In this document: positions 1 through 64,000 of the stretch, piece by piece | How positions within the stretch are numbered: the first letter of the stretch is position 1 | Layout: each line of letters starts with the position of its first letter | From: an uncultured Acidobacteriota bacterium | GTDB lineage: Bacteria > Acidobacteriota > Polarisedimenticolia > JACPZX01 > DASXTC01 | Reading direction: 5' to 3' | Length of the DNA stretch: 64,000 nucleotides | NCBI GenBank assembly: GCA_963806495.1 | Contig: CAWDYA010000007.1 | Coordinates: forward strand, 371,945-435,944 | Notes under the pieces: model-generated | What the model was told of the DNA's origin: nothing | The model's database searches: none | Seen by the model: the letters and a program-made list of their open reading frames with translations, nothing else | Program-made: the position numbers and the translations under genes

Positions 1-1127
1 TGTACCGCGCGAGACCCGATTCGGCCGACACGTCGGTGAAGTCGCGCCCGGTGTTGCGATACATCGAGGAGAAGGCGTTGTCGGAGACCAGGATATCGGT
101 CCGGCCGTCCCCGTCCGCATCGCCGAAGTCGACTGCCATGCTCGCCGTCTGGTCTCCCATGCCGTTGAAGGCCACGCCGAGCAGCGCCGCCACGTCCTCG
201 AACTTCGCGCCGGCCAGATTGTGCCAGAGGAAGTTCTCGGTGGCGTCGTTGGTCACGTAGATGTCGTCGTATCCGTCACCGTCGTAGTCCGACGAGGTGA
301 CGCTCATGGCGCGGCCGGTCTTGCCCATCCCGAGCGCGCCGGTGACGTCCTCGAATCGTCCCCCTCCCAGGTTGTGGTACAGGGCGTCCTTCTCCGGCTC
401 GTAGGCGAGAGGTCCGGGGAAGCCGTCGGGAGAGTAGAACGTCTTGTACTTGGGATCGAACCGGATGTAGTTGCCGACGTAGAGATCCAGCCGCGCGTCG
501 TGGTCGTAGTCCAGCCAGACGGCGGCGGCCGAGTCGCCGGTGTTGCCGACGCCGGCCTTGCCGGTGACGTCCTCGAAGGTGCCGTCGCCGCGGTTCCTGA
601 ACAGCACGTTAGCCCCGAAGTTCGCGACATAGATGTCGGGCCGGCCGTCGTTGTCGAAGTCGCCCACGGCCGCGCCGGCCGAGAAGCATCCCGGGCAGGC
701 CACGCCGGCCTTGCCGGTGACATCCTCGAAGGTGCCGTCACCGCGGTTCCTGAAGAGCCTGTTGTGGGGTGGCGAGGCGGGCCGCTCGCCCGAGCTGACG
801 CCCTCGTGCCAGGTTCCCGTCAGCAGATAGAGATCGATCCAGCCGTCGCCGTCATAGTCGAGCCAGACGGCCCCCGAACCCACCGCCTCGATGAGGTTGC
901 TGAAATCGGCGTCGCCGAATGACTGGACGAAGTCGATCCCGGCGGCGGCGGAGACATCGGTGAAGACCACGGCGGGAGCGGGGCCGGTGGCGGCCGGTGG
1001 CTGGGGGAGGGCGGGCGCGGCGCACAGCAGCGCCATCACCGGCGCGGCGAGGCTGGCTGCGAGCCGCCGCCTCGGAACGGGACCTGATGCCGCGGGTGAT
1101 GGGCTCCTTCGAATCGCTCGGTTCACC
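1..1127 (-). CDS. FG-GAP / ASPIC-UnbV repeat protein (partial; C-terminus lies beyond window start)
   Basis: Not in ORF track because no stop lies inside the window. Minus-strand frame reads continuously from about 1127 to position 1 with repeated 'LFRNRGDGTFEDVTGKAG' and Asp-rich 'DxDxDG' units. GTG at about 1127 would give an RRR-containing signal-like N-terminus; ATG at 1036 is the alternative start. Confidence 0.6.
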
Positions 1128-1514
1128 GTGATGCCGACCTCAGAGCTGTCTGAGCGATGAATCGTCCTCGAGGTCGGTTCGCAACCCGGCTCGAACCTTC
1201 CCCCCCCATGACGCTCGTCTCCCCCACGTGGGCATGGAACACCCCTTGCGGAGGGAGCGCTGCTCGATTGAATCGGTCATATCCGTGCAAACCACGCGCC
1301 ATCCGGACCGCCCACAAAGGGGGAGCCGAAACGTCACCACTCGCACCTGCGGGAGGCGCATTTGCCGTTAGATCCGCCTGGGTCGCCGATGCTGCCATGT
1401 CATAACACCCACCGATCGCGTGATATCGCGCAGCCGCCGGGCAGGAGGGGCGCCGGCTTGACTACGGCGGCCCCGGATGATGTCCTTTGAGCGGCATCGG
1501 GCCCGGAGGGGAAG

Positions 1515-3329
1515 ATGGCATACAAGCCGATCGAGAGTTACGGCGTCATCGGGGATCTGCACAGCGTTGCCCTCGTGGGAAACGACGGCTCCATCGACAT
1601 GATGTGCTTTCCCAAGTTCGACTCACCGTCGATCTTCGCCGCCCTGCTGGACGACGAAAACGGGGGATGCTTCCGGATCGCCCCGGTCAGCGAGGAGGGG
1701 CAGCGCAAGCAGATCTACCTGCCCGACAGCAACGTGCTGCTCACCCGGTTCCTCCAGGACGAGGGGGTCTCGGAGGTGTCGGACTTCATGCCGATCGAGC
1801 GCGAGGAGAACCTGCACAATCTCGTGCGCCGGGCCAAGACGATCCGCGGCGAGGTACGCTTCCGGATGACCTGCGCGCCCCGGTTCGACTACGCGCGCGC
1901 GGAGCACCGGGTCGAGAAGAAAGGCAGGGAGGTGCTGTTCGTCTCGCGTGGCGACGACAGGACGGCGCTGAGGCTCGTCTGTTCGGTCCCGGTCCGTATC
2001 GTCAACGGCGCCGCCGTGGCCGAGTTCACGCTGCGCGGCAGCGAGACCGCCTCGTTCGTCCTGGAAGAGGCGCGCGAGGACATCGAGTCTCCCGCCGGGT
2101 CCGCGGAGTTCGTCTCCGAGGCGTTCAAGGACACGGTGAACTTCTGGAGGCGCTGGATAGGAAAGAGCAGCTATGCGGGCCGCTGGCGCGGGATGGTGAA
2201 CCGCTCCGCCCTCACGCTCAAGCTGCTCACCTCGGCCGAGCACGGCTCGATGGTGGCGGCGCCGTCGTTCGGCCTGCCCGAGGAAGTGGGCGGCTCGCGC
2301 AACTGGGATTACCGGTACACCTGGATACGCGACGCGTCGTTCACGCTCTACGCCCTGATCCGTCTCGGGTACACGGACGAGGCGGCCTCGTTCATGAGGT
2401 GGATCGAGGCGCGGTGCGGCGAGCTCGAGCCGGACGGCTCGCTGCAGATCATGTACGGGCTCGACGGGCGGCACGATCTGTCGGAGCAGACGCTGCCGCA
2501 CCTGAAGGGTTACCGCGGCTCGTCCCCCGTACGCATCGGCAACGAGGCGTTCCGGCAGCTCCAGCTCGACATCTACGGCGAGCTCCTCGATTCGGTCTAC
2601 CTGTACAACAAGTTCGGCGAGCCGATCTCCCACGACCTGTGGGACAACCTCGTGAGGCTGATCGACTGGGTGTGCGCCAACTGGCGACGGGAGGACGCCG
2701 GGATCTGGGAGATGCGCGGAGCGACCCGGCAGTTCCTCTACTCCCGGCTGATGTGCTGGGTGGCGGTGGATCGCGGCATCCGCCTGGCGTCGAAACGCTC
2801 CTTCCCCGCTCCGCTCGACCGCTGGTACGGCGTGCGCGACTCCATCTACCGGGACATCTTCACCAGCTTCTGGGATCCAAAGCGCAAGGCGTTCGTCCAG
2901 TACGAGGGCTCCGGCGTGATGGACGCGGCGAACCTGCTGATGCCCCTCGTCCGGTTCATAGGCCCCACGGATCCCCGCTGGCTCACGACCCTCGCGGCGA
3001 TCGATGAGGACCTTGCCTACGACTCGCTGCTGTTCCGCTACAAGATCGAGGACGAGCGATCCGACGGGCTGGCCGGCCGCGAGGGGACCTTCAACCTGTG
3101 CTCCTTCTGGTACGTGGAGAACCTGTCACGCTCGGGTGACGTGGAGAAGGCCCGCTTCTATCTGGAGAAGATGCTCGGCTACGCCAACCACCTCGGCCTG
3201 TACTCCGAGGAGATCGGGCCGCGGGGCGAGCACCTCGGCAACTTCCCCCAGGCGTTCACCCATCTGGCGCTGATCAGCGCGGCGCATCACGTCGATCGGA
3301 GCCTCACGCAGGCGGGCGGAGCGCCTTGA
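1515..3329 (+). CDS. Glycoside hydrolase family 15 (glucoamylase/glucodextranase/trehalase-like)
   Basis: 604-aa ORF starting '[20 protein letters not shown]', full-length GH15-like N-terminal and catalytic-domain motifs, protein-like composition throughout. Confidence 0.85.
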
Positions 3330-3353
3330 GGCGGGTGCCGGCCGGAGCCGGCG

Positions 3354-4160
3354 TCAGCGGTCCAGGCCGACCGGCCGGGCGGCGGGCCGCTTCGCGCTCA
3401 CGGCGGCCCCGGCACGGGCGGTATCGAGCACGCGGGGCAGCGACGCCCCCGGCCCCGCCATGAGCTTTCTCCGGCCGAGGCGGTGCACGAGCGTCTCGTG
3501 ACGGGTCCTGAGCCCGAGCCTCACGCGGAGCCAGGCGAGGGTGCCGAGCGAGACGTTGATGATGCCGTCGGGCACCTTGGTCCCGGCCCGGTAGTACGGC
3601 ACCTCGACGGTCCAGGAGTTTTCGATCCGGTACCCAAGGCTGCCGGCGATGATCCCCAGCTCCTGCTCGCACGAGTACTTGTAGCCGTTGTAGTAGCTGA
3701 GCAGCTCCGGCACCTTGCCCACCCGGATCACCCGCAGCCCGCACTCGACATCCGCGTAGCGGTAGCCGCTCAGCAGGGAGGCGAACAGCGAGAGACCCCA
3801 GTTGCCGATCTTCTTGAAGCGCGGGTAGTGCGAGAAGTCGCGCCGCGTGAGGAGCATGTCGAGATCCTTCGAGACGGTGGTCTCCGCCAGGCTGTCGATC
3901 GAGTCGACCGTGTGCTGCCCGTCGGCGTCGAACGTATAGAGGAGATCGTCCGGTCTGAGTTCGCCGTCCTCGAGAAGCAGCGCCACGAGCGCGAGCCCGT
4001 CCTTGAGCGCGGAGGCCTTCCCCTTGTTGACCGGGTTGTCGATGACGTAGGAGCGCGGATGCCCCTGGCTCCACCTGGCCAGGATTTCGGGCGAGGCGTC
4101 CCGCGAGCCGTCGTTGACCGCGATCGTGAGGTCCATCCGGGCGCTGAACGTCGCGAGCAC
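3354..4160 (-). CDS. Glycosyltransferase family 2 (polyprenol-phosphate sugar transferase-like)
   Basis: ORF from a GTG start. The conserved GT2 N-terminus 'SEIAVVPVYNEAQNLER' continues in frame upstream to about 4211 with no ATG/GTG/TTG; an ATG at 4213-4215 is one base out of frame, so the true start is probably about 4215 with an indel just after it. 'DADGQH' motif present. Confidence 0.8.
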   Translation of the reverse strand: MLATFSARMDLTIAVNDGSRDASPEILARWSQGHPRSYVIDNPVNKGKASALKDGLALVALLLEDGELRPDDLLYTFDADGQHTVDSIDSLAETTVSKDLDMLLTRRDFSHYPRFKKIGNWGLSLFASLLSGYRYADVECGLRVIRVGKVPELLSYYNGYKYSCEQELGIIAGSLGYRIENSWTVEVPYYRAGTKVPDGIINVSLGTLAWLRVRLGLRTRHETLVHRLGRRKLMAGPGASLPRVLDTARAGAAVSAKRPAARPVGLDR

Positions 4161-4229
4161 CCGCTCGAGGTTCTGCGCCTCGTTGTAGACCGGAACGACG
4201 GCGATCTCTGATCATCGGGGCTCCATGCC

Positions 4230-5240
4230 TCATACCCAGCGCAGGATGTTCTTTACCGACTTGATGTTGAGATCGCCGAGGTAGTTGATCTCGATCGCCG
4301 AGTTGCAGCAGCACTCCGGGCACCGCGCGTAGGTCATGTCCGGCAGCGACTCGAACGCCTTCTTCACCCCGTCCCGCACGCAGTTGCCCCCCTTCGTCTT
4401 GGGGAGCCCCCGCATGTCGAAGCAGGAGTAGCAGTCGCCGTTCGTGTCGATGTAGCAGAACAGCTTGCCGGAGTAGCAGCGGGGGAACTTGTCGTACGTC
4501 CCGTTGAGCCGGTACGTGTCCCGGACGAACTCGAGCGTCGCCTCGGACGCGCCGATGTGCTTGTTGCGCTTCTTCTCCTCGATCAGCCACTCGACCGTGC
4601 GGCGGTGCTCGTCCTTGTCGGGATAGAGCGGATCGAGCCGGTCGCCGGCGAGATAGTGGTCCGACAGGTTTCCGAAATCGCAGTAAAAATCGAGCTCCTC
4701 GGCCTTTCGCACCACCCACTCGACGTAGTCGAGATCGCCCTTGGTGAGGGGCGTGAAGGTCCAGACCTTGATCCCGATCTCACGGAACACCTTGATCGCC
4801 TCGAGGGCTTTCTCCCAGGCGTCCTTCATGTTGCGCTGGCGGTCGTGGACCTCCTTCGGGCCGTCCAGGCTGATGAACACCAGATCGAGCTTGCGCAATT
4901 CCTCGATCTTCCGTCTCGCCAGCAGTCCATTGGAGTTCATGCTGGTGAAGATGCCGTGGCCTTTGGCCGTGTCGATCAGAGTGCCGATGTCGGCGCGCAG
5001 CGACGCCTCGCCGCCGGTCATCACCACGCGCTCGCATCCGAGCTCGCCCAGCTCATCGATGATCCCGACGAGCTGCGGGGTGCTCAGGTCGCGCATGTTC
5101 CTCAGGGGTATGTCGCAATACTCGCACCGCTGGTTGCAGCGGTCCGTAACGGACAAGGAGACGGCGAGAGGGCGTTTGGTGCCCAGAAAATGCGTCTGGG
5201 CGATCTTGGCCCCGGTCGTGATCTCCTGAAGGAGCTTCAT
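4230..5240 (-). CDS. Radical SAM enzyme with C-terminal Cys-rich SPASM/twitch-like domain (MoaA/PqqE-like)
   Basis: 336 aa; 'SVTDRCNQRCEYC' CxxxCxxC motif near the N-terminus; C-terminal region with 9 Cys ('CYSGKLFCYIDTNGDCYSC ... CPECCC'); AGGTG Shine-Dalgarno 6 nt upstream. Confidence 0.85.
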   Translation of the reverse strand: MKLLQEITTGAKIAQTHFLGTKRPLAVSLSVTDRCNQRCEYCDIPLRNMRDLSTPQLVGIIDELGELGCERVVMTGGEASLRADIGTLIDTAKGHGIFTSMNSNGLLARRKIEELRKLDLVFISLDGPKEVHDRQRNMKDAWEKALEAIKVFREIGIKVWTFTPLTKGDLDYVEWVVRKAEELDFYCDFGNLSDHYLAGDRLDPLYPDKDEHRRTVEWLIEEKKRNKHIGASEATLEFVRDTYRLNGTYDKFPRCYSGKLFCYIDTNGDCYSCFDMRGLPKTKGGNCVRDGVKKAFESLPDMTYARCPECCCNSAIEINYLGDLNIKSVKNILRWV

Positions 5241-5342
5241 CGAGACACCTCATATCCGGAAAGCTCATCCGACGCGCCGGGGGATACACGTACCCGCTCG
5301 GGGTGGCGCCGGGATGTGCCGCAGGGGTAGGCAGTGAGTTGT

Positions 5343-5371
5343 CTTATACCCGGTAAGAGTATAACTGTCAA
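5343..5371 (-). promoter_or_regulatory. Candidate sigma70-type promoter for the radical SAM / GT2 pair
   Basis: Minus strand reads TTGACA, 17-nt spacer, TATAAG in the 140-bp gap between the upstream GT2 stop and the radical SAM start. The -35 is consensus; the -10 has G at position 6. Confidence 0.4.
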
Positions 5372-5382
5372 GGAGTTTCGCG

Positions 5383-6123
5383 CTATTGTCCGTTTTTGTT
5401 CGTATTGTCCCTGGCCCCGGGGCCACCCGGCAGCCCGGGGGGCCGCCAGAGGAAGGCGACCTTCAGGATCGTCAGCAGTATCCGGGTCCCGTGCCTGACT
5501 CTTCTGAACTTCCGGATCCCACCGAGCCGACGCTCGCGGGTCACCGGCACCTCGATGATCACCAGACCGGCCCTGGCCGCCTTGAGGATCATCTCCGACT
5601 CCACCTCGAATTCACAGAACTCCCAGCGCAGGCCGCGCACCGCCTCCCGCCGGATGACCCGGTACGACGCGTTGATGTCGCTGATCTGGGTGCCGCACAG
5701 GAGGTTGGCGAGCCCCGTCAGGACGCTGTTGGCGCGCCTGTCGATCGGGCTGATCCCTCGGTCCCGGAAGACGCCCAGGAAGCGTGAGCCGTTGAGGAAG
5801 TCGGCGCCGGTGTTCCTGAAGGCGGCCAGGAGGGACGGCAGCTCCGCCGGGACGTCCTGGCCGTCGGAATCCATCAGGACGAGCGTCTCGCCCGCAGCCT
5901 CCGCCAGGCCCGCGCGCACCGCCAGGCCCTTCCCCTCGTGGCGCCGTTTCAGCACGCGTGCGCCGGCGAGCCGCGCCTGACGGGCGGTGGCGTCCGTCGA
6001 GCCGTCGTCCACGACGATCACCTCTCCGGTCTCCCCGATGGAGCCGAGAGCGCCGAGGACGCCCCGCACCACGTCACCCACGGTCAGTTCCTCGTTGAGG
6101 GCCGGGATGATGACGGAGATCAC
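5383..6123 (-). CDS. Glycosyltransferase family 2, DPM1/ArnC-like (polyprenol-phosphate sugar synthase-like)
   Basis: 246-aa C-terminal part of ORF 5383..7644: 'ISVIIPALNEE', 'VVDDGSTD', 'MDSDGQD'. GTG start at 6123 overlaps the deacetylase stop. The N-terminal 500 aa of the track ORF is low-complexity read-through and is excluded. Confidence 0.8.
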   Translation of the reverse strand: MISVIIPALNEELTVGDVVRGVLGALGSIGETGEVIVVDDGSTDATARQARLAGARVLKRRHEGKGLAVRAGLAEAAGETLVLMDSDGQDVPAELPSLLAAFRNTGADFLNGSRFLGVFRDRGISPIDRRANSVLTGLANLLCGTQISDINASYRVIRREAVRGLRWEFCEFEVESEMILKAARAGLVIIEVPVTRERRLGGIRKFRRVRHGTRILLTILKVAFLWRPPGLPGGPGARDNTNKNGQ

Positions 6124-6968
6124 GATCCATCCCTGGCCGCGTGATGCTCGCGGATCGAGCAGAAGCGGAACTCGCGCAGGAGCCGGGAGTACTTGGCCAG
6201 CGCGCCGCGCAGACCCCAGTAGTGATACCAGGTGTGCCGCGCGGGCAGGCCCGGCACGCGCGGCTGGTCGGCATCCAGCTCCCACGGGTGCATGTACACC
6301 ACGGCCGGTCGTCCCTTTCCGTTCATCCGCCGGAGCGCGGCGGCAGTGAGCGTGTAGGGCAGGAGCCGGAAGAAGATCCCACCCGCCACCGGGATCGTCA
6401 GTCCCCCGATCCTCACGGCCGCCGGCGGGTACTCGGTCAGGCCGTCCTGGATCGGGTGGATGTCGAGACGCGCGTTCTTGACACCGTACATCCAGGTGCG
6501 CAGCGGGAAGATGCTCGAGTCCACCCGGTAGCCGCTTCGGCTCAGCGCCGGCAGGGCCCAGGGGCACCGCTCCGTGATCGACCACGAGGGCGCCCTGAAT
6601 GCCACCACCGGCTCGCCCGCGAGCTCGGACAGCACTCCCGCCGAATCCCGAAGCTGAGTCTCGAACGCCTCCGGCGTGAGGGAGTAGACGAGATCGTGGT
6701 AGTAGCTGTGGCTCGCGATCTCGTGGCCTCCTTCGCGGATGCGGCGGATCAGTCCGGGGTGCGCGGCCGCAACGCAGCCCAGGGTGAAGAAGGTCGCCGT
6801 CGAGCCGTTTTCGGCGAGCAGCGCGAGCAGGCGGTCGGTCTGCGCCTCCACACGGCTCTCCAGAGCGGACCACCGCTCGCGCGGCAGGTCGAAATCGTTG
6901 CCGTGGAACCACTCCTCGACGTCGATGGTGAGTATGTTGCGCATGCTGGCCATCCTCAGGATGGGCAT
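6120..6968 (-). CDS. Polysaccharide deacetylase (NodB-like; resembles the EPS/PEP-CTERM-locus subfamily)
   Basis: Real part of ORF 6120..7715: 'MRNILTIDVEEWFHGND', 'HEIASHSYYH'. Start could be ATG at 6968, 6953 or 6944; upstream part of the track ORF is artefact. Confidence 0.8.
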   Translation of the reverse strand: MPILRMASMRNILTIDVEEWFHGNDFDLPRERWSALESRVEAQTDRLLALLAENGSTATFFTLGCVAAAHPGLIRRIREGGHEIASHSYYHDLVYSLTPEAFETQLRDSAGVLSELAGEPVVAFRAPSWSITERCPWALPALSRSGYRVDSSIFPLRTWMYGVKNARLDIHPIQDGLTEYPPAAVRIGGLTIPVAGGIFFRLLPYTLTAAALRRMNGKGRPAVVYMHPWELDADQPRVPGLPARHTWYHYWGLRGALAKYSRLLREFRFCSIREHHAARDGS

Positions 6969-6972
6969 TATA

Positions 6973-9207
6973 ATGCCGCGACCTGACTTGCCGAGCGAGC
7001 GGAGGACGTCTGCCTTGGGATCCGAAACAACCGTAACGCCCGCAGTGTCCGGAGCGGGACCCCGGCTCCGGGTCGCACTGGCCACGGGCCTGTCCACGGG
7101 CATCCTGCTGGCGCTGATGGAGACGGCGGGCGTGCTCGCAAGCGCCGGCGCCCCCGGGGCCGCGCCCCTGGACATCCTTGTCCTCGCGACCTGGCTGGCC
7201 GTGCCGTATGTGGCGGCCCTGGGCGCGCTCGCGGCGGTCCTCGCGCTGCTCGTCCGCCCCCCGGAGGCCGCCCGGGCCCTGACGGTGGGGCTGGCCGTCG
7301 CCGTCGCTCTCGCGATGTGGCTTCGTACCCTGCTGCGGCTTGGCGAGGGGACCGCGGCGTACCCGGTGCTGGAGCTGCTCCTGGCGGGAGCGGCCTGCGC
7401 CGCCGGGGCCGCCTTCGGAATGCTGGCCGGTCGGGCCCGGCCGGGCGGGTTCCGGCGGGGGCCCTTGCTCTGGGGAGGCCTCGCCGCCCTGGCCGCGCTG
7501 GTGGCGCAGAGCGGCAACGTATCGGGCGCGTTCGGCGCGCCGGGGACACCGGCGCCGCTCGCCTGGCGGGTGGGTCTGGCCGTCGCCGTGGGTCTGGCGG
7601 TGGCGGCGGCGAGGCGCTTCCTGCCAAGGCTCGGGTCTCTGCATCCGGCGGCCGGCCGGATGGCTCGCATCGCCGGATTCGTGGCGGCGGCCGGCTGGGT
7701 CGTCTTCTGCGGCAACGGTGTTGCCCGGATGCTGTCGGTGCCGGAGGTCGCGTGGACATCGTCGCTTCAGGGGGAGGGCTCCGCATCGAGGCCCAACGTC
7801 ATCCTGATCTCAATCGACACCTTGCGGGCGGATCATGTTTCCAGCTACGGCTACAGGCGGCGCACCACGCCGGGGATCGATCAGCTCGCCGCCTCGGGGG
7901 TCCTCTTCGCGCACGCCGTCTCCACGGCGAGCTTCACGACACCGGCGCATGCCTCCATGATGACCGGCCTTTTCCCCACCAGCCACGGGGCGCAGTACCA
8001 GAGCGAGAACCCCGATGCGTTCGTCATCGCTCCGATCGCGCCTTCCGTGCCGACCCTCGCGGAGATCCTCGAGGATCAGGGGTACGACACCGCGGGGTTC
8101 GTCGCCTCGCCCATGGTGGGGCGGCAGTTCGGCTTCTCGCGCGGCTTCCGGGTTTTCGACGACCACTATGATCGCCTCAGCTCGGTGCGCGGGCAGATGT
8201 TCGCGCGCACCACCCCGTTCCGACTGCTCCGGCGGGCCGGCATGTTCGACGCGCGGGATCTCGACGCCGAGCGCAAGGCGGACGAGGTGAACGCCGCGGT
8301 CGTGCGCTGGATCGAGGCCCGACGCGGCGCGCCCGCGCCGTTTTTCCTGTTCGTGCACTACTACGACCCGCACGCGCCGTACGCCGCGCCCGGGCGTCCG
8401 ATCGAGACGGACCCTGCCCCCCGTCACGTCGCGTACGATCTCGATCTGCTGCTGCGCGGCCAGTACACGCTTTCAGTCGGCGCTCGCGACGTGGTGGTCG
8501 CGCGCTACGACGAGGAGATCGCATACACGGATCGCGCGCTGTCGCGCCTGCTCGACGCGCTCGGCCGTTCGGTTCTCGACAACAGCCTGGTCATCGTCAC
8601 CTCGGACCACGGGGAGAGCTTCGGGGAGCACGGCCACTGGGGCCACAACATCCTCCTGTACGAGGATCTCCTCGACGTGCCGTTCATCGTCCGCCCCCCC
8701 GGCGGCGCGGCTGCAGGGCGCGTCATCGACGATGTCATCGTGCAGCCGACCGACATCCTGCCGACGGTTCTCTCGTGGCTCGGCATCCGTGCTCCCGCGG
8801 GGACGCAGGGCAGGGATCTCGCCGGCCTCATCCGCGGGGACGGCGGCGACGCGGCCGGCGAGCATGCCCCCGATCCTCACGTCCGGCAGCTCGCGTTCTC
8901 CGAGCTGGCCCGCAACGTCGGCTGGGTCCGTCGCTGGGGCCCCGCGCTCGACCGCGACCTGCTTGCGGCGCGGGCCGGGCGGTGGAAGTACATCCGTTCG
9001 TCGGCGGGGGCGGAGGAGCTCTACGATCTGCAGGCGGACGCCGCCGAGTCGATCAATCTGGCTTCGGCGGACCCGGTTGCCCTGGACTCGATGCGACAGT
9101 TGATGGACGCTTGGCGGCTCACCCAGACGCGGCATCTCGAAAACGAGAACACTCCCCTCGACGAGGGGCTGCTCGAGAACCTCAGGAGCCTCGGCTATGT
9201 CCAGTAG
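6973..9207 (+). CDS. Membrane-anchored sulfatase-like hydrolase/transferase, Thr-nucleophile type (LtaS/EptA-like), paralog 1
   Basis: Real part of ORF 6739..9207. Hydrophobic multi-helix N-terminus, then 'PNVILISIDTLRADH'. The sulfatase C-x-P-x-R position reads 'FTTPAHASMMTG'. Ends 'DEGLLENLRSLGYVQ'. Confidence 0.75.
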   Translation: MPRPDLPSERRTSALGSETTVTPAVSGAGPRLRVALATGLSTGILLALMETAGVLASAGAPGAAPLDILVLATWLAVPYVAALGALAAVLALLVRPPEAARALTVGLAVAVALAMWLRTLLRLGEGTAAYPVLELLLAGAACAAGAAFGMLAGRARPGGFRRGPLLWGGLAALAALVAQSGNVSGAFGAPGTPAPLAWRVGLAVAVGLAVAAARRFLPRLGSLHPAAGRMARIAGFVAAAGWVVFCGNGVARMLSVPEVAWTSSLQGEGSASRPNVILISIDTLRADHVSSYGYRRRTTPGIDQLAASGVLFAHAVSTASFTTPAHASMMTGLFPTSHGAQYQSENPDAFVIAPIAPSVPTLAEILEDQGYDTAGFVASPMVGRQFGFSRGFRVFDDHYDRLSSVRGQMFARTTPFRLLRRAGMFDARDLDAERKADEVNAAVVRWIEARRGAPAPFFLFVHYYDPHAPYAAPGRPIETDPAPRHVAYDLDLLLRGQYTLSVGARDVVVARYDEEIAYTDRALSRLLDALGRSVLDNSLVIVTSDHGESFGEHGHWGHNILLYEDLLDVPFIVRPPGGAAAGRVIDDVIVQPTDILPTVLSWLGIRAPAGTQGRDLAGLIRGDGGDAAGEHAPDPHVRQLAFSELARNVGWVRRWGPALDRDLLAARAGRWKYIRSSAGAEELYDLQADAAESINLASADPVALDSMRQLMDAWRLTQTRHLENENTPLDEGLLENLRSLGYVQ

Positions 9208-9360
9208 AAACTGCCCGACCATGGTGCGCCTGGCCGGACGGGGCGACCAGTGTGGAAGGCCCGGCCGGCGCGTTGGAAGGCCGCCGGCCGCCGGGGCAGG
9301 CGCATGCCGGCCGGGGCCGGCGCCCGGGGCATCCCGAGGTCTTCGCCGGGCGGCGCCAAG

Positions 9361-11583
9361 ATGAACGAAGTCAAGGGGTTGTCGGATAGCATGGAGCGCG
9401 GCGAGCGCACGGTCGTCGGGCAGTTTCAGCGAGTCACTTCCGGGTTGGTGGTGGCCACCGCCTCGGGTCTGCTCCTCGGTCTGATGGAGACGGCCGGGAT
9501 CCTCTCGCAGCACGGCGCTCCATCGGGATCGTCGATCGACATCCTCGTGACCGCCACCTGGCTGGCGTTGCCGTATGCCGCGACGATCGCGATGGCCGCC
9601 CTGATGGTCGCTTTCGCGGTTCCGGCGCCCGGTCTGTCGCGGGGGCTGGCGGCCGGGATCGGGGGCGGGGTGGTCCTGCTGCTCTGGATCAGGACGCTGG
9701 CGAACCTGGGAGAGGGGAGCGCGGCGTATCCCGTCCTGGAGCTGCTCGTCGTCGGCGTGGCCTGCGCCGGTGGCATGGCGGCCGGGATGCTGGCGGCGAG
9801 ACCGGCCCCGGGGGGAGGCCGGACGCTGATGATCGGGGCCGGTATGGCGGGGCTGGCGGCCCTGGTGGCGTCGAGCCGGAACATCCCCGGTCCTTTCGGC
9901 CGACCCGGGCCGCCCGCAGGCTTCGGCGGCCGGCTGCTCTGGGCGGTGATCGTTGCGGCGGCTGTGGCAGCCGTGATCGTGATGGCACGCGCCCTCGCCT
10001 CACGCGGGGAGGGCGCCCGGTGGCTCGTGCGGGGCCTTGCGGCCGCGAGCGCGGTCGGGTGGGTCATCTACTGCGGATCAGGTTTCGTCCACATGCTGGG
10101 TTGGTCGGGGTCCGAGCCTCGTCTGCCGGAGGCCGGCGCCGTCGAGCCGGGACGGCCCAACGTCATCCTGATATCGATCGATACCCTGCGTGCCGACCAT
10201 CTGTCGTGCTACGGCTACGGGCGGCCGACCACGCCCGGCATCGACGGGTTCGCGGCGTCCGCCGTGCTGTACCGCAACGCCTCGTCCACCGCGAGCTTCA
10301 CCCTCCCCGCGCACGCGTCCATGATGACCGGACAGTTCCCCTCGAGCCACGGCGCGACGTATCAGAACCGAGATCCGGGAAGCTTCACGCTGCGGGGCAT
10401 CCGTCCCGGCTCGCCGATGCTGGCGGAGATCCTGCGCGAGCGCGGATACGACACGGCCGCCTTCGTCAGCGGGCCGCTGCTGAGCCGGCACTTCGGCTTC
10501 GACAGGGGGTTCCGCATCTACGATGATCGGTACGACCGACTCCAGAGCGCGCGCGAGCGACTGTTCGCGCGGTCCTTCCTGTTCCGGGTCCTCTACCGCC
10601 TCGGCGTGTTCTCGGACCGCGATCTCGACGCGCAGCGCACGGCGGGGGAGGTGAACCCGCTCATGGACGACTGGCTCGCAAAGCGCCGGGGATCCACGAG
10701 ACCGTTCTTCCTCTTCGTCCACTACTGGGATCCCCACGGGCCGTACGCCCCGCCGGCCCCGCTCGACGAGCGGCCGGACGGGACTCCTATCCGGGTCGAC
10801 TACGACATGGACCGGCTGCTGATCGGCGACTACACGTACACGCCGGAGGCGCTTGCGGATCTGATCACGCTCTACGACGGCGAGATCCAGTGGGTCGATC
10901 GGCATGTCGCCGCGCTGCTCGACCGGCTGCGCGCCAACAGGCTGCTCGACGGCGCCCTGGTGATCCTGACCGCAGACCATGGCGAGAGCTTCGGTGAGCA
11001 CGATCACTGGGAGCACAGCCGGGTGCTGTACGAGGATGTGCTGCACGTGCCGTTCATCATGAAGCTGCCCGGGGAACGTGACGGCGGCCGCGTGGTCGAG
11101 GACGTCGTCGCGCAGCCCACGGACATCCTTCCCACGGTGCTCGCCGAGGCGGGGATTCAGACGCCGCCAGAGGTCGAGGGGCGGAACCTGCTCGCCTTCC
11201 TCGAGCCGGACGGTGACGCAGGTGCGTCCGGGCAGGCCGAGTCGCACGTCCGGGGGCGCGGGCTGGCGTTTGCGGAGCTCGATCGCAACGTGGACTGGCC
11301 CGAGCGATGGGGCGCCCGGTTCGACCGGGACCTGGTCTCGGCGCGGACCCTCCGTTACAAGTACATCCACTCCTCCACCGGCGAGGAGGAGCTGTACGAT
11401 CTGCGGACGGATCCGGGCGAGCTGACCAATCTGGCGTCCGTGGATCCGTCGGCGGCGTCAGCGATGCGACAGCTCGTCGAGGCATGGCGCAAGGCACTCT
11501 CGATCGCGTCGCCGGATGAGCGACAGGAGCAGATCGATGAAGGGTTGCTGGAGAATCTCAGGAGCCTCGGCTATGTCCAGTGA
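9361..11583 (+). CDS. Membrane-anchored sulfatase-like hydrolase/transferase, Thr-nucleophile type (LtaS/EptA-like), paralog 2
   Basis: Real part of ORF 9250..11583, start 'MNEVKG'. Same architecture as paralog 1 ('PNVILISIDTLRADH', 'FTLPAHASMMTG') and identical C-terminal tail 'DEGLLENLRSLGYVQ'. Confidence 0.75.
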   Translation: MNEVKGLSDSMERGERTVVGQFQRVTSGLVVATASGLLLGLMETAGILSQHGAPSGSSIDILVTATWLALPYAATIAMAALMVAFAVPAPGLSRGLAAGIGGGVVLLLWIRTLANLGEGSAAYPVLELLVVGVACAGGMAAGMLAARPAPGGGRTLMIGAGMAGLAALVASSRNIPGPFGRPGPPAGFGGRLLWAVIVAAAVAAVIVMARALASRGEGARWLVRGLAAASAVGWVIYCGSGFVHMLGWSGSEPRLPEAGAVEPGRPNVILISIDTLRADHLSCYGYGRPTTPGIDGFAASAVLYRNASSTASFTLPAHASMMTGQFPSSHGATYQNRDPGSFTLRGIRPGSPMLAEILRERGYDTAAFVSGPLLSRHFGFDRGFRIYDDRYDRLQSARERLFARSFLFRVLYRLGVFSDRDLDAQRTAGEVNPLMDDWLAKRRGSTRPFFLFVHYWDPHGPYAPPAPLDERPDGTPIRVDYDMDRLLIGDYTYTPEALADLITLYDGEIQWVDRHVAALLDRLRANRLLDGALVILTADHGESFGEHDHWEHSRVLYEDVLHVPFIMKLPGERDGGRVVEDVVAQPTDILPTVLAEAGIQTPPEVEGRNLLAFLEPDGDAGASGQAESHVRGRGLAFAELDRNVDWPERWGARFDRDLVSARTLRYKYIHSSTGEEELYDLRTDPGELTNLASVDPSAASAMRQLVEAWRKALSIASPDERQEQIDEGLLENLRSLGYVQ

Positions 11584-11589
11584 GACGCC

Positions 11590-12754
11590 GTGGGCCATCT
11601 GAAGCGGTTCGCGCTCAACGTCGCGGTGCTGGGCGCCGCCAGCCTCGTGGCCCTGCTCTTCGCGGAAGGGGTGCTCCGGTTCGCCGCCCACAAGGTGCTG
11701 CACGGGGGGGAGTGGGCGACCGCGGGCCAGATCTTCCGCAAGATCGACCCACCGGTCGGTTTCAGTCTTCAGCCGGGCTCCACCCAGATCCTCGTGACCG
11801 GAGGCGCCTACACGTCGCGTGCCACCATCAACTCAGCCGGCATGCGGGATGTCGAGCATGCGCTCGAGCCGGCCCCCGGCGTCAAGCGGATCCTCGTGCT
11901 CGGCGACTCGTTCATGTTCGGGCAGGGTGTCGAGATGGAAGACACTCTGCCGCGCCGGCTGGCGGGGCTCCTGCCGGGGGTGGAGGTGATCAACACCGGG
12001 ACGCCCGGCTACGATCTGGGCCAGTACTACCTGCTGTACGAGGACAGGGCCTACCGGTACAAACCCGACCTGGTGCTCGTCGGCTTCTTCATCAACGATC
12101 TGGCTCGTGCGCGTGAGCTCGACGTGACGTACGGCGAGGACGGGTTGCCCGTCTCGTACCAGCGGAGCGAGGAGATGATAGCGAAGGATCTACGCCGGGG
12201 CCCCGCGCGGGCTCACCGGGGCGGTCTCGTCGTGGTTCAGGGATCATTCGCTGCTCTACGTCCTGGTGCGCAAGCGGCTGGACAATCTGATGGCGGGCCG
12301 GCGCCGCCCCGCAGCGGAATCAACGGACGATCGCGCGGCCGACACGCCGTATCTGTCGGTGTTTCGCAAGCCCGATGCGGACGGGGGAGGGGCCGCGGAC
12401 TGGGCCCGGGCCTGGCGGATCCTCGACGCGCTCAAGCGCAGCGTCGAGACACACGGGGCGCGTTTTGCCGTCATCATGGTCCCCGCTCCGTTTCAGACAT
12501 CGGACGCGGCGTTCGGTACGTGGGTCGAGTGGGCGGGTGCCGAAGGGGAGGACCTGTCACGCAGCGAGCCGCAGGAGATGATGAAGTCCTGGTGCGCGCG
12601 CTCCGGCACGCCCTGCCTGGATCTGCTTCCCGTCTTCGAGAAGGGGGATCGCGACACGCTCTACTTCCCGTACGACATGCACTGGACCGCCAGGGGGCAC
12701 GCAATGGCGGCACGCGCCGTTGCGTCCTTTCTCGAGGCGCGCGGTCTGCCGTGA
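11590..12754 (+). CDS. SGNH/GDSL-family hydrolase (frameshifted)
   Basis: N-terminal part in ORF 11590..12765 ('LGDSFMFGQGV' block I); C-terminal part in ORF 12266..12754 ('YDMHWTARGH' block V). The frames switch between about 12182 and 12240 in a GC-rich run. Confidence 0.65.
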
Positions 12755-14737
12755 TCAGAAGGTGATCGTGTATCGCGCGTGGTACGAGAAGTGCAGCCGG
12801 CTCTGCGGCACCGTGGCGGCCGGCGCGGGCGAGAGCATCCGGATGTCGAAGCTGCCGGGCGTGACCACGAACTCGCGTCGTTTCTTTCCCTCGACGTAGC
12901 AGAACTGCCCGTCGTCGAAGACCAGGCCGACCCCCTGATCGCCGGTGTTGTCGATGACGAGTCGCGGCAGTCCGAGTCCCGGGACGACGACGCGGGAGAT
13001 CTCCGGCAGGGGCGGCGGTGGCTCGGGCGCCCTGGCCTTCTTTTTCTTCTTTCCCTTGGCCGGTGGCGCGGGGGGAGCCGCGAGCGGATCGATCGGCTTG
13101 ATCACGCGATCCGTCAGGCGCAGGCGTCCGCCGTCGTCTACCATGAGCGAGACGATCCGGACGCCATCGGGGACCTGCTGGTGAAGGATCGCCTTGCCGG
13201 CCCGCCGCAGCATCGAGACGGCGTCGGCGAGATGATCCTGTCTGACGCCCAGGGCTGCGGCGAAACCGGGAGCGGCCGCCGGGTCGGTCAGGTAGGACAG
13301 CTCGGGCGCATCGACATAGCTTTCGAACGGGTGGTCCGTGGGCAGACCCTTCACGCTCGCCTGATCGAGCGGGTCCCCCTCGGCCGGGATGAACAGGCCG
13401 ATGACGAGCCGCGATTCCCCCGCGTTCTTGCGCAACGGGTAGACCTTTGTCGTCTCGGTCACCTGCGCGTCCTCGACCCGCATGAGCTGAAGCGTCTCCG
13501 AGTCGAACAGATACGGGGGCAGGCCGTCGAAGGCCATGCCGATGGCGGAGCGCGGCTGCTCACGCTCGACGGGATACGTATCGACGCGCCCGCTGACGCT
13601 CCCCGGCAGACAGCAGTGTGCAGGGTCGAACGTCAGGCTCGCGTTGTCCAGCACCGTGAGCGTGTCCGGCAAATCGTGCACCGTCCGCCAGGCCGGCAGG
13701 AGGGCGTCATCGAAGGCGTCCGCGTCCTTTTCGATGAGGACGTTGTAGGCGCCCGGATCGAGCTCCACTTCGAGGGGTGTCTGACCGATGTAGTAGTCGT
13801 ACTCGGTCGCCTCGCGAAGCTGGGTGGCCGCCGGTGAGACGTAGACCGAGCAGCCCTCGGGCACCGAGGTCACCCAGACCCGATCGCGCGCCGGGTCGGT
13901 CGGCCGCGCCGGCGGACCCTCCACCTGGGACAGAGGCACGGCGACGACGTCCTCCGCCACGAGCGGCGCGACGGGCGCCACCGATGCGGCCTGGTTCACG
14001 GCGCTGATCACCTCATCGGTGGCCCCCGCTTCGCGAAGCGCGAGCGCCTCCTCGAGTGTCAGCGGCGCTGCCATGCCGCGCGTGGCGACGGTCGTCGCCA
14101 CCTCGGACGGCTCCTCCCCGGACTCCAGCATCCCGATCACCTCGTCGGCGGTCATCGGCTCGTGCGGCGTGCCGGTGGCCCCGGGCGCCACGGTCGCGCC
14201 GCCACGTGCGAGTGCGAGCACGATTTCGTCGGGCAACCCCTTCTCTCTCTGGGCCAGGAGAGTGTCGATGTCGGGGACCTCGTCGAGCCCCTCGCCGGCC
14301 ACCCGTGCCACAATCTCTTCCACGGGGGTCCCCTTGCGGTGCATCCTCAGCACCTGCTTCACCGACAGTGCTCCGGTGGCGGTCTCCGACCCCGTCTCCG
14401 CCTCCGGTGGCGGCGCGGGCGGTGCGGCCGCGGGCTCCATCGTCCCGGCCATCCGCACGATGAGCTCGTTGGAGGCTCCCACCTTCTTCAGCCGGATCAG
14501 CTCGTCCACCGTCAGATCGAATGTGGCGCCAGTCCGCTTGATGCGGGAGATCAGCACGGACGAGGAGACCCCCTCGCGAAGCATCTGGATCACCTGGGGG
14601 AGCGTCAGGGAGATCTCTCCTTCGGGAGCGGCCTTGGGCAGGCCCTGCGGTCCCGCGACCAGGGCGCAGGGAGCCAGCAGGAGGATCGCCAGCATGGATG
14701 CGAAGAGAACCTGCGTGCGGGGAATCCGTGCCGCCAT
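12755..14737 (-). CDS. Secreted PEGA-domain protein with N-terminal tandem helical repeats
   Basis: Real part of ORF 12755..15646: signal-like 'MAARIPRTQVLFASMLAILLLAPCALVAG', three ~45-aa repeats of the 'LTVDELIRLKKVGASNELI' type, PEGA-like 'VWVTSVPEGCSVYVSP...GQTPLEV', poly-Lys 'KGKKKKKARAP'; GAGGAGG Shine-Dalgarno upstream. Confidence 0.6.
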   Translation of the reverse strand: MAARIPRTQVLFASMLAILLLAPCALVAGPQGLPKAAPEGEISLTLPQVIQMLREGVSSSVLISRIKRTGATFDLTVDELIRLKKVGASNELIVRMAGTMEPAAAPPAPPPEAETGSETATGALSVKQVLRMHRKGTPVEEIVARVAGEGLDEVPDIDTLLAQREKGLPDEIVLALARGGATVAPGATGTPHEPMTADEVIGMLESGEEPSEVATTVATRGMAAPLTLEEALALREAGATDEVISAVNQAASVAPVAPLVAEDVVAVPLSQVEGPPARPTDPARDRVWVTSVPEGCSVYVSPAATQLREATEYDYYIGQTPLEVELDPGAYNVLIEKDADAFDDALLPAWRTVHDLPDTLTVLDNASLTFDPAHCCLPGSVSGRVDTYPVEREQPRSAIGMAFDGLPPYLFDSETLQLMRVEDAQVTETTKVYPLRKNAGESRLVIGLFIPAEGDPLDQASVKGLPTDHPFESYVDAPELSYLTDPAAAPGFAAALGVRQDHLADAVSMLRRAGKAILHQQVPDGVRIVSLMVDDGGRLRLTDRVIKPIDPLAAPPAPPAKGKKKKKARAPEPPPPLPEISRVVVPGLGLPRLVIDNTGDQGVGLVFDDGQFCYVEGKKRREFVVTPGSFDIRMLSPAPAATVPQSRLHFSYHARYTITF

Positions 14738-14820
14738 CGAACGCCTCCTCGGTGTGTCCCCGTGAACGGCCGGATCGCCGCTGCGGGCCGGTGCATTATA
14801 AAGGATGCCGTGCCCGCCGG

Positions 14821-16074
14821 CTAATCGATCTCCATCAGCCGCTCGCTGGGGTCGGACCGGTGCATCTCGGGGATGACGGCCGCCGCGGCAGGCCGGGGCG
14901 CCGGGGCGGGCGGGGAAGGCCGATTCGTCACCGCCGGAGCAGCCGCCGTCTGCCGGGCCCCCGCCAGAAAACGGCGGACCTCGGGAGCGAGGTCGGGCGG
15001 CTCGGGCCCGTTGAGGGTGATCCAGAGCCGCAGCAATGGATCGGCGAACAGATAGCCGCGGCCCTCGCGCTGGATCAACCCCACCTCCAGCAGCCACGAG
15101 AGATAGTCGATCGCCGTGGGCAGCGAGATGCCGAGGTGACGCGCGACACGCGAGAGATTCGCCCCCTCTTCGGAGGCGAGGAGCTGCAGGATGCTGCGCA
15201 CCGCGGCATGGCCCCGGCTGCGTTCCACCAGATGGTGGTAGTCGAAGCGGCACTCCTGATGCAGCGCGCCGTACGGCGGGCTCAGCTCGGCGGCGAGCGC
15301 TCCGGGCAGATCGCTTCCAGTCGCGACACGCCGGGCCAGGATCTCGAGATATGCCGGATGGCCGTGGGTGGCCTTCAGCCAGAGGTCGATCCCGTCCCCC
15401 GTACCGGCCGGCGCGACGCCGAACCGATCGAGGAGGGCTGCGATCTCGAGCGCGTCGAGCGGCGGCAGCGCGACTCTCATCAGGCCCCGGCCCGCCTCGG
15501 CGGCCCGCGCGCCGATCTCGTCGATGAGGGGCGCCGGCCGCGAGGCGGGGCCCGCCGTGGCCACGATCGCCAGATGAGCGCTCCCGGCGAGCCGTCGCCC
15601 CAGGATCGAGGGCCACTGCTTCAGCCCGGCGTGACGTGACAGGCATCCTGCCTCGCCCAGGTCGTCGACGAGCAGGATGAGCCGCTCGCCGGCTTCGTCT
15701 GCCGCCGCACCGGGGTACGACATGGCGAGATCGAGCAGCAGGGATGGATTCGGCTTCCGGCGGGCCCGTTCCGTCTCGATGGCGTGGAGCAGGTCGCGGG
15801 CCGGTGGCTCGGAGGGCATGGACCCATCACCGGACGGCGCAAGCGCGCGCGCCACGATCGGGGGCAGATGACGGGCCACCGACACAGGTCCGGCGCACAG
15901 CCTGTCCATCTCGACGAGCGCGCAGCGCGAGCCCGCTGCGGCGAGACGCCGCTGCATCGCCCTCAGGAGGGTGCTCTTGCCCGCGCCGCGGGGCGCCTCC
16001 ACGACCTGCACCGGCGGTGTGTCGTCGAGCGCCGCGGCGAGAAGCTCCTCCTCGAGGAGCGTGCGCGTCGTCAC
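14821..16074 (-). CDS. AAA-type ATPase with C-terminal winged-HTH (archaeal-ATPase/DUF234-like)
   Basis: 417 aa; Walker A 'APRGAGKST', Walker B-like '[10 protein letters not shown]', C-terminal '[28 protein letters not shown]'. Start ATG overlaps the hutU stop (ATGA). Confidence 0.7.
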
Positions 16075-17759
16075 GGACGGTCCCGCTCCGGTGGCGGCAT
16101 CATCGGTATCCTCACGCCGCGTTCACGAGCGGCCTGGATCGCCTCCGGGTAGCCGGCGTCGACGTGACGCATCACTCCGGTTCCCGGATCCGTTGTCAGC
16201 ACCCGCTGCAGCCGCGCCCGTGCGGTGTCGGTGCCGTCGGCGACGGTCACCATCCCGGCGTGGATCGACAGGCCGATGCCGACACCGCCACCGTGATGCA
16301 CGGAGACCCAGCTCGCACCGGCCGCGGTGTTCAGCAGCGCGTTGAGTATCGGCCAGTCGGCGACCGCGTCGGTGCCGTCCCGCATGCCTTCGGTCTCGCG
16401 GTTCGGGGAGGCGACGGAGCCGGAGTCGAGATGGTCCCGGCCGATCACGATGGGGGCCTTGATCTCGCCTTTCGCGACCAGGTCGTTGATGATCAGGCCG
16501 AACCGGGCGCGCTCACCGTATCCGAGCCAGCAGATCCGGGACGGGAGACCCTGGAAGGCGACACGCTCGCGCGCCAGACGGATCCACCGGCAGAGCTGCG
16601 CGTCCTGCGGGAACGCCTCGAGGATCGCGTCATCCGTGCGGTGGATGTCGCCGGGATCCCCGGAGAGAGCGGCCCAACGGAACGGTCCCTTCCCCTCGCA
16701 GAACAGGGGACGGATGTAGGCGGGCACGAACCCGGGAAAGTCGAACGCGTCCGCGACCCCCGCAGTCTTCGCCTGACCGCGCAGGTTGTTGCCGTAGTCG
16801 AACACCACGGAGCCGGCCTTCTGCATCGCCAGCATGGCGCGTACCTGCGAAGCCATCGCGCCCATCGCCCGCTCGATGTACTCTGGCGGATCGGAAGCCC
16901 TCAGTCGCAGCGCCTCCTCGTAGCTCATCCCGTTGGGGACGTAGCCGTTGAGATTGTCGTGCGCGCTGGTCTGGTCGGTGACCATGTCGGGAGCGATGCC
17001 CCTCCTGACGATCTCGGGGTAGACATCGGCGGCGTTTCCCAGCAGTCCAATCGAGATCGGCTCGCCGCGCTCCCGGTGCCGTGTGGCCGTCTCGAGCGCC
17101 TTGTCGAGATCCGTTTCCATCAGGTCGCAGTACCGGGTGGACAGACGCCGCTCGATACGATCCCGGTCGACCTCGACGGCCAGCACCACCGCCTCGTTCA
17201 TGGTCCCGGCGAGCGGCTGCGCGCCGCCCATGCCGCCGAGACCCGCGGTCAGCAGGAGCCTGCCCTTGAGCGACCCGCCGAAATGCCGGCGAGCAGCGGC
17301 GGCGAACGTCTCGTACGTCCCCTGCAGGATCCCCTGGGTGCCGATGTAGATCCAGGAGCCGGCCGTCATCTGGCCGTACATCATGAGCCCTTCGCGCTCC
17401 AGATCGCGGAAGTGCTCCCAGGTGGCCCAGGCCGGCACCAGCATGGCGTTGGAGATGAGGACGCGGGGAGCGCCCGGGTGCGTCGTGAAGATCCCCACGG
17501 GCTTTCCCGACTGCACGAGCAGCGTCTCGTCGTTTCCCAGCTCCTTGAGCGAACGGACGATCGCATCGAAGCACTCCCAGTTGCGCGCCGCCTTGCCGGA
17601 GCCTCCATAGACGATCAGCTCGTCCGGCTTCTCGGCCACCTCCGGGTCGAGATTGTTCATCAGCATGCGCATCGCGGCTTCCTGCTCCCACCCTTTGCAC
17701 GCGAGCGTCGTACCGCGCGGCGCGCGAATCGTCCTTTTCATGGTCGTCTTCTCCATCAT
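16071..17759 (-). CDS. hutU: Urocanate hydratase
   Basis: 562 aa, full-length urocanase-like sequence ('[10 protein letters not shown]', '[16 protein letters not shown]'). Confidence 0.9.
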
Positions 17760-19285
17760 CCCAGCGGTCCTGTGATCGATTCCGCGGCGCGGCGCAGCGT
17801 CCCGTCGCGCAGCATCGAGCCTATCGCCGCGATGTCGGTCGAGAGCACGCGGTCACGCTGAAGCGCCGGGACGCGCTGCCGCAACGCGGCGTGAACCGCC
17901 TCGAGAGCCGGCGAGCTCCTCAGGGGCCGGCGCAGCTCGATCGCCTGTGCGGCGACCATCATCTCGATCGCCAGGATCGACTCGTGGTGCTCGACGATGG
18001 TGGCGGCCGAATGGGCCGCGGCTACGCCCATCGAAACGTGGTCCTCCTTGCCCGCCCCCGTGGGGATGGAATCGACGCTGGAGGGGTGGGCGAGCTTCTT
18101 GTTCTCGGAAACGAGTGCCGCCGCGGTCACCTGCGCCATCATGAAGCCCGACTCGAGACCGGGGCTCGGCGCGAGAAACGCGGGCAGGCCGCTCAGGGCG
18201 GGGTTGACCATCCGCTCGGTGCGCCGCTCCGAGATCGAGCCGGCATCGGCGACGGCGATGCCGAGCAGGTCCATCGCCTGCGAGACCGGCTGTCCGTGGA
18301 AGTTTCCTCCCGGCAGCGCCTCGGCCCCTTCGGCGAAGAAGAGCGGGTTGTCGGTGACGGCGTTGATCTCGATCCCGAGAACACGGCGGACGTAGGAAAG
18401 CGCGTCACGCGCGGCGCCATGCACCTGCGGCATGCATCGCAGCGAGTAGGCGTCCTGCACCCGCCCGCATGTCCGGTGCGAGTCCATGATCCCGCTCCCC
18501 TCGAGCAGGAGCCTGATGTTGGACGCCACGATTGCATGGCCGGGATGGGGCCGCAGCGCGGCGATCCGCTCGTCGAACGGCCGAGCGCTGCCGAGCAGCC
18601 CTTCGAGCGTCATGGCTCCCGCGATGTCGGCGCCGATCATGAGCAGCCCGGCGGCGTCCAGCGCCCTGGCGCCGATCGCGGTCATCGCCTGCGTCCCGTT
18701 GACGAGAGCGAGGCCTTCCCGGCTCGCGAGCCGGACCGGCTTCAGGCCGGCGCCCGCCAGCGCATCGGCCGCGGCGGTTCGTCGGCCCCGATGTATCGCT
18801 TCGCCGTCGCCCATCAGGCCGAGTGCGAGATGTGCCAGCGGCGCGAGGTCGCCGCTCGCGCCCACCGAGCCCCGGGAGGGGATGACCGGCATGACATCCG
18901 CGTTGAACATCGCCAGCAGCGATTCGAGCAGATCCACCCGCACCGCCGAATGTCCACGCGCGAGAACGTTGGCCCGCAGAAGCATCATCACGCGTACGGT
19001 TTCCACCGGGAGCGGCTCGCCCACGCCGGCGCAGTGGCTCCGTATCAGATTCTCCTGGAGCCGGTCCACGTCGGCGTCGTCGATCCTCACCTCGCTCAGC
19101 AGACCGAAGCCGGTGTTGAACCCGTAGACGGCGCTTCCGCTGCGTGTCAGCGATTCGAGCGCCTCCCGGCATGCCGTCACGCGCTCGCGCGCCGCGGGGG
19201 CGAGCCGGAGGCGCAGGGACCCGCACGCGGCGTCCGCGAGGTCTTCGAACGTGAGATGCTCACCGTCGAGATCGATGGTTCTCAT
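17756..19285 (-). CDS. hutH: Histidine ammonia-lyase
   Basis: ORF 17756..19336 with start chosen at 'MRTIDLDG'; MIO-forming '[12 protein letters not shown]' motif; stop overlaps hutU start. Confidence 0.9.
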
Positions 19286-19528
19286 GTGGCAGGGCAGGGC
19301 TCCCGGGGAAACGATACGCGCGGGATGCGCGCGCACGCGAGAATGCTAACACAGCGCCACGACGCCGCCCAACGGATAGTGCGGCAAACCCTGTGATATA
19401 CTCGACGCCGTTCTGGAGGCCCGATGCCGAGCCCCCGGACCGCAGTCCCACCGGTCCGCGGCCCGCCGTCGCTTGTCATCAACCGGTCGAACCGGACCAC
19501 CTCGACATCACGGGAGCAGGCTGATCTC

Positions 19529-20827
19529 ATGGCGAATATCGTCCTGATCGGCGGGCAGTGGGGCGACGAAGGGAAGGGGAAGGTCGTCGACCTGCTCACG
19601 CCGCACTTCGACATCGTGGCCCGATACTCCGGCGGGCCGAACGCCGGGCACACCGTGAGACGGGGGGAGACGAAGTACGCGCTGCGTCACATTCCGTCGG
19701 GGATCCTGGCGCCGCACGTCACCTGCGTCATCGGCAACGGGGTGGTGATCGACCCCGCGTCGCTGCTCGAGGAGATCGACAAGCTGCGCGAATCGGGCGT
19801 GCGGGCCGACGGCCGTCTTTTCATCAGCAACCGGGCGCACGTCATCCTGCCGGGCTACGTGGAGTGGGAGAAGCGCCGCGAGGACGGCGTGACCGATCAG
19901 AAGATCGGGACGACCCGCCGCGGTGTCGGGCCGGCCTACACCGCCAAGATCGCTCGCACCGGCCTGCGGATCGCCGACCTGTTCGACCGGGCCGCGCTTC
20001 CGGCGAAGCTGGCCGCCGCCATGGCGTTCTTCGGCGAGTCGTCCGCGGTTCCTCCCGGGGACGACACGATCGAGCTGTGCGCGCGCCATGCCGACGCTCT
20101 CGCCCCGTATGTGACCGACACGGGAAGCATGATCGACCGGATGATCAAGGCGGGCTCGCGGGTCCTGTTCGAAGGGGCGCAGGGGACGATGCTGGACATC
20201 GATCACGGCACGTATCCGTTCGTCACTTCCTCCAACTCGACCGCGGGGGGCGCGTGCACCGGCATTGGCATTGGCCCGACCGCCATCGACGGGGTGCTGG
20301 GGATCTTCAAGGCCTACGGCACGCGGGTGGGCGAAGGGCCGTTTCCCACCGAGGAGCTCGGCCCGATGGGCGACAGGATCCGGGAGCGCGGACGCGAGTA
20401 TGGCACCGTGACGGGACGTCCGCGGCGTTGCGGCTGGTTCGACGCCGTGGCCGCGCGGTACGCCGTTCGGGTGAGCGGCATGGACAGCGCGGCGCTGACG
20501 CTGCTCGACGTGCTGGATGCGTTCGACGAGATCCGGGTCTGCACCGGGTACCGCCACAAGGGGTCCGTGCTGAAGGAGATCCCGGCGGAGTGGCCGATCC
20601 TGCAGTCGTGCGAGCCGGACTACGTCACGCTGAAGGGATGGAAGCAGGAGACCACCGGCTGCCGGTCGTGGGACGACCTGCCGGCCGCGGCGCAGGACTA
20701 TGTGAGGACGCTGGAGGATCTGCTCGAGACCGATATCGACCTGGTATCGGTCGGGGCGACACCGGAGTGCAGCGTGCTGCGCGATGTCTCGAAGCTGTCC
20801 GCCTGGCTCTCCGCTCAGGAGGCCTGA
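19529..20827 (+). CDS. purA: Adenylosuccinate synthetase
   Basis: ORF 19424..20827 with start chosen at 'MANIVLIGGQWGDEGKGK' (P-loop at N-terminus), typical PurA length. Confidence 0.9.
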   Translation: MANIVLIGGQWGDEGKGKVVDLLTPHFDIVARYSGGPNAGHTVRRGETKYALRHIPSGILAPHVTCVIGNGVVIDPASLLEEIDKLRESGVRADGRLFISNRAHVILPGYVEWEKRREDGVTDQKIGTTRRGVGPAYTAKIARTGLRIADLFDRAALPAKLAAAMAFFGESSAVPPGDDTIELCARHADALAPYVTDTGSMIDRMIKAGSRVLFEGAQGTMLDIDHGTYPFVTSSNSTAGGACTGIGIGPTAIDGVLGIFKAYGTRVGEGPFPTEELGPMGDRIRERGREYGTVTGRPRRCGWFDAVAARYAVRVSGMDSAALTLLDVLDAFDEIRVCTGYRHKGSVLKEIPAEWPILQSCEPDYVTLKGWKQETTGCRSWDDLPAAAQDYVRTLEDLLETDIDLVSVGATPECSVLRDVSKLSAWLSAQEA

Positions 20828-20841
20828 CCGGGGGCGCCGCC

Positions 20842-21939
20842 TCAGCGAGCGCCGCCATGCATGCGGATGGCCCTTCGCAGAAGCTCTTCGAGGCGATCCA
20901 TGTTGGCCGAAAGGTCGCCTTCCTTCTCCACGAGCGTGCGGTTCACGGGTGCCGCTGCCTTGCGCAACGCGCGATCCTCGATCGCTCGCTCGAGGGCCAC
21001 GCTGAGCGAGACGGCGTCTCCCGGCTCGAAGAACAGCCCCGTCTCGCCCTCACGGATCCATCCCCGGTTGGCCCGGATCCGGCTCACGACGGGAAACAGG
21101 CCGCAGGCCATCGCCTCGAGAAGCGAGGAACTGGTCCCGTCGCTCAGCGAGGCGGAGACGTAAACGTGAGCCGACCGGAGCAAAGCACGCAGGGTGTCGT
21201 GGTCGACCTCTCCGGCGAACGTGACCGACTCGCCCAAGCCGAGTGAGGCGGCCTGCGACCGCCGGCGCTCCAGGTCCGGTCCGCCGCCTACCAGTGTGCA
21301 GCGCAGCGGCGGGCCCGCCCCTTTCAGCCTGGCCAGCGCCGCGACGAGCGTCTCGTTGCCGTAGACCGGCTCCTGCCGGCGGGTACAGACGATGTGGATG
21401 GGCCCGTCTGCCTCGTCTTCGGCCGCTGCGGGAGCGAAGAAGGATGTGTCGACGCCCACGGGGAAGCAGGCGATCTTCTCGGGGGTCACGCCGCAGGCCA
21501 CCAGCTTCTCGACGAGTTCCTCGGAGACGGCGTGCACGAGCCGCGCCCGCCCGCACACGTATCGCATCATCGGCCCATGCAGACGTCCTCCCGGCAGATA
21601 GCCCGCCTGTTCCAGCACGTCGCCACCGCGTGCCGAGACCACCAGCGGCCCCCTCCAGGCGAGGGCGGCCGTCATCCCGTTGGAGCTCAGATAGGTGGCG
21701 AGGACGACATCGGGGGCGAAGCCGGAAAGCAGTCGGCGGACGCGTGGCACCCTGGCGAGGAACCGGAGCGGGCCCGGCATCTCGAAACGGACGGGCCGAT
21801 CGAGGTGGACGACACGGACACCCTCCAGCGGGTTGGGGCTGAACGAGAGCACGAGGACCTGATGGCCGCGTTGCAGGAGCTGGCGGGCGTAGTGTCTGGT
21901 CCAGACAGCGTTGGTATGCGCCACCAGCGCGACCTTCAT
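20842..21939 (-). CDS. Glycosyltransferase family 4 (GT-B, group 1)
   Basis: 365 aa with the C-terminal GT4 'E.GxxxxE' region ('GWIREGETGLFFEP'); immediately downstream of the AsnB-family gene. Confidence 0.8.
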   Translation of the reverse strand: MKVALVAHTNAVWTRHYARQLLQRGHQVLVLSFSPNPLEGVRVVHLDRPVRFEMPGPLRFLARVPRVRRLLSGFAPDVVLATYLSSNGMTAALAWRGPLVVSARGGDVLEQAGYLPGGRLHGPMMRYVCGRARLVHAVSEELVEKLVACGVTPEKIACFPVGVDTSFFAPAAAEDEADGPIHIVCTRRQEPVYGNETLVAALARLKGAGPPLRCTLVGGGPDLERRRSQAASLGLGESVTFAGEVDHDTLRALLRSAHVYVSASLSDGTSSSLLEAMACGLFPVVSRIRANRGWIREGETGLFFEPGDAVSLSVALERAIEDRALRKAAAPVNRTLVEKEGDLSANMDRLEELLRRAIRMHGGAR

Positions 21940-21964
21940 CTCGCGTCACCTCTATGCAGGCCTG

Positions 21965-23881
21965 TCAGCTGAACCTCCGGCCTTCTCCATCGAGGTAGAG
22001 GCGCATCCACAACTCGAGGAAGAAAACCTGCGAAAGCGTGGTCGTGAGATCGCGGTGATTCTCGTAGAATTGATGTTTGAGCCATTCAGTGAACCCAACG
22101 TCGAAGACTCCACGCGAGCGGACACGCGCGGGAGCCAGGGCATCGTACACCTGCTCCTGCAGCGCCCCCCTGAGCCAGGTCTCCAAAGGTGACGCGAAGC
22201 CCTTTTTCTCACGATAGATGCAGTGTCTGGGGATGTACCGTTCCGCAAGCTTCTTGAGGACACACTTCAGACGAGGTCCTTGAATGTGCATGGAAGCGGG
22301 GATCGTCGCCGCCAGCTCCACCAGGCGATGATCGAGGAAGGGGACTCTTGCTTCCAGGGATACGGCCATGCTCATCTTGTCCTGCAGCAGAAGAAGAGTG
22401 TCGACAAGCGTCATGTGAGTGTCCATGTACATAGCCTGATCGACAGGATCGTCCAAGTCCGCAATCCGGCTCCAGTAGCCTTCGAAGGTGTCATCCTGAA
22501 AGGTCGCACGCGTCAGGTCGCAAAATCCAGCGGCGAAAAACGAGCCTGGATAGTCCTGCGGCAGATAGGATGTGGCATTCGCCCAGGAGCGCCTAATGTC
22601 CCCGTGAGCGGTCCTGACGAATCTCTTGGCGATGCGCATCGTATTGGTCACTCGGCTGGTGTGTCGCTCGGGCAGCATCGCAATAAGCGGCTCGATCAGG
22701 CTGGAGCGCACCAAAGAAGGGATCCTCAGGTATCGGCCGTGATATTTTGCGGCGAGATATCGACGATATCCGCCGAACAACTCGTCGCCGCCGAGTCCGG
22801 AAAGCGTGACAGTGACTTGTTTCCTGGCGAACTCGCTCACGGCGAGAGTGAGGAAAGCGGCGTTGTCGCCACACGGCTCGTCGAGATGCCAGACGACCCG
22901 CTCCACGTCTCTCAGCAGATCCTCGGATTTCAGGATCATCTGATGGTGTTTCATCCCATATTGCCGAGCGACTTCCCCGGAATACTGCAGCTCGTTCATA
23001 TAGGCTCCCTCCTCGCCGAAGCCGATGGAGAAGGCCTCGACGGGCTGAGAGCTGAACCGGCACATCATCGCGGCGACGAGTGACGAGTCCACACCCCCGG
23101 ACAGGAAGACGCCGATCGGTACGTCGCTCACCATCCGGATCCGCACCGACTCCTGCAGCATCTCATCCAGGGCGTCCAGAAGTTCCCGCTCCTCCCAATC
23201 TCGCTTGCGATCGAAATGGACGTCCCAGTATCTCCGATCCGCGAAGCCATTCCGATCGAACGTCGCGACATGACCCGCCTCGAGCCTCCGGATTTCCTTG
23301 AAGGTGGAACGCGGCGCCGGCACGGTGGAGAAGTTCATGTAGGCCGCGATCGCATGCGGCTCCAGGCTCAGATCGAGACCGGGTACCCCGAGCAGCGCCT
23401 TGGTCTCCGAGGCGAACAGGAGGCGATTCGGCTGGCAGGCGTAGTAGAGCGGCTTGATCCCGAGACGGTCTCGCGCGAGAACGAGACGCTCCTGCCGCGT
23501 GTCCCACAGAGCTATGGCGAACATCCCGTTGAGGTGATCCACGAAATCGAGCCCGTGATCCTCGTACAGGTGCAGGATGGTCTCACCGTCGCCGCCCGTC
23601 TTGAATACGTGTCCCCTGGAGACAAGCTCCTCCCGGAGCGCGCGATAGTTGTAGATCTCTCCGTTGAAGACGAGCCAGATCGAGTCGTCCTCGTTCGACA
23701 TCGGCTGGGGGCTGCCGGCCAGGTCGATGATGCTCAGTCGCCGGAAGCCGAGCGCCGCTGGCCCGCTGGTGTGAAGGCCGTCGTCATCGGGGCCGCGGTG
23801 CCTGAGCGCCGCGGTCATCCCGCTCACGACCTCGCGCTCGGGCGGGCCGGCAAAGTCGACGATTCCGCAGATGCCGCACAT
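21965..23881 (-). CDS. Asparagine synthase (glutamine-hydrolysing) family amidotransferase
   Basis: 638 aa; N-terminal 'MCGICGI' Ntn glutaminase motif, 'SGGVDSS' PP-loop; the class that commonly accompanies polysaccharide loci. Confidence 0.85.
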   Translation of the reverse strand: MCGICGIVDFAGPPEREVVSGMTAALRHRGPDDDGLHTSGPAALGFRRLSIIDLAGSPQPMSNEDDSIWLVFNGEIYNYRALREELVSRGHVFKTGGDGETILHLYEDHGLDFVDHLNGMFAIALWDTRQERLVLARDRLGIKPLYYACQPNRLLFASETKALLGVPGLDLSLEPHAIAAYMNFSTVPAPRSTFKEIRRLEAGHVATFDRNGFADRRYWDVHFDRKRDWEERELLDALDEMLQESVRIRMVSDVPIGVFLSGGVDSSLVAAMMCRFSSQPVEAFSIGFGEEGAYMNELQYSGEVARQYGMKHHQMILKSEDLLRDVERVVWHLDEPCGDNAAFLTLAVSEFARKQVTVTLSGLGGDELFGGYRRYLAAKYHGRYLRIPSLVRSSLIEPLIAMLPERHTSRVTNTMRIAKRFVRTAHGDIRRSWANATSYLPQDYPGSFFAAGFCDLTRATFQDDTFEGYWSRIADLDDPVDQAMYMDTHMTLVDTLLLLQDKMSMAVSLEARVPFLDHRLVELAATIPASMHIQGPRLKCVLKKLAERYIPRHCIYREKKGFASPLETWLRGALQEQVYDALAPARVRSRGVFDVGFTEWLKHQFYENHRDLTTTLSQVFFLELWMRLYLDGEGRRFS

Positions 23882-23977
23882 GGTCGCGGGTCAGGCCTCC
23901 GCTGGAGGGTTTCAAGGAAGGCATCAATATAGCGTCCCCCGGAACGGGCGCGCCAATGGATAAAGGCCGGTGCCGCC

Positions 23978-24793
23978 TCAGCGTGTGTGTTGTTCGAGGA
24001 AGGCGATGGTCTTCGGCCAGGCGGCTTCGGCCGCCCTCTTGTTGGCGCCGTCACGGCCCGACTGCGCCCGCAGAAAGCCGTGCCCCGCCCCCTCGTAGGA
24101 GAAATGCTCGTAGCTCCTTCCGGCGGCCTTCATCGCCGCGACGGTGGGCTCGATGGTGGCTCCCACCCGGGCGTCGTCGCCGCCGTACAGTCCCAGCACG
24201 GGGGCCTTGATCGCCTCGATGGCCGAGGCCTCCGTCGGCGCGGTGCCGTAGTAGACGACGGCCGCGTCGAGGCCGGGCTGGCTCGCGGCGTAGGCGAAGC
24301 TGCGCGAGCCGCCCCAGCAGAACCCGATCACGGCGCTGTGGCCGTCGGCCGCCGGCAGGCCGAGTCCGTACCGGCGGACGGCATCGAGACGCTTCGTCAC
24401 CTCGTCCTGATCCAGGGCCGCGACCAGCTTGACCCGGTCGTCGCGACTCGCCACCGACTCGCTTCCGCCCCCGGAGGGCCCCTTGCCCGACAGCAGGTCG
24501 GGCGCCAGCGCGATGAACCCCTCGGCGGCTAGCGAGTCGGCCACGCTGCGCACCCAGTCGCTCAACCCGAAGATCTCGTGGATCACGATCACCACCGGCG
24601 CCTTGTCCTTCCGCTCCGGGTAGACCACCCAGGTCTTCACCCCCTCGACATCCACCCATTCGCCGTGGCGCGGCGAGCTGTCGAGCGCGGTCCTGGCGGT
24701 CTCCTCGGCGGGGGGGAGGTTCGGCTTGTCGGTCGCGGCGGCCGTCAGGACGACGGTCAGGCCGAGAGTCAGGATGGTCGCTACCGGTCTCAT
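23978..24793 (-). CDS. Dienelactone hydrolase family protein (secreted)
   Basis: Real part of ORF 23978..25135 from 'MRPVATILTLGLTVVLTAAA' (signal peptide, GGAGGA Shine-Dalgarno upstream); 'VVIVIHEIFGL', 'GFCWGG'. The upstream part of the track ORF is the C-terminus of the neighbouring sulfatase-like gene in the same frame. Confidence 0.75.
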   Translation of the reverse strand: MRPVATILTLGLTVVLTAAATDKPNLPPAEETARTALDSSPRHGEWVDVEGVKTWVVYPERKDKAPVVIVIHEIFGLSDWVRSVADSLAAEGFIALAPDLLSGKGPSGGGSESVASRDDRVKLVAALDQDEVTKRLDAVRRYGLGLPAADGHSAVIGFCWGGSRSFAYAASQPGLDAAVVYYGTAPTEASAIEAIKAPVLGLYGGDDARVGATIEPTVAAMKAAGRSYEHFSYEGAGHGFLRAQSGRDGANKRAAEAAWPKTIAFLEQHTR

Positions 24794-24816
24794 GTTTCCT
24801 CCTTCCTTTCGTGGCG

Positions 24817-26861
24817 TCATTCGATGTAGCCGAGCGACTTCAGGGTGTCGAGAAGTTCCTCGTCCTTCTTGTCCCGATCGCTCGATGCGGTTCCGAGCGA
24901 ATTCACCAGGAAAGTCGTCGAGCCGGCCTGCGAGAAGCCTCAGCAGCTCGGGCTCGGCCGCGGACAAATCCCTCGTCTCGCCCGGATCCTCCTCGAGATC
25001 GTACAACTCGTACGCGTCGGGCGCCGAGGGGCCGAGAACCGTCCTCTCTCTGAAGCCCAGCAGTTCACTCGTCTTGATGTCGTCGGCCCCGAGAGCCGGA
25101 TCGATGCGCGTGGCCCTGGCATGGTCGTGGGGCACCAGGATCAGCTTGTACCGCCCGAGCCGGATCGAGCGCAGCTTGCCCGCCTCGCCCGGGATCGTGG
25201 GAAGGGGGTTCTGCGACAGATAGGACAGGTCCGACTCGCTGAAGATCTCGCGGTTGCCTATGTCACGGGAGGGCGTGCTCGCCTCCCGGAGAGAGCACCG
25301 CCGCGAGGCTCATTCCGTCGCGCTCCGACGCATATCCGATATCGAACATGTCGAGCAACGTCGGCGTGACGTCGATGAGGCTAACGGGCTCATCTATCTT
25401 GCGCCCGTCGGTCTGGCCCGGCAGATGGAACATCAGGGGGATATGCAGACTCTGCTGGTAGACACGGTCGCCGTGGGAGAAGAAGTACCCGTGCTCTCCG
25501 AGGCTCTCTCCGTGATCGGCCGTGACCACGAGAACTGTTCGCCCGCCGGCAGGCCCGTCGGTCGCGGCATCGACCAACCGTTTCACCTGATCGTCGAGAA
25601 AACGCACTTCCCCCGCGTACAGGGAGTCGAGGCGCTCCACCTCCTCGGCGGGCATCGTGTTGTGATGAATCACGTCGCCTATCGTGAGCTTCCCAGATTC
25701 GATCTCGTCGTAAACCGTGAGCGGCTGTCGGGGCGACGGGTCGACCTCATCGCGGTACGGCTCGGGCGGCTCATAGGTCCAGTGCGGGTCCAAGTAGTGG
25801 ACCCAGAGAAAGAACGGCCGGCCCTCGACCGCGTGAAGCATCTCGATCGCGCGGTCGGTGGTGACGTCGGCGACCTCGGACTGCGGGCGGGTGGTGTCAA
25901 AGCGATTGAGAAAGAAGGTCACGGCACGGGGGTGGAGCCTGGCGAGCAGGTCGAGAAGCACCAGGTGCTTGACCTGGCCGCGCAGGCCCAGCCTCCCCTG
26001 GTAGGTGTCGAAGCCCTGCGAGATGCCGCTGCCGCGATCGATGAGGCCGTTTGTCAGGACGGCCGCCGTGACCCACCCACGGCTCCGGAACTCCTCGGCC
26101 AGCGTCCGGTTCGACCAGGCGAGTGTCGAGAACAGGCTCTCGAAACCGTGACGATAAGTGTAGTCACCGGTCATCAGGGAGGAGATCGCCTGAGGCGTCT
26201 TGGGGATCGGCGTGGACGTGTCGAGGAACGCGAACGAACGAGAGGCCAGGGCGTCGAGGCCGGGCGTGCGCGATTTCTCGAGCCCGGGCGGGAGCTCGCC
26301 CTGCCCCCTGAAAGCGCCCAGGGCGTCGGCGCGCAGCGTATCGATCGTGATCAGCAGCACGCTGCGGGCCCCCTCGGGAGGCGTCGGCGCGCCGAGCGCC
26401 ATCCGCGCGCTCAGAAAGGCGGGCACCGAGATCGTCACGACGATCAGCAGTGAGGCGGCGACCCAGGAGATCCGAAGAGGAGCGGTACGCCGGGGCGCGA
26501 GCGCCGCGGTCGCGAGCAGGACGAGCGTCACCACGCCGAGCATCGTCCAGGTCGCTCCCGGGATCCCGAGAACCGGCTGGAGCGCCCGCGATCCTCCCCA
26601 CGCGAGCAACAGCGCCATCAGCGGGATCAGGGCGGTCGGGCCGACACCGAGGCGGCGGGCGAGCAGGGTCCCAGCGAGGAAACCGGCGACGGCGCCGTAC
26701 ACGGCGGCCAGGGCGATCCCCCACCAGGCGAACGTCAGCGAGTCGGCGCGGCTGTCATACAGCACGGGCGACCATCTGGCGAGCCAGATCGCCGCTTCGA
26801 CCGCGCCGAACGCGGCCATGACGAGGCAGGCCGCGGCCGCCGTGAGAAGGGGACGCTTCAC
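24817..26861 (-). CDS. Membrane-anchored sulfatase-like hydrolase/transferase, paralog 3 (two frameshifts)
   Basis: N-terminal 532 aa in ORF 25263..26861 ('LLITIDTLRADALG', 'HYLDPH', 'VTADHGE'). Continues in the frame of ORF 23978..25135 ('RYKLILVP...YELYDLEEDPGE'), then a third frame ending 'DTLKSLGYIE'. Frame changes near 25266 and 24905. Confidence 0.6.
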
Positions 26862-29000
26862 TCGAGTGACTCGACCGCGCGGGCAGCCGCCTCGAGCATC
26901 GGCTGCGCCGAAAGAGGCTCACCCACGGCCTGTCGCATCCAGACGTCGGGTGTGATCGAGCCCAGCCTGCAGATCCGCTCGAACTCGGGCCCGAGGGCGG
27001 GACTCTGCCTGAAGTGGCTCTCGATCTGGAAGGCGATCAGGTGCCCGAGCGGATAGTCGGGCAGATACAGCCCCGCGTCGATCATGTGCGAGTAGACGGC
27101 CAGTATCGGCACGTCCTTCACGCCGAACATCGCGGCGAAATGCCGGTTCCATACGTCCTGGGCGATGGACACGACGGCCTCGCGGAACCGTGCCGGGGAG
27201 GCGTCCGGGTGCTCGTATAGCCAGCGCCATGCCCCCATGTCGACGAGCGCCACGGCGGCGATCTCGCGGGTGGCCCAGAAGGTCTCCAGGGCCTCGAGAT
27301 TCTGCGAGTCGGCGTCCGGCCCGGAGAGGCCCAGAAGCTGCAGATCGCGCGACTGGAAGACGAAGGCGAGCGCCTCCGTGAACGCGGTGTTGGGGACGCC
27401 CTGGAGCAGGGTGTGATCGATCGACGTCACCGAGAAGACCTGTTCGACGTTGTGCCCCATTTCGTGCACGGCGATGTTGTAACCCTTGTAATCCATCCCC
27501 CCTGGTCCGACGCGGGTCCTCAGATGGGCGTCGTCGTCACGGCGGGTGGCTCCGAGCGCGTGGCCCGCGCCGCGCGACGGATCGACCGTGATGTGTTCGG
27601 CGAGGAATGCCGCCTGTTTCACGGTGAAGCCGAGCTCGCGGAACATCCGCGGCATATCGGCGGCATACGCCTCGGCGGTCGGGTACCGCTCGCGCGTGCG
27701 GGCGTCGAGCTCCGACTCGGAGTAGCGGCCCCGCGGCTTGAACCCGACGTACCATATGTCGAACGGCTCGAGAGGTCTGCCGAGCCGTCGCGCGATGAGC
27801 GCCGCGACGCGAGTGCCGAGCGGTGAGGAGAGCACCGACTCGAAGAGCTTCTCGACCTGCTTTTCCGGGATCTCGCGGTCGACGTTGAACCGGCGATCGA
27901 TGAAGGTCGGGTTGTCCGGGTGATACGGGATCCTCTCTACGCACCGCCTCGAACACCGCGATCCAGCGTCGGTAGCGCTCGTCCGGCTCGCGCGCCGTGT
28001 CCGCCACGGCACGTCGTCCCTCCGGCGCGGGCGTGTCCGGGATGGGCGACACCGCCACCGTGTTGGCGTAGGGATCCCAGTCCACGAGGGGGTTGTCGAT
28101 GGCCACGGCCGGTATCTCCTGCCGGACGATGCGTTCCATCACCTTCTGGATCATGCGCTGGCGGGCCAGGCCGTCAGGGTCGGCGTAGCGCGCCTTCAGC
28201 TCGTCGCGCAGCCCCCAGTGAGTGATGAGGCGGAGGCCTTCAGGGAACAGCCGCTGTCCGGAGTCGTCCAGCAGGTGATGCATGAAGATGTTGTACCCGC
28301 TGATGTACGTGTCCGCCGCCGCGAACGCCTCGGCGATCCGCTGGTTCACGTCGGCGGGAACGCGCGAGGAGAATTGCGCGGCGAGCCGTGTCTCGGCCCA
28401 GGCGCGGCGGCTCCAGGAGGCCCCATCGGTCATCCGCTGGTCCAGCGTGGTGAGAGGGAAGTTGAGCAGCACCACGAACGCCAGCTTGTTGCCGAACAGA
28501 TCCTCGGTGACATGGGCGCGAGGGGAGTAGGCGGCGAGGATGCGGTCCACCGGCAGGATCGGCCCGATGTCGAGATCCACGCCGCGGCGCAGGTCACGCT
28601 CCATCGAGGTGAGGTAGCCGCCAATCCGCTCGAAAGAGAACTCGAGCCGGTCGAAGGTGGCGTCGTACAGTTCGCCGCGGGGGATGAACTCGTCCTGGAG
28701 GAACCCGCGAAGCGCCTCCGCATCCCCGTCCGAGGGCCGCCACGCCCTGAGCACCTGCGCGACGCCCTGGTCGATCCGCGCCGCTTCCGCGGGGCCCGCC
28801 GTGTCATGAGCCGCGTGGAGCCGGCGCGCCGCCTGCTCCGCGGCCGCACTCCACGCGGCGCGGTCCTCATCGGGTGCGTCGGTCCTGCCGAATGACCACG
28901 AGGCCCCGGCGAGAAGCAGCCCCGAGGCGAGAGCGAGACGAATCGCTCCGCTGAGGAGCGGCGGAAGGACTGTTCCGAAGACGAGATGGTCGTGGTTCAT
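26858..29000 (-). CDS. Secreted zinc metallopeptidase (HEMGH motif; family unresolved, possibly M2-like) (frameshifted)
   Basis: N-terminal part in ORF 27537..29000 (signal-like start 'MNHDHLVFGTVLPPLL'); C-terminal part in ORF 26858..28012 with 'YNIAVHEMGHNVEQ'. Frames join near 27935-27942. Confidence 0.6.
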
Positions 29001-31648
29001 GGCAGCGTGGCCTCCTGCAGACCGGGAAGGTACAGGGCGTTGAACAGCAGCTTGAACGTCCGGTGAGTCTGCGCACGATGCTGGGCGCGCAGCCCGATGA
29101 GCACCACGCGGCCCTTGCCCACCGTCAGGTCGACGACGGCGGCCCGACGGCGCAGCCGGTCGGCCCCTTTCAGATAGCCGCTCACGAGGATCTGGTCGTC
29201 GTACTCGGGATACCTCGCAACCACGCGCCGCTCGAACCGCGCGTCGGGAAGCCGGGTCTGGAAGGCGGGGGACGTGGCGAAATAGCCGGCATCATCCGGG
29301 AGCATCCCGTATCCGATCGGGTTGTCGGTGTCGACGAGGATCCTCAGCATCGAACCGGGACAGTTGAACTGATCGCGGGTGACCTTCTGCAGGACGTTGG
29401 TCACGGGAAGGTCGAGAAGCTCGATCAGATAGTCGGCCGATGAGTCGAGCGCGACCACCGTGCCTCCCTGCTCGGTCACCCATTTCCTGATGGAGGCGCT
29501 GCCGTCCGGGTCGAGCCCGCCTGCGTATTCGGGCGGAAGGGGAGAGAAGGAGGCGCGCGCCGGTTCGGGCGGCTTGCCTTCCTTGATGATCTCCTTGTCC
29601 AGGTCCGGAAGCAGCAGGACGTCGATCCTGCCCGTGAACGCACCCGCGCGGATCTCCTCGTTCGAGAGGTTGACGTACGTGAACCCGTACTGCTCCAGCA
29701 GCCAGCGGGTCCATCCTTCGTCCATGCTCGCCATCCACGGCTTGTACAGGCCGACACGGACCGGCCGCACGGAGAAGGCCCGGCCGGAGGGGGCCCGGTC
29801 GAGCGGGCGGACCGGAAGATGCAGCTCCGCCGAGAGGCGGCCCAGCTCGGCCCCGCTCGCAGCCCCGGCAGCGATGTAGATGTCACCGGGCGTCGCGCCG
29901 TCGCGCAGCCAGTACACCCTTCGCTTTTCGGCCAGCAGGCGGTTGAGCGCCGTGTAGACACTGTCGGCCGCGTGCGGGATCATCCATCCGCCCGGCGCCT
30001 GCGTGACCGGCCCGCCCGGCCAGGCGGGCGCACGGATCGGCTCGAGACCCGCATCGGGCACCGGGCGCTGTAGCGGGACGACATCGACACCCATCGAGAT
30101 CGGCAGCGACCAGGAGGTCACGTCGTACGGCGGCAGGATGTCGCCGCCCGGCGCGCCCGACACCTCGGGGTAGCGCTGCGGCTCCAGCATGGTCAGGATG
30201 AACTGACGGAACGGCTGCGCCGCCGGTATCACGTAGGAGCCGGCCGGGTAAAGCGTGCGGGTCGCGACGCCGTCCGGGTCGGCCCGGCCCTCCTCCACGG
30301 ACAGCGGTGACGCGGCGATATCCACGCGAACGCCGTGACGCAGCAGCAGCTCAATCATCCCGGCCGCGGCCACCGGGTCGTGCTGGCCGGCCGGCACCAC
30401 GAAGCCGTACGGCGGCTCCGATCGGCCGCGCCGGATCGCCTTCGCTCCCAGGTCATGGAAGCTCTTCAGCAGATCGCTGCGGTACCGGGAGCAGGTCTCC
30501 AGGAGCGCGCGCGTGGCGATCAGCTCGTAGTCGATGATGTCACGCAGCCGCCACCATCCTCCCTCCCAGGGGGTGAGATAGTTGGCGCGGCGGGCGTACT
30601 CGGGCAGCCCCTTGACGCCGCCGCGCAGCTCTCCCGGCTCGATGTAGACCGGCGAGGCGATCCGCACGCTGGCGACCTCGGTCAGCAGCCCCACGATGTT
30701 CTTCCACCATGCGGTGTTGCGTGTTCCGCCTGGCCAGTAGCTGTCATAGATCATGTTGCTGCCCACCCCAGCCTTGCCGGCCTCCTCGAGGCGAAGCGCC
30801 ATCGTCGTGCCGATCAGGTCGGCGTGCCTCAGCACCATCGAATCGATTCCGGGGTCGACGGGGTCGGTCTGCGGCGGGACGAACATCCGCACGCTGCTGC
30901 CGCCCATCTGGTGCTCGTCGAGGAACACCTGCGGGTGCCAGTCGTGATACAGCACGTCGTTGACGACCCGGGTCTCCTTCTGCGTGAGCATGTAGAAGTC
31001 GCGGTTGTCGTCATGACCGACGTAGGGGTGATACAGCCACGGCATCGGCCCCCCCTCGTAGGGCGTGCCGAGATACCTGTCGTACCAGTCCACGACCATC
31101 ACCTGCCCGTCGGGATTGATGGAGGGCATGACGAGCAGGATGACGTCGTCGAGCCAGCGTTTCATGGACGGGTCGTCGGTCGTGGCCACCTGATACGCGA
31201 GCTCCATCGCCATCTGGGTCGAGCCGACCTCGGTCGAATGGATGCTGCAGGTGACGAGGACAATCACCTTCCCCTCGTCGATCAGACGGCTCGCCTCGCC
31301 GTCGGACAGACCCGCCGGATCCGCCAGGCGCGCCGCGATCCGTCTGTAGTGGTCGAGGTCCGCCTGGTTGCTCCGGGATGTCAGAACCACGAGCAGCATG
31401 TCGTTGCCGAGGGTCGACTTGCCCGCGAGCCGCACCGACACCCTGTCCGAGGCGTCGGCGAGCGCGTGCAGATAGGCCACCACCTTCGGGTAGGGAGCGA
31501 GATAACGGTCGGCGCCCACCTTTGCGTGGAGGAAGTCGTCCGGCGAAGGGATCCCGGCCGCCCACGCGTGCGGGGCGCCGAGCAGCAGGGCGGCCAGGAT
31601 CAGGCAGCGCGCCGTGCGCGTCAGCACGTGCCCGCCGGGCCGAGACAT
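28997..31648 (-). CDS. Peptidase M14 (zinc carboxypeptidase-like) family protein, secreted
   Basis: 883-aa C-terminal part of the 1823-aa track ORF, from 'MSRPGGHVLTRTARCLILAALLLGAPHAWA'; 'CSIHSTEVGS' HxxE-type motif. The upstream 940 aa of the track ORF is read-through and is excluded. Confidence 0.7.
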   Translation of the reverse strand: MSRPGGHVLTRTARCLILAALLLGAPHAWAAGIPSPDDFLHAKVGADRYLAPYPKVVAYLHALADASDRVSVRLAGKSTLGNDMLLVVLTSRSNQADLDHYRRIAARLADPAGLSDGEASRLIDEGKVIVLVTCSIHSTEVGSTQMAMELAYQVATTDDPSMKRWLDDVILLVMPSINPDGQVMVVDWYDRYLGTPYEGGPMPWLYHPYVGHDDNRDFYMLTQKETRVVNDVLYHDWHPQVFLDEHQMGGSSVRMFVPPQTDPVDPGIDSMVLRHADLIGTTMALRLEEAGKAGVGSNMIYDSYWPGGTRNTAWWKNIVGLLTEVASVRIASPVYIEPGELRGGVKGLPEYARRANYLTPWEGGWWRLRDIIDYELIATRALLETCSRYRSDLLKSFHDLGAKAIRRGRSEPPYGFVVPAGQHDPVAAAGMIELLLRHGVRVDIAASPLSVEEGRADPDGVATRTLYPAGSYVIPAAQPFRQFILTMLEPQRYPEVSGAPGGDILPPYDVTSWSLPISMGVDVVPLQRPVPDAGLEPIRAPAWPGGPVTQAPGGWMIPHAADSVYTALNRLLAEKRRVYWLRDGATPGDIYIAAGAASGAELGRLSAELHLPVRPLDRAPSGRAFSVRPVRVGLYKPWMASMDEGWTRWLLEQYGFTYVNLSNEEIRAGAFTGRIDVLLLPDLDKEIIKEGKPPEPARASFSPLPPEYAGGLDPDGSASIRKWVTEQGGTVVALDSSADYLIELLDLPVTNVLQKVTRDQFNCPGSMLRILVDTDNPIGYGMLPDDAGYFATSPAFQTRLPDARFERRVVARYPEYDDQILVSGYLKGADRLRRRAAVVDLTVGKGRVVLIGLRAQHRAQTHRTFKLLFNALYLPGLQEATLP

Positions 31649-32691
31649 CCCGCGAGCAGCCGGTGGAACTGGTGCACGCCGGCTTCCCGGGCGGGGGAGA
31701 ACCGACCGCGATCGTAGGTGCGGGAGGCCAGGCCCTTCTGCACCGCCTCGCAGATGGCGATGTCCTCGAGCTGGATGCCGTGGCTCGCCGCTACCGTGTG
31801 CTCGATCGAGGCACGCGCCTCGGGCGTGCCGGTCTCGAGGAAGTACCACTCGAAGATCGTCAACGTGCGATCGTGGCCGAGCGGCAGGATCAGGTTGGTG
31901 GAGAAGTTGTCCGGGTAGACGTTCAGCATCAGGTTCGGGAAGACCCAGAAGTAGAGCGCGCGGTCGTCGCCCTCGCGAAGCGGCGCGACCTGTACCGAGC
32001 CGAGGCCGAACGTCTCGGTCCGGTAGGCGTCGTAGTCGAGCCATCGGAACAGCTTCGGATGCACCACCGGGATGTGGTACCCCTCGAGGTAGTTGTCGAC
32101 GTATACCTTCCAGTTGCAGCGGATCTCGTAGTCGCGACGGCGTACCGGCTGCATACGGTCGAACGGCGTGTCCGGAGCGCGCTCCGCGACCGCATGCATC
32201 GTCTCTTCGAGAGGCCGGGCTGCCGGATCGAGGTTCACGAACACCAGCGGGCCCCAGACATCGGCCGCCGCAGGCGGAAGACGCACGCTCTTCGGGTCGA
32301 ACCGCTCGACCCCTTCGAACTCCGGGGTCCTGAGCAAGGCCCCGTCGAGGCCGTAGGTCCAGCCGTGATACCCGCACTGATGCGAGCGTCTGTTGCCGGA
32401 GCCGCAGGCCACCGGCCCGGCGCGGTGGCGGCAGACGTTCGACATCGCGCGAAGGCTCCCCCCGGCGTCGCGCAGCAGGAGCATCGGCTCGCCGGCGACC
32501 TCGGTGGTGAGATAGTCGCCGGCGGTCGAGAGGCTCCCGGCGTGGGCGGCGAGCTGCCAGCTGCGTCCGAACACGCGTTCCCGCTCGGCGGCCAGCGCCG
32601 AAGGATCGGTGTACCAGGTCGATGGGAGCGTCCGAGCCGCGGCGAGCCGGGGCTCGATCTCGGGCGGATCGGGCGGCTGATGGGGTGTCAT
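31621..32691 (-). CDS. Rieske [2Fe-2S] non-haem iron oxygenase alpha-subunit-like protein
   Basis: Start chosen at 'MTPHQPP'; Rieske motif 'CRHRAGP...CGYHGW'. Confidence 0.75.
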   Translation of the reverse strand: MTPHQPPDPPEIEPRLAAARTLPSTWYTDPSALAAERERVFGRSWQLAAHAGSLSTAGDYLTTEVAGEPMLLLRDAGGSLRAMSNVCRHRAGPVACGSGNRRSHQCGYHGWTYGLDGALLRTPEFEGVERFDPKSVRLPPAAADVWGPLVFVNLDPAARPLEETMHAVAERAPDTPFDRMQPVRRRDYEIRCNWKVYVDNYLEGYHIPVVHPKLFRWLDYDAYRTETFGLGSVQVAPLREGDDRALYFWVFPNLMLNVYPDNFSTNLILPLGHDRTLTIFEWYFLETGTPEARASIEHTVAASHGIQLEDIAICEAVQKGLASRTYDRGRFSPAREAGVHQFHRLLAGCLGPAGTC

Positions 32692-32782
32692 GGCGGCGGG
32701 ATTGTACCACGCGGGAGCGCACGTCTCGCCTATACTGCGACGGTCGAGCCCGGCACGGCCCGGTACCGGAAAAGGGGGTTCC

Positions 32783-34072
32783 ATGAGGCATGCCATCCGA
32801 CGTTCGGCCGCGGCGATGCTCCTGATGCTGCCAACGTGCGCCGCCGTGCTCGCGGCCGAAAGCGCCGTCGACCATTACAGAAAGGCCGTAGCCGCCTACA
32901 AGGCGGGCGACTTCGAGGGGTATCGCGCGTCGATCGCCGAGGCAGTGCGACTCGCGCCGGATCATCCGGCCTACGTGTTCGATCTCGCCGGGGCCGACGC
33001 TCTGACCGGGCGACCCGTCGAGTCGATCGCGGCCCTGCGGCGTCTGGTGGAGATGAAGGTCTGGCAGGACGTGGAGGTCGAGCACGACCTCGATCCGATC
33101 CGTGGCACGCCGGAGTTCCGCGACGTCGCGGCCGATCTGGCTGCGCTGAAGAGGCCGATCGGTACGAGCGTGAAGGCGTTCCGCCTGCGCGAGAGAGACT
33201 TCATCCCCGAAGGGATCGCCTACGACCCGGACACCCGTTCGTTCTTCGTGGGAAGCGTGCATCTCGGCAGGATCGTGAGAGTGGATCGCAAAGGCCGGGA
33301 GACCGGCTTCACGCGGGACGGTGAGGCGGGCGTCTGGTCGATCCTGGGGATGGCCGTGGACACACCTCGCAAGCTCCTGTGGGCTTGCACGAGCGGCATG
33401 GCGGAGACGGCGAACCTGGCGGCGCCCGACAAGGGAAGGGCCTCTCTGCTGAAGCTGGATCTCGCCACGGGAAAGCTCCTCGCACGCTATCCGCTCGCGG
33501 GCGGGCAGCCGGAGCACAACTGCAACGATCTGGCCATCGGGCCCAAAGGCGACGTGTATGTCTCGGACGCCATCTCTGGGCAGATCCTGCGTCTGGCCCC
33601 CGGTGGCGCGGGGCTGACGGAGTTCGTGCCCGCCGGGCGGCTGCGCTCGCCCCAGGGGCTGGCCTTCTCCGCCGACGGCCGGTATCTGTTCGTCGCGGAC
33701 TACGCGAGCGGCCTGCACCGGCTCGCACCGCCGGATGCGGAGCCGCTGAGGCTGGAACAGCCTGCCGGCATGTCGGGTCGTGGCATCGACGGGCTTTTGT
33801 TCTTCGAGGGCTCCTTGATCGCCATCCAGAACGGCGTGCGTCCGCACCGTGTGGTGCGCCTGCATCTCGACGCCGGCATGGCGCGGATCGAGCGGGCGGA
33901 GATCCTGGAGATGAACAACCCGCACTTCGATGAGCCGACGCTCGGCGTGATCGTGGGCCGGGATTTCTTCTACGTGGCCAACAGCCAGTGGAGCCGGTTC
34001 GAGCCCGATGGCACGATCTTCCCGATGGACCGGCTCGAGCGGCCGGTCGTGCTGAAGCTGCGGCTGGACTGA
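32783..34072 (+). CDS. Secreted beta-propeller protein (SMP-30/gluconolactonase/strictosidine-synthase-like) with N-terminal TPR-like region
   Basis: Start chosen at 'MRHAIRRSAAAMLLMLPTCAAVLA' (signal peptide); repeated 'GIAYDPD', 'NDLAIGPKGDVYVSD', 'GLAFSADGRYLFVAD' blade motifs. Confidence 0.6.
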   Translation: MRHAIRRSAAAMLLMLPTCAAVLAAESAVDHYRKAVAAYKAGDFEGYRASIAEAVRLAPDHPAYVFDLAGADALTGRPVESIAALRRLVEMKVWQDVEVEHDLDPIRGTPEFRDVAADLAALKRPIGTSVKAFRLRERDFIPEGIAYDPDTRSFFVGSVHLGRIVRVDRKGRETGFTRDGEAGVWSILGMAVDTPRKLLWACTSGMAETANLAAPDKGRASLLKLDLATGKLLARYPLAGGQPEHNCNDLAIGPKGDVYVSDAISGQILRLAPGGAGLTEFVPAGRLRSPQGLAFSADGRYLFVADYASGLHRLAPPDAEPLRLEQPAGMSGRGIDGLLFFEGSLIAIQNGVRPHRVVRLHLDAGMARIERAEILEMNNPHFDEPTLGVIVGRDFFYVANSQWSRFEPDGTIFPMDRLERPVVLKLRLD

Positions 34073-34085
34073 GCGGGCCGGCGTC

Positions 34086-35054
34086 TCACATCGCGGGATA
34101 GCGCTCGTACAGGGAGCCGGGCAGGTCGGAGTAGCGCACCATTCCCGGTGTGGTGAGGACGTCACCTCCCTCGGTGATGAGCACCCCCTCGACGCCGACC
34201 CGCTCGAGATGCTCCATGCCTTTCTCGGGGCCGAGCAGGAACGAGGCGGTGGCGGCGAGCCCGGCCCGGAACGCGTCCGGGGCCAGAGTCGTGCTCGCGG
34301 CCACGCCCCGTGCGGGCCAGCCGGTGCGGGCATCGAGCAGATGGTGGTACCGGACGCCGTCACGGAGAAAGAATCGCTCGTAGTCGCCGGAGGACGCGAC
34401 CCCGCCATCCCACACCATCCGGACGGAGAATCGGCATCGGGTGCGGATGCGAGGGTCGAGCACGCCAATTCGCCAGGGCTTGCCGTCGCCGCGCGCGCCC
34501 ATGGTTCGGATGTCGCCCGCGAGGTTCACCACCGCCGACTCGACCCCCTCCTGCCGGAGACGGTCGGCCACACGATCGGCCGCGTACTCCTTGCCCACGC
34601 CGCCGAGATCCAGCTCCATCCCCTCGCGTCTCAGGAAAACCGTCCCGTTGCGTACCGACACCTGACGGTAGTCGACCAGGGGCAGGAGCGCGTCGACCTC
34701 GGCGGGGGAGGGGACGCGCTGGTGCCTGAAGTCCCAGACCCGCCGCAGCACCCCGACCGTCGGGTCGAAGGCGCCGCCGGTGTCGGCGGCAAGGGCGAGC
34801 GCCTGCCCGACCAGCGCCACGGTCTCTTCGTCGACCGCCACGGGGGTGCGGCCGGCGTTGATGTTGATCCGGCCGATGACGCTCGATGCGATGTAGCGGG
34901 AGAACTTGCGCTCGATCCGGTCCGCCTCGTTCATCGCCGCGGTCGCCACGGCCTCGGCGTGCCGCTCGCCGCGATCGTCGACGAAGCGAAGCAGGCCCCA
35001 GCTCCCCATCGCCCGGAACCACTTGTTGTACAGAGCGCGGTCGGCGGCGGCCAT
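34086..35054 (-). CDS. FAD:protein FMN transferase (ApbE family)
   Basis: 322 aa; ApbE-like throughout ('FDPTVGVLRRVWDF', 'LGGVGKEYAADR'). Confidence 0.8.
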   Translation of the reverse strand: MAAADRALYNKWFRAMGSWGLLRFVDDRGERHAEAVATAAMNEADRIERKFSRYIASSVIGRININAGRTPVAVDEETVALVGQALALAADTGGAFDPTVGVLRRVWDFRHQRVPSPAEVDALLPLVDYRQVSVRNGTVFLRREGMELDLGGVGKEYAADRVADRLRQEGVESAVVNLAGDIRTMGARGDGKPWRIGVLDPRIRTRCRFSVRMVWDGGVASSGDYERFFLRDGVRYHHLLDARTGWPARGVAASTTLAPDAFRAGLAATASFLLGPEKGMEHLERVGVEGVLITEGGDVLTTPGMVRYSDLPGSLYERYPAM

Positions 35055-35055
35055 A

Positions 35056-36270
35056 TCAGAACTTGAACCTGAGGCCGACAGTGGCGGTCAGCGTCTGCAG
35101 GTCGGCCGGAGAGACGCTGCTCGAGCCGCCCCCTTCGTTCTCGTTTTCGTTCTCCAGGGACGTGACCGGAGGCTTGAGCAGCAGCGTGGGCGTGCCGAGC
35201 GGGCGCACCCGGTCCAGCCCGGTCTGGTCGGCGTAGGTGGCCTCGAACATGACCGACACCCGGTCGCTCACCTCCACCGTGAGCCCGATACCGGCCAGCC
35301 AGCTCCAGAACGAGGACAGCCGGTAGTCGCCGCTCATGTACGGCTGCGGGGTGGAGAACTCGTAGCCGAAGAACTCCGCAGCGCTCTGTCTGTAGTAGCG
35401 CAGCCGGGGCGTGACGATCACCTTGTCGCCGACCCGCTGATCGAAGGTGAGGTCGATGGTGTGGGCGCGGATCGACCAGTCGTCCCAGTAGTAGCGGTAG
35501 CTGGTCTTGAGCGCGCCGCGTGTCGTGAAGTAGTGACCGAACTTGATCACCGCGCTCTTGCGGCTGCGCGTGTCGGGGCGCACCTCGGGGACGCTCGTGT
35601 TCGGGTCGAGGGTCACCCGCTTGTACGGGTCCGTGAGATACCCGTTGAGCTTGTCGAGCCCGAAGGAGAAGTCGACGAGGTCCCTGGGGCCGAGGATCTG
35701 GGTCCATCCGATCGAGTACGAGTCGCTGCTCTTGGTGAAGCTGTCGTTGGTGCCGACCGGGTCGATCTGGTCGCGCGTGATACCGATCCCCCCGTGCAGG
35801 GTCGAGCGCCCGCCGAACAGATCCAGTGAATCCACCAGTGACACGCCGCGCGACAGGTAGTCCGACTCGTGCGAGTAGCTCAGCGTGATCGATGGAAGCT
35901 GGGAGCCGAACCGCTTCGAGTACGAGCCGGTGATCGCCTGGCGCGTGTCGGTGTACTGGGCCTTGGGGATGCTGCTCGACGAGGACGACGAGGCGCTCGC
36001 CGTGGCGTCCATCGTCGGCATCTCGCCGGTGGGCGATGCGCCCGAGATCGAGTCATAGGAGAGGAGCAGGCCGAACTGTCCCTTCTCCCCGAAGTCCTGG
36101 AGCATGTAGATCTCGGGGTTGCTGACCTGGGTCCGGCCGTCGCCTTCCTTGTAATGCAGGAAGCGGAAGTCCACGGTGGTATCGGCGCGGGCCGTCGAGC
36201 CGGCCAGGGCCCCGATGCCGGCGGCGAGCAGCCCGAGATTGCGTCCCGCCTTGCCGTCAGTTGCAGCCAC
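35056..36270 (-). CDS. DUF3570-like outer-membrane beta-barrel protein
   Basis: 404 aa; signal-like N-terminus, Ser/Thr/Tyr-rich alternating pattern, C-terminal 'LRFKF'. Its position between a DUF4266-like gene and ApbE matches a neighbourhood I recall for DUF3570. Confidence 0.6.
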   Translation of the reverse strand: MAATDGKAGRNLGLLAAGIGALAGSTARADTTVDFRFLHYKEGDGRTQVSNPEIYMLQDFGEKGQFGLLLSYDSISGASPTGEMPTMDATASASSSSSSSIPKAQYTDTRQAITGSYSKRFGSQLPSITLSYSHESDYLSRGVSLVDSLDLFGGRSTLHGGIGITRDQIDPVGTNDSFTKSSDSYSIGWTQILGPRDLVDFSFGLDKLNGYLTDPYKRVTLDPNTSVPEVRPDTRSRKSAVIKFGHYFTTRGALKTSYRYYWDDWSIRAHTIDLTFDQRVGDKVIVTPRLRYYRQSAAEFFGYEFSTPQPYMSGDYRLSSFWSWLAGIGLTVEVSDRVSVMFEATYADQTGLDRVRPLGTPTLLLKPPVTSLENENENEGGGSSSVSPADLQTLTATVGLRFKF

Positions 36271-37012
36271 AGCCGCCCCCCGAGACGCCTCCGTTGCCCG
36301 CGGCGCCCTCCTTGCTCGCGTGGATGTGCTCGCGCATCGAGCGGGTCAGCATGTCACCGTCCAGGCTCATGATCGGGTCGGCCAGATAGCCGCGCTGCCA
36401 CGCCCGGAGGTTCCCGTTCGGCCCCTTGCGCTTGCCACCGGCCTCGGAGGCGGAGGCGGGGAGCACGTCGCCGTGCAGATAGGCATCGAGCGCCTCCTCC
36501 GTCTGCCCGTGAACCGTCTCGGTGCCTCCCTCGAACCGGGCGATCTCGCGCCCGTCGGGACCGAGCAGCACCGATGTGGGCATCGCCGCGACCGCGAACA
36601 CCTCGCCGCCTTTTCCTGACGGGTCGCGCCCCACGAGGAAGGTGGTGGGCGGAAACGAGGTGATGAAGTCGTACACAGCGTCATCGTCGGTCTCGAGCGA
36701 CACCGCGATGACCTGCAGCCCTTCGGGGTGGTATCGGGCGGCGAGCGTATCGAGCCACGGGAATCCCTTGCGGCAGGGGATGCACCAGGAGGCCCAGAAC
36801 TCCAGCAGGACGGGCTTGCCGCGAAACTCGGCCAGCGTGTGGGTCCCGCCCCTCATGTCCGTGAAGCTGAAGTCGGCAGGGAGAGCAGGCTCGGTGTCGG
36901 CCGTTGCGGAAAGGGCCGGCGCCGGGGAAGGGGGCGTCGCGGGAGCGGCGCCGAGCAGCGAGAGCATGCACAGGAGCGCCGGGTAGAGACGTCGTCGTGA
37001 GCCGGATGTCAT
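36257..37012 (-). CDS. TlpA-like thioredoxin fused to a C-terminal DUF4266-like module
   Basis: 251-aa C-terminal part of ORF 36257..37975: signal 'MTSGSRRRLYPALLCMLSLLGAAPA', thioredoxin 'EFWASWCIPCR', then a ~70-aa tail ending 'GNGGVSGGGCGCN'. The N-terminal 320 aa of the track ORF is artefact. Confidence 0.65.
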   Translation of the reverse strand: MTSGSRRRLYPALLCMLSLLGAAPATPPSPAPALSATADTEPALPADFSFTDMRGGTHTLAEFRGKPVLLEFWASWCIPCRKGFPWLDTLAARYHPEGLQVIAVSLETDDDAVYDFITSFPPTTFLVGRDPSGKGGEVFAVAAMPTSVLLGPDGREIARFEGGTETVHGQTEEALDAYLHGDVLPASASEAGGKRKGPNGNLRAWQRGYLADPIMSLDGDMLTRSMREHIHASKEGAAGNGGVSGGGCGCN

Positions 37013-37216
37013 CGGGTTCCCTCGAAGGTTGGGCGGGGTATCATCGTCGCTCATCAGCCAGGTCACGACCGTCAGACACCCGGCGGGGCCGGTTTCCTTC
37101 GCGCGACAGGCAGAAGATGTTTGGCCGGGATTCGGGGGCGGCGGGACGGCGCCTCCGCCCGGCGCCGGCGCGGGGCCGCACGCAGGAAGCCGGAACCCGC
37201 GTGCTAGAATCCCGGC

Positions 37217-40189
37217 ATGTCGAGGCTCCGTATCCTGCTGATGGTGGCGGTCTTGGCGACCGCCGCCTACCTCGTTTCGAGCGTCACGCGGGTCCCTTCC
37301 GATCAGATCGCGGTGCGGGAGAGCCTGCTGTCCGGCGGGCCGCCGACCGTGGTGGGGGCGGGATGGCGGTTCGTGCCCCGGGGGCTCTACCGCCTCACGC
37401 GATATCCGGCGGGGCCGGCGTCGTTCGCGTTCGGGCAGGACGAGCCGTTCCAGCTCGTCACGCCCCAGGGTGCGAAGGTCGTCGGGGCCGGGACGCTGAG
37501 CTACCGGGTCGAGCCGGAGGATGCGGCGGCCCTGCACGCGCGCTGTGGCGGCCGTCTCGAGACCTGGCTCCTGGATCGCGTCCGCGCGGCGCTCACCGAG
37601 GTGCTGTCGCGGCCCGGGCTCTCTCCGCTTACGGCGTCGAAGATCCCGGACGTGGAGGCCGCAGGCCTGAAGATCCTCGAGGACTCGGCGGGCGGCGACG
37701 GGCTGCGGATCGACGGGATGCGTCTGGACCGACTCGGCTACGAAGGGGCCGCGGTCGCCGCCGCCCCGCGCGCCACCGTGCGGCGCAGGATGATCTGGTT
37801 CGCTGTCGACTCGTTCGACTGGAAGATCGCACGCCCTCTCATCGAGGCGGGCCGGATGCCGAACCTCAAGCGACTGATGGACGAGGGGGCCTGGGGAAAT
37901 CTGCGGACGATCGTGCCGATCCTCTCGCCCGTGGTCTGGACCTCGGCGGCCACCGGCAAGCGACCGGAGAAGCACGGCATCATCGACTTCGTCGCCAGCG
38001 ATCCGAAGACCGGGGCGCTGGTGCCCGTCACCAGCTCGCTGCGAAAGGCGCGCGCGTTCTGGAACATCCTCAGCGACGGCGGCGTCTCGGTGGGCGTGGT
38101 GGCGTGGTGGGCGAGCTTTCCGGCGGAGAAGGTGGACGGATTCATCGCAACCGACCGGATTCGTACCAGCTGTTCAAGAACCAGGTCACGAAGGAGGAGT
38201 CGTCCGACGACCCGTTCAAGACGTATCCGGCCGATCTGTACCCGACGATCTCCCCGCTGATCACGGCGCCGGCCTCGATCACCGAGAAAGACCTCTCACG
38301 TTTCATCGACATGAAGCGCTACGCCTCGCGATTCTCGGCCGACGACGAGGACCGCGTGCACGAGTTCGCCACCGCGGTGGCGGCATCGAGGACCTACACA
38401 GCCATCGCCAAGAAGCTGTTCGAACAGCGTCCGACCGACCTCAGGGTGGTCTATTTCGAGGGGCCGGACGAGGCCTCGCACCTGTTCATGCCGTTCGTCC
38501 CGCCGCCCGTCAGCACCGTCGATGCGAGCAAGGCCGCGTGGTTCGGGGGCGTCGTGGACGCGTACTACGTCTACCAGGACGAGCTGATCGGTCAGCTGCT
38601 CGACGCGTTCGCCGACGACGACACCACGATCCTCGTCTCCTCCGATCACGGTTTCAAGATTCGGAGACGACCGGCCGCAGACCGAGTCCCGCATCAGCCA
38701 CGGCAAGGCCGCCGACTGGCACTCTCCCGACGGGATGATCGTTCTCGCCGGCAGGGACATCAAGAAGGGCACCCGCATCCTCAACGCCAACGTGCTCGAC
38801 ATCGTCCCGACGCTTCTCTACCTGTACGGGATGCCGGTCGCCGAGGACATGGACGGCAAACCGTTGACGATGGCGCTGACCGAGGACTTTCTCGCGGCTC
38901 ACGAGCCCTCGCAGGTGGCGACGTATGAAACCGGCGAGGCGGAACCGGCGCCGGAGCTCGACTACGCCTCGGAGGAGGGTAAGGAGGCGATCGAGAAGCT
39001 GCGCTCGCTCGGCTACATCGAGCAGGATCAGCCCTCGGCGCATCTCAACCAGGGCGCCGTCTACATGCAGACCGGCGAGTACGACAAGGCGATCGAGGGG
39101 TTCAGGACGGCGCTGCAGAAGATGGACGACCCGGACGTGCGCCTCGCCCTCGCCCGCGCGTACCGGCTGAGCCACAAGCCCGAGCAGGCCGCCGAGCAGC
39201 TCGACATCCTGATGAAGCGCGGCTGGAAGGAGGCGCGGGTGTACAACGAGATGTCGCTGCTGCGGCGGGATCTGAGGGACTACAAGGGAGCCGAGGCCCT
39301 GCTGAAGCGCGCGCTTTCGTCCGACCCGAAGTACGACGAGGCGCAGCTCAACATCGGCCGGTTGTACGCCGAGGAGTCGCGGTGGGACGACGCGCTGGCC
39401 GCCTTCCAGCGCGCCCTGGAGCTGGACCCCAGCTCGGGCGAGACCTACAACCAGATCGGCGTCGTGCTCAAGAAGCTGGGCCGGACCGATGAGGCGATCG
39501 CCTCGCTGGAGAAGGCGATCAAGGTCGCGCCCGATATCACGGGGCCCTACAACAACCTCGGCATCATCTACCGGGAGACCGGGCGGATGGACAAGGCACT
39601 CGAAGTGCTCGAGCTCGGCACGACGATGGCCCCCAAGAATGCGATGCTTCGCAACAGCCTGGCCTCGCTTTACTACGCTCAGGGCGACGTGGACAAGGCG
39701 GTCGCGCAGCTCGAAGCCGCCGTGCAGGGCGAGCCGGACCACATCGGCTCGCTGTCCAACCTGGTCAGTATCAACATGGCCAGGCACAACCCGGCCGACG
39801 CGGAGAAGTACCTGCGGCGCCTGCTGGAGTTGCAGCCGGGAAACGACCAGCTGCAGCTCTCGCTTGCGCTGGTGCTCTCGGACCAGAAGAAGTTCGACGA
39901 GTCGCGGCGGATGCTCAACGTCCTGCTCGCGAAGAACGCGCGCGACCCCGCGGCGCTGATGATCCTCGGGGAGGTGGAGCTCGCAAGCGGCAACCCCGCC
40001 GAGGGGGCGAAACGGTTCGAGCAGTCGAGCGCGATCGACACGAAGAACCCGCGCGTATGGAACGGCCTGGCGAAGTGCTACCTGGCGCTGGGGCGCAAGG
40101 ACGACGCCCGGCAGGCGATGCGGCGGTCGCTCCAGGCGGACCCGAAGCAGCCCGAGGTGGGGAGGAAGCTCGCCGAGCTCGGGGGCTAG
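37217..40189 (+). CDS. Alkaline-phosphatase-superfamily (type I phosphodiesterase-like) protein fused to C-terminal TPR repeats (two frameshifts)
   Basis: Three track ORFs: 37217..38260 ('WFAVDSFDW', 'PNLKRLMDEGAWGNL'), the middle of 36904..38928 ('ILVSSDHGF') and 38735..40189 (TPR repeats). Frame changes near 38155 and 38660; the first and last segments share a frame. 'LRSLGYIEQ' sits at the catalytic/TPR boundary. Confidence 0.6.
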
Positions 40190-40209
40190 GGCCGGCGGAA
40201 CCCCGTGGC

Positions 40210-41392
40210 TCAGGCCGTCGATGGCCGGTCCGGCCGTAGCGACCAGAGCGGAAGCAACGCCCGCGCGGTCTCATCTTCCGGCTCGCCGCCGGTCAGCATC
40301 TGGGTCACCATCAGGCCGATCAACGGGAGCCCACTTGAACATGTGGCCGCTGCCGGCGCCGAGCACGATCCCACGCCGCGAGTCGTCGAGCCAGTCGAGG
40401 ATGAACCGGTCGTCCCGACCGCACGTGTACATGCACCGCTCGGTGCCGAGCAGCTCCACCCCGGTCACGTTCAGATGGGAGCGCACGAAGTCGACGAGGC
40501 GGTCCGCTTCGGCGGGATCCGCGTCGGCATCGTCGGGCTCGGGATCGGTTGCGGGTCCCTCCGTGACGTGCCTCGCTACCTTGAGGCCCTGCGGCGCGAA
40601 GGCGGGCAGCCCGTAGTGGATCGGATTCGCCCCGTCTCCCACGTGCGCCCAGGGCGGGAACGCGCCGACCGCGGTCCCGGTGGGCAGGCCGGAGACTCGC
40701 ACGTACGCCACCGTCTGACGGATCGGCGTGATGCGGCCGGCAGGGCAGGGGACGAGCCCGCCCGTCCAGGGGCCGGCCGCCACGACGAGCCGGTGTGCGC
40801 GCAGCGCCCCACCATCTGTGTGCACCCGGTAGCCACCGGACTCCCGTTCGATTTCGAGTACTTGCGTGTCGTAGCGTAACTCGACGCGAGCCCGCGCGAG
40901 GGTCTCGGCCAGCCGGCGGATGATCTCCGAGGCGAACAGGATGCCGGCGGTTCGGTCCTCGAGGACGATCGCGTCGTCGTCGAATGCGAACTGGGGAAAG
41001 AGACGACGAGCGCCGCATGCATCGATCCGCCGGATGGCCGGATTGGTGGTCCCGGCGTGGACCTTTTCGATGGCGGCGGCGTAATCGGCGATGACGCCCG
41101 ACGGCGCGCCGTACAGACACATGGGGCTGAGTCGGATGAGCGGACCGCCGATATCCTGCTCGAGCCGACGCCACTCGAGGAAACAGCGTCGCATCGCGCT
41201 CGTCTCGAGGATCGTCGGGTAGGCGCTGCGGATGATGCGGAGAAGGCCATGCGAGCTCCCGCGCGCCGGCGCCGGTCCGGCGAACCGTTCGAGAACCGCG
41301 ATCCGTGACGCGGCATCCCGCCGCCGCAGGCCGTGAGCGACGGCCAGCCCGGCGATGCCCGCGCCGATCACGATGACGTCGTACCGTGACAT
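40210..41392 (-). CDS. FAD-dependent oxidoreductase (sarcosine/glycine-oxidase-like) (frameshift near C-terminus)
   Basis: ORF 40271..41464 with start chosen at 'MSRYDVIVIGAGIAGLAVA' (GxGxxG). After 'GHMFKWAP' the protein-like sequence continues in another frame ('IGLMVTQMLTGGEPEDE') to a stop near 40210. Confidence 0.7.
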
Positions 41393-41495
41393 GGCCCCAT
41401 CGTCGCAGGATGCCGGGTCGCCCGCAACTCGGCGTCGTGGCGGTGTCGCTGACCGGTGCCACAACCGCCGATGGTGTAGTAGGATCGGCGCCGGT

Positions 41496-41571
41496 GGGCC
41501 GTTAGCTCAGTCGGTAGAGCATCTGCCTTTTAAGCAGAGGGTCGCTGGTTCGAGTCCAGCACGGCTCACCA
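41496..41571 (+). tRNA. tRNA-Lys (anticodon TTT)
   Basis: 76 nt with encoded CCA; cloverleaf with 7-bp acceptor stem GGGCCGT/ACGGCTC (one G-T pair), anticodon stem TCTGC/GCAGA and loop CTTTTAA, T-loop GGTTCGAGTCC. Confidence 0.85.
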
Positions 41572-41574
41572 ACC

Positions 41575-42780
41575 TCAGCCCGCCTCTGCCACGGGCACGC
41601 ACGCCAGCGCCTGCTCGAGGTCGTCCCGCAGGTCCTCGACTGCCTCGCAGCCGACCGCCAGGCGGATCAGGTCGTCGCGGATGCCGGCGGCTTCACGCTC
41701 CTCACGCGGCAACGAGGCGTGCGTCATCGACGCCGGATGCTCGACGAGCGTCTCTACCCCGCCCAGCGAGACGGCGAGCGTGGCCAGCCGGAGCGCGTTG
41801 ATGACGGATCGCGACGCCTCGAAGCCTCCCTCCACGCCGAAGGTGATCATCGAGCCGAACCCGCTCATCTGGCGACGGGCGAGCTCGAACTGGGGGTGCG
41901 TGGGAAGCCCGGGGTAGGAGACCCACGCCACGGCCGGATGCTCCGAGAGCCAGGAGGCCAGGTGCGCCGCGTTCTCCTGCGCCCGCTGCACGCGCAGCGA
42001 CAGCGTCCGGATGCCACGCAGCACCAGCCACGCCTGATGCGGATCGATCGTCCCGCCGAGCCCGCGCAGCATCGAGGAGAGTCCGGCGTAAGCGGCCTCG
42101 TCGTTCGCCACGATGACACCCGCCACGACGTCGCTGTGGCCGTTGAGATACTTGGTCATGCTGTGCACGACGATGTCGGCTCCATGCCGGAACGGCTGCT
42201 GCACCAGGGGAGAGGAGAAGGTGTTGTCCACCACGAGCAGCGCGCCGGTGTCGTGCGCGAGCCGGGCGCAGGCCTCGATGTCCGTCAGCTTGAGCGTCGG
42301 ATTGGCCGGTGTCTCGATGAACAGCAGCTTCGTCTCGGGACGCATCGCCGCACGCACGGCGTCGATGTCCTCGGTCGGGACCCAGCTCGAGAGGATCCCG
42401 AACCGCGCGAGCTGCTTCTCGAGCAGCACCCGCGTGGGCCCGTAGACAGCGTCCGTCCCCACCACGTGATCGCCCGCCGCGAGCGTCGCGAGGAACACGG
42501 TCGAGATCGCCGCCATCCCGGACGCCGTGGCCAGCGCATCGTACCCGCCCTCCAGCTCCGCCACGCACCGCTCGAGCGCGCGGGTGGTCGGGTTGCCGAG
42601 CCGGGTGTACTTGAAGCCCGGGTCCCGGCCGGCGAAGCGGGCGGCGCCCTCGTCGGTGTCCCTGAACGAGAAGGTGGATGACTGGTAGATCGGCACGGAC
42701 ACGGCGCCGTACTGCGGGTCGGGCTCGGGGCCGCCGTGAATGGCCAGGGTGTCGGGACGTCGGGAACGGTGCTCCGGCAT
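41575..42780 (-). CDS. PLP-dependent Cys/Met-metabolism enzyme (methionine gamma-lyase / cystathionine gamma-synthase family)
   Basis: 401 aa; 'HSMTKYLNGHSDVVAG' with the PLP-binding lysine, full-length family match. Confidence 0.85.
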   Translation of the reverse strand: MPEHRSRRPDTLAIHGGPEPDPQYGAVSVPIYQSSTFSFRDTDEGAARFAGRDPGFKYTRLGNPTTRALERCVAELEGGYDALATASGMAAISTVFLATLAAGDHVVGTDAVYGPTRVLLEKQLARFGILSSWVPTEDIDAVRAAMRPETKLLFIETPANPTLKLTDIEACARLAHDTGALLVVDNTFSSPLVQQPFRHGADIVVHSMTKYLNGHSDVVAGVIVANDEAAYAGLSSMLRGLGGTIDPHQAWLVLRGIRTLSLRVQRAQENAAHLASWLSEHPAVAWVSYPGLPTHPQFELARRQMSGFGSMITFGVEGGFEASRSVINALRLATLAVSLGGVETLVEHPASMTHASLPREEREAAGIRDDLIRLAVGCEAVEDLRDDLEQALACVPVAEAG

Positions 42781-42836
42781 GACGTGTCTCCTATTTATTC
42801 CATTCTACCCGATCGATCGAACAGGCATGAGGAACC

Positions 42837-43865
42837 TCACAGACCCACGGCCATCATCCCTGCCCCGAGCGCGAGCCCCGCCATCGTGTTGACCGCCTTG
42901 ACCCGGAGGAACTCGCGACGCGACTCGGCCAGCAGCGGCAGCATGCCGTGGCCGTCCTGCACCACGCACGAGGCGGCCAGCACCGAGAAGGGGATCGCTC
43001 CCTGCGCGAACAGGGTCACGAAGATCATGTGCGGACCCGATTCGGGAATGATGCCGACGACGGTGGCGGCCAGCAGCGCCCACACCTTCCGATGCTCGAC
43101 GAATGCGGCGAGAGGAATCTCGGCCCACTCGAGCCAGGCCAGGACGAGCAGGATCCCGAGCACCCAGAGGAAAACGCGGGGGAGATGCTTCCTTGCGACA
43201 TGCCTGTACAGATGCTCCTGGAGGAAATGCTCCGGGGCGATGAGAACCACCACGAGTCCCGCGGTGGCGACGAGCACCACCGAGATGCGGATCCAGCTCC
43301 AGTCCGGCGGCCCCAGCCAGCCGACGACGAGCGCGAGAAGGAGCATCATCAGGCCCGTGGCGAGAGTGGCCCGGGCGAGGCTCCAGTCGACGAGTGAGGT
43401 CACCGACAATCGCGCGCGGACCAGCTCCTGCTGCTCACCGTGAAGGGCGATGCCATCCGGACAGGGCTCGCAGTCGTAGAACCGCGGCTTTGTGGTGCGT
43501 TGCACGAGAAGCGCGACGAGGATGCCGTAGGCGAGCAGCAGCAGAAACAGCAGGAGCGCCTGTCTGGGGAAGAGAGCCAGCATCACGAACGCCTCGTCGC
43601 CGCTCGAGGCGATCATGGCTCCCGTCAGGGTGCCGAACGGGATCATCCGGTGCGTGTAGAGGGTGACGTTGGTGAAGGCGCCGAGACAGCCCGGGACGGT
43701 TCCGACCAGCGCGGCGGCCGCCGTGGCCGTCACGCCGCCACGTTGCAGCCAGCGGCCGAGGAATCCCGCCGTCACGACCTGGGCGTACTCGACGAGGATC
43801 ATCATGACGAAGACGAACCCCGTCACCATGATCGCCTCGGCGAGAACATCGCCGGCCCGGTCCAT
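42837..43865 (-). CDS. Polytopic membrane permease (two-repeat architecture; possibly ArsP_2/DUF2899-like)
   Basis: ORF 42837..43928 with start chosen at 'MDRAGDVLAEAIMVTGFVFV' (GGAGGAGGA Shine-Dalgarno); about 8-10 hydrophobic helices, Cys motifs 'GTVPGCLGAF' and 'DCEPCPDG'. Family assignment is tentative. Confidence 0.6.
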   Translation of the reverse strand: MDRAGDVLAEAIMVTGFVFVMMILVEYAQVVTAGFLGRWLQRGGVTATAAAALVGTVPGCLGAFTNVTLYTHRMIPFGTLTGAMIASSGDEAFVMLALFPRQALLLFLLLLAYGILVALLVQRTTKPRFYDCEPCPDGIALHGEQQELVRARLSVTSLVDWSLARATLATGLMMLLLALVVGWLGPPDWSWIRISVVLVATAGLVVVLIAPEHFLQEHLYRHVARKHLPRVFLWVLGILLVLAWLEWAEIPLAAFVEHRKVWALLAATVVGIIPESGPHMIFVTLFAQGAIPFSVLAASCVVQDGHGMLPLLAESRREFLRVKAVNTMAGLALGAGMMAVGL

Positions 43866-44212
43866 CACGCCTGCTCCCTCTCCTCCTCCGGCGCGTGTCG
43901 CCGGCCGCGACGCCGATTGCCGGCCCACGCCACCGAGCCGCCCGCGATGCGGATCGCCTTACCGCTCACCAGCGCCTCGGCGATCTTGCGCCGCGCGGCC
44001 GCGACGATCCGTCCGAAGGTGGCGCGCGATACACGCATCCGCTCGGCCGCCGCGTCCTGATAGAGACCCTCGAGATCAGCGAGACGGACGGCCTCGAGCT
44101 CGTCGATCCCGAGGGCGACCTCCTCGAGACGTTTGAGGGGAACCCCCCGCGGCTTGAAATAATCGTATCCGGGAGGGCCGGCCACACGGCGGCAACAGGG
44201 GCGACGAGGCAC
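43865..44212 (-). CDS. DUF134/UPF0251-family predicted DNA-binding protein
   Basis: Real part of ORF 43865..44278. A GTG start gives 'PRRPCCRRVAGPPGYDYFKPRGVP', matching the family N-terminus as I recall it, and avoids a 65-nt overlap with the upstream gene; helix-turn-helix-like 'RVSRATFGRIVAAARRK'. Confidence 0.6.
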   Translation of the reverse strand: MPRRPCCRRVAGPPGYDYFKPRGVPLKRLEEVALGIDELEAVRLADLEGLYQDAAAERMRVSRATFGRIVAAARRKIAEALVSGKAIRIAGGSVAWAGNRRRGRRHAPEEEREQA

Positions 44213-44213
44213 C

Positions 44214-44618
44214 TCAGGACCCTCCACACCCGCCGCGGTGCCGATGACCCGCCGGCTCGCCCAGGACGTGTCGTCCATCGCAGGCGTCCTTCGCGTCGAG
44301 CACGGTCGTCAGACCATGGCTGAAATCGCTGACGGCCTCGCTCGCCCGCGTCGCCCCGGTGACGAGCACGCGGATGCCGGCCTTGTTGAGGGCACCGACC
44401 GCCCGCTTGCCGGCGCCCCGGCAGACCACGGCCTCCACGCCTCGTCCCGCAAGAGGCTTCGCGGGCGCGCACGTGGCCTCGCCGTGCGGGAGGTTGGGCA
44501 GGACGGTCACCTCCCCGGTGCTGGTGTCGAACAGGGTGAGGAAACGGGCACGTCCGATGTGGTCCGAGACGACGGCCTCGAGTCCCCGGTTGGTCTCCGT
44601 GGGAACGCAGATCCTCAT
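44214..44618 (-). CDS. NifX/NifB-type dinitrogenase FeMo-cofactor-binding domain protein
   Basis: 134 aa; 'MRICVPTETNRGLEAVVSDHIGRARFLTLFD' and 'GVEAVVCRGAGKRAVGALNKAGIRVL'; GAGGAGGA Shine-Dalgarno 7 nt upstream. Confidence 0.65.
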   Translation of the reverse strand: MRICVPTETNRGLEAVVSDHIGRARFLTLFDTSTGEVTVLPNLPHGEATCAPAKPLAGRGVEAVVCRGAGKRAVGALNKAGIRVLVTGATRASEAVSDFSHGLTTVLDAKDACDGRHVLGEPAGHRHRGGCGGS

Positions 44619-44666
44619 GACGGGTCCTCCTCTCTATTTCGCGCTGCGGCACGCTCTTCCATATTA

Positions 44667-44680
44667 TGAGCATATGCTCA
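44667..44680. promoter_or_regulatory. Perfect 14-bp palindrome TGAGCATATGCTCA (candidate operator)
   Basis: Sits in an AT-rich stretch about 50 nt upstream of the NifX-like start codon, inside the likely promoter region. Confidence 0.35.
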
Positions 44681-44852
44681 AAAAGATTCAAGAGGGAGGG
44701 CGAGCCTCGCCGGATCTGTCGTCATCGGAAGTGATCCGGGCCGCCCCCGCAGCCGATGAAGCGCCGTCACCGGATCGGGCCAGGGGCGGCGGCCACTTGA
44801 GGCGCCACGCCGGGGTGGTGTACCCTACGCCCCCGCTTGTCCCGGGACGCGC

Positions 44853-44930
44853 GTCCCCATCGTCTAGCCAGGCCTAGGACACAGCCCTTTCAAGGCTGCA
44901 ACACGGGTTCGAATCCCGTTGGGGACGCCA
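44853..44930 (+). tRNA. tRNA-Glu (anticodon TTC)
   Basis: 78 nt with encoded CCA; acceptor GTCCCCA/TGGGGAC, anticodon loop CTTTCAA; very close to the canonical bacterial tRNA-Glu sequence. Confidence 0.85.
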
Positions 44931-45004
44931 AGCCGGCCCCGCCGCTACCGGCGCGTCTGAGGTTCTCTCGCCGAGGTGACACCGCCAGCGGGCCAAGAAC
45001 AATG

Positions 45005-45160
45005 GGAAAATGCCCCCCACTCGTGTGAAGAAACACCGATCAAGTTGAATTATTTGAGCAGGTTGCAGTCGCTCCCGGCTTGCCGGCGCCTGCCCCCGGT
45101 GAACGGCACGGTGGAGGCGGCTCGTGCTGCGCACCTTCACACCAGTGGGGGGCATTTTCC
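45005..45160. repeat. Long inverted-repeat element (MITE-like), 26-bp arms flanking about 104 bp
   Basis: Left arm 45005-45030 (GGAAAATGCCCCCCACTCGTGTGAAG) pairs with the reverse complement of 45135-45160 at 25 of 26 positions. The interior includes an AT-rich stretch ('caagttgaattatttgag'). About 75 bp downstream of tRNA-Glu. Confidence 0.45.
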
Positions 45161-45260
45161 AAAATAATTCGACCATCCCGGCATCCCGCCCGTAGTTATG
45201 ATTACAGCGTCCCGCGGCCCCCGCGGGGCACAAAGGCCATTCGACTCAGGAGGGTCGCCC

Positions 45261-46430
45261 ATGTCGGAGAAAACCCCCAGGACAAGGTATTTCAGGCACC
45301 TCGCCGTCGTGGCGATCGCAGCGGCCGCCGGAGTGGCGCTTCTGGTCGCCGCCGCCCCGGCTCCCGCGGCCCTCGCGGCGCACCCGGCCGACACCATCGC
45401 GGCCGCCGCACCGCCGGCCCCGCCGGCGCCTCCAGCCTCCCCGGCGGCCCCCGCGCCACCGGCTCCCCGCGAGCGCGATCACCGCGGCTGGCTGGGCGTC
45501 GTGCTGAGCGATCAGGGCGATGGCGTGGTCATCCGCTCGGTCGTCGGCGACAGCCCCGCGGACGAGGCGGGACTCAAGCGCGGCGACAGGATCGTCGAGT
45601 TCGAGGGGCGCCGCATCGACGAGTCCGATGACCTGATGGACGTGATGCGGGGCCTGAGACCGGGCGATCGGGTGAAGATCAAGGTCGATCGGGACGGCTC
45701 GCAGGAGACCCTCAGCGCCACGCTGGGCGAGTCGAAGCGCCGGATGGTTCAGCGCTTCGAGTGGAAGGGCGAGGGGGACGACGATATGGACGGCCCCAAC
45801 GTCATCTTCAACGACGAGGGTGGCCATGGCCACCATCAGTTCATGGTGCTCACCTCCGGGCCGATGCTGGGTGTGGAGATCCTCCCGATGAGCGAGGATC
45901 TGAGGGCCCACTTCCGCGCACCGAAGGACTCGGGTCTGCTGGTCAACCGCGTGGTAAAGGATTCACCCGCGGATCGCGGCGGCGTGCGTGCGGGCGACGT
46001 GATCCTGGAAGTGGACGGGCAGGAGATCTCCGACTCGGGCGACATCCGTGACGCGCTGTCCGACCACAAGGCGGGCGACCGCGTGCCGGTGAAGGTGGTG
46101 CGCGACGGCAACGACGTGACGCTGGACGTGACACTCGACGAGGAGCACTCGTTCGGTCATCCGCGTCACGGCGCCTTCTACGTTGGTCCGGATGCAATCG
46201 GGATCGGCGAGGGCGTCGTCTCGGTCGACGAAGAGGAGATTCAGCGGGCGGTCGAGGAGGCCCAGCGCGCGCTGAAAGAAGCCATGGAGGAGATGCACCT
46301 CCAGATGAAGGAGCAGCACGAGAAGCAGAAGGAGATGGAGCAGGAGATCCGGGAGAAGCTCGAAGAACTCGATCACGACCAGCAGGAGACGGTCACGCGC
46401 GTCCACCGGGTCGTCACCTACGACATCTGA
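45261..46430 (+). CDS. Secreted tandem-PDZ-domain protein with Pro/Ala-rich linker and acidic C-terminal coiled-coil
   Basis: ORF 45198..46430 with start chosen at 'MSEKTPRTRYFRHLAVVAIAAAAGVALLVAAA'; two PDZ-like units ('GLKRGDRIVEFEGRRI', 'GVRAGDVILEVDGQEI'); Glu/Lys/Gln-rich C-terminus. Confidence 0.7.
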   Translation: MSEKTPRTRYFRHLAVVAIAAAAGVALLVAAAPAPAALAAHPADTIAAAAPPAPPAPPASPAAPAPPAPRERDHRGWLGVVLSDQGDGVVIRSVVGDSPADEAGLKRGDRIVEFEGRRIDESDDLMDVMRGLRPGDRVKIKVDRDGSQETLSATLGESKRRMVQRFEWKGEGDDDMDGPNVIFNDEGGHGHHQFMVLTSGPMLGVEILPMSEDLRAHFRAPKDSGLLVNRVVKDSPADRGGVRAGDVILEVDGQEISDSGDIRDALSDHKAGDRVPVKVVRDGNDVTLDVTLDEEHSFGHPRHGAFYVGPDAIGIGEGVVSVDEEEIQRAVEEAQRALKEAMEEMHLQMKEQHEKQKEMEQEIREKLEELDHDQQETVTRVHRVVTYDI

Positions 46431-46482
46431 TCCATCGCCACGCCCGCGGCGGGAGGCAGCGCCTTTCGCCGCGGCGCCCCCC

Positions 46483-46686
46483 TCATCCTCTCCGAAGGAG
46501 CAGCCCCTCCAGCGTCTCGCACGCCTCGCGCGTGCGCGCCAGATTGTCGGTCATCGTGGCGACGAAGGCGTCCGGCTCGACTTTCCCGGTCGCCCAGGCG
46601 GTATAGCTCCGGCGGCGCTGCTGGCACAGGTCGTCGAGAGTGCCGAACAGCGTTCGCAGCCTCTCGAATCTCTCCTGCTCGTCCAT
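46483..46686 (-). CDS. Small hypothetical protein (67 aa)
   Basis: Protein-like composition; lies 19 bp downstream of the SGNH hydrolase gene on the same strand. No recognisable motif. Confidence 0.35.
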   Translation of the reverse strand: MDEQERFERLRTLFGTLDDLCQQRRRSYTAWATGKVEPDAFVATMTDNLARTREACETLEGLLLRRG

Positions 46687-46704
46687 GCGCTCCTCCCGCT
46701 CCGC

Positions 46705-47832
46705 TCAGGGCGCGGCCGGAGCCGATGCGGGCAGGGACTCCGGCGCCTGCGTGTCCCGCGCGATCATCGGCTCGAATGTGCCCGCCAGCACTCCCGCCGC
46801 ACACCGGTATCCGCGTGCCGAAGGATGGTGATCCAGCGGCATGTGGAAGAACTTGCGCCCGGTGGGATCCTGCCGCTTGTACTCGGGCAGGAGATCCACC
46901 ACAGGGATGTCGAGTCCCTCGGCCATCTCGGTGAGACGTCGTTGAGCCTCCGCCGGGGCGTCGCGGCTGATCTGCTCCCAGTAGGGGAAGATGACGAACA
47001 CGAGACGGATATGGCGCTCGTCGAGGATCCGCTTCATCTCGGCGAGGTAGCCGCGGTACTCGTCGAACAGATCCAGCGTGGTCTGATCGTACGGCAGGCG
47101 GATCAGATGGCGGATGTCGATCTTCTGGATGGTGTCGTCCTCGCCGGTGGCTTTACGCGCGTAGGCCTTCAGCAGAAACAGCGCGTTGTAGATCGCCGTC
47201 TGCCGCAGATGAACCTTGAGCGGGCCGAGCAGGTCCCGCGCGTTCTCCTCCACAGAGAGCTTGAGGACCTCGCGGGACGACCTGCCACGGGTCAGGTCCG
47301 CGAGATCGTTGAGCACGAACGCCACCACGACGGCATCCGGCCTCAGGTCGAGCCCGTGCTCTTTCAGGAAGCCCAGCTCGTCGACGATCGTGAAGCCGCT
47401 GATGCCGGCGTTGATGACCTCGAGCGGCCGGCCGGGCAGGTCCTCCCGCAGACGTGTCTCGAGCTGAAACGGCCAGGTCTGCTCGTCGTTCACGTAGGCG
47501 CCGAAGGTGTATGAATCGCCGAGACAGAGAATACGATAGGTGCCGGCCGGCTTGCTGACGGTCACGTCCGGGCCCCGGAACCCGATGTTGCTGACGGAGA
47601 TCCGGTAGGGCAGCCCCATCTTGAACCGGTCGGTGAAGCTCTGCCCGGGCAGGAGCGGCCCGGGAGTGGAATTCCACTGCTCCGGTGACACATATTCCAG
47701 CGTGTGCGCCGGGACCACCTCCGTGACCCGGAGCACCATCTCGATGAGGAACAGCATGAGGCCGGTGGATACGACCGACAGCAGGATGTTCTTCGCCAGG
47801 GGCGCGCTCAGGATTTTCAACCGGGCCTCCAT
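46705..47832 (-). CDS. SGNH/GDSL-family hydrolase, membrane-anchored
   Basis: ORF 46705..48069 with start chosen at 'MEARLKILSAPLAKNILLSVVSTGLMLFLI' (N-terminal helix); 'YRILCLGDSYTFG' block I and 'HMPLDHHPSARGY' block V. Confidence 0.7.
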   Translation of the reverse strand: MEARLKILSAPLAKNILLSVVSTGLMLFLIEMVLRVTEVVPAHTLEYVSPEQWNSTPGPLLPGQSFTDRFKMGLPYRISVSNIGFRGPDVTVSKPAGTYRILCLGDSYTFGAYVNDEQTWPFQLETRLREDLPGRPLEVINAGISGFTIVDELGFLKEHGLDLRPDAVVVAFVLNDLADLTRGRSSREVLKLSVEENARDLLGPLKVHLRQTAIYNALFLLKAYARKATGEDDTIQKIDIRHLIRLPYDQTTLDLFDEYRGYLAEMKRILDERHIRLVFVIFPYWEQISRDAPAEAQRRLTEMAEGLDIPVVDLLPEYKRQDPTGRKFFHMPLDHHPSARGYRCAAGVLAGTFEPMIARDTQAPESLPASAPAAP

Positions 47833-47857
47833 TCTTTTCAGCGCGGAAGTATGGCAG

Positions 47858-49975
47858 ATGTTCCGCCGCGTGGAAAGCGCCGTCCCGGCGGCGATGGTCG
47901 CGCTCGCGCTGCTGGCCGCCGCGCCGCCCGCCGTGGCGACCGCGCCGGCCCGCGACCTGGCGCTGCAGGGACGGCGGCACCTCGACGCCGGCGAGATTCC
48001 CGAGGCCCGCGCGGCCATGCACGCGGCGGCCGAGGCGTTCGTCGCGGACGCGGGCGGCCGCAGCCGCACGCCGGATCCGGAGCTGGCCGATTACCTCGGG
48101 CTGGGGCTGTACAACCTCGGCGTTCGGCTCAACAACGCCGGCGACGCGCCAGGCGCCCTGGACTGTTTCGCCGACGCGCTCGACGTGATGCGGCTGACTC
48201 CGCGGATGCGTGACGAGGCGTTCCGCTCCCGTCTCGCCGACTCCTCGCTGTCGGTAGCCGGATTCATCGTCTCGACCGGATCGATCGACCGGCCGATCGA
48301 GGTGTACGGACTGCTGGGGGACCTGTTTCCGGAAGATCCCCGCCCGTTCATCGGTCTGGGGGAGGCGCGGCTGTCGACGGGCGACCTGCCGGGCGCCGAA
48401 GCCGCGTTCGATCACGCCTGGGCCGCCCGGCCCGGAAGCGCCGAGGCGCTCGCGGGCAAGGGACGCGTGGCGCTCCGGATCGCCCTCTCGGGACCTCCGG
48501 CGGACGCGGCTCCCGGGGAGGCTGCCGCTGAGACCGCCCGCGCGGTGACGGCGGCCGTGGATCTCCTGAGCAAGGCGCGGGACCTGGATCCCTCTGCGGC
48601 AAGGGAGCGCGAGCTGGCCGCGGCCCTGCAGAAGGCGGCACCTGTTCTGGGCCGCGCCGGGCTGGCCGCCGAGGCGGCGGAGAGGCTGAAGGAGGCGGAG
48701 TCCTCGCTCCGCAGGGCCGTGGCGGTCGATCCGGGCTCGCCCTGGGCGCGGATGGATCTCGCCACCTTCGTATTCAGGGCGAGACGGTACGAGGAGGCGG
48801 CCTCGCTGTTCGCGCAGGCCGGGGCGGCGTTCCACCGGATGGGGCAGGCGCGACCGGAAGATCGCAACGCGGCGGTCTGGGCGTCGGCCGAGGCGTCGTG
48901 CCGGGAGAACCGTGCCACGGCGATGTACAACCTGGCGGTGGATGCGCTCAACCGCGCCGAGTTCGCCCGGATCGAGGGCTACCTGGCGGAGGTCTGCCCC
49001 GTCAGCCCCCGCTGGGAGAGCACCTGCGAGGCTTTTCGGGGCGCCGCGGCCGTGAGGCAGCGCTTCTTCGAGAAAGCGGTGGCCGCTCACGAGGAGGCTC
49101 TCGCCGCCGAGCCAGGCCGTGCGGCTGATCTGCTGGCCCTCGGCGATCTGTACGCGGATGTCGGCGCCTGGGAGAAAGCCCGCACGTACTACATGAGGCT
49201 GCGAGCGATGCATTCCGACGTGCCGGGACTGGCCGATCGGCTCGCGTCCGTGGCCGCTCCGAAGCAGGCCGCGGTTTCCACGCGGGTGGTCGAGGTGTCC
49301 CGCGGACGGGTGCAGGTGAGCTATGCGGGCGAGGACCCGGGCCCGGGATTCGACACCGCGGTGAAGGCAGCCTGGCTCCGCGTGGAGACCGCGCTCGGGC
49401 GTGACGCGCTCAACGGCGATCTGCCGATCCTGGTCTATCCGAACGCGCGCTCGTTTCGCGAGGAGGCGGGTTACCGGGTCGGCTCGCGGGTGAAGGGGTA
49501 CTATGGCGGCGGGCGGATCAGCGTCTTCATCACTCCATCGACCACCACCGTCGAGTGGGTCTCGATCCTGACGCACGAGATGGCCCATCATGCGATCGAA
49601 CGTCTGTCGGACGGCGCCGCTCCCTGGTGGCTGGCCGAGGGGCTCGCACGGTACATCGAAGGGGATGCGGCGATCGTGGATCGACCCCGTCTGAAGCACC
49701 GCCTCGAGGCAGGCGCGCTCGGCCCGCTGTCGGGTCTCGACGATCGGATGGACAAGGCATGGAACGATCCGGAGGTCTACACGGACGCGCGAGACATGGC
49801 GTTGCTGGCGGTCGAGGAGATGTCCCGCCGAGGCGGGATCGACGCCATTCGATCCCTGCTGGCCGCCCTGGCCGCGGCCGATCCGGCGGCGCCGATCGAC
49901 GCGCCGGTGCGGCGCGTGTTCGGCGCCTCGCTCGGGGATATCGACGCCGCATGGCGCGCCGCGCTCGAGTCCTGA
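47858..49975 (+). CDS. Secreted TPR-like repeat protein with C-terminal peptidase-MA-like HExxH domain
   Basis: ORF 47621..49975 with start chosen at 'MFRRVESAVPAAMVALALLAAAPPAVA'; Ala-rich helical repeats; C-terminal 'SILTHEMAHHAIE'. Confidence 0.65.
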   Translation: MFRRVESAVPAAMVALALLAAAPPAVATAPARDLALQGRRHLDAGEIPEARAAMHAAAEAFVADAGGRSRTPDPELADYLGLGLYNLGVRLNNAGDAPGALDCFADALDVMRLTPRMRDEAFRSRLADSSLSVAGFIVSTGSIDRPIEVYGLLGDLFPEDPRPFIGLGEARLSTGDLPGAEAAFDHAWAARPGSAEALAGKGRVALRIALSGPPADAAPGEAAAETARAVTAAVDLLSKARDLDPSAARERELAAALQKAAPVLGRAGLAAEAAERLKEAESSLRRAVAVDPGSPWARMDLATFVFRARRYEEAASLFAQAGAAFHRMGQARPEDRNAAVWASAEASCRENRATAMYNLAVDALNRAEFARIEGYLAEVCPVSPRWESTCEAFRGAAAVRQRFFEKAVAAHEEALAAEPGRAADLLALGDLYADVGAWEKARTYYMRLRAMHSDVPGLADRLASVAAPKQAAVSTRVVEVSRGRVQVSYAGEDPGPGFDTAVKAAWLRVETALGRDALNGDLPILVYPNARSFREEAGYRVGSRVKGYYGGGRISVFITPSTTTVEWVSILTHEMAHHAIERLSDGAAPWWLAEGLARYIEGDAAIVDRPRLKHRLEAGALGPLSGLDDRMDKAWNDPEVYTDARDMALLAVEEMSRRGGIDAIRSLLAALAAADPAAPIDAPVRRVFGASLGDIDAAWRAALES

Positions 49976-49978
49976 CCG

Positions 49979-51607
49979 ATGGATGAGCGGCGGCGCGCGC
50001 CCGAGCTGATCGCCGCGGTTGCGATCGTGCTCGTCGCTGGGCTGTTGCGATTCTGGGCGCCCGGCTCTGTCGGCATCGAGCACTACGACGAAGGTGTCTA
50101 CGTGATCAGCGCCTTCGATCTGTCCGAGCCAGGGATGGGACACCGGCTCTATCCCGATCAGATGTTCTTCTCGCCTCCGTTGTACGTCGCGCTCGTCGCT
50201 CTGGCGCACGCGATGGTCGGCGGCTCCCTCGACCGGGTCGCCGTGCTGGTGAGCGCGCTGTTCGGGACGCTCACCGTCGGGCTCCTCTGGTGGATCGGTC
50301 GGAGCTGGTTCGGGTCGGCCGCAGGGCTGGCGGCCGCGGCAATGCTGGCGCTGAGCGACTTTCACATCGCACTGTCCCGCGCGGCGCTGACCGATGTCAC
50401 GTTCGCGTTCTTCCTGCTCGCGGCGGTCGCGCTGATCGTCGGCGCCTTCGACCGCGACAGCCTTCTTCTCGCGGCTCTGGCGGGTCTGTGTACGGGGCTC
50501 GCCTGGAACACGAAGTACCACGGCTGGCTGGCGGTGGCGTTGGGCCTGGTCGCCTGGGCAGGTTTCGTCCTGTGGCGCAGACAGCCGGTCGGGTGGCGGA
50601 GGGCGGCCGCGGCCTGGGGGATCATCGGTGGCATCGCGCTGGTGTCGTACCTCCCCTGGGCGGTATGGGTGCAGCGCCAGCCGGGAGGCTACGCGGCGCT
50701 CACCGCCTGGCAGGGGGCGTTTCTCGACTTCCGCTGGAGCGCGAACCTCCTGCGGCACGCGCGCGAGCAGATCTTCCTCGACGGGCGGCTCACCGATGTC
50801 TCGGTGATGATCGCGGCCGGCTTGGCTTTCGTGGCCATGCCGGGGCGCCGGCCCGGCTACAGGACGGCGTCGATTCTCGGTGCGATCGCGCTGCTGAGCT
50901 GGCTGGCAGGAGGCTGGGTCGCCATGCTCGCGGCCGGGGCGGCGGGGGCGGTGGCGCTCGCGGCGCGACCGGACCATCTGTCCTCCTGGCTTGCCGGGGC
51001 GTGGCTGGTCGTCTTCGCGGCCCTGACGCCGCTCTACTTTCCGTATGCCCGGCTGTTCCTGCCGATCACCGTCATCGGATGTCTGCTTTCAGGGCTGGCG
51101 CTCTCGGTACTCGCGGCGAGCGGTCAGGCGCGACCCTCGGGGGCACGCGCTGCGGCCTCCGGCTGTATTGCTGTTGCGATCGTGGTCGGACTGCTCCCGC
51201 GGCCGTCGGGGCCGGCCCGCGATCCTCTCCGACCCGCGCGCGGAGCGGCCGAGGCCGCGTCGCTGATGTCTCATCTGATACCGCTCGGCAGTCGCGTGAA
51301 GGTGATCGAGGAGCCGCCCGTCGCCTGGTACCTCTACGGGCTGGGATTCGATACGCTGCGCGACGTTCAGGACAAGGTGATCCCCGCGGGGGAGACCGAG
51401 CCGGTCTACGTGGTGACCGGTTTCTACGGTGACGCAGGCCTCGAGAGGCTCGGAGGACGGGTGCGGCTGCTGGGGCGGTTTCCCTTCCGTCCGAAGGACC
51501 TGCGTCTGCTCGACGACCTCAGGCCGCCGTTTCCAGAGGACGCCGTGGTCGCCGAGCCGGGCCGGCACGACCTGATGCTGTACGAGCTTGCCCCGGCCGT
51601 GCCTTAG
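49979..51607 (+). CDS. GT39/GT83-like (ArnT/PMT-type) integral-membrane glycosyltransferase
   Basis: 542 aa; about 11 hydrophobic helices, 'HYDEGVYVISAFDL' first loop with DE motif, 'WNTKYHGW'; periplasmic C-terminal domain. Confidence 0.75.
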   Translation: MDERRRAPELIAAVAIVLVAGLLRFWAPGSVGIEHYDEGVYVISAFDLSEPGMGHRLYPDQMFFSPPLYVALVALAHAMVGGSLDRVAVLVSALFGTLTVGLLWWIGRSWFGSAAGLAAAAMLALSDFHIALSRAALTDVTFAFFLLAAVALIVGAFDRDSLLLAALAGLCTGLAWNTKYHGWLAVALGLVAWAGFVLWRRQPVGWRRAAAAWGIIGGIALVSYLPWAVWVQRQPGGYAALTAWQGAFLDFRWSANLLRHAREQIFLDGRLTDVSVMIAAGLAFVAMPGRRPGYRTASILGAIALLSWLAGGWVAMLAAGAAGAVALAARPDHLSSWLAGAWLVVFAALTPLYFPYARLFLPITVIGCLLSGLALSVLAASGQARPSGARAAASGCIAVAIVVGLLPRPSGPARDPLRPARGAAEAASLMSHLIPLGSRVKVIEEPPVAWYLYGLGFDTLRDVQDKVIPAGETEPVYVVTGFYGDAGLERLGGRVRLLGRFPFRPKDLRLLDDLRPPFPEDAVVAEPGRHDLMLYELAPAVP

Positions 51608-51608
51608 C

Positions 51609-52776
51609 CTACAACGACCTCAGCCGCCGGCAGGCCTCCGCGAGATCGTGCTCCGTCTTGGCGAAGCAGAACCTCACCTGGTTGCGGCCGTCCTGGGGAT
51701 CGGCGTAGAAGGAGGAGCCCGGCACCGAGCTCACCCCCGCGCGCGACAGCAGCAGGGCCGCTGCCTCCGCGTCCGAGGCGCATCCCAGCCGCGAGACGTC
51801 CGCCAGCAGGTAGTACGACCCCTGGGGGCGGATGACCCCCAGACCGGCCGCCTCGCAGGCGCCCGACAGGGCGTCGAGCTTGGCGGCGTACGACCGGCCC
51901 AGCTCGCGGTAGTAGGAGTCGGGCAGCCCGAAGGCCGCCACGACAGCGTGCTGCAGCGGTGTGGGCGCGCAGATGTACAGCAGGTCGTTCAGGACTCCCA
52001 TACGCGCGGTGAGCTCGCGCCGGGCCACGGCGTAGCCGAGCCGCCAGCCGGTCATGCTGAAGGTCTTGGAGAACCCCGAGAGGGTAATGGTGGAGATCCT
52101 CCATTCCCGGCAGTGAGGCGAGGCTGACGTGGCGGTTGCCGTCGTACAGGATGTACTCGTAGATCTCGTCCGTGAGGGCGATAACGCCCCACTTGTGGCA
52201 CAGCCCGCCGATCCGCTCCAGCTCCGACTTCGTGAACACCTTGCCGGAGGGGTTCGATGGCGTGTTGACCACCACCATCCGGGTGCGGGGGCCGAACGCC
52301 GCCTCGAGCTCCGCTTCGTCGAACCCCCACTGCGGCGGCCGCGTTCTGACGAACCGCGGCTCAGCCCCGCACATCTTCAGGATGTTCACATGGTAGGAGT
52401 AGAACGGGGAGAAGATCACCGCCTCGTCGCCCGGGTCGAGCAGGGCGAGACAGGCGATGGCGAAGCCCCCGGTGGAACCGACGGTGACGAGCACTTCGGT
52501 GTCCGGGTCGCAGGCGATCCCGTTGTACGACTTCATCTTGTCCGCGACGGCACGGCGCAGGTCGTCGACACCCTCGAACTTGGAGTAGATGTTCCGGTCG
52601 GAGCGGATCGCCTCCATCGCGGCGTCCTTGACCGGATCGGGAGTGGGCTGGTCGCAAATCCCCTGGCCGAGATTGATGCCGCCGGCCTTCTCGCACTCGC
52701 GGGACATGCGGCGTATGTCCGACTGGACGAGACCCTCGGCGCGGCGGGCGAACCTGATGCGGGGCGTGTCGGTCAT
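51609..52776 (-). CDS. Class I/II PLP-dependent aminotransferase (frameshifted)
   Basis: N-terminal part in ORF 51604..52776 ('VNTPSNPSGKV', 'DEIYEYI'); C-terminal part in ORF 51609..52055 ('ITLSGFSKTFSMTGWRLGY', 'VRFCFAK'). Frames join near 52050. Confidence 0.75.
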
Positions 52777-52953
52777 CGCACGACTATACTACATCGACCT
52801 CGGGGCACCTCTGGTTGGCGATGGCTACAAGACCCTGGCCGTGAGGGTTGCCGGCGCATGGCTACAGCCTCAACCTGACGGGTGGCCGTCGGGCTCGGCG
52901 CGGACTACGTCCGCACCGTCGCCAGCCGCAGGGTACCGTGCGGAGGACATGCT

Positions 52954-53154
52954 ATGAGCAATCGGCGCAACCCTGTCCTGACCTTCTTGGTCATAGGGTT
53001 CATGGGAGTCGTGGCCATCTCCAACATCGCCGGCAAACCCCGGTTCGAGACGTTTCACACGACGGACGTTCTGCAATTGGTTGGCGCCGGCATGTGCTTC
53101 GGTGTCGCCCTCGTTGCGCTGGTCAATGTCGTCCGCGGCCCGCGTTCGAGCTGA
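52954..53154 (+). CDS. Small two-helix membrane protein (66 aa)
   Basis: Part of ORF 52882..53154 from 'MSNRRNPVLTFLVIGFMGVVAISNIAG' with GGAGGA Shine-Dalgarno; two hydrophobic segments. Confidence 0.4.
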   Translation: MSNRRNPVLTFLVIGFMGVVAISNIAGKPRFETFHTTDVLQLVGAGMCFGVALVALVNVVRGPRSS

Positions 53155-53712
53155 CCCCGAATCCGATCCCTGTGCAATCAGGATACGCCCTGTGATGTGA
53201 GATGGGAGGCGGCTTGCGGGGAGTCCCCGAGCGCACGATGCAGCCCAAAACGCGAATGGAGCCGACGCGCCAAGCGAGCCTGTGGCGCGCGGCTCGTTTG
53301 CTAGGGGGGGCCGAAGACCGACAACGCCCCCCCCAGCGCGAGGTGCCCCTGCCGCCTCGCCGGATGGAGATCCCCCCTCGGCCTGCCCGAGCGAGCGACC
53401 AGGAAGGCAGGGAGACGCAGGCCTGGAACGGCCTGCCATGTTGGCCAACGGGGCCTTGGACAGGCGCACCTGAAGACTGCACGGGAGGCGAGCGAGGGTA
53501 GGGGGGCGGTGGCAGGTCCGTCCAGGTGCCTATTTCCGAAGGTCAGCGGAAGCGGTGGTCAACTACTTCTTGTCACCACCTGCTACCAGTTTGCTACCGA
53601 CTCGGCGTGAACGGGGGGCGGTTGGCCTCAACGTCGCGGCTCGGCGGATGGTGCCCTTCCTTCTGGCGAATGGCCCCGAGTCCGGCGGGGTCGGCCCCCC
53701 GACCAGACCACG

Positions 53713-53740
53713 TTGACAGGGGTCGACTCCGGGCTATAAT
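53713..53740 (+). promoter_or_regulatory. Consensus sigma70 promoter (TTGACA, 16-nt spacer, TATAAT)
   Basis: Both hexamers match consensus exactly; about 60 nt upstream of the outer-membrane protein start, which has a GAGGAG Shine-Dalgarno. Confidence 0.6.
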
Positions 53741-53801
53741 GCGACCTTTCCCGACACACTTTCGATGGACGTGCCCGCACGTAGCCACGAGGAGACATTA
53801 A

Positions 53802-54368
53802 ATGAGGAAGGCGCCCCTCTTCCTGACCTTGATAGCAAGCGTCATGTTCCTTCCTGCGGCCAACGCCAAGAACCGGGACCACTCCTACGAGTTCGGGCTG
53901 GGCTTTGCCCATGTGGACGCGGACAGCCATGAGGGGATCGACAACTCCACAGGCCCCACCATCCGTTTCGGCTACCACTTCTCCGCCAAGATCGAGGCGG
54001 AGGTCCATGCGGGCTGGAGCAGCACGCAGGTCTACGGCCATGATGCCGACTTCCTCCGGACGGCCGCCCTCATCACCGGCAACTTCCTCACCGACCGCGA
54101 GACCAATACGATCCCCTACGTTTCCGCCGGGCTGGGAGTCATCAACGAGACCATCAAGTCCTACAAGGACTCCAACGGTAACCAGGTCCTCGAATCGTTC
54201 GATTCCGCCGCCCTGCTCACCCTGGGCGTGGGCGCCCGCACCTTCTTCACCGATAACTGGGCCATCCGCTACGAGGGCCGGTACAACCACCATAACACCT
54301 TCGACATGAACCAGGACGAATACGTCGTCTCGGTGGCGGTGACCTGGATCGTCGGGGGAGAGAAGTAA
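53802..54368 (+). CDS. Small outer-membrane beta-barrel protein (OmpA-N/OmpW-like)
   Basis: 188 aa; signal peptide 'MRKAPLFLTLIASVMFLPAANA'; alternating aromatic/Gly strands ('FGLGFAHVD', 'IRFGYHF'); C-terminal 'VAVTWIVGG'. Confidence 0.75.
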   Translation: MRKAPLFLTLIASVMFLPAANAKNRDHSYEFGLGFAHVDADSHEGIDNSTGPTIRFGYHFSAKIEAEVHAGWSSTQVYGHDADFLRTAALITGNFLTDRETNTIPYVSAGLGVINETIKSYKDSNGNQVLESFDSAALLTLGVGARTFFTDNWAIRYEGRYNHHNTFDMNQDEYVVSVAVTWIVGGEK

Positions 54369-54817
54369 ATCACCCGAAGGTCTTGACAATCCCGCCACGG
54401 TCGGCGTAGAGTTCGCCCAACGCCACTGATCGTTTCGTACATGGACGAGAAACGGGGTCCCTGATCCTCCGTTCGAGTCACCTCAGACCGAACATTCGGT
54501 CGGGGAGGGGCACGATCGAAGGGTGGGGACGGATCCACATTGACTGCGCTGCAGAGACGGGGTATATAGCCGGAAGCCGCTGGTCAATTTCGAAGCGAAC
54601 CAACCCTGCCAGAGCTTCGACTATCAGTAACTGAGGATGACGATCGAGGGGGGCGTGTATCCCCCTCGTGAGAGAGTTCAGGTAAACCGTAACAACCATA
54701 GCTGCCGACGCGCTTTTTGCGGCGGCGGATGCTGACGTCCAGACCGGTGTCCGGACGCCCCGGAGTCGGGTCGAGCGGGGGTATGTCCCCCTCCGCCGGC
54801 GGGTCTCCGCAGAAGGA

Positions 54818-56716
54818 GTGGTCCAGGTGACGTTGGACAGAAAAGCCCACGCGCTTCTGATCCTCGACATCCTCGCGGTGTTCGGCACGGCCCTGGGCGC
54901 GAATTACCTGCGTTTCGACCAGGTCTATCCCGCGGAGTTCACCCACTTCAGCAAGTGGCTGCTCCTCGACATCGTCATCACACCGATCGTCTTCTATGCC
55001 ATGGGGCTGTACCGCAGCGTCTGGCGCTATGCGAGCATCGCCGACCTCAAGCTGATCACATACGCGGTGGGCACCCGCACGATCGTGCTCATCTCCCTCT
55101 TCATCTTCCTCGGATACGATCGCGGCGTGCCGCGCTCGACCACGATCCTCCAGGCGATACTCCTGCTCGGCGCGGTGGGCGGGATCCGGCTCTTCACGCG
55201 CGTCCAGCGTGAGAGGACCCAGCAGAAGAGCCTGAGGAAGAAGACACCGGTGCTGATCGTCGGCGCCGGCGACGCGGGTGAGATCATTCTCAGGGAGCTC
55301 AAGGGGAACACGACGCTGCCCTACAATCCAGTGGGCTTCGTCGATGACGACCCCAGCAAGTGGGGCGTCCGGATCCACGGCGTGCCGGTGCTTGGCGGCA
55401 CGAAGGACATCCCGATGATCGCGCCGCAACGGCATGTCAGCGCGGCGATCATCGCCATCCCCTCTGCTACCGGGCAGGAGCTCACCAGCATCTACCAGGC
55501 GTGTCGCGCGGCCGGCGTGCGAACCAAGACCGTGCCCCCGGTGAGCCAGCTTTTCGAGGGACGGCTGAGCCTGAGCCAGATCCGCAACGTCGAGCTCGAG
55601 GACCTGCTCGGGCGGGATCCGGTGAACGTCGAGATGGATGCGATCCGGACGACCCTCGGCGGCAAGCGCGTGCTGATCACCGGCGGCGCCGGCTCGATCG
55701 GACGCGAGCTGGCGAGGCAGGTGGCCGAGCTCGGTCCGGAGCGTCTGGTCGTTTACGATCGCAACGAGAACTCGATGTACTTCACCGAGATGGAGCTGCG
55801 CAAGCGGTTCCCCGCGGTCGCGATCGACTGTATCGTCGGCGACATCCTGGATCGCCCGAGGCTGGGCGAGGTGATGGAGAGCGCCGCGCCGCACGTCGTG
55901 TTCCATGCCGCCGCGTTCAAGCACGTGCCGATGATGGAGGTCAACGCCACCGAGGCCTTCAAGAACAACGTCTTCGGCACGCGCAACGTCGCGGAGAAGG
56001 CCGCCGAGCTGGGGGTGGAACGGTTCGTGCTCATCTCGACGGACAAGGCGGTCAACCCGATCAGCGTCATGGGCGGCACCAAGCGTCTCGCGGAGCTGGT
56101 GCTCCAGGAGATCCCGGGGACGACACGGTTCGTCTCGGTGCGGTTCGGCAACGTGCTCGGCAGCGACGGCTCGGTGATCCCCCTGTTCAAGAAGCAGATT
56201 GCCGAGGGGGGGCCGGTCACCGTCACCCACCCGGAGGTGTCGCGCTACTTCATGACCATCACCGAGGCGGTGCAGCTCGTGCTGCAGGCCGTGACGATGG
56301 GCACCGGCTCGGAGGTCTTCCTTCTCGACATGGGCAAGCCGATCAAGATCGTCGACCTGGCGAGAAACCTGATCGAGCTGTCCGGCTTCCGGCCGCACGA
56401 GGACATCGAGATCGTGTTCACCGGGCTGCGGCTTGGCGAGAAGCTCCACGAGGAGTTGTACTACCGCGGCGAGGCATGGCTCGACACGACGCACAAGAAG
56501 ATCCTCAAGTTCGGCAACGGGCATCATGCGCCGGCAGGCGTCCTCGCCAGGCTCAAGCTGATGGAGCACGCGCTGCTCAACTCTCCCGCCTCCGAGATGG
56601 ACGGTGTGGTGAGACGCGCTCTCGACGAGTTGATCCCCGAGTTCAAGGGTCCCAAGCCCAAGGACACCCGGGAGCCTCTGCCGGGTCGGCCTTCCGTTCG
56701 CGCCGCGTATATCTAG
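54818..56716 (+). CDS. Membrane-anchored NDP-sugar 4,6-dehydratase/epimerase (CapD/WbpM/PglF-like)
   Basis: 632 aa; N-terminal helices, Rossmann 'VLITGGAGSIGREL', 'FHAAAFKHVPMME', 'STDKAVNP'. The GTG at 54827 may be the real start (better spacing from the AAGGAG Shine-Dalgarno). Confidence 0.85.
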   Translation: MVQVTLDRKAHALLILDILAVFGTALGANYLRFDQVYPAEFTHFSKWLLLDIVITPIVFYAMGLYRSVWRYASIADLKLITYAVGTRTIVLISLFIFLGYDRGVPRSTTILQAILLLGAVGGIRLFTRVQRERTQQKSLRKKTPVLIVGAGDAGEIILRELKGNTTLPYNPVGFVDDDPSKWGVRIHGVPVLGGTKDIPMIAPQRHVSAAIIAIPSATGQELTSIYQACRAAGVRTKTVPPVSQLFEGRLSLSQIRNVELEDLLGRDPVNVEMDAIRTTLGGKRVLITGGAGSIGRELARQVAELGPERLVVYDRNENSMYFTEMELRKRFPAVAIDCIVGDILDRPRLGEVMESAAPHVVFHAAAFKHVPMMEVNATEAFKNNVFGTRNVAEKAAELGVERFVLISTDKAVNPISVMGGTKRLAELVLQEIPGTTRFVSVRFGNVLGSDGSVIPLFKKQIAEGGPVTVTHPEVSRYFMTITEAVQLVLQAVTMGTGSEVFLLDMGKPIKIVDLARNLIELSGFRPHEDIEIVFTGLRLGEKLHEELYYRGEAWLDTTHKKILKFGNGHHAPAGVLARLKLMEHALLNSPASEMDGVVRRALDELIPEFKGPKPKDTREPLPGRPSVRAAYI

Positions 56717-56766
56717 GGGAAAATTTTTTGGGTTCGATTGTTCATTTTCGTTCATTCTTCCTTGAC

Positions 56767-57459
56767 ATGAGGCGTTACGTGCCGTACATGACCGGTCCAT
56801 TCCATATCGATGCGAGGGGAGGGCTTCCGGCCGTGCTCTGTGCCGCCATGGTGCTGCTCGCGCCGCCGTCATGGACGGGTCTTCTCGCGGCTGCCCAGGA
56901 TGATGACCAGCAGGCGCAGGCCGTCGAGGGCGTCCCCGGGGCGACGCCGCCGAACGTGCTCGCGGCCGAGGCTGCATCCGACTATGTCATCGGGGTGGAG
57001 GATGTCCTCTACATCTCGGTGTGGAAGAACCCGGATCTGTCGCGCGAGGTGCCCGTGAGACCGGACGGCAAGATCACGCTGCCGCTCATCGACGACGTGG
57101 ACGCCGTCGGGCTGACGCCGTTGCAGCTCAAGGAGGAGCTGACGAAGCGGTGGAAGTCGTTCATCACGGCGCCCGAGGTCTCGGTCATCGTGACCCAGGT
57201 GAACAGCCTGAAGGTCTACATGGTGGGGGAGATCGCCAAGCCGGGGATCCTGGTGCTCAAGGGCAAGACGCGCCTGCTGCAGGCGATCTCGCTGGCCGGG
57301 GGCTTCACCAATTTCGCCGATCGTTCCAAGATCATCGTGCTGAGAGCCACGGGTAACAACGAGAAGCGGATGGAATTCAACTACAAGAAGATCGTGTCGG
57401 GCAGCCGGCCTGAGGACAACATCGTCCTCCTGCCGGGCGACACGGTCATCGTGCCGTGA
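56767..57459 (+). CDS. Polysaccharide export protein (Wza-like)
   Basis: 230-aa C-terminal part of ORF 55360..57459 from 'MRRYVPYM'; 'YVIGVEDVLYISVWKNPDLS' and SLBB-like 'VYMVGEIAKPGILVLKGKTRLLQAISLAGG'. The upstream 470 aa of the track ORF is artefact. Confidence 0.75.
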   Translation: MRRYVPYMTGPFHIDARGGLPAVLCAAMVLLAPPSWTGLLAAAQDDDQQAQAVEGVPGATPPNVLAAEAASDYVIGVEDVLYISVWKNPDLSREVPVRPDGKITLPLIDDVDAVGLTPLQLKEELTKRWKSFITAPEVSVIVTQVNSLKVYMVGEIAKPGILVLKGKTRLLQAISLAGGFTNFADRSKIIVLRATGNNEKRMEFNYKKIVSGSRPEDNIVLLPGDTVIVP

Positions 57460-57466
57460 GCGCGGC

Positions 57467-58761
57467 GTGCGCCCCGTGCGGATCGGCAAGGCATTCGGAG
57501 GGATCCTGATCGTGACCGCCGTCGTGGTGGCATCGGGCACAGGAGACCCGGCACGCGCGGACGTGTGGGATTTCCACGGCGGCGTGGGGCTCAATCTGGG
57601 CTACACCGAAAACCCCGGCTTCGTCAGCAAGACGAATCCCAACTACGATCCGAACTCGCCGGTCTGCAACCCCAGCGACCCCCTGTACGATCCGGGCGCG
57701 TCCGCCTGCCAGCAGACCACCCCGAGCGAGGCGCGGCGCGGCACGAGAAGCGGATCCCTGAGCTCTGAACGGGGGCCTGTCGGGCGCCTGGGCCACGACG
57801 TCGTTCGACGTGACCTACTCGCCGAGCCTGAACTACTACAAGCGGTTCTCGGGTCTGGACAATGCCAGCCACCGGCTCACCTCGAACTGGCGTCATGACT
57901 ATTCGCCGCGCGCCAGGTTGAGTCTCAGCGAACTGGTCACCTATACGCCGGAGCAGGACGTTGATCCGAACCGACTGAGCTCGAACACGGTTATCGTGCA
58001 GCGCACGACGACCACCATCAGCAACTTCCGCGGCGCGCTGGTGTTCGAAAAGAGTCACAAGACGACGCTCAACTGGACCTTCAGGTCCAACGAGCGTGCC
58101 TTCAGCTCCGACAACTACATCGACACCGGCGAGCAGGAGGCCGGCATGGAGTATCGTCGGATGCTCGGGCGCTTCAGCTCCTTCAACACCGGATATGACT
58201 TCGGCCTGTTCAACTACAAGGGACGGTACCCCGGGGCGGATCACCACAACGTCCACGTGGGGTACGGCTCTGGCCTTCGGCCCCGCCTTCCACGCCGGCG
58301 CCTGGGAGTCGGCTACAACGTGCTGGTGCCCGACGACCCTAACCAGAAGAACTCCGATGGTCTGTTCACCAATGCCACGGTCGGCTTCCACTCGGGTCCG
58401 ACTCGCGGGAACCTGGGATACTCACGGGGGATCCGTCAGGGGGGCGGCGTCTTCGCAGCGTCCCGGGCCGCAAACAGCTTCGGCAACATCCGCTGGGACA
58501 TGACTCCGCACCATCTATGCCGAGATGATGGCCACCTACAACGTCAACGAGCGGATCGCCGGCTCGACGGGCACCGCCCAGGCGAATGACACGGTCAGGA
58601 CCTTCAACGGACGGACCTCCCTCAGCTACCAGCTGGCGCAGGACTGGCGCCTCACTGCCTCGTTCACGCACTACAGGCAGAGCCGTCCTCCGAGTGTCTC
58701 GACCGCGCCCGACGTGAGGAGCAACCGGTACTGGCTCGGTGTCTCATGGAGCTATCGCTGA
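57467..58761 (+). CDS. Putative outer-membrane beta-barrel protein of the EPS export block (two or more frameshifts)
   Basis: Spread over ORFs 57467..57898, 57810..58589 and 58525..58761: signal-like 'MRPVRIGKAFGGILIVTAVVVASG', strand-like 'VTYSPSLNYYKRF', C-terminal 'RYWLGVSWSYR'. Stop overlaps the next start (TGATG). Confidence 0.5.
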
Positions 58762-60269
58762 TGGAGAACCTGATCAACATCCCGGCGTTGCTCAACAGCC
58801 TCAAGCGGCTCTGGTGGGTGCCCGATCCTGACGCTTGCTCGCCGGGATCGGGTTCTCCATCGACTTCGGCCGTAAGTTGCCGAAGATCTACCAGGCGAAC
58901 ACGCTGATCCTGGTCGAGCCGCAGAAGATCCCCACAAACTACGTCAAGCCGATCGTCACCACACCGATCGAGAACAGGCTGAAGACAATCCAGCAGCAGG
59001 TGACGAGCCGCAGCCGCATCGAGACGATCATCGAGTCGGAGAATCTGTACGCCAACCTGCGCGACAGGGTTCCGATGGAGGATCTGGTCGCACGCGTCAA
59101 CCGTGGTATCCGCCTGGAGGTGCGGGGGACGAGCACGTTCCGCATCTACTACGAGGATCGGGATCCCCTGGTCGCGGCGCGCGTTGCCAACGCCCTCGCG
59201 GAGCTGTTCATCAGCGAAAACGTCAACTCGCGCAAGGCCGAGGCCAAGAGCACGACCAGCTTCCTCGAGCAGCAGCTCGGCGAGAGCAAGACGAGCGCTC
59301 GAGCACCAGGAGAAGCTGATCACGGAGTTCAAGAAGACACATCTTGCCGAGCTGCCGACACAGCGGGACGTCAACTTCAGGATGCTGGAGGGGTTCCGCG
59401 CACGCCTGCAGACGACCATGGACGCCATCAGCAAGGAGGAGGACCGGAAGATCCTTCTCCAGTCCCAGCTCGCCGACCTGCCGCAAAGCGGCGCCACCAG
59501 CAAGCAGACGCTCGCCACGCAGCTCGAGGATCTCCGCAAGAAGCTGGTTGAGCTGCGCGGGATCTACACCGAGCAGCATCCCGAGGTCACGCTGGTCAAG
59601 CGGCAGATCGCGCAGCTCGAGCAGGATCTGACGGCCCAGCAGGCCGAGAAGGACCCGAACGCGGCTGCGCCCGCCGCGCCGTCTCTGCGCGAGCAGCAGC
59701 TCACGCAGCAGATCGCGGAAAGCGACCTGCGCCTCAAGGATCTGAAGCGCGACGCAGGCCGGCTGCAGAACGACATCCAGGACTACGAGAACCGGCTGGC
59801 CAACGCCCCGAAGAACGAGCAGGAGCTCCTGACGCTGCAACGCGACTACGACATCATGCAGCAGAGCTACCTCGAGCTGCTGCGCAACAAGACGCAGGCG
59901 GAGATGGCCGAGTCTCTCGAGCAGGAGAGGCAGGGCGAGCAGTTCGTCGTGCTCGACAAGGCGGTGCCTCCGGCGCGTCCCTACAAGCCCAACCTGACGC
60001 AGATCGTCGGGATCGGCTCCGCGATCGGATTCCTTGGCGGCATCGGCATCGCCTTCCTGTTCGACCTCCTGCGTCCGCGGTTCCGCACCGAGGACGAGCT
60101 GACGGCCGCCTACGGGATCCCGGTGCTGGTGAGCATCCCGTCGATTGTGGCCGATCGGCCGAGAAATGTGACGACGTGGAGCCGCAGGCTGCTGCTCGGG
60201 ACAGGGATCCTCGTCGCATTGATCACCGCCGTGGCCGTGATCGGTTTGATGACGGGGTGGGGCCGATGA
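58761..60269 (+). CDS. Polysaccharide chain-length determinant (Wzz/GumC-like) (frameshifted)
   Basis: ATG at 58761 ('MENLINIPALLNSLKRLWW'), continued in ORF 58835..59551 ('LAGIGFSIDF...KIYQANTLILVEPQ') and ORF 59103..60269 (coiled-coil region, C-terminal helix 'GIGSAIGFLGGIGIAFLF'). Frame changes near 58824-58837 and 59293-59298. Confidence 0.65.
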
Positions 60270-60985
60270 GTACCGCAGCCTGGCGGCGCGACCCGGTCCT
60301 CGTCAGCCTGTTCGACGCCACCGGTGTGGCTGGAGAGCAGTTCCGCAAGCTTCAGGTCAAGCTGCGGGCGCTCAAGAACGCCACCGGCGGCAAGATGACC
60401 TCCGTCGTGGTGACCAGCCCGCTCATGGGCGAGGGGAAAACGTCCTGCGCGACCAATCTCGCGCTAGCCATGGCGAACGAACCGCAGCGCCGGGTGCTGT
60501 TGATCGACTGCGATGTCAGGAAGCCGCGGATCCAGGACCACATCGACATCGCCCCGAGGCTTGGCGTCGTCGAGATTCTCGAAGGGAAGGCTACGGTGGA
60601 GGAGGCCACCGTGACCATGCCCGGGGGCAACCTCGATCTGGTGGCGCTGTGCGGCGCCCAGCGCAGCAACGGCAGCCGTCCGACCTCCCTGCCGATGGAG
60701 CGGCTGAAGGACCACTTCCAGGCCCTGGCCGGCCGCTACGAGTTCATCGTCTGCGATGCACCCCCGCTGCTGCCGACGGCCGACGCCGGGGCGCTCGTCG
60801 ATATCTGCGACGGCACGATCATGGTCGTCCGGGCCGGTATCACACCCCGGCCCGCAGTGGCGAAGGCGCTGGCCTCAATCGACAAGAAGAAGTTGATCGG
60901 TTTCCTGCTCAACGGCGTCACCGAGAGCCGCATGGGCAAGTACTACTACCAGTACTACGCCGGTACGTCGAAGGGGGATAAATGA
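60266..60985 (+). CDS. BY-kinase-type P-loop ATPase (CpsD/Wze-like)
   Basis: ORF 60176..60985 with start chosen at 'MSTAAW' (ATGA overlap with the Wzz-like stop); Walker A 'SPLMGEGKTS', Walker A-prime 'LLIDCDVRKP', Walker B 'FIVCDAPP'. Confidence 0.75.
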   Translation: MSTAAWRRDPVLVSLFDATGVAGEQFRKLQVKLRALKNATGGKMTSVVVTSPLMGEGKTSCATNLALAMANEPQRRVLLIDCDVRKPRIQDHIDIAPRLGVVEILEGKATVEEATVTMPGGNLDLVALCGAQRSNGSRPTSLPMERLKDHFQALAGRYEFIVCDAPPLLPTADAGALVDICDGTIMVVRAGITPRPAVAKALASIDKKKLIGFLLNGVTESRMGKYYYQYYAGTSKGDK

Positions 60986-61025
60986 AGCGCCCGGCGATCG
61001 CCGGTGGTGGGGCCGATGGTACGTC

Positions 61026-61515
61026 GTGAGCACTCGGCCGCGCCGGGAGGAGTTCGCCCGTGTGATGCTGGAGCAGCAGGGGCTGGAGGCGTTCCTTCCA
61101 ATGGTCCTCGAGTGGTCCACGGGAAGAGGCCGGATGCGCGAGCAGGTCAGGCACCTCTTCCCCGGTTACCTCTTCGTACGGATGGCCGGGCCCCGGGATT
61201 ATCCGAAGGTGCAATGGACTCCGGGTGTGCGCCGTCTGCTCGGAGCCGGCGAGGAGCCGGAGCCCGTGGACGACGCTCTCGTCGTCGGGATCGCGGGTCG
61301 GATGGGGCACCGCGGATATCTTGTGCAGCGGCCCGAGCTGCATGCCGGAGATCCCGTCGAGGTGCGGTACGGGCCGCTTCTCCGGTCTGTTCGGGGTGGT
61401 GGAGTCACCGAGCACGGCTCGGGAGCGGGTGAGGGTCCTGCTGAGCTTGTTCGACCGTTCGACCTGCGTGGAGCTGGAGGTGAAGGACCTCATCCGATTA
61501 GGGCACCGCTGCTGA
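61026..61515 (+). CDS. NusG-paralog transcription antiterminator (UpxY/LoaP/RfaH-like) (frameshifted)
   Basis: NGN-domain motifs 'WYVVSTRPRREEF' and 'LFPGYLFVR' in ORF 61026..61595; KOW-like end 'FSGLFGVVESP...RVRVLLSLFDRSTCVELE' in ORF 61225..61515. Frames join at 61376-61378. Start uncertain: 'WYV' lies in frame upstream of the GTG. Confidence 0.6.
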
Positions 61516-61575
61516 AAGCCGACGGTGGAGGACGTGAGAGCACCATGGGAGGGGAGATCATGAGAATGGTGGCAC

Positions 61576-61782
61576 ATGGACAGAGACGGCGATGAGATCC
61601 TGACGAGCCGGGAGGCACAGAAGCTTCTCAAGATAGGCAGAACGAAGCTCTGGGCGCTGACGAAGAACGGACATCTTCCGGCTTACAGGATCGGGGACGG
61701 GAAAACCTCCGCCCTTCGATACAAGAGGGTGGAGTTGATGAAGTGGCTCGATCGGAACCGCATCGTCTTCAAAAAGGACTGA
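61576..61782 (+). CDS. Excisionase/AlpA-type helix-turn-helix DNA-binding protein
   Basis: 68 aa; 'LTSREAQKLLKIGRTKLWALTKNGHLPAYRIG' resembles the Xis/HTH_17 family. Confidence 0.6.
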   Translation: MDRDGDEILTSREAQKLLKIGRTKLWALTKNGHLPAYRIGDGKTSALRYKRVELMKWLDRNRIVFKKD

Positions 61783-61802
61783 GGTGGGGGGCCGTCCTGC
61801 GC

Positions 61803-63184
61803 GTGCTGGCGGGAGCCGGCGCGGCGCTGCTGACGGGTGTCGCCCTGTACGCCGTTGCGGTGGAGCCCTGGACCGTGATCGAGACCGATGTCTCGATCCC
61901 GCTGACCGGCCTGCCCGGTCCGCTGGCCGGTTACAGGATCCTTCTCCTATCGGACTTCGAGGCGGACGCTCCCGGAACGCGCGAGCGTCAGGTGGCGGCG
62001 ATCGCCGCGCGCGCGCGTCCCGATCTGATCCTGGTGGCGGGGGACCTCGTGGACAAGGGTATCCATGGCAAGCCGAGGGTTCGGGCATACGGGAAGATGG
62101 CGGCGTACCTCGGCGGCCTGCCGGCGCCCGACGGCGTCTGGTTCGCGCAGGGGCACGGAGAGAGCGCCTCGAGGATCGACGAGGAGGATCTGCTGCGCGC
62201 TCTGGAGGCGGGCGGCGTGCATCCGCTCCTCAACGAGGTGGCCTTCATTCAAAGAGAGGGCGCCTCGCTCGCGCTGATCGGCGTACGGATCCACGACTAC
62301 GCGGGGAAGGGGAAGTGGACGGTGGGACACGACGGCGTCATCACGGAGGGCCCGGGCAACCGGGAGTCCTACGTGGAGTACCGCGAGCCGGGGTGCGCGG
62401 CGTGGAGAGACTATGAGCTCAGCGGCAGGATGCGTTTCGGGAGCCCCCACGACTGGGCCGGCTTCCTGGTGCACAGCCGGCTGGGAAAGCGGGAGGACCG
62501 TTTCTACTTCGGTGTCCGTCGTGACTATCTGCCCTACCTCGGGGTCTCGGCGCACGGCACCGTCTACACCAGCGGCACCTTCACGCGGGCCGAGCAGATG
62601 AGCGCCGGCGTCTGGCACCGTTTCCACGCGAAGGTGGAGACCACCAACGCGGGCGTCCGTTTCCGGGCGCGGGCGTGGCGGGAGACCGAGAGCGAGCCCG
62701 AAGGGTGGGATTTCGACTATCTCGACGCCACCGACACCCGGATCGAGTCGGGCACCGTCGGCCTGTACGGCGAGGGGCCCGGAGTCAAGACCTTCTCCGA
62801 CCTGAGGATCACGGCGGGGGACGGGACCGGGCGCTGGGAGGAGCCGAAGGGCGCGGACTTCCTCATGGGCCTGCTCTCCCGGGTGCCCGAGGGGACACCG
62901 GCGATCGTGCTTTCCCACACGCCCGATATCTACGAGGACGCGGCCGAGCTGGACGTGCCGCTGACGCTTGCGGGCCACACACGGGGGGGCAGATCCGACT
63001 GCCGTTCTTCGGCCCGATCGTCGTCGACACGAGCGTGGGGCGCGACAGGGCTTCAGGGCTCTCCGGTCGCAACGGGCGTTTCCTCTATGTGACCCGGGGT
63101 ATCGGCACCAGCCGGCTGCCTGCGCGTTTCCTCGCGCCGCCCGAGGCCACGGTCATCACGCTGACGGGCGACCGCGATGACTAG
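61803..63184 (+). CDS. Membrane-anchored metallophosphoesterase (calcineurin-like) (frameshift at a G7 run)
   Basis: ORF 61743..63092 holds 'ILLLSDFEAD', 'LILVAGDLVDKG', 'LAGHT'; ORF 62675..63184 holds the continuation 'GGQIRLPFFGPIV'. The join is a run of seven G at about 62953-62959; one more G restores 'LAGHTRGGQIRLPFFGP'. Start GTG at 61803 is tentative. Confidence 0.6.
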
Positions 63185-64000
63185 CCTGCTCTACATCGCG
63201 ATGACCGTGGTCGCCATGGCGCTGCTCCTGCGCGGGGCACGATGGGGGATTGCAGCACTGGCGTTTCTGATCCCGCTCTCCGCGCGTCTGCCCAGTCTGC
63301 CGATCCCGACGCTCAACATGCAGAACTTCCTGGTGCTGGCCGGTTTCGCCTGGCTGCTGGCCACTTCGGCCAAACAGGGGAGGGTGGGGCGCCTGAAGCT
63401 CGCCGTCCCGATCGGCATGTTCATCTTCCTCGTGACGGCGGCCTACCTCACCACGAAGTTCTTCTGGATCCCCAACGAGTGGGCGAGGCGCTACGATCCG
63501 TACCAGGTTACCCTGGCGTACAAGTGCCTGCTGACGTGTTTTCTGCTCTACGCTCTCGGCTGTCTCGTTGCGCGCCGCGCCGAGGACGTCCGGCTCGCCG
63601 TCATGGGACTGCTGGCAGGCACCGCGTTCGAAGGGCTTTTCGTGTGCCTCGAGGTGGTGCTGCACGGGCCTGCGCGCGCCAACGGCCATCTCGCGGAGCC
63701 GAACAGCGCGGGGGCGTATCTCGCCTGGGCCGTGGCTCTCGGCTTCGGGGTGCTGCTCGCTCTCGGGCTCTCGGGATGGGCCGGCCGTCTGGCGATCGGC
63801 ACGGTCGGGTTCTGCGCGGTGGGTCTCATATTCACGCTGTCGCGGGGCAACTGGCTGGCGGCGGTCGCGGGAGCGTCGTTCGTCGCCGTGCTCAGGGATC
63901 GACGCGTCCTGATCCTCATTATCATCGCCCTCGTGACTCACGATCTCTGGCTGCCGAACAAGGCGCAGAACCGTCTCGACGAAACGCTCGATCACGTGGA
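63177..64000 (+). CDS. O-antigen ligase/polymerase-like (Wzy_C-type) membrane protein (partial; runs off window end)
   Basis: Not in the track (no stop in window). Plus-strand frame from ATG 63177 reads 'MTSLLYIAMTVVAMALLL...' with multiple helices and 'FTLSRGNWLA', the hallmark of the Wzy_C/O-antigen ligase family. The antisense track ORF 63156..63995 has garbage composition. Confidence 0.55.
   Translation, partial: MTSLLYIAMTVVAMALLLRGARWGIAALAFLIPLSARLPSLPIPTLNMQNFLVLAGFAWLLATSAKQGRVGRLKLAVPIGMFIFLVTAAYLTTKFFWIPNEWARRYDPYQVTLAYKCLLTCFLLYALGCLVARRAEDVRLAVMGLLAGTAFEGLFVCLEVVLHGPARANGHLAEPNSAGAYLAWAVALGFGVLLALGLSGWAGRLAIGTVGFCAVGLIFTLSRGNWLAAVAGASFVAVLRDRRVLILIIIALVTHDLWLPNKAQNRLDETLDHV

Follow-up and report, generated by a model that had tools for sequence, protein, structure and literature searches.

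A recently assembled gene string with a candidate exported peptide-scavenging core in a Polarisedimenticolia-like acidobacterium

The window analyzed here, a 64,000-nucleotide stretch of DNA from an uncultured Acidobacteriota bacterium, carries on its minus strand a string of seven genes in which a Rieske oxygenase, an M14 carboxypeptidase and a HEMGH-type zinc peptidase run into a sulfatase-like gene, a dienelactone hydrolase (DLH), an AsnB-type amidotransferase and a GT4 glycosyltransferase. The link between the peptidases and the sugar genes is not conserved among relatives, and the arrangement is an ordinary, recently assembled one. On balance we read the string as a lineage-specific operon of a Polarisedimenticolia-like acidobacterium whose core would be an exported peptide-trimming and scavenging module rather than a dedicated glycan or envelope system; between the two roles raised in the preliminary description, the evidence favors substrate scavenging over envelope remodeling. 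The conserved core would comprise an exported zinc gluzincin of the ACE/M3/M32 fold with its HEMGH motif and downstream Glu, an exported M14 carboxypeptidase encoded upstream in some relatives and trimming C-terminal residues, and a DLH-type or other α/β hydrolase encoded downstream, which together would break down oligopeptides outside the cell or in the periplasm to amino acids that could be taken up. Judged by fold and family, the substrates would be peptides, and the flanking backbone carries genes for the metabolism of amino acids and nucleotides (hutH, hutU, purA). To this the immediate lineage would have added a cytoplasmic CntA-like Rieske monooxygenase at the head of the string and, further down, a membrane sulfatase-like gene and an AsnB+GT4 pair.

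The Rieske, M14-like and HEMGH genes are co-directional on the minus strand at the positions first reported for them, and the described overlaps of stop and start codons between these neighbors are indeed present, at 4-7 nt. Counted from the M14 GTG at 31627, the overlap with the Rieske gene, which stops at the TGA at 31623-31621, is 7 nt, and counted from the ATG at 31648 it is 28 nt; the M14 gene meets the HEMGH gene in an ATGA overlap (29000-28997), and the HEMGH gene, ending at 26858, meets sulfatase-like paralog 3 in a GTGA overlap (26861-26858). Likewise as described, the string extends past HEMGH through sulfatase-like 3, DLH, AsnB and GT4, with gaps of 24, 96 and 25 nt. Judged from sequence, stop/start overlaps of this size imply probable translational coupling in this lineage. 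Between the string genes no terminator- or promoter-like signals were found beyond shuffled expectation, in a scan that is uninformative for this phylum; given the tight packing and no separating signal above that expectation, co-transcription in this genome is plausible. A divergent intergenic region of ~90 nt (32692-32782), delimited by sequence reading and ORF translations, heads the string between the Rieske start (32691, minus strand) and the likely start of a plus-strand TPR/SMP-30-like gene (MRHAIRR..., ~32783). It is the presumed promoter, and a scan of it, again uninformative for this phylum, found no sigma-70-like consensus.

Beyond the peptidases, the minus strand encodes sulfatase-like paralog 3 (24820-26861; N-terminal membrane segments and an alkaline-phosphatase-superfamily domain, PF00884), the DLH-family α/β hydrolase (23978-24793; ~271 aa from MRPVATIL; PF01738, E 1.7e-44), the AsnB-type glutamine-dependent amidotransferase (21965-23881; 638 aa; PF00733 and PF13537) and, as the last co-directional gene, the GT4 glycosyltransferase (20842-21939; 365 aa; PF00534 and PF13439). 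Just past GT4 lie purA (19424-20827, plus strand), hutH (17756-19336, minus) and hutU (16071-17852, minus), each above its NCBIfam equivalog cutoff, and AAA genes. This same series forms the backbone shared by relatives at loci L002/3, L173 and L004-6, namely HEMGH-(DLH or α/β-hydrolase)-purA-hutH-hutU-AAA, with no AsnB, GT4 or sulfatase gene in it. Because the window shares purA, hutH, hutU and AAA past GT4, sulfatase-3 and AsnB+GT4 appear to be lineage-specific insertions into this backbone, AsnB and GT4 having probably entered together. The series Rieske-M14-HEMGH(-sulfatase-DLH) is present at L001, L011 and L012; L004-6 and L174 have M14-HEMGH with a 4-nt overlap, and L002/3 and L173 have HEMGH-DLH, likewise with a 4-nt overlap, followed by purA-hutHU, the DLH orthologue of L002 and L173 lying directly after HEMGH. 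Only a few relatives thus have M14 upstream of HEMGH, and no partner genes were found within 10 kb at any of 80 GTDB species-representative HEMGH loci or 80 metagenomic M14 loci. The M14-HEMGH pair is rare, and its absence from these wider loci indicates that the two enzymes do not need each other.

Elsewhere the window holds two more sulfatase-like paralogs (6706-11583) as well as GT2, deacetylase, CapD-like, Wza-like, Wzz/GNVR and tyrosine-kinase-like genes.

The proposal that the peptidases and oxygenase sit inside a glycan-modification operon does not withstand this synteny: in relatives the HEMGH backbone lacks the AsnB, GT4 and sulfatase genes, although no terminator- or promoter-like signal above shuffled expectation sets the genes apart here. 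Were all seven genes nonetheless one envelope- or exopolysaccharide-remodeling operon, the peptidases and oxygenase would process a glycan-linked or cell-wall peptide together with the sulfatase-like, AsnB and GT4 products, a reading in keeping with the co-directional, overlapping or closely spaced genes, with terminator-like sites not above background, with the further polysaccharide genes of the window (sulfatase-like paralogs, GT2, Wza-like, Wzz/GNVR and others) and with the fact that peptidoglycan peptides are targets of some M14 subfamilies. We nevertheless consider it unlikely: L002, L004 and L173 have HEMGH-DLH directly next to purA-hutHU, with no AsnB, GT4 or sulfatase-3 at the equivalent position; none of these three genes occurs within 10 kb in any of 80 HEMGH loci; GC content drops to 0.609 in the 2-kb bin holding most of AsnB (22001-24000), against ~0.68 around it; the M14 domain best matches the CPA/CPB/CPT type; and AsnB scores 578.5 bits against the PEP-CTERM amidotransferase model TIGR03108, under its cutoff of 816.9.

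In the scavenging module that we favor, the mildly novel item is the HEMGH peptidase (26858-29000, minus strand; ~713 aa after repair of its reading frame). Its initial identification as a HEMGH metallopeptidase was right in kind, and its family, which is large, highly conserved and uncurated, has an ACE/M3/M32-type fold and no sequence match in Pfam, NCBIfam or PDB. Across 57 diverse members the consensus keeps H-E-x-G-H, a downstream Glu (E542 in member P0001) is nearly invariant, and in a 10-sequence alignment the full HEMGH motif is invariant; C-terminal fusions to an α/β hydrolase also exist (P0058, P0108). As modeled, the fold appears equidistant from the M2, M3 and M32 peptidases. With the M3B oligoendopeptidase F (PepF; PDB 2h1j, 2h1n, 2qr4) and the M3A oligopeptidases (OOP 4ka8, Dcp 1y79, neurolysin 4fxy) it shares HExxH and a Glu ~26 residues downstream, and the UniRef label of one family member (P0080, Haliangium ochraceum) reads 'M3 family oligoendopeptidase'; yet identity is 10-14%, ~480 of 713 residues superpose, Pfam Peptidase_M3 is unmatched by the family (one of 57 members at E 0.027), the family profile finds no PDB sequence, and the M3 motif context, which we take to be HEFGH or HExGH, differs from HEMGH. 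The ACE family M2 (tACE 1o86, ACE N-domain 3nxq, ACE2 1r42) has the identical HEMGH motif and a similarly spaced third-ligand Glu, and literature matches for 'HEMGH' are mostly ACE and ACE2, but the family has no Pfam Peptidase_M2 match and identity is 11-14%. The Taq-type M32 carboxypeptidases (BsuCP 3hq2, TthCP 3hoa, FisCP 5e3x, DrCP 5giv), channel-type gluzincins with short-peptide substrates, differ in sequence (identity 10-14%, no Pfam or NCBIfam match), in a zinc motif that is presumably HESxH, and in length, the HEMGH protein being ~200 residues longer with an N-terminal export-type segment. In enzymes of the ACE/M3/M32 fold the active site lies buried in a channel that only short unfolded peptides can enter. 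At eight Cystobacterineae loci, the ORF directly upstream of the HEMGH homologue looks ACE (M2)-like on reading by eye, an impression that does not show the two families to be distinct.

The M14 zinc carboxypeptidase (28997-31627, minus strand) was also correctly assigned in kind, its PF00246 match scoring 61.7 bits where the cutoff is 21.6. The length given earlier, 883 aa, would require the ATG at 31648; a start at the GTG of 31627, giving 876 aa, is favored by alignment with L001 and by the public gene call, the public protein (P0121, 876 aa) being 100% identical. An N-terminal catalytic domain is followed by a C-terminal class-I glutamine-amidotransferase/ThuA-like domain; in an AF2 model (pLDDT 79.6), Foldseek matches the two parts to CPA/CPB/CPT and to GATase1/ThuA-like folds, respectively. 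H130-x-x-E133, N208-R209, H239 and E317 are invariant across 40 homologues, so that the HxxE, His, catalytic Glu and Asn-Arg motif of the M14 metallocarboxypeptidases (CPA/CPB/CPT; PF00246) are kept, and the fold match is at TMt ~0.6. Unlike those enzymes of about 300-400 residues, the window protein has long low-confidence insertions in its catalytic domain (residues 197-213 and 291-358) and ~450 additional C-terminal residues that include the GATase1/ThuA-like domain. No NCBIfam equivalog covers it; homologues are already named 'M14 family metallopeptidase' by NCBI. The secretion proposed for the hydrolases is a prediction from sequence inspection: M14 and DLH have classical signal-like hydrophobic N-termini and the HEMGH protein a hydrophobic segment at residues 22-31, so that all three are putatively exported. 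Of 40 M14 family members, 38 have a signal-like N-terminus. Among the 57 diverse HEMGH family members, only 29 show a clear hydrophobic segment near the N-terminus, and export is therefore not universal in that family.

The Rieske gene at the head of the string (31621-32691, minus strand) encodes a 356-aa non-haem-iron oxygenase alpha subunit of CntA/GbcA/Stc2-like type, in line with the preliminary call (PF00355 and PF00848). Inspection of its sequence revealed no N-terminal hydrophobic segment, as for a cytoplasmic protein, and no part for it in peptide trimming is apparent. Among solved structures it is nearest to carnitine monooxygenase CntA (6y8j; E 3e-42, full length), with CxH/CxxH, E-x2-H-x4-H and Asp preserved in the alignment; the Rieske and mononuclear-iron ligands and bridging Glu of this group, whose members act on quaternary amines (GbcA is glycine-betaine monooxygenase, Stc2 stachydrine demethylase), are thus conserved. 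GbcA is the best NCBIfam model, but at 117 bits against a cutoff of 670, and scores lie far under every equivalog cutoff; neither the string nor its vicinity encodes a reductase partner, and the string has no transporter gene. Conceivably, Rieske, M14, HEMGH and DLH form a pathway dedicated to the breakdown of a particular modified peptide or amide, such as one with an N-methylated or quaternary-amine residue, in which the exported hydrolases would free a unit that the CntA-like oxygenase demethylates or cleaves in the cytoplasm. The kinship to CntA, GbcA and Stc2 with catalytic residues kept, the Rieske/M14 overlap (7 nt in the window and L001, 1 nt in L011/L012) and a sarcosine-oxidase/N-methyltryptophan-oxidase-like gene 8 kb away (40271-41464) would agree with such a pathway, which we hold to be improbable given the low family scores, the missing reductase and transporter, and the restriction of Rieske upstream of M14 to the three closest relatives, with its absence from L004, L174 and 160 of 160 wider loci.

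It is also important to note that the continuous ~713-codon HEMGH frame assumed earlier does not exist in the window: its place is taken by two ORFs that overlap but lie in different frames (27537-29000 and 26858-28012), frame A running from 29000 to ~27930 and frame B from ~27928 to 26858, joined only by a +1 shift. DNA comparison and tblastn place the site at 27925-27932 (~27927, minus strand), where the window has one extra base relative to relatives (GAGGATCCCGTATCAC, against GAGGACCCGTATCAC in L011 and GAGGACCCGTACCAC in L001; codons GAG GAT CCC GTA against GAG GAC CCG TAT in intact relatives) and tblastn switches from frame -3 to -1 (27903/27928). Sulfatase-like 3 carries two further +1 frameshifts, read in the DNA at ~25275 and ~24913; its true extent is 26861 to 24820, ~680 aa rather than 532, and the intact L001 orthologue matches it by tblastn in three collinear pieces (frames -3, -1, -2) ending ...SLGYIE* at 24820. 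All three shifts are +1 single-base insertions at sites where relatives are in frame.

At least six more genes outside the string are split alike, making at least nine breaks in 64 kb, as seen from split Pfam coordinates (Aminotran_1_2, 3-201/209-361; Phosphodiest, 2-115/135-222) and, for the SGNH, Wzz and EpsL-like genes, from translation. This window-wide pattern makes uncorrected single-base assembly insertions, not pseudogenes, the most likely origin of the breaks. The occurrence of three frameshifts in a pair of neighboring genes, all within 3 kb, and a protein collection that holds no identical intact HEMGH despite a 100% match for M14, could instead signal pseudogenes in an operon decaying in this organism; we find this rather unlikely, since breaks of the same type hit unrelated, normally essential-looking genes (class I/II aminotransferase, phosphodiesterase-TPR, Wzz, EpsL-like barrel, SGNH hydrolase), each string shift is a single inserted base, and apart from the shifts both genes are 66-87% identical to L001, free of stops and deletions, and show a normal GC3 coding signal. 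We also considered a +1 frameshift programmed at the ribosome, in which CCC would occupy the P site ahead of the rare codon GUA (the genome being 68% GC) and a slip to CCG would restore the conserved ...DPYHPDNP... sequence; it is effectively refuted by comparison with relatives, those examined reading through in one frame (GAC CC(G/T) TA(T/C); L001, L002 and L011 checked at the DNA level), by tblastn pieces that abut in 92 of 92 loci and by the same type of break at no fewer than eight further sites in the window. The HEMGH and sulfatase-like 3 genes are probably intact in the organism. The best HEMGH match in the protein collection is 80% identical, compared with 100% for M14, so the HEMGH break is probably in the public record as well.

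The seven genes lie on the minus strand of the window, whose GC content of about 68% makes long spurious open reading frames plentiful, and were delineated from coding-potential profiles and domain searches. The string starts with a Rieske oxygenase (31621-32691; PF00355 and PF00848) and continues through an M14-like protein (28997-31627; PF00246, 61.7 bits), the zinc-peptidase-like gene that carries the motif HEMGH (26858-29000; no Pfam or NCBIfam match), sulfatase-like paralog 3 (24820-26861; PF00884), a dienelactone-hydrolase-family (DLH) protein (23978-24793; PF01738), an AsnB-type amidotransferase (21965-23881; PF00733 and PF13537) and a GT4 glycosyltransferase (20842-21939; PF00534 and PF13439). 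Domain matches and junctions thus bear out, in essence, the gene positions and family calls of the preliminary description. Three long frames are rejected as high-GC artefacts: a 1823-aa ORF at 28997-34468 (minus strand), coding only in its last 876 codons, which are the M14 part, and two plus-strand ORFs at 30335-31717 (460 aa) and 31378-33324 (648 aa), which lack coding signal and lie over real genes.

The Rieske and M14 genes overlap by 7 nt (GTGCTGA), M14 and HEMGH by 4 nt (ATGA), and HEMGH and sulfatase-3 by another 4 nt (GTGA), with gaps of 24, 96 and 25 nt separating the genes downstream of sulfatase-3. At its head the string faces a TPR/SMP-30-like gene across a divergent intergenic region of about 90 nt, and at its tail the end of the GT4 gene is convergent with purA. 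A scan for terminator- and promoter-like sites between the genes, using a consensus that may not apply to this phylum, returned none above shuffled expectation; the three minus-strand terminator-like matches all fall inside the sulfatase gene, and the total count is within that expectation. The layout is therefore that of a single operon, with one strand, overlapping or short junctions and no internal terminator, and the seven-gene array is real and probably co-transcribed in this genome. As for RNA features, Rfam and ARAGORN give only two tRNAs in the window, tRNA-Lys(UUU) at 41496-41571 and tRNA-Glu(UUC) at 44853-44930, both on the plus strand and far from the string.

While the HEMGH gene and its overlaps are present as described, the open frame of about 713 aa attributed to it is not: its N-terminal 357 codons occupy one ORF (27537-29000) and its C-terminal 356 codons, the HEMGH motif included, a second (26858-28012) that is one base off register. 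The protein database holds more than 7,000 homologues as single proteins of about 700 aa each, and in the alignment ...FEAVRRED is the last stretch before the break and PYHPDNPTFIDRRF the first after it. At this position the window reads GAGGATCCCGTATCAC and the relatives at 86% and 80% read GAGGACCCGTATCAC and GAGGACCCGTACCAC, respectively, which points to one extra base in the window. Programmed +1 ribosomal frameshifting at the CCC-GUA of this gene has a negligible chance of being the explanation and is rejected, as the relatives are in frame there and similar breaks are scattered over the window. Sulfatase-3 is broken twice: an intact orthologue from a close relative (locus L001) aligns by tblastn in three collinear segments (frames -3, -1 and -2), the frame changing near 25275 and 24913, and the gene ends at 24820 with ...SLGYIE and a stop codon. 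The protein is consequently about 680 aa long and not 532, its C-terminal 150 residues being spread over two other frames, and part of that C-terminus had been taken for the N-terminus of a long "DLH" ORF (23978-25135).

Comparable breaks affect a class I/II aminotransferase (51604-52788, minus strand; break near 52090, with Pfam positions 3-201 and 209-361 in two frames) and, on the plus strand, a type-I phosphodiesterase and TPR protein (37217-40189; interrupted near 38170 and 38640, profile positions 2-115 falling in one frame and 135-222 in another, with a third switch ahead of the TPR part), an SGNH/AlgX-like hydrolase (11584-12754; near 12180), an EpsL-like outer-membrane barrel (57762-58761; near 58500) and a Wzz/GNVR chain-length protein (58832-60269; near 59290). 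In total there are at least nine frameshifts in 64 kb, three in the gene string and at least six outside it, or about one per 7 kb, and nearly all are +1, a pattern typical of uncorrected indel errors. Shifts apart, the broken genes have normal coding statistics and remain 66-87% identical to their orthologues. The simplest reading is that the frameshifts are uncorrected single-base insertions in the assembly. Real pseudogenisation we consider unlikely, and the spread of similar breaks across the window in unrelated genes speaks against its selective form. The insertion in HEMGH may also be carried by the public record: the M14 protein has a 100%-identical public match (P0121, on a 456-kb contig) and the closest match to HEMGH in the protein database is only 80% identical, as would be expected if the same break were present there. 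At this density of frameshifts, any ORF-based reading of the window, be it of lengths, "paralogs" or pseudogenes, must allow for indel errors.

Searching Pfam, NCBIfam and the PDB with the sequences of both HEMGH halves gave no usable match, a scan of 57 diverse members of the family against Pfam led to no assignment, and a family profile found no sequence match to a solved structure in the PDB; family relationship was therefore judged by fold comparison. The AlphaFold model of P0001, a database homologue 80% identical to the window's protein, was built on a diverse alignment and reaches a pLDDT of 92.5 and a pTM of 0.91. Ten close homologues share H513, E514, M515, G516 and H517 without exception, E543 lies 26 residues beyond H517, and across the 57 diverse members the consensus is HExGH with a nearly invariant E542. 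Together, the confident model, the conserved HExxH histidines and the downstream glutamate argue for a probable zinc oligopeptidase or carboxypeptidase of the ACE/M3/M32 fold.

Within this group, the predicted protein shares with M2 (ACE) the HEMGH motif, a downstream glutamate (the third ligand lies about 24 residues on in M2) and the helical channel fold; neither the window halves nor any of the 57 members match Pfam Peptidase_M2, and the PDB yields no match even by profile. It likewise shares a neurolysin-like fold with the thimet/PepF oligopeptidases of M3; none of the 57 members reaches the Pfam Peptidase_M3 threshold (one scores E 0.027) and there is no NCBIfam PepF match. For the Taq-type M32 carboxypeptidases, characterised by a HESxH-type motif set, Pfam and NCBIfam again give no match, and the zinc motif here is HEMGH instead. 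The protein is thus about equally distant from M2, M3 and M32 and a demonstrable member of none, and we tentatively suggest that it could represent an as yet undescribed branch, of family rank, among the ACE/M3/M32 channel-type gluzincins. It would then be a bacterial peptidase of wide distribution, with a specific role on oligopeptides or as a (di)carboxypeptidase.

Clustered at 90% identity, the family forms more than 7,234 groups, and at 50% it has 1,254 representatives; at least 596 GTDB species representatives encode a member. Many phyla are present among the fetched loci, for example Acidobacteriota, Myxococcota, Planctomycetota, Bacteroidota, Ignavibacteria-type bacteria, Gemmatimonadota and Proteobacteria, and identity between phyla is unusually high at 50-80%. 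NCBI names its members "hypothetical protein", and the literature on the motif HEMGH concerns mainly ACE/ACE2, with nothing on this bacterial family. Lacking a curated Pfam or NCBIfam model and a solved structure, it is the sole element of the string with some novelty. Soil and sediment bacteria are thought to subsist partly on peptides, and one characterised member would annotate thousands of genes in them.

In some cases HEMGH is fused with or coupled to an alpha/beta hydrolase, the only recurrent partner we found: in this clade the partner takes the form of an overlapping DLH gene, and in the database proteins P0058 and P0108 that of a fused C-terminal domain with a GHSMGG nucleophile elbow behind the peptidase (residues ~50-700). 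These fusions echo the overlapping HEMGH-DLH gene pair of this clade. ORF clustering within 4 kb of HEMGH across the fetched loci revealed no universal neighbour, no cluster being common to more than 10 loci. In Cystobacterineae, eight loci (L045 7502-9412; L026, L036, L041, L052 and others) carry a conserved ORF of about 636 aa that directly precedes the HEMGH homologue on its strand and, read by eye, appears ACE-like (M2 peptidyl-dipeptidase).

The second peptidase is more readily placed. PF00246 matches the M14 protein at 61.7 bits against a cutoff of 21.6, over profile positions 2-136 of 286, and 40 homologues all retain H130, E133 (HxxE), N208, R209, H239 and E317; by motif context these would correspond to His69, Glu72, Asn144, Arg145, His196 and Glu270 of CPA. 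In the predicted structure (pLDDT 79.6), Foldseek relates the N-terminal part to CPB1, CPA4 and CPT (E 1e-6 to 1e-5, TMt 0.5-0.6), that is to CPA/CPB/CPT-type enzymes, and the C-terminal part to class-I glutamine-amidotransferase/ThuA-like folds. Model match, residue set and alpha/beta carboxypeptidase fold all place the protein, which has a signal-like N-terminus, in family M14 as a putative carboxypeptidase, and NCBI already labels its homologues "M14 family metallopeptidase".

The Rieske protein aligns over its full length with the carnitine monooxygenase CntA (6y8j; E 3e-42). It combines the PF00355 and PF00848 domains of an alpha subunit with CRH...CGYH, E-G-Y-H-x4-H and ED motifs that align with the CntA ligands, so that the Cys/His ligands, the bridging Glu, the two iron-binding His and the Asp are all conserved. 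From its sequence it looks like a competent Rieske monooxygenase of the quaternary-amine group. The best NCBIfam model is GbcA, at 117.4 bits where the cutoff is 670, so that the protein falls far short of assignment as a CntA/GbcA equivalog. Its N-terminus carries no signal sequence, and Pfam and NCBIfam searches found no reductase partner of the CntB/GbcB type among the genes at 20842-36270. A dedicated pathway for a quaternary-amine-bearing peptide, with this enzyme involved, we regard as very unlikely.

The AsnB protein scores 578.5 bits against TIGR03108 (XrtA/PEP-CTERM amidotransferase), below the cutoff of 816.9, and 503.7 against the generic asparagine synthase model TIGR01536, above its cutoff of 267.1. 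The bin at 22001-24000, which contains most of AsnB, has a GC content of 0.61, compared with about 0.68 in the surrounding sequence, as would fit a recent gain of AsnB, perhaps with GT4. All three sulfatase-like paralogs in the window (6706-9207 and 9208-11583 on the plus strand, 24820-26861 on the minus) have N-terminal membrane segments and a C-terminus of the form ...SLGY(I/V)(E/Q), and inspection by eye finds Thr-x-Pro (TLPAH, KTPQA) in place of the C/S-x-P-x-R formylglycine motif; they may be phosphotransferase-type enzymes of the alkaline-phosphatase superfamily rather than sulfatases.

Equivalent loci in relatives reveal how far this gene order extends. In L011/L012 (HEMGH 77-90% and M14 86% identical), TlpA/DUF4266, DUF3570, ApbE and a divergent TPR gene precede Rieske-M14-HEMGH, and L001 (80% and 78%) carries Rieske-M14-HEMGH-sulfatase-DLH. 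The TlpA-like thioredoxin/DUF4266, DUF3570 and ApbE cluster also stands upstream of the string in the window (34086-36990, minus strand), in the same order as at 1728-4636 of L011. In L002/L003 (HEMGH 74%), HEMGH and DLH overlap by 4 nt and are followed by CSD, purA, hutH, hutU and an AAA NTPase, with no M14, Rieske, sulfatase, AsnB or GT4 gene at the locus; L173 (70%) has the same order. L004-L006 (HEMGH 69%, M14 64%) show M14-HEMGH with a 4-nt overlap and, later, an alpha/beta hydrolase and the purA-hutHU block, and L174 (HEMGH 71%) has M14-HEMGH only. In the window, purA (19424-20827), hutH, hutU and the AAA gene lie directly past GT4, so the window and its relatives have this backbone in common. 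Sulfatase-3, between HEMGH and DLH, is consequently a lineage-specific insertion, as are AsnB and GT4, which separate DLH from purA at the place of a cold-shock gene in relatives.

The proposal that an oxygenase and two secreted peptidases belong to a glycan-modification operon therefore holds for the tight packing in this genome and fails as a conserved unit. AsnB, GT4 and the sulfatase are absent from in-clade relatives; none of 80 species-representative HEMGH loci has M14, Rieske, sulfatase-3, DLH, AsnB or GT4 homologues within 10 kb, and HEMGH, Rieske and DLH are likewise missing from the surroundings of M14 homologues (34-63% identical) at all of 80 metagenomic loci. An integrated envelope or EPS function of the whole string, for which the packing would speak, is thus improbable, and there is no sign of a functional link between the peptidases and the glycan genes. 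We propose instead that the order was assembled stepwise: the HEMGH-hydrolase pair would be the older element, an M14 gene would have been added upstream of HEMGH in some lineages and a Rieske gene in the closest relatives, and the glycan-type genes would have been inserted downstream. The arrangement would then be an ordinary case of an operon growing through insertions, in which peptidase and glycan genes seem mixed only by an accident of recent gene order.

M2, M3 and M32 enzymes act on short peptides only, and M14 enzymes trim C-terminal residues. Taken with the export signals and the amino-acid-catabolic backbone, this knowledge of the folds favours peptide scavenging by an exported module over other functions of the peptidases, a reading we hold with moderate confidence.

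Elsewhere in the window, the minus strand carries a flavoenzyme resembling monomeric sarcosine oxidase/N-methyltryptophan oxidase (40271-41464) and a methionine-gamma-lyase-family enzyme (41575-42780), both below equivalog cutoff, which places genes of amino-acid and N-methyl-amine catabolism near the CntA-like Rieske gene. On the plus strand, a polysaccharide export set (54686-60985) comprises CapD-like, Wza-like, EpsL-like, Wzz/GNVR and tyrosine-kinase-like proteins and is followed by a NusG/RfaH-like gene (60897-61595) that may also be frameshifted near its end.

Follow-up and report, generated by a model that had tools for sequence, protein, structure and literature searches.

The question raised by this locus is what an ApbE flavin transferase, a DUF3570 protein, and a thioredoxin carrying a DUF4266 tail do together, and whether the last of these is a genuine protein. 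Positions 34086-37012 of the 64-kb stretch of DNA that was analyzed (the window) contain three open reading frames on the minus strand, encoding ApbE, DUF3570, and the thioredoxin-DUF4266 fusion, which a sequence-only reading had already placed correctly.

Positions 36257-37012, minus strand: fusion gene, encoding a secreted protein of 251 amino acids (open reading frame, Pfam, conserved architecture, and the identical database protein P0001).
Positions 35056-36270, minus strand: DUF3570 gene, 404 amino acids (PF12094).
Positions 34086-35054, minus strand: ApbE-family FAD:protein FMN transferase gene, 322 amino acids (PF02424).
Positions 37013-37216, no strand assigned: intergenic region of 204 bp before the operon, between divergent genes (sequence reading).

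The three genes had been described as overlapping, which holds for the fusion and DUF3570 genes (14 nt, 36257-36270) but not for the DUF3570 and ApbE genes, which are separated by a single nucleotide (TGA T ATG). A Shine-Dalgarno-like sequence, GAGGGAA, lies in the intergenic region 5 nt before the ATG of the fusion gene. Scans of positions 33800-37400 found no sigma-70-type promoter site; the only terminator-like hairpin detected lies on the opposite strand and is uninformative. Functional ties to the neighboring genes, for an M14 peptidase, a Rieske dioxygenase, an SGL/TPR protein, a phosphodiesterase-TPR protein, DAO, and ArsP_2, were rejected because these genes are transcribed away from or toward the operon and vary between loci. 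Among them, ArsP_2, annotated as a 'heavy-metal exporter', is 6 kb away, and a Phosphodiest domain at 37208-40189 is split over three reading frames, apparently by frameshifts.

The fusion protein begins with a hydrophobic leader at approximately residues 1-30, either a signal peptide or an anchor, followed by a Pro/Ala-rich linker, a TlpA/Redoxin-type thioredoxin domain, a linker of ~30 amino acids, and the DUF4266 tail.

Positions 36500-36880, minus strand: thioredoxin-fold domain, TlpA/ResA/CcmG-like, residues 45-171 (Redoxin, PF08534, E=4.3e-15).
Positions 36773-36784, minus strand: active-site CxxC, C77-I-P-C80 within WCIPC (residues 76-80), from direct reading and the homologue alignment.
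Positions 36260-36406, minus strand: DUF4266 module, residues 203-251 (PF14086, E=6.7e-20; invariant alignment columns).
Positions 36263-36271, minus strand: C-terminal Cys-Gly-Cys (C248, G249, C250), a putative redox-cycling CXC shuttle (sequence reading).

Domain searches confirmed both halves of this protein as they had been proposed from the sequence alone, with the PF14086 match to the tail scoring 72 bits, where the cut-off is 27, and the secreted TlpA-like thioredoxin with its WCIPC motif recognized by PF08534 and fitting the Redoxin/Thioredoxin_8 profiles in Pfam. The best solved relatives of the thioredoxin domain are 3gl3 ('putative DsbE', E=4e-22), TlpA (1jfu), and ResA (4nmu), and it shares with TlpA from Bradyrhizobium, ResA from Bacillus, and CcmG/DsbE the fold, the WCxPC motif, the cis-Pro 'MPT' loop, and an N-terminal signal or anchor. 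Its scores fall below the NCBIfam cut-offs for TlpA (75.8 vs 230), ResA (82.5 vs 170), and DsbE (48.5 vs 123), and by this measure it belongs to the fold superfamily without being an orthologue of TlpA, ResA, or DsbE. Unlike TlpA, ResA, and CcmG, it is joined to a DUF4266 tail and is encoded outside any cytochrome-c-maturation or Cox context. The DUF4266 module has the conserved motifs W-x-R-G-Y-L-A-D-P-I-M and H-x-H-x-S-K-E and a Gly-rich C terminus, GGGCGCN, which forms the last residues of the protein, with the stop codon directly after. In an AF2 model of the fusion protein, pLDDT exceeds 90 for residues ~45-180 and is 37-60 for the tail, which is predicted to be disordered on its own, as would fit a segment that docks on a partner.

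Searching 5.8 billion proteins with the fusion protein gave 536 matches, the best 120 of which all combine PF14086 with thioredoxin-type Pfam domains, mostly in proteins of 216-290 amino acids. In an alignment of 50 sequences with 46-85% identity to the window protein and a mean column identity of 43%, residues W76, C77, P79, C80, and G245-N251 do not vary, and the linker is free of any leftover signal peptide or lipobox. The gene order fusion, DUF3570, ApbE is common to five other contigs (L027-L031). A contig scan with the fusion protein also found generic TlpA-like thioredoxins alone, mostly from Bacteroidota, with no DUF3570, ApbE, or DUF4266 tail in these loci (L001-L026). A lost stop codon or an indel in assembly or annotation could in principle merge a thioredoxin gene with the gene for a DUF4266 lipoprotein, and comparable errors do exist: the window appears to have frameshifts elsewhere, as in the Phosphodiest domain over three frames, the ApbE genes of the related long-read contigs L027 and L028 are frameshifted, P0246, a 'fusion' in the database, clearly results from reading through a frameshift, and P0330 retains an internal lipobox. 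However, the architecture common to the best 120 of the 536 matches comes from many independent samples and sources, and the join, with its clean linker, is kept at 46-85% pairwise identity. A single indel is ruled out because the unfused genes overlap by 4 nt in different frames and DUF4266 has its own leader of ~25 amino acids. An artefact is thus extremely improbable, and these comparisons, together with the L027-L031 operons, confirm that the in-frame fusion suspected earlier is genuine, without a lost stop codon, and that it recurs.

In three loci, from a member of the Chlorobiaceae (L032), Roseateles sp. BYS78W (L033), and a metagenome contig (L034), the thioredoxin and DUF4266 are unfused. 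These loci share with the window the domain families and the order thioredoxin, DUF4266, DUF3570, and ApbE, with thioredoxin immediately upstream of DUF4266 and ApbE leaderless; L032 differs in having several DUF3570 paralogues. The thioredoxin and DUF4266 genes overlap by 4 nt or are adjacent, and the fusion therefore joins neighboring genes. Standalone DUF4266 is a lipoprotein of 70-90 amino acids, with the lipobox Cys in all 29 sequences and Asp at position +2 in none of the 29. Judged by sequence, the fusion replaces the DUF4266 lipoprotein anchor, and the lipid anchor is lost. Full-length DsbD follows ApbE in L032 and L033 and is absent beside the operon in all five fused-type loci. A gene for a secreted standalone DsbD_N is found directly upstream of the operon in L028 and L030, and P0245 is a DsbD_N+Redoxin+DUF4266 triple fusion. 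Neither DsbD, CcdA, nor DsbD_N was detected in the 64-kb window by Pfam searches of the neighbors and transmembrane-rich open reading frames, where PF02683 and PF11412 had no match, or by tblastn for DsbD_N. Weak or faint Pfam matches to Copper-bind and CopC occur near the Chlorobiaceae cluster, and TonB-dependent receptors near L028.

Clusters of ApbE, DUF3570, a thioredoxin-like protein, and DUF4266 with its CXC motif have been described previously; about 220 include DsbD, whereas 316, like the window operon, lack it (Méheust et al, 2021, eLife 10:e66878, PMC8238504). DUF3570 was flavinylated experimentally by its cognate ApbE at two [S/T]GA[S/T] serines, with covalent FMN shown for the Chlorobium luteolum pair only, and the DUF4266 CXC was flagged as a possible redox-cycling site (PMC8238504). 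The clusters are the 'DsbD systems' in Figure 4D of the same paper and represent its 'hybrid thioredoxin-like/flavinylation' type of envelope electron transfer. The co-occurrence of DUF3570 and DUF4266 with ApbE, which the sequence-only reading had mentioned, is therefore in print, and the 'small envelope redox relay' that it considered plausible matches the model published for this cluster type; beyond that reading, DUF3570 belongs to a family shown to be an ApbE substrate and is more than a co-occurring barrel (PMC8238504). The window system has the same four modules as the published one, the same gene order, an ApbE target motif in DUF3570, and a C-terminal CXC in DUF4266. It differs in that its thioredoxin and DUF4266 are one polypeptide that has lost the lipoprotein signal, its thioredoxin is of the Redoxin/AhpC-TSA type (PF08534/PF00578) rather than the PF13899 listed in PMC8238504, and its second flavinylation motif has S-A-S in place of G-A-S. 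PF13899 belongs to DsbD itself in the loci that we inspected. The main text of PMC8238504 makes no mention of a fusion, a leaderless ApbE, or a barrel fold and does not use the word 'barrel'; in the supplementary text examined, PF14086, PF12094, and Acidobacteria have no match. No further characterization of the ApbE and DsbD flavinylation system was found in the post-2021 literature or a 2025 ApbE review. The fusion is thus a real, recurring, and modest variation on a known system, and the fused operon a clade-specific architectural variant found mostly in Acidobacteriota metagenome bins. To the components known since 2021 it adds the fusion form, the triple fusions, the barrel model, the leaderless ApbE, and an embedded start codon.

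The DUF3570 assignment is confirmed (PF12094, E=4.5e-63), and the barrel suspected by the sequence-only reading is supported by a structure model. DUF3570 is predicted to be an outer-membrane β-barrel of 16 strands, with a Sec-type signal peptide at residues 1-29 (ending ...STARA, before DTT), a closed antiparallel barrel in the model, and a C-terminal aromatic residue (...GLRFKF). The ApbE target motif to be sought in neighboring proteins is present in DUF3570 itself, as DSISGAS, and is followed by a variant.

Positions 36034-36054, minus strand: flavinylation motif 1, D73-S-I-S-G-A-S79, matching [S/T]GA[S/T], at the end of strand 3 in the model.
Positions 35989-36009, minus strand: variant flavinylation motif 2, D88-A-T-A-S-A-S94, in the loop between strands 3 and 4 in the model.

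In motif 1, where S79 is the predicted FMN acceptor, D73, G77, A78, S79, and P80 are invariant in 52 DUF3570 homologues, as is S76-G-A-S79. Motif 2 (ASAS, A91-S94) differs from [S/T]GA[S/T] at two positions and is a candidate site; its A93 and S94 are invariant in the 52 homologues, the clade consensus is D-x-T-T-S-A-S, and the Roseateles locus has a comparable second site, 'SSAS'. Both candidate FMN sites are modeled in one long loop of the barrel, with pLDDT below 50 for residues 89-97. The mature protein has no conserved cysteine, with none after residue 30 in 43 of the 52 homologues, leaving FMN as the sole predicted redox center of the barrel. The GTG start codon of the DUF3570 gene (36268-36270) is embedded in the Cys-Gly-Cys codons of DUF4266. 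Overlap of the DUF4266 and DUF3570 genes is shared with the unfused clusters inspected, and the 14-nt form with the embedded GTG is found at seven of ten CGC-coding sites (the window, L027-L031, and L033). This translational coupling suggests that DUF4266 and DUF3570 work together, possibly as a complex.

ApbE (PF02424, E=5.4e-78) aligns to TM1553 (1vrm, E=1.4e-46), including the GGVGKEYA and SSGDYERFF...YHHLLDARTG motifs, and to other solved ApbE structures with its motifs intact. By inspection, it has neither a signal peptide nor a lipobox: its open reading frame starts MAAADRALYNKWFRAMGS, 15 residues ahead of the fold, with an in-frame stop codon 12 codons before the ATG, and ApbE is likewise leaderless in all nine loci examined (the window and L027-L034). 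The identification of ApbE in the sequence-only reading therefore stands, but its statement that FMN is installed on extracytoplasmic proteins is not obviously true for an enzyme without an export signal. With a leaderless ApbE, flavinylation would have to occur in the cytoplasm, before Sec exports the FMN-bearing DUF3570, which weighs against the relay scheme given below. Tat export of DUF3570, which could also explain cytoplasmic flavinylation, was rejected, as the leader in the window has a single Arg and there is no conserved twin-arginine motif. We found no literature report of flavinylation preceding export.

Taken together, the three genes probably form a self-contained operon for an envelope electron-transfer system of the type described by Méheust et al, in a compact fused form. 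In this process, ApbE would move FMN from FAD onto Ser79 of DUF3570, and possibly Ser94, as the motifs indicate, and Sec would export DUF3570, whose structure model is an outer-membrane barrel of 16 strands that would bear the flavinylated loop either on it or within it. A DsbD/CcdA-type membrane reductase encoded elsewhere may keep the thioredoxin reduced, as the linkage of relatives to DsbD and DsbD_N suggests; with no DsbD, CcdA, or DsbD_N in the window, this electron source is assumed. The WCIPC dithiol could then reduce the Cys-Gly-Cys disulfide on the flexible, Gly-rich DUF4266 tail of the same chain, and the tail could pass two electrons to the barrel FMN and on to an acceptor at or beyond the outer membrane. 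The presence of thioredoxin and DUF4266 in one chain is Rosetta-stone evidence that they act on each other and, with the DsbD_N triple fusions, for the thiol-relay order DsbD_N, thioredoxin, CXC. The tail would serve as a swinging-arm disulfide shuttle comparable to the C-terminal CXC tail of Erv2, run reductively. Erv2 provides a precedent for a CXC shuttle disulfide beside a flavin, and QSOX for the fusion of a thioredoxin domain to a flavin module (PMC4019985). The likeness is functional only, a flexible terminal CXC or CXXC shuttling between a thioredoxin-type partner and a flavin (PMC4019985). The eukaryotic Erv2 and QSOX have no homology to the window system, bind FAD non-covalently in a helical bundle rather than carrying phosphoester-linked FMN on a β-barrel, and, in Erv, have a flavin-proximal CXXC that is absent here; electron flow is probably opposite.

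Electrons could also run the other way, with barrel FMN, oxidized by O2, quinones, or an external acceptor, oxidizing the CGC and then the thioredoxin, which would introduce or isomerize envelope disulfides in an outer-membrane analogue of the Erv2/QSOX sulfhydryl oxidases. CXC disulfides are relatively oxidizing, with a potential of about -167 mV for a CGC peptide, which favors this direction. So do the absence of DsbD from the window and from the operon neighborhoods of the five fused-type loci, and the combination of thioredoxin domain, shuttle CXC, and flavin, which is that of QSOX/Erv (PMC4019985). We nevertheless consider reverse flow unlikely: DsbD, a dedicated supplier of reductant, is linked to the family as a whole (about 220 clusters, PMC8238504; L032 and L033), relatives of the fused clade have DsbD_N next to the operon or within the fusion (L028, L030, and P0245), and characterized WCxPC domains of the TlpA/ResA/CcmG type are reductants. 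Less likely again is that the GGGCGCN tail binds metal rather than shuttling electrons, with its thiolates holding Cu(I), Fe, or a comparable ion. The TlpA-like domain would then keep the tail reduced, as TlpA does the copper chaperone ScoI, and DUF3570 would be an outer-membrane channel that reduces metal or lets it pass. The closest solved relatives include TlpA, and the faint Copper-bind and CopC matches near the Chlorobiaceae cluster, the TonB-dependent receptors near L028, and ArsP_2 in the window point in this direction. However, these metal-related neighbors vary by locus, unrelated genes lie between them and the operon, the operon itself has nothing similar to a known metallochaperone or transporter, and the covalent flavin and the DsbD link favor electron transfer. 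The metal and electron-transfer readings are mutually compatible, since metal reduction could be the terminal step.

Within the electron-transfer reading, the barrel-like flavinylated substrate and its dedicated leaderless ApbE may outweigh the fusion in importance. If DUF3570 is an outer-membrane barrel substrate and its ApbE is indeed leaderless, flavinylation would precede export. We speculate, with considerable doubt, that DUF3570 is a haem-free outer-membrane electron conduit: a 16-strand barrel with one or two phosphoester-linked FMNs in its strand-3/strand-4 loop, flavinylated in the cytoplasm by leaderless ApbE, crossing through Sec pre-modified, and fed on the periplasmic side by the Cys-Gly-Cys arm. 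This arm would be tethered to its own thioredoxin reductase domain here and to a lipid anchor in other clades. Electron transfer across the membrane as in MtrCAB is hypothetical for DUF3570, and the two differ in that the MtrB barrel has 26 strands and encloses a decahaem cytochrome, whereas DUF3570 is predicted to be a 16-strand FMN barrel without haems. Through such a conduit, the DsbD thiol pathway would be linked to redox reactions on the cell surface, and the fused operon offers a simpler, three-protein version of the system for reconstitution.

Three co-directional ORFs on the minus strand at 34086-37012 are the genes described in the sequence-only reading, and their Pfam matches agree with the domains named there.

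Genes of the operon and the genes that bound it
36257-37012, minus strand: thioredoxin-DUF4266 fusion gene, 251 aa, the most upstream of the three ORFs
35056-36270, minus strand: DUF3570 gene, 404 aa (PF12094, E=4.5e-63), the second ORF
34086-35054, minus strand: ApbE gene, 322 aa (PF02424, E=5.4e-78), the third ORF
32681-34072, plus strand: SGL/TPR gene, convergent, bounding the operon
37208-40189, plus strand: phosphodiesterase-TPR gene, divergent, bounding the operon

The same reading called the three genes overlapping, which holds for the fusion and DUF3570 genes, with a 14-nt overlap, but not for the DUF3570 and ApbE genes, which are separated by a single base. A scan of 33800-37400 found no promoter consensus for the operon. 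At its N-terminus the fusion protein has a hydrophobic leader (MTSGSRRRLYPALLCMLSLLGAAPA...), then a spacer rich in Pro and Ala, followed by a thioredoxin-fold domain at residues 45-171 (PF08534 Redoxin, E=4.3e-15, with additional AhpC-TSA, Thioredoxin_8, and Thioredoxin matches) that has the active site WCIPC. After a linker, DUF4266 occupies residues 203-251 (PF14086, E=6.7e-20) and closes with GGGCGCN and the stop codon. The nearest NCBIfam families to the thioredoxin domain are ResA, TlpA, and DsbE, with scores far below the cut-offs, and the domain is therefore a TlpA-like fold rather than an orthologue of any of the three. In a structural model of the fusion protein, the thioredoxin domain is confident and the tail is of low confidence (pLDDT 37-60), which fits a DUF4266 segment that would become ordered only on a partner.

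These modules match a published system. The proposal that the ensemble links thiol-disulfide chemistry to flavinylation was sound. Starting from 'orphan' apbE genes, Méheust et al. [quoted passage not shown] The DUF3570 protein of Chlorobium luteolum was flavinylated on co-expression with its cognate ApbE, and flavinylation was lost only when both conserved [S/T]GA[S/T] serines were mutated; the authors left the function of the system uncertain (PMC8238504). The window's ensemble is an instance of this system, in which the fusion represents an architectural variant at clade level. Our literature searches turned up no subsequent study of the system. A 2025 ApbE review (PMC12052999) does not mention 'thioredoxin' or 'domains of unknown function', and the review was not among the literature matches for DUF3570 or DUF4266.

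Frameshifts seem to be present elsewhere in the window's assembly, and the fusion could likewise have been an assembly artefact, but this explanation is excluded because the architecture is conserved across homologues. A search of 5.8 billion proteins with the fusion protein gave 536 matches, the best 120 of which, drawn from JGI, ENA, NCBI, and Logan assemblies, all combine PF14086 with thioredoxin-type domains and are mostly 216-290 aa long; named matches come from Candidatus Polarisedimenticolia, Thermoanaerobaculia, and Acidobacteriota. Across 50 aligned sequences, which are 46-85% identical to the window protein, the residues W76, C77, P79, C80, and the entire G245-N251 tail are invariant, as are the DUF4266 motifs W205, R207, L210-A-D-P213, M215, and S233-K-E235, and no remnant signal peptide is seen at the fusion junction. 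The order fusion, DUF3570, ApbE is kept in all five other contigs with fused homologues (L027-L031). The fused form is in the minority. When the 61-residue tail was run by HMMER against all 1.84 billion cluster representatives, 486 proteins matched; long fusions make up only ~7 of the best 150, and the remainder are 47-159 aa, mostly 62-126 aa. With a profile of standalone DUF4266, at least 7,798 proteins were recovered, and the best 120 listed are all 67-107 aa.

We compared three unfused loci, from a Chlorobiaceae contig (L032), Roseateles sp. BYS78W (L033), and a metagenome (L034), where the gene order is thioredoxin, DUF4266, DUF3570, ApbE, with a full-length DsbD added in L032 and L033. 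The thioredoxins in these loci are of the Redoxin/AhpC-TSA type (165-171 aa, 32-42% identity to the window domain), the DUF4266 proteins are 72-82 aa, and the two genes are adjacent or overlap by 4 nt. The fusion is therefore a joining of two adjacent genes. When it stands alone, DUF4266 is a lipoprotein: a lipobox cysteine is present in all 29 proteins examined, never with Asp at +2, and is followed within a few residues by a P-W-E-K/R-G motif. Consequently, the module bearing the C-terminal Cys-Gly-Cys (CGC), lipid-anchored in the standalone proteins, is instead attached covalently to its presumed redox partner in the fusion. Such joining may have happened more than once. The tails of the fusion representatives P0292/P0307, P0376, and P0330 are 58-78% identical to standalone DUF4266 versus 50-56% to the window clade, which suggests independent fusion events, although the sequences compared are short. 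In addition, Pfam identifies P0245 as a triple fusion of DsbD_N, Redoxin, and DUF4266, and a secreted standalone DsbD_N gene lies directly upstream of the fusion gene in L028 and L030. The best solved match to the window thioredoxin domain is 3gl3 (E=4e-22), an uncharacterised structural-genomics entry named 'putative thiol:disulfide interchange protein DsbE'. The entry is close in sequence to the thioredoxin of the Chlorobiaceae cluster, and a structure of the published system's thioredoxin partner may thus already exist unrecognised.

Two of the unfused loci have further features. In the Roseateles contig (L033 4293-7004), the cluster thioredoxin makes up the C-terminal portion of an ORF of 903 aa. 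Ig-like domains are also present in this ORF, as is an internal hydrophobic segment that is rich in Gly and Ser, contains Cys, and precedes RRRRQ. A gene for an Rce1-like (CPBP) protease lies just upstream, and the setting corresponds to the JDVT-CTERM neighbourhood pointed out by Haft (bioRxiv 10.1101/2023.06.07.544157). The Chlorobiaceae contig (L032 2251-10625) contains two tandem thioredoxin-DUF4266-DUF3570 modules and three DUF3570 paralogues, all served by one ApbE and one DsbD. Two of the three paralogues have an additional N-terminal [IV][ST]GAS motif and may carry three flavins.

The sequence-only reading had also suggested looking for an ApbE target motif in neighbouring proteins. 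DUF3570 is an established ApbE substrate at [S/T]GA[S/T] (PMC8238504), and such a motif is present in the window's DUF3570 itself, in D73-S-I-S-G-A-S79-P80, where D73, G77, A78, S79, and P80 are invariant in 52 homologues. A second site lies 15 residues on, with A93-S94 invariant in the same homologues; the window has D-A-T-A-S-A-S, the clade consensus is D-x-T-T-S-A-S, and the DUF3570 of a Roseateles locus has a comparable 'SSAS'. In the barrel model, if the N-terminus is periplasmic and strands 127-135/138-151 count as one, the long loops 81-102, 296-320, and 352-390 would all be extracellular. Under the same assumptions, strand 3 would carry S79 at its outer end, and S94 would lie in the 22-residue loop after it. 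The homologue alignment contains no conserved cysteine in mature DUF3570. The GTG start of the DUF3570 gene lies inside the codons for the invariant Cys-Gly-Cys of DUF4266 (36257-36271, minus strand: TGT GGC TGC AAC TGA; tGTGgctgcaacTGA), so that the 14-nt overlap is conserved and fixes the DUF3570 N-terminus as V-A-A-T-D/E. The window shares this embedded start and overlap with L027-L031 and with the unfused L033 of Roseateles, an arrangement conserved between Acidobacteriota-type and Roseateles loci.

The ApbE ORF starts (MAAADRALYNKWFRAMGS) merely 15 residues ahead of the ApbE fold and cannot be extended because there is a stop codon 12 codons upstream. The other eight loci compared (L027-L034) show the same. 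By inspection, the cluster ApbE has no signal peptide or lipobox at any of nine loci (the window, fused L027-L031, and unfused L032-L034), and the DUF3570 clusters therefore use an ApbE subfamily that lacks both. In contrast, the validated substrate family has a Sec leader and is modelled as an outer-membrane barrel. The 2025 review describes most ApbEs as lipoproteins active in the periplasm but also cites a cytosolic one, whose substrate in Klebsiella pneumoniae is a soluble fumarate reductase (PMC12052999). On the simplest reading, DUF3570 would receive its FMN before leaving the cytoplasm and would then be exported as a modified, unfolded chain; we found no literature report of cytoplasmic flavinylation followed by export of an FMN-bearing chain. 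A Tat route for DUF3570 is not supported by its leader or alignment. In the long-read metagenome contigs L027 (9900-11061) and L028 (9800-10929), each ApbE gene is readable only with one frameshift ~50 codons in, which shortens the gene-caller products to 244-250 aa and is probably an assembly indel.

We favor the published reductive relay in a refined form. In this process, the WCIPC of the thioredoxin domain would receive electrons from a reductase of the DsbD type, whose gene would lie elsewhere in the genome, and would pass them to the C-terminal CGC carried by the Gly-rich arm of the same polypeptide. From there they would move to the FMN on the DUF3570 barrel, presumably in the outer membrane, and finally to an acceptor. 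No DsbD, CcdA, or DsbD_N was found in the 64-kb window by Pfam searches of neighbours and TM-rich ORFs, or by tblastn for DsbD_N. The same parts could instead run oxidatively, as a sulfhydryl oxidase like Erv2 or QSOX, and the C-terminal CXC shuttle of Erv2 (PMC4019985) offers an analogy; however, the linkage to DsbD and DsbD_N across the family argues against this main rival, which is unlikely. A metal-binding role of the CGC tail is possible, if weakly supported. The fusion pattern, barrel fold, and leaderless ApbE make the mechanism easier to test.

The window has a GC content of ~68% and most likely derives from Acidobacteriota, the phylum of the named fusion matches. Further neighbours of the operon encode an M14 peptidase, a Rieske dioxygenase, a DAO oxidoreductase, a Cys/Met PLP enzyme, and ArsP_2, and the remainder is ordinary chromosome, with histidine utilisation genes, purA, glycosyltransferases, sulfatase-family membrane proteins, and a polysaccharide cluster. 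An 1823-aa ORF at 28997-34468 (minus strand) is a high-GC artefact. Only its 3' part, from 28997 to ~31600, is a real gene, for a secreted M14 carboxypeptidase-like protein; the rest runs across genuine genes of either strand, ApbE among them. In the divergent gene at 37208-40189 (plus strand), one type I phosphodiesterase domain (PF01663) is spread over three reading frames, with profile positions 2-115 in 37208-38260, 135-222 in 38104-38928, and the C-terminal part with a long TPR array in 38588-40189. Two frameshifts are thus implied, and the gene is either a pseudogene or affected by assembly indel errors. Rfam and ARAGORN found nothing in the window besides two tRNA genes.

tRNA genes
41496-41571, plus strand: tRNA-Lys(TTT)
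44853-44930, plus strand: tRNA-Glu(TTC)

Three paralogous membrane proteins, at 6706-9207 (plus), 9208-11583 (plus), and 25263-26918 (minus), two of them in tandem, each combine 5-6 hydrophobic segments at the N-terminus with a downstream Sulfatase/Phosphodiest domain, a layout like that of LTA synthases or phosphoethanolamine transferases. Finally, an ORF at 63165-63998 (plus strand) runs past the window end, with ~8 hydrophobic segments, five cysteines, and no Pfam match at E<=1e-5; it adjoins the polysaccharide-synthesis cluster (Polysacc_synt_2, GNVR, PMT_2) and might encode a protein like Wzy or an O-antigen ligase.

Follow-up and report, generated by a model that had tools for sequence, protein, structure and literature searches.

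A single-copy 156-bp inverted-repeat element, possibly a MITE-like insertion, between tRNA-Glu and the predicted ECF-type promoter of a PDZ-protein gene

The locus described here lies in a window of 64 kb (the whole stretch of DNA that was analysed). It comprises a tRNA-Glu gene, a short inverted-repeat element and the gene of a two-PDZ-domain protein, with an operon running divergently upstream. Its features are the following:

42837-43928, minus strand: ArsP_2 permease gene, divergent upstream operon
43865-44278, minus strand: DUF134 gene, divergent upstream operon
44214-44618, minus strand: gene of a NifX-like protein, divergent upstream operon
44797-44826, plus strand: probable tRNA-Glu promoter, TTGAGG-18 nt-TACCCT, read from the sequence; outside the element
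44853-44930, plus strand: tRNA-Glu (anticodon UUC) with encoded CCA (ARAGORN; Rfam tRNA, 58.8 bits)
44976-45003, plus strand: putative sigma-70-like match GTGACA-16-AACAAT (consensus scan, 9/12)
45005-45030, no strand: left 26-nt terminal inverted repeat, GGAAAATGCCCCCCACTCGTGTGAAG
45031-45134, no strand: 104-nt core, non-coding, with an A/T-rich left third and a G+C-rich right part
45135-45160, no strand: right 26-nt terminal inverted repeat, CTTCACACCAGTGGGGGGCATTTTCC
45136-45165, plus strand: putative outward sigma-70-like match TTCACA-18-CAAAAT (consensus scan, 9/12)
45168-45194, plus strand: predicted ECF-sigma-type promoter, TTCGACC (45168-45174), N16, CGTA (45191-45194); motif conserved in four independent loci
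45261-46430, plus strand: two-PDZ-domain protein of 389 aa, secreted or membrane-anchored (Pfam PDZ_2, E = 2e-40, two stretches), with an AGGAGG ribosome-binding site

The surroundings are those of an ordinary chromosome. A Pfam scan of about 34 of the larger ORFs of the window, which is a non-exhaustive annotation, returned sulfatases, histidine-utilisation enzymes, glycosyltransferases, methionine gamma-lyase and other ordinary chromosomal genes; it gave no match to a transposase, integrase, reverse-transcriptase or Ro-like domain. The nearest named protein matches belong to Candidatus Eisenbacteria and Acidobacteriota MAGs. The only repeat families of the window are a paralogous sulfatase gene pair and a 91-nt repeat at the window start. 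The two sulfatase genes stand in tandem (6739-9207 and 9250-11583), encode large, membrane-anchored proteins and share segments that are 76-90% identical in DNA and lie about 2.37 kb apart. Elsewhere in the window, a perfect sigma-70 consensus (TTGACA-16-TATAAT, 12/12) at 53713-53740 on the plus strand stands upstream of a candidate gene at 53802-54368 (a stop-to-stop ORF), which shows that this high-G+C host uses canonical sigma-70 promoters.

The left arm of the element begins 74 nt after tRNA-Glu, in line with the 75 bp given by the first-pass annotation, and 237 bp separate tRNA-Glu from the ECF-type promoter. The 13-mer GGTGGTGTACCCT (44814-44826) is probably the -10 region of the tRNA-Glu promoter; it is identical in the related locus L003 (4704-4716) and lies 24-26 nt before the tRNA start in both. 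Proximity to a tRNA gene is the one point that favours a remnant attachment site, as first suggested, or the border of an integrated element targeting tRNA-Glu. However, the window has only one occurrence of the 26-nt 3' end of tRNA-Glu when up to 3 mismatches are allowed, the scanned ORFs yielded neither an integrase nor any other mobile-element domain, the genes on either side are ordinary chromosomal ones, and the order tRNA-Lys, tRNA-Glu, PDZ gene is common to L003. Since these defining features failed their tests, this suggestion fell away and we consider such an origin very improbable.

The inverted repeat itself was recovered exactly where it had been described. Of the 26 positions of the arms (45005-45030 and 45135-45160), 25 are complementary; the arms lie 104 nt apart and give an element of 156 bp. 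Their sole mismatch is C-C on the plus strand (C-C or G-G depending on the strand), all other pairs are Watson-Crick with zero G-U pairs in the duplex, and the pairing breaks off sharply at the inner as well as the outer edge of each arm. In an exhaustive scan of the 64-kb window for 26-nt inverted repeats with a span of up to 460 nt, this repeat ranked best, and the maxima in 20 first-order Markov simulations of the window were 20-22/26. Moreover, the arm sequence at up to 3 mismatches is present only at these two sites in the window, and two matches occurred in 0/100 shuffles. The 156-bp inverted-repeat element is real, non-coding and single-copy wherever it was searched for.

An A/T-rich stretch unusual for this genome had been reported inside the element, and the composition confirms it: the G+C content of 45031-45062 is 37.5% versus 67.8% in the window, and 20-mers with a G+C of 35% or less make up just 0.26% of the window's 20-mers. 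The right part of the core has 75% G+C, and the whole element shows a mild A/T enrichment (61.5% G+C versus 67.8%). The overlapping ORFs, initially judged spurious, are so by their placement: 44874-45233 on the minus strand runs antisense through tRNA-Glu, while 45080-45631 on the plus strand and 45137-45397 on the minus strand lie across the true PDZ gene in another frame or in antisense orientation. A filter on codon-position G+C, which recovers the window's real genes, lists none of these three ORFs, and the element is thus covered by no protein ORF. Two reading frames of 12 and 41 aa inside the element, seen by eye, have no ribosome-binding site and no hydrophobic toxin-like character, and were discarded. 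A candidate IHF site in the core, read from the sequence, was also rejected: only its ATCAA core matches and the full WATCAANNNNTTR consensus does not.

When folded as RNA with short flanks, the element reaches -89.2 kcal/mol on the plus strand (z = -6.8) and -86.2 kcal/mol on the minus strand (z = -5.7). The entire fold signal sits in the arms, because the 104-nt core alone shows no stability beyond that of its shuffles (z = -0.67 on the plus strand and +0.99 on the minus strand). The arm pairing is retained in the minimum-energy fold of the full 423 nt that run from the tRNA up to the start codon. No covariance model of Rfam 15 matched over the element when positions 44000-46000 were searched at E<=10, the 4 matches listed being at the tRNA or within the PDZ gene, and over the whole window only the two tRNAs passed the gathering score; a known RNA family was therefore rejected. 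Of the long structured RNA proposed by the first-pass annotation, the pairing of the arms stands, whereas the core is unstructured, Rfam offers no match and the spacer of a relative has no counterpart. The near-equal folds of the two strands, the lack of G-U pairs and the sharp edges are more readily explained by terminal repeats at the level of the DNA than by an RNA helix that has evolved.

These data also bear on whether the element might be a lineage-specific sRNA or a cis-acting RNA hairpin that owes nothing to a transposon. Such an RNA would start from GTGACA-16-AACAAT, be closed by a long helix of its 5' and 3' ends and terminate at the G+C-rich clamp of the right arm and the AUUUU that follows. 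The GTGACA-16-AACAAT match ends one base short of the left arm, and a transcript from it could begin at about 45009-45011, within the left arm. Read from the sequence, such a start would leave the AUUUU after GUGGGGGGC unpaired, in a terminator-like geometry, and the fold of the whole element (z = -6.8) agrees with an RNA of this kind. Around the element, the consensus scan gave 3 sigma-70-like matches in 800 nt versus 0.0 expected from shuffles. On the other hand, the E<=10 search of Rfam gave nothing, the structure of the core does not exceed chance, G-U pairs and strand asymmetry are both lacking, and the syntenic loci L003/L004 hold no counterpart. A perfect helix of 21-26 bp is moreover unusual in stable bacterial sRNAs and would invite cleavage by RNase III, which counts against this explanation. 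Taken together, we consider an sRNA or cis-acting hairpin unlikely, without being far-fetched.

Long terminal inverted repeats around some 100 nt that include a long G+C-rich hairpin also recall the msr-msd RNA of retrons, bounded by its a1/a2 inverted repeats, and the retron msr-msd layout indeed resembles a repeat-bounded hairpin RNA of this sort. Nevertheless, the next gene encodes the PDZ protein and has its own conserved promoter, and a reverse transcriptase is missing both as a gene directly downstream and as a domain among the scanned ORFs. Because its defining features failed in this way, a retron-type ncRNA is the least probable of the explanations that we considered.

The PDZ protein has an N-terminal hydrophobic segment in its translation, and its closest homologues are 38-41% identical. 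A comparison of the regions upstream of this gene revealed a shared promoter motif. The window, L002, L003/L004 and L005 each carry ACC-N16-CGTW a single time within the 250 nt that precede the start codon, the spacer being always 16 nt and the motif lying always 66-82 nt before the ATG and always after an A/T-rich tract. The positions of the conserved promoter (xGACC-N16-CGTW) are:

window: 45168-45194
L002: 1096-1122
L003: 4941-4967
L004: 969-995
L005: 389-415

ACC-N16-CGTW has a background frequency in the window of 1.3e-4 per nt and strand, which gives about 0.03 expected per 250-nt region, so that chance would be very unlikely to produce three more independent occurrences. ECF sigma promoters have an AAC-type -35 and a CGT-type -10, as in TGAAAC-N16-CGTA of Bacillus subtilis sigma-W, and we take TTCGACC-N16-CGTA to be a promoter of this type. 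Its conservation suggests that this two-PDZ-domain gene family may belong to an extracytoplasmic stress regulon. The conserved ECF-type promoter is the more useful by-product of our analysis, and it fixes the position of the element relative to the PDZ promoter: with 45160 as its last base, the element stops 7 nt short of the -35 and therefore lies outside the 5' UTR made from the conserved promoter. The PDZ mRNA is predicted to start near 45201, about 7 nt past CGTA. This predicted 5' UTR holds a structure of its own at 45209-45229, a 9-bp G+C hairpin with a 3-nt loop and one G-U pair (GUCCCGCGG-CCC-CCGCGGGGC), downstream of the CGTA -10 and upstream of the AGGAGG ribosome-binding site.

The short distance from the right arm to the conserved -35 and the near identity of the two arms might also be expected of paired inverted protein-binding sites, 130 bp apart from centre to centre, through which a regulator would loop the DNA upstream of the ECF-type PDZ promoter. 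However, operator half-sites are typically far shorter than an arm of 26 nt, sites of this kind are missing from the orthologous promoters in L002, L003 and L005, and no regulator gene adjoins the locus. Paired regulator sites thus appear quite improbable to us, if less so than an attachment site.

Relatives were compared at the same locus. In L003/L004 the order tRNA-Lys, tRNA-Glu, PDZ gene is preserved and tRNA-Glu is almost identical; their spacer between tRNA-Glu and the PDZ start measures 224 nt versus 330 nt in the window, that is, 106 nt less. This shorter spacer contains no comparable inverted repeat, does not align to the spacer of the window and has no significant structure (z = -0.19). 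Since L003/L004 lack the element, it is not a conserved feature of the locus; their PDZ protein is about 40% identical, which makes them too distant for a true empty site. A closer relative is the metagenomic locus L058, with about 89% nucleotide identity over the methionine gamma-lyase gene; a population with this identity at the neighbouring gene is present in JGI sample 3300022562. In its region 2944-4659, which corresponds to 41460-43313 of the window, the methionine gamma-lyase gene is kept, the ArsP_2 gene is present only as a remnant and unrelated genes lie beyond. Neither tRNA-Lys nor tRNA-Glu was detected on L058, which is rearranged and ends short of the tRNA-Glu locus. Because a relative with 89% identity is rearranged in this way, gene order around the locus is fluid even among close relatives. 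For the NifX-like neighbour, homologues reach 65% identity at most, and neither of the two such homologues whose loci were examined is syntenic.

No second copy of the element was found in the 64-kb window. In GTDB (185,579 species genomes, one each) a 19-mer of the arm gave a single chance match, in coding DNA of Verrucomicrobiae; the element's own two arms are absent from the matches, so the set scanned excludes the source genome. The same search of the JGI metagenomes returned six single-arm chance matches, none of which extended past the seed. In IMG/VR, an arm 15-mer had 46 chance matches, and neither a 19-mer of the core nor the gapped pattern of both arms was found. Comparison with the PLSDB plasmids and INPHARED phages by blastn gave G+C-rich noise only, and no parent IS with matching ends was detected in the window or in the collections searched with the arm sequence. 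As the source genome lies outside the scanned set, any family of such elements may be confined to that genome. The first-pass annotation had named two observations that would together speak against its proposal, namely the lack of other copies and the conservation of the sequence in relatives; no copies were found, whereas the conservation was not borne out.

A further inverted repeat of the window, 9207-9229 with 9405-9427 (23 nt, 87% complementary, 175 nt apart), runs from the last base of the TAG stop of the first sulfatase gene into the start of the second. Its arm begins with a similar GAAAnTGCCC, and 9207-9427 was considered as a second member of the family; it was rejected, given that it has no BLAST similarity to the element and straddles the junction of the paralogous sulfatase genes.

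The flanks of the element were searched for a target-site duplication. No perfect flush direct repeat of any length from 2 to 12 is present. The best flush repeat pairs AGAACAATG in the left flank with AAAATAATT in the right and agrees at 6/9 positions; its empirical p, about 0.03 at that length alone, is non-significant over the 11 lengths. Both flanks are A/T-rich amid 68% G+C, and the A/T-richness of the right flank is also explained otherwise, because an A/T tract precedes the -35 in every orthologous promoter.

A single copy everywhere searched, sharp edges with no complementarity beyond them and the lack of a convincing target-site duplication would all be compatible with a neutral DNA palindrome, formed by a one-off inverted duplication and without function; a template switch during replication could, for example, have produced a reversed copy of 26 nt from upstream of the promoter. 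A second match can be cited for the same process: the core segment GTTGAATTATTT (45044-45055) matches AAATAATTCGAC (45162-45173) in inverted orientation at 11/12 positions. The latter, just past the right arm, comprises the A/T tract and most of the ECF-type -35. Chance, another inverted copy of the sequence upstream of the promoter, or a repeated binding motif could account for this match. Template-switch duplications, however, usually give short-loop hairpins and not a 104-nt unrelated spacer, and the origin of the core, including its A/T-rich third, would be left unexplained. We therefore rate an inverted duplication as an unlikely origin, on a par with the sRNA discussed above.

The explanation that we favour, with a probability of roughly 40%, is a MITE-like insertion that is solitary and specific to this lineage, or the last remaining copy of such an element. 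Prokaryotic MITEs are shorter than 500 bp, have terminal inverted repeats of about 4-30 bp and insert in A/T-rich intergenic DNA (2024 review, PMC10969869). With its 156 bp and no coding capacity, the element falls under the limit of about 500 bp, and its 26-bp arms (25/26) lie in the expected size range. The MITE-like nature claimed by the first-pass annotation thus receives support from the size, the non-coding character, the sharp 26-bp arms, the A/T-rich intergenic site and the absence from L003/L004; it is weakened by the fact that no second copy, parent IS or convincing target-site duplication (6/9) was found, and the only mild A/T enrichment of the element also speaks against it. The direct repeats of MITEs fade with age, and MITE transcripts form stable stem-loops (PMC10969869). 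A target-site duplication decayed at 3/9 positions beside arms that differ at 1/26 would nevertheless need something that keeps the arms matched, which counts against a MITE. From this balance we infer a transposon origin: a non-autonomous, IS-derived element, or its last surviving copy, may have inserted in the source lineage into an A/T-rich tract directly upstream of the -35 of the PDZ promoter. The element is a probable orphan of the MITE kind, and this reading of its origin is plausible and unproven.

Whatever its origin, the element might affect transcription between its neighbours. From the sequence we infer its transcription as well as any insulating, processing or promoter effects. 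Any RNA crossing the element, whether it reads through from tRNA-Glu or begins at the sigma-70-like site next to the left arm, would pair the arms into a 26-bp duplex. This duplex would present a G+C-rich clamp, GCCCCCCAC/GUGGGGGGC, followed by AUUUU, and might plausibly act as a roadblock or as an RNase III processing site in the manner of Correia elements. Upstream transcription would thereby be separated from the stress-controlled PDZ promoter. The right arm may in turn provide a promoter: the -35 hexamer of the outward match TTCACA-18-CAAAAT lies within it, and the -10 spans the boundary between arm and flank, so that the arm would give a -35-like hexamer to an outward sigma-70-like promoter. 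In a stronger form of this proposal, the hairpin has been domesticated, being either a new sRNA with its ends paired in a 21-26-bp helix or a co-opted MITE. It would serve as an insulator or RNase III site between the highly expressed tRNA-Glu and the ECF-controlled envelope-stress gene, and would keep the stress promoter tightly off. We hold this stronger form to be rather improbable.

If the element is a MITE relic, it adds one more small inverted-repeat element beside tRNA genes and promoters, here in a poorly sampled, uncultured high-G+C lineage. Its significance is small, and it would be a minor curiosity unless further copies or a transcript phenotype come to light.

Several known systems were compared with this architecture. 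The core sites R''/R' of integron attC sites read RYYYAAC ... GTTRRRY at the ends of the palindrome; the arm ends read from the sequence, GGAAAATG... and ...CATTTTCC, carry no such core-site motifs, and attC was rejected. REPINs, which are REP pairs mobilised by a RAYT, resemble the element in that two short inverted sequences form one long intergenic hairpin. They occur in tens to hundreds of copies, with shorter spacers and an accompanying RAYT gene, whereas the element was found once and has a spacer of 104 nt, and the scanned ORFs include neither a RAYT nor another transposase. With these defining features missing, identity with a REPIN was rejected as well.

Intrinsic terminators and SPRITE, a pneumococcal repeat that resembles a terminator, share with the element a G+C-rich end of the helix, a short U run and a position directly downstream of a strongly expressed tRNA gene. 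The hairpin is nevertheless no canonical terminator. The loop of an intrinsic terminator is 3-8 nt, in contrast to the 104 nt of the element, and the U run here has four residues only. A consensus scan found no plus-strand intrinsic terminator in 44600-45400, and terminator matches in the genome are barely above chance (10 versus 5.9 +/- 2.0 expected).

The Correia elements of Neisseria (CREE/NEMIS) have terminal inverted repeats of 26 bp, as does our element, and we take the sequence of its arms to be unrelated to theirs. They differ from it in further respects. The element is flanked by ...AATG and AAAA..., with no TA duplication, shows no sequence similarity to them and resides in an unrelated host; a single copy of it was found, while Correia elements exceed 100 copies per genome. 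In common they have the size class, sigma-70-like hexamers in or at the terminal inverted repeats and an expected RNase III substrate (PMC10969869). Sigma-70-like promoters have been described in the ends of MITEs, and RNase III cleaves the transcribed terminal inverted repeats of Correia elements (PMC10969869).

Among prokaryotic MITEs in general, represented here by QMITE2 of Coxiella burnetii and MITEAba12 of Acinetobacter, the element differs in that no second copy, clear target-site duplication or parent IS was found and that it has no sequence similarity to any element in the collections searched. It nevertheless shares with them a short, non-coding body, 26-bp terminal inverted repeats, a core of about 100 nt and an A/T-rich intergenic site, as well as a stem-loop that would be very stable if transcribed and promoter-like hexamers at its ends (PMC10969869). 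The copy number of MITEAba12 goes down to 1 per genome (PMC10969869). In QMITE2, terminal inverted repeats of 23-29 bp enclose a core of 113-145 bp, and the direct repeats measure 7-9 bp (PMC10969869), a geometry very close to that of the element described here.

Follow-up and report, generated by a model that had tools for sequence, protein, structure and literature searches.

The exopolysaccharide operon

The window, by which we mean the whole stretch of 64,000 nucleotides that was analyzed, ends in a co-directional exopolysaccharide operon with the gene order CapD-Wza-OMP-GNVR-ATPase-NusG-HTH-phosphoesterase-Wzy. The following genes were located in it:

54818..56716, + strand: CapD/PglF-type NDP-sugar dehydratase, membrane-anchored, first gene of the operon (Pfam Polysacc_synt_2, 375 bits)
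56767..57459, + strand: Wza-like polysaccharide export protein (tblastn, 75-83% identity to Poly_export/SLBB orthologues)
57512..58761, + strand: outer-membrane-type protein (OMP), 414 aa, with two frameshifts in the window
58761..60269, + strand: GNVR chain-length determinant, with three single-base insertions (intact orthologues 501 aa, Pfam GNVR)
60266..60985, + strand: BY-kinase-like P-loop ATPase (Pfam AAA_31; best NCBIfam match TIGR03018)
60982..61515, + strand: specialized NusG paralog (NGN + KOW), about 177 aa after repair (profile matches and orthologue alignment)
61576..61782, + strand: stand-alone winged-helix protein (HTH_17), BldC-like, 68 aa (Pfam, NCBIfam, AF2 and Foldseek)
61743..63184, + strand: phosphoesterase-like protein, 480 aa, with a 40-nt overlap with the HTH gene and a frameshift at about 62982
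63177..64000, + strand: Wzy_C protein (O-antigen ligase/polymerase-like), running past the window end

In related loci the operon continues 3' with genes for GT2, DegT, formyltransferase, PIG-L, Bac_transf, two GT4 and a CapK-like protein, and the exopolysaccharide operon comprises at least 17 genes over at least 16 kb. A sequence-only reading of this DNA had listed the BY-kinase-like ATPase, NusG, HTH, phosphoesterase and Wzy_C genes in that order, which we see here and find conserved in related contigs. The CapD protein of the window is 89-93% identical to those of two related loci (L001 and L002), and the match of the OMP to the intact proteins of the same two loci spans three reading frames. 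CapD and HTH proteins identical to those of the window are on record on a contig of 456 kb; all other contigs recovered with this operon are shorter, near-identical copies measuring at most 12 kb. The ATPase scores 131 bits against TIGR03018 (XrtA-associated tyrosine autokinase, cut-off 230.65), and a test for an XrtA/PEP-CTERM locus found no exosortase in the loci examined. Intrinsic terminators within the operon did not exceed the number expected by chance.

Reading frame and class of the NusG paralog

The NusG paralog is encoded by the sixth gene of the operon, from an ATG at 60982 to a TGA at 61515; the ATG shares bases with the TGA of the ATPase gene (ATGA). The start previously proposed, a GTG at 61026, is an artefact that lies inside the WYVV strand. 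Alignment with six intact orthologues revealed two single-base indels in the window gene: one nucleotide has dropped out at about 61007/61008, in the stretch from the ATG to WGRWYVV, and an extra C at 61377 splits GP|F in the KOW domain. The frameshift suspected earlier is thus present, but as two indels rather than one. Programmed frameshifting can be rejected, because every orthologue is in frame at both positions. The intact orthologues are 176-182 aa long and occupy the same operon position on several metagenome contigs (L001-L004, L007, L008, L010, L090, L091, L093 and L120).

One way to read the two indels is that the gene is a genuine, recently inactivated pseudogene in an operon that no longer needs it. 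Two frameshifts in a gene of 534 nt, one removing the natural start and the other scrambling the KOW domain, slightly exceed what the local indel rate predicts, and relatives have lost the paralog repeatedly: two sister loci (L092 and L095) still carry pieces of its 3' end, and others (L094/L121, L113, L110-112 and L124) lack it altogether. These deletions in several sister lineages show that the paralog is dispensable. Similar damage, however, is spread over many genes of the window, with at least nine frameshifting indels between 51.6 and 64 kb (besides the two in the NusG gene, at 52092, about 57762, about 58505, 58821-58835, 59294 and about 62982) and more elsewhere; single-base indels also break the aminotransferase, OMP, GNVR and phosphoesterase genes as well as several unrelated ones, more than a viable genome could plausibly bear. 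The repaired frame of the NusG paralog contains no internal stop codon, and its dN/dS of 0.10-0.13 against L001-L003 lies below the 0.18-0.23 found between intact orthologues; against the closest relative, L004, it is 0.38. Because the repaired gene is under purifying selection and similar indels affect so many unrelated genes, the frameshifts are most likely assembly errors, and we regard genuine inactivation as unlikely.

The features by which the gene had been recognized (WYVV, LFPGYLFVR and a KOW-like tail) are all present. The NGN domain scores 63.4 bits against Pfam PF02357 (cut-off 22.2), Foldseek gives matches to the NGN domains of NusG and RfaH, and the repaired tail aligns to the KOW domain of NusG. 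The AF2 model of an 87%-identical orthologue, P0001 (pLDDT 90.5), combines an NGN domain with a beta-barrel KOW domain of five strands (residues 125-172), a prediction that represents one fold and is compatible with fold switching. Autoinhibited RfaH structures match this model over the NGN domain only. The two domains differ in affinity: NGN scores 65.5 bits for RfaH vs 27.2 for NusG, and KOW 34.9 bits for NusG vs 22.8 for RfaH.

Comparison with the curated families gave a consistent picture, the paralog staying below every cut-off: 83 vs 144.5 bits for RfaH TIGR01955, 57-58 vs 124 for RfaH NF006534, 62 vs 100 for UpxY NF033644, and 52.6 vs 125 for LoaP NF033641. Nor does it group with housekeeping NusG, for which TIGR00922 gives 66 bits at a cut-off of 135.7. 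That the gene might nevertheless be the housekeeping NusG of the organism is suggested by its NusG-like KOW domain and by phmmer against PDB sequences, in which E. coli NusG (53 bits) comes out ahead of RfaH (37 bits). We give this explanation next to no weight: besides the TIGR00922 shortfall, the NGN domain is clearly RfaH-like, the gene lies within a polysaccharide operon and not in a secE-nusG-rplKA context, and closely related operons do without it, which would be unexpected for a universal factor. Judged by these profile scores and its context, the paralog is a specialized copy, as first proposed, and a member of neither the housekeeping NusG, RfaH, UpxY nor LoaP family.

At the level of individual residues, the YLFV motif, with Phe at the position of RfaH F56 (a high-affinity RNA polymerase contact), is invariant in the family alignment. 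By alignment at the ops-contacting positions of RfaH, the paralog has R for K10, M for H20, Q for R23, Q for Q24 and P for R73; the position of E48 is R. The KOW domain retains part of the Rho-contact loop of NusG (L-F-D-R vs I-F-G-R), and an anti-Rho role of the paralog is therefore not assured.

It is useful to set these features beside those of known systems. RfaH of E. coli is likewise a specialized NusG paralog for long envelope and polysaccharide operons, and its F56-type Phe and K10-type basic residue are kept in the window protein (features in PMC7593976). In contrast, RfaH is encoded by a stand-alone gene and the window paralog inside its presumed target operon; the KOW domain of RfaH forms an alpha-hairpin, whereas a beta-barrel is predicted here; and neither the ops element nor H20, R23, R73 and E48 are conserved at the window locus or in its paralog. 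Earlier work has described a class of specialized NusG paralogs (NusG-SPs) whose genes lie inside long operons for envelope components or exopolysaccharides and which are presumed to act in cis (PMC7593976, PMC7819879). Relatives of the window paralog from many phyla adjoin Wza, GNVR and ATPase genes. Clusters CL2-CL8 of this class lie in exopolysaccharide operons, CL7 being from Shewanella and CL4 adjoining an HTH regulator (Wang et al. 2020, PMC7593976). Compared by description, they resemble the window paralog in operon embedding, envelope or exopolysaccharide neighbors, an adjoining HTH regulator and presumed cis action, but the window paralog comes from a different phylum (Acidobacteriota/Polarisedimenticolia). 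UpxY of Bacteroides is also dedicated to one polysaccharide locus and has a small partner gene next to it; it stands first in its locus, however, and is paired with UpxZ, which is no HTH protein, while the window NusG gene is in mid-operon beside a winged-helix gene that, unlike UpxZ, also exists where there is no NusG paralog. LoaP, too, is a NusG-SP that adjoins its target cluster.

The 68-residue winged-helix protein

The product of the next gene had been described as an Xis-type HTH protein. It matches Pfam HTH_17 (PF12728) with 45 bits and the NCBIfam 'excise' profile (TIGR01764) with 29.6 bits, passing the cut-off of 28.8. A phmmer search of PDB sequences returned spurious ankyrin matches only, and no BldC, so that a fold comparison was needed. 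The AF2 model (pLDDT 84) contains helices at residues 11-18 and 22-31, a beta wing and a helix at 51-60. Its best Foldseek match is BldC (6ama/6amk), at TM 0.77-0.82 and a probability of 1.00, though E is about 0.01; the rmsd is about 2 Å at a sequence identity of only about 20%.

BldC of Streptomyces, like the window protein, is a stand-alone MerR-like winged-helix protein of 68 residues with no dimerization or effector domain (PMC5859096). [quoted passage not shown]

In these Polarisedimenticolia polysaccharide loci, those with no NusG paralog included, no protein is better conserved than the 68-aa one. It is identical on 10 contigs, shows dN = 0 at a dS of 0.65, retains 76-94% identity in many loci that have no NusG paralog, and occurs also in a second kind of polysaccharide locus. 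Its position is fixed and syntenic across lineages whose neighbor proteins are only 40-60% identical.

This conservation bears on the question of whether the protein is an excisionase, that is, the recombination directionality factor of an integrated mobile element. The 'excise' match points that way, as do RdfS, Pukovnik Xis and Tn916 Xis among the weaker fold matches. Against it stand the fixed place in a chromosomal operon, the very strong purifying selection, and the result of a search for integrase and recombinase Pfam families, which found none among the called genes of about 25 related loci and their flanks of up to 10 kb. The earlier observation that no integrase accompanies the gene is borne out both here and in these relatives. 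We therefore consider an excisionase very improbable: the 'Xis-type' label suits the fold but not the function, and the protein looks like a BldC-type regulator at the conserved core of the operon.

AlpA of Pseudomonas aeruginosa is a further small excisionase-type HTH protein and a precedent for processive antitermination. Pfam Phage_AlpA does not match the window protein, and the name AlpA on a few of its relatives is an automatic JGI label only.

The operon leader and the proposed mechanism

A search for conserved motifs in the CapD leader across related loci, as had been suggested, brought out two promoter-like sites and a box in the 5' UTR, which are listed here with a further box next to the first site:

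54383..54412, + strand: promoter-like site P1 (TTGACA-18-TAGAGT), start of the CapD leader (consensus scan, 10/12)
54420..54429, + strand: box ACGCCACTGA directly 3' of P1, covering roughly positions +1 to +10 of the putative transcript
54540..54569, + strand: promoter-like site P2 (TTGAC-N17-GTATATAG), more widely conserved than any other leader element
54686..54699, + strand: TAAC box (ACCGTAACAACCAT) in the 5' UTR, candidate recruitment site for the NusG paralog

P1 is conserved in the window and in seven related loci (L001, L002, L010, L120, L094, L121 and L115). The ACGCCACTGA box that follows it is exact in four leaders of NusG-containing operons and reads ACGCCACTT in L120; it is missing from L094/L121, which have no NusG paralog, and present as a variant in L115, which likewise has none. 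Because this NusG-less outgroup carries a close variant, the ACGCCACT box is weakened as a NusG-specific signal. P2 occurs in 8/12 related leaders, with and without the paralog alike, and L122 has a close variant (TTGAC-N17-GTATACA).

The distance from P2 to the TAAC box is about 120 nt, and about 128 nt separate the box from the CapD start. The letters TAAC are invariant across the aligned NusG-containing leaders (n = 5), and the pattern TAAC[ACT]A, which is rare elsewhere in these loci, is found in all five of them and in none of the seven NusG-less leaders, a correlation that represents about three independent NusG-containing lineages. The box is degenerate in a lineage that lost the paralog: L094/L121, which nest within the NusG-containing clade (86% bootstrap), do not have it. 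Given this distribution, the TAAC box is a candidate for the site at which the NusG paralog would be recruited; it could also be an ordinary lineage-specific feature of the leader.

Known recruitment signals were sought as well. The ops element GGCGGTAGnnTG has no exact match in the window, in keeping with the earlier report of no clear ops-like element, and none in the leader at up to one mismatch; elsewhere in the window there are two one-mismatch sites (about 30.1 and 41.6 kb), less than the number expected by chance. Rfam at gathering thresholds detected only two tRNAs in the whole window, and in the leader region at 52.7-54.9 kb no match at E≤1, which indicates that no known riboswitch or leader RNA is present there. 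The covariation term of the RNAalifold consensus of the five NusG-containing leaders is positive (unfavorable), and a conserved leader hairpin is therefore unsupported. In this respect the locus differs from LoaP, which is recruited through its leader by binding an RNA hairpin.

A possible link between the two small regulators must be weighed at this point. The BldC-like protein might be a specificity subunit that binds DNA at the promoter or in the leader and places the NusG paralog on RNA polymerase. The two genes adjoin in all NusG-containing loci, the paralog does not have the DNA-reading residues H20, R23 and R73 of RfaH, the spacer between the two genes of one locus (L010) carries three tandem TAACCAA repeats, and antitermination by small HTH proteins has precedents in AlpA (PMC7969949, PMC9371919) and GafYZ (PMC11150451). 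Yet the HTH protein persists in the many NusG-less loci noted above; AlpA is not among its top 50 fold matches; and none of 79 distant NusG-SP loci (0/79) has a member of the HTH family nearby, which eliminates the two as a general gene pair. The TAAC box, moreover, is gone from NusG-less loci whose HTH protein is 94% identical, so the box tracks NusG and not the HTH protein, and it can be discarded as an operator of the latter. We find a loader role improbable. Such a system would have two components, analogous to Q, AlpA or GafYZ.

The reading that we favor, and hold to be reasonably probable, is that of an operon-embedded NusG-SP of an uncultured acidobacterium, probably one of the Polarisedimenticolia, acting in cis as an antiterminator, a BldC-like HTH protein that is independent of it, and frameshifts introduced by assembly error. 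Antitermination itself we infer from family membership and genomic context. The RfaH-like NGN domain would bind the clamp helices of RNA polymerase on the exopolysaccharide operon, displacing housekeeping NusG, and the NusG-like beta-barrel KOW domain would probably couple the polymerase to the lead ribosome. Together they would suppress pausing and Rho-dependent polarity and so allow the distal assembly and glycosyltransferase genes to be expressed. The operon's own mRNA would supply the NusG-SP, whose translation would be coupled to that of the ATPase gene 5' of it; this origin, taken with the missing ops-reading residues, suggests that it probably loads in cis, possibly with help from the TAAC box, read on the non-template strand in the leader. 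The 68-aa protein would be a winged-helix regulator, a core and older component of the operon that works independently of the NusG paralog.

More tentatively, two linked readings may be put forward: that the TAAC box is a previously undescribed recruitment signal, read on the non-template strand in the 5' UTR, and that the BldC-like protein is a hitherto unrecognized, near-invariant master regulator of exopolysaccharide loci throughout the Polarisedimenticolia. The first accords with the presence of the box in every NusG-containing leader, and we think both somewhat doubtful at present. The TAAC signal would then be a functional analogue of ops (for RfaH) or of TTNTTT (for Bacillus NusG).

Capsule, LPS, antibiotic and conjugation operons are controlled by specialized NusG paralogs. 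Operon-specific NusG antiterminators are already known as a kind, of which the window paralog would be a further one. To our knowledge, how they are recruited has been worked out in detail for RfaH alone, LoaP being the sole other clear case. The natural presence and absence of the NusG gene in otherwise syntenic operons provides a comparative handle on what a cis-encoded NusG-SP needs in its leader, and on the fate of an operon after the factor is lost. The window is also a case in point for how indel-rich assemblies can make working genes seem pseudogenes. Finally, the BldC-like protein extends a poorly characterized family of regulators to the polysaccharide operons of an uncultured acidobacterial class.

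Reading frame of the NusG paralog gene

The sequence-only reading had proposed a NusG paralog followed by an Xis-type HTH protein, and both proteins are real: Pfam detects an NGN domain (PF02357, 63 bits) and an HTH_17 domain (PF12728, 45 bits).

60982-61515, + strand: specialised NusG paralog (NusG-SP) gene
61576-61782, + strand: HTH gene, an intact 68-aa ORF after the NusG-SP gene

When all frames were read between 60.9 and 61.8 kb, the NGN-type sequence WYVVSTRPRREEF...LFPGYLFVRM... was found in one frame and the KOW-type tail FSGLFGVVESPSTARERVRVLLSLFDRSTCVELEVKDLIRLGHRC, which ends in a stop, in a different one; the window contains no second NusG-like ORF. The start previously placed at 61026 has to be abandoned: it is the first GTG of the broken frame, within the WYVV strand. 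Ten metagenome contigs carry the exact 68-aa HTH protein, and on those that extend far enough, the HTH gene is closely preceded by a complete NusG-family gene of 176-182 aa, which directly follows the ATPase gene wherever the contig includes the latter. DNA alignment and direct reading show two single-base differences between the window gene and its orthologues: one base is missing at ~61007/61008, between ATG 60982 and the conserved WGRWYVV, and an extra C at 61377 separates GP from F in the KOW domain. The orthologues all keep the frame at these two positions, which rules out programmed frameshifting. The repaired gene has no stop codons, and its dN/dS against three related loci (L001-L003) is 0.10-0.13, at or below the values between intact orthologues, showing that it is under purifying selection. 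Its ATG and the ATPase stop codon share bases (ATGA), consistent with translational coupling.

Frame breaks relative to intact orthologues recur in the same region: one in the aminotransferase gene, two in the 414-aa outer-membrane-type gene, three insertions in the GNVR gene, and one in the phosphoesterase-like gene. Coding-potential segmentation and Pfam profile coverage indicate further breaks beyond the operon: ORF 36871-38928 matches the Phosphodiest profile solely at positions 135-222 of 342, the Lipase_GDSL_2 match covers positions 1-95 of 178, and a sulfatase has its C-terminus split. A 456,094-bp contig is on record with identical CapD and HTH proteins; all other recovered contigs with the operon are shorter, and those with nearly identical copies reach at most 12 kb. 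We infer that the window comes from an indel-prone long-read assembly. Given the selection on the repaired gene and the breaks in neighbouring genes, we regard real decay of the window's NusG-SP gene as unlikely.

Window-wide, apparent frameshifts were seen at ~12200, ~25290, ~27945, ~38140, ~38667, 52092 and elsewhere in the window, in unrelated genes (GDSL lipase, sulfatase, peptidase-like, phosphodiesterase-like, aminotransferase), where coding potential changes frame without a gap and Pfam matches are truncated. The CapD gene of a public MAG (L010, 3714-5602) likewise lies in two frames, so frame errors are not unique to the window's assembly.

Class and operon context of the NusG paralog

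The whole NusG-SP protein scores below the cut-off of every NCBIfam model considered, and is thus not a member of any of these curated groups.

NCBIfam scores of the whole NusG-SP protein
RfaH model: 83 bits, cut-off 144.5 bits
NusG model: 66 bits, cut-off 135.7 bits
UpxY model: 62 bits, cut-off 100 bits
LoaP model: 53 bits, cut-off 125 bits

Domain-wise scoring of an intact orthologue (P0001, 87% identical) gave an RfaH-like NGN domain (65.5 bits for RfaH vs 27.2 for NusG) and a NusG-like KOW domain (34.9 bits for NusG vs 22.8 for RfaH). The predicted structure of P0001 (AlphaFold2, 57 homologues, pLDDT 90.5) consists of an NGN domain and a five-stranded KOW barrel, and Foldseek matches it to full-length NusG and to the recruited beta-form of RfaH; in contrast, the match to autoinhibited RfaH is confined to the NGN domain. 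Alignment against the evolutionary marker residues described by Wang et al. 2020 (PMC7593976) shows that, like RfaH, NusG-SP has the high-affinity Phe at the F56 position and a basic residue where RfaH has K10, but lacks the later ops-reading residues (H20 is M, R23 is Q, R73 is P) and the autoinhibition residue E48, which is R; half of the Rho-contact loop is retained (L-F-D-R vs I-F-G-R). Judged by these aligned residues, the marker profile is that of an 'unknown NusG-SP'. The hallmarks of RfaH, UpxY and LoaP are absent.

The conserved gene order is aminotransferase (minus strand), OMP_b-brl, leader, CapD, Wza, OMP414, GNVR, AAA_31 ATPase, NusG-SP, HTH, 480-aa phosphoesterase-like and Wzy_C, followed in longer relatives by GT2, DegT, formyltransferase, PIG-L, Bac_transf, two GT4 and CapK-like genes. 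All operon genes run in one direction and overlap or are separated by short gaps, over 16 kb or more in the longer relatives; the source names of homologues point to Acidobacteriota, class Candidatus Polarisedimenticolia. A scan of species-representative genomes returned several hundred NusG-SP relatives (at least 584), which in the 80 loci inspected, from many phyla, often adjoin Wza, GNVR or ATPase genes, before or after. These neighbours agree with the known class of NusG-SPs embedded in envelope/exopolysaccharide operons, one published cluster of which neighbours an HTH regulator (PMC7593976; PMC7819879).

Upstream of the OMP_b-brl gene, where relatives have merely 100-225 nt, a ~920-bp insertion (52790-53705) interrupts the conserved GACTATACCACGTTGACA; it holds a 90-aa ORF (52882-53154) that includes a hydrophobic stretch, and no fetched locus shows similarity to the insertion. 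A perfect sigma-70 consensus promoter (53713-53740, TTGACA-16-TATAAT, 12/12), also upstream of this gene, is kept together with TATAATGCG in L002, L010, L113 and L120. Two tRNA genes (41496-41568 and 44853-44927) are the only Rfam matches in the window at gathering thresholds.

The HTH protein and the facultative NusG paralog

The most conserved product of the locus is the HTH protein (76-96% identity where neighbours show 40-65%), and its gene has dN = 0 at dS ~0.65 against L002/L003; by these substitution rates, the constrained object is the protein, not the DNA. The gene is 100% identical in nucleotide sequence to that of L004 (3019-3225), where identity is just 80% in the adjacent ATPase gene and the NusG gene is nearly identical over its first half, a pattern that suggests recombination mosaics within the operon.

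We scored presence and absence of the NusG-SP gene in loci fetched via the HTH protein or CapD. It is present in the window, L001-L004, L007, L008, L010, L090, L091, L093 and L120, and absent from L092/L110-112, L094/L121, L095, L097-L101, L113, L115, L122, L123 and L124. Most NusG-less loci have the HTH gene directly after the ATPase gene, the exceptions being L122 and L123 (after CapD) and L115 (after Wzy_C). L092 (2939-3068) and L095 (1141-1270) retain remnants of the NusG 3' end, reading ...RDLVRLGHRC / RDLLRVGRRC, between their ATPase and HTH genes, which indicates gene deletions there, and the nesting of the NusG-less pair L094/L121 within the NusG-containing group (86% bootstrap, CapD neighbour-joining tree, 260 columns) indicates loss again. 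This distribution shows that the NusG-SP gene is facultative; the HTH gene is core.

The HTH family (consensus DEILTSREAQxLLKIGRTKLWxLTKxGxLPAYRIGxGKTSALRYKR; > 200 clusters) is found as well in a polysaccharide locus with a different organisation (L116/117), and its gene remains with CapD where export genes are missing (L096, L122, L123). In relatives of this last type (L122 9328-9534, L123 3619-3852, L096 375-575) the whole export block Wza-OMP-GNVR-ATPase is gone, and the HTH gene directly follows CapD, heading glycosyltransferase genes. One context is next to clpB: in L118 and L119 (10001-10231) a 67%-identical member is flanked by clpB and a UvrD-like helicase gene, and its neighbourhood lacks polysaccharide genes, so membership of polysaccharide loci is not a strict rule for the family. 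No family member occurs in any of 79 distant NusG-SP loci; the pairing is thus a juxtaposition specific to this lineage rather than a conserved module of two genes.

The Xis-type label reflects a narrow pass of the NCBIfam 'excise' model (29.6 vs 28.8 bits), but the called genes of related loci include no recombinase domain, which leaves an excisionase role unsupported. In the AF2 model (pLDDT 84), a helix-turn-helix is combined with a beta wing and a C-terminal helix, and the PDB entries that match it best are two BldC-DNA complexes, 6ama and 6amk (TM 0.77-0.82, rmsd ~2 A, ~20% identity, E ~0.01), followed by MerR N-terminal domains and then excisionases. BldC, a stand-alone MerR-like regulator of 68 residues, binds head-to-tail to direct repeats; the family that it founds is described as one that 'radiate[s] throughout eubacteria' (PMC5859096). 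On the basis of this modelled fold and of BldC biology, we read the HTH protein as a putative BldC-like transcription regulator of the operon.

A candidate recruitment signal in the CapD leader

The CapD leader (449 nt) contains two conserved promoter-like sites, each found in loci with and without NusG-SP, and a candidate box ~120 nt downstream of the second:

54383-54412: promoter-like site P1, TTGACA-18-TAGAGT
54540-54569: promoter-like site P2, TTGAC-N17-GTATATAG
54686-54699: TAAC box, ACCGTAACAACCAT

No ops element, Rfam family or covariation-supported structure was found in this leader. Directly downstream of P1, ACGCCACT occurs in 5/5 NusG-containing leaders; because a close variant is found in the NusG-less outgroup L115, this box is probably ancestral. 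Within the distal leader, TAAC is the sole stretch that does not vary among the five NusG-containing loci, and TAAC[ACT]A is present in 5/5 of these leaders vs 0/7 NusG-less ones, a sample of about three independent NusG-containing lineages only. Elsewhere, just ~7 occurrences were found in ~230 kb of clade sequence, and the homologous block reads CCCAAC in L094/L121. L010 has three tandem TAACCAA copies between the NusG and HTH genes: at 10506-10549, between the NusG-SP stop and the HTH start, TAACCAAGCTGACYTGGTC is present in three tandem copies with a 19-nt period, each repeat beginning with TAACCA, the motif of the leader box. NGN domains of the NusG family read non-template-strand motifs (RfaH reads ops, Bacillus NusG reads TTNTTT), which makes the TAAC box a reasonable candidate recruitment signal for NusG-SP.

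We propose that NusG-SP would bind the polymerase transcribing its own operon, loading in cis, possibly at the TAAC box; it would exclude NusG and suppress pausing and Rho-dependent polarity across the long distal part of the operon, and initiation may be regulated independently by the HTH protein. The protein identity, domain make-up and operon position of NusG-SP are shown by the results; of further interest are the natural presence/absence variants of its gene, the candidate TAAC signal, and the ultra-conserved BldC-like protein.
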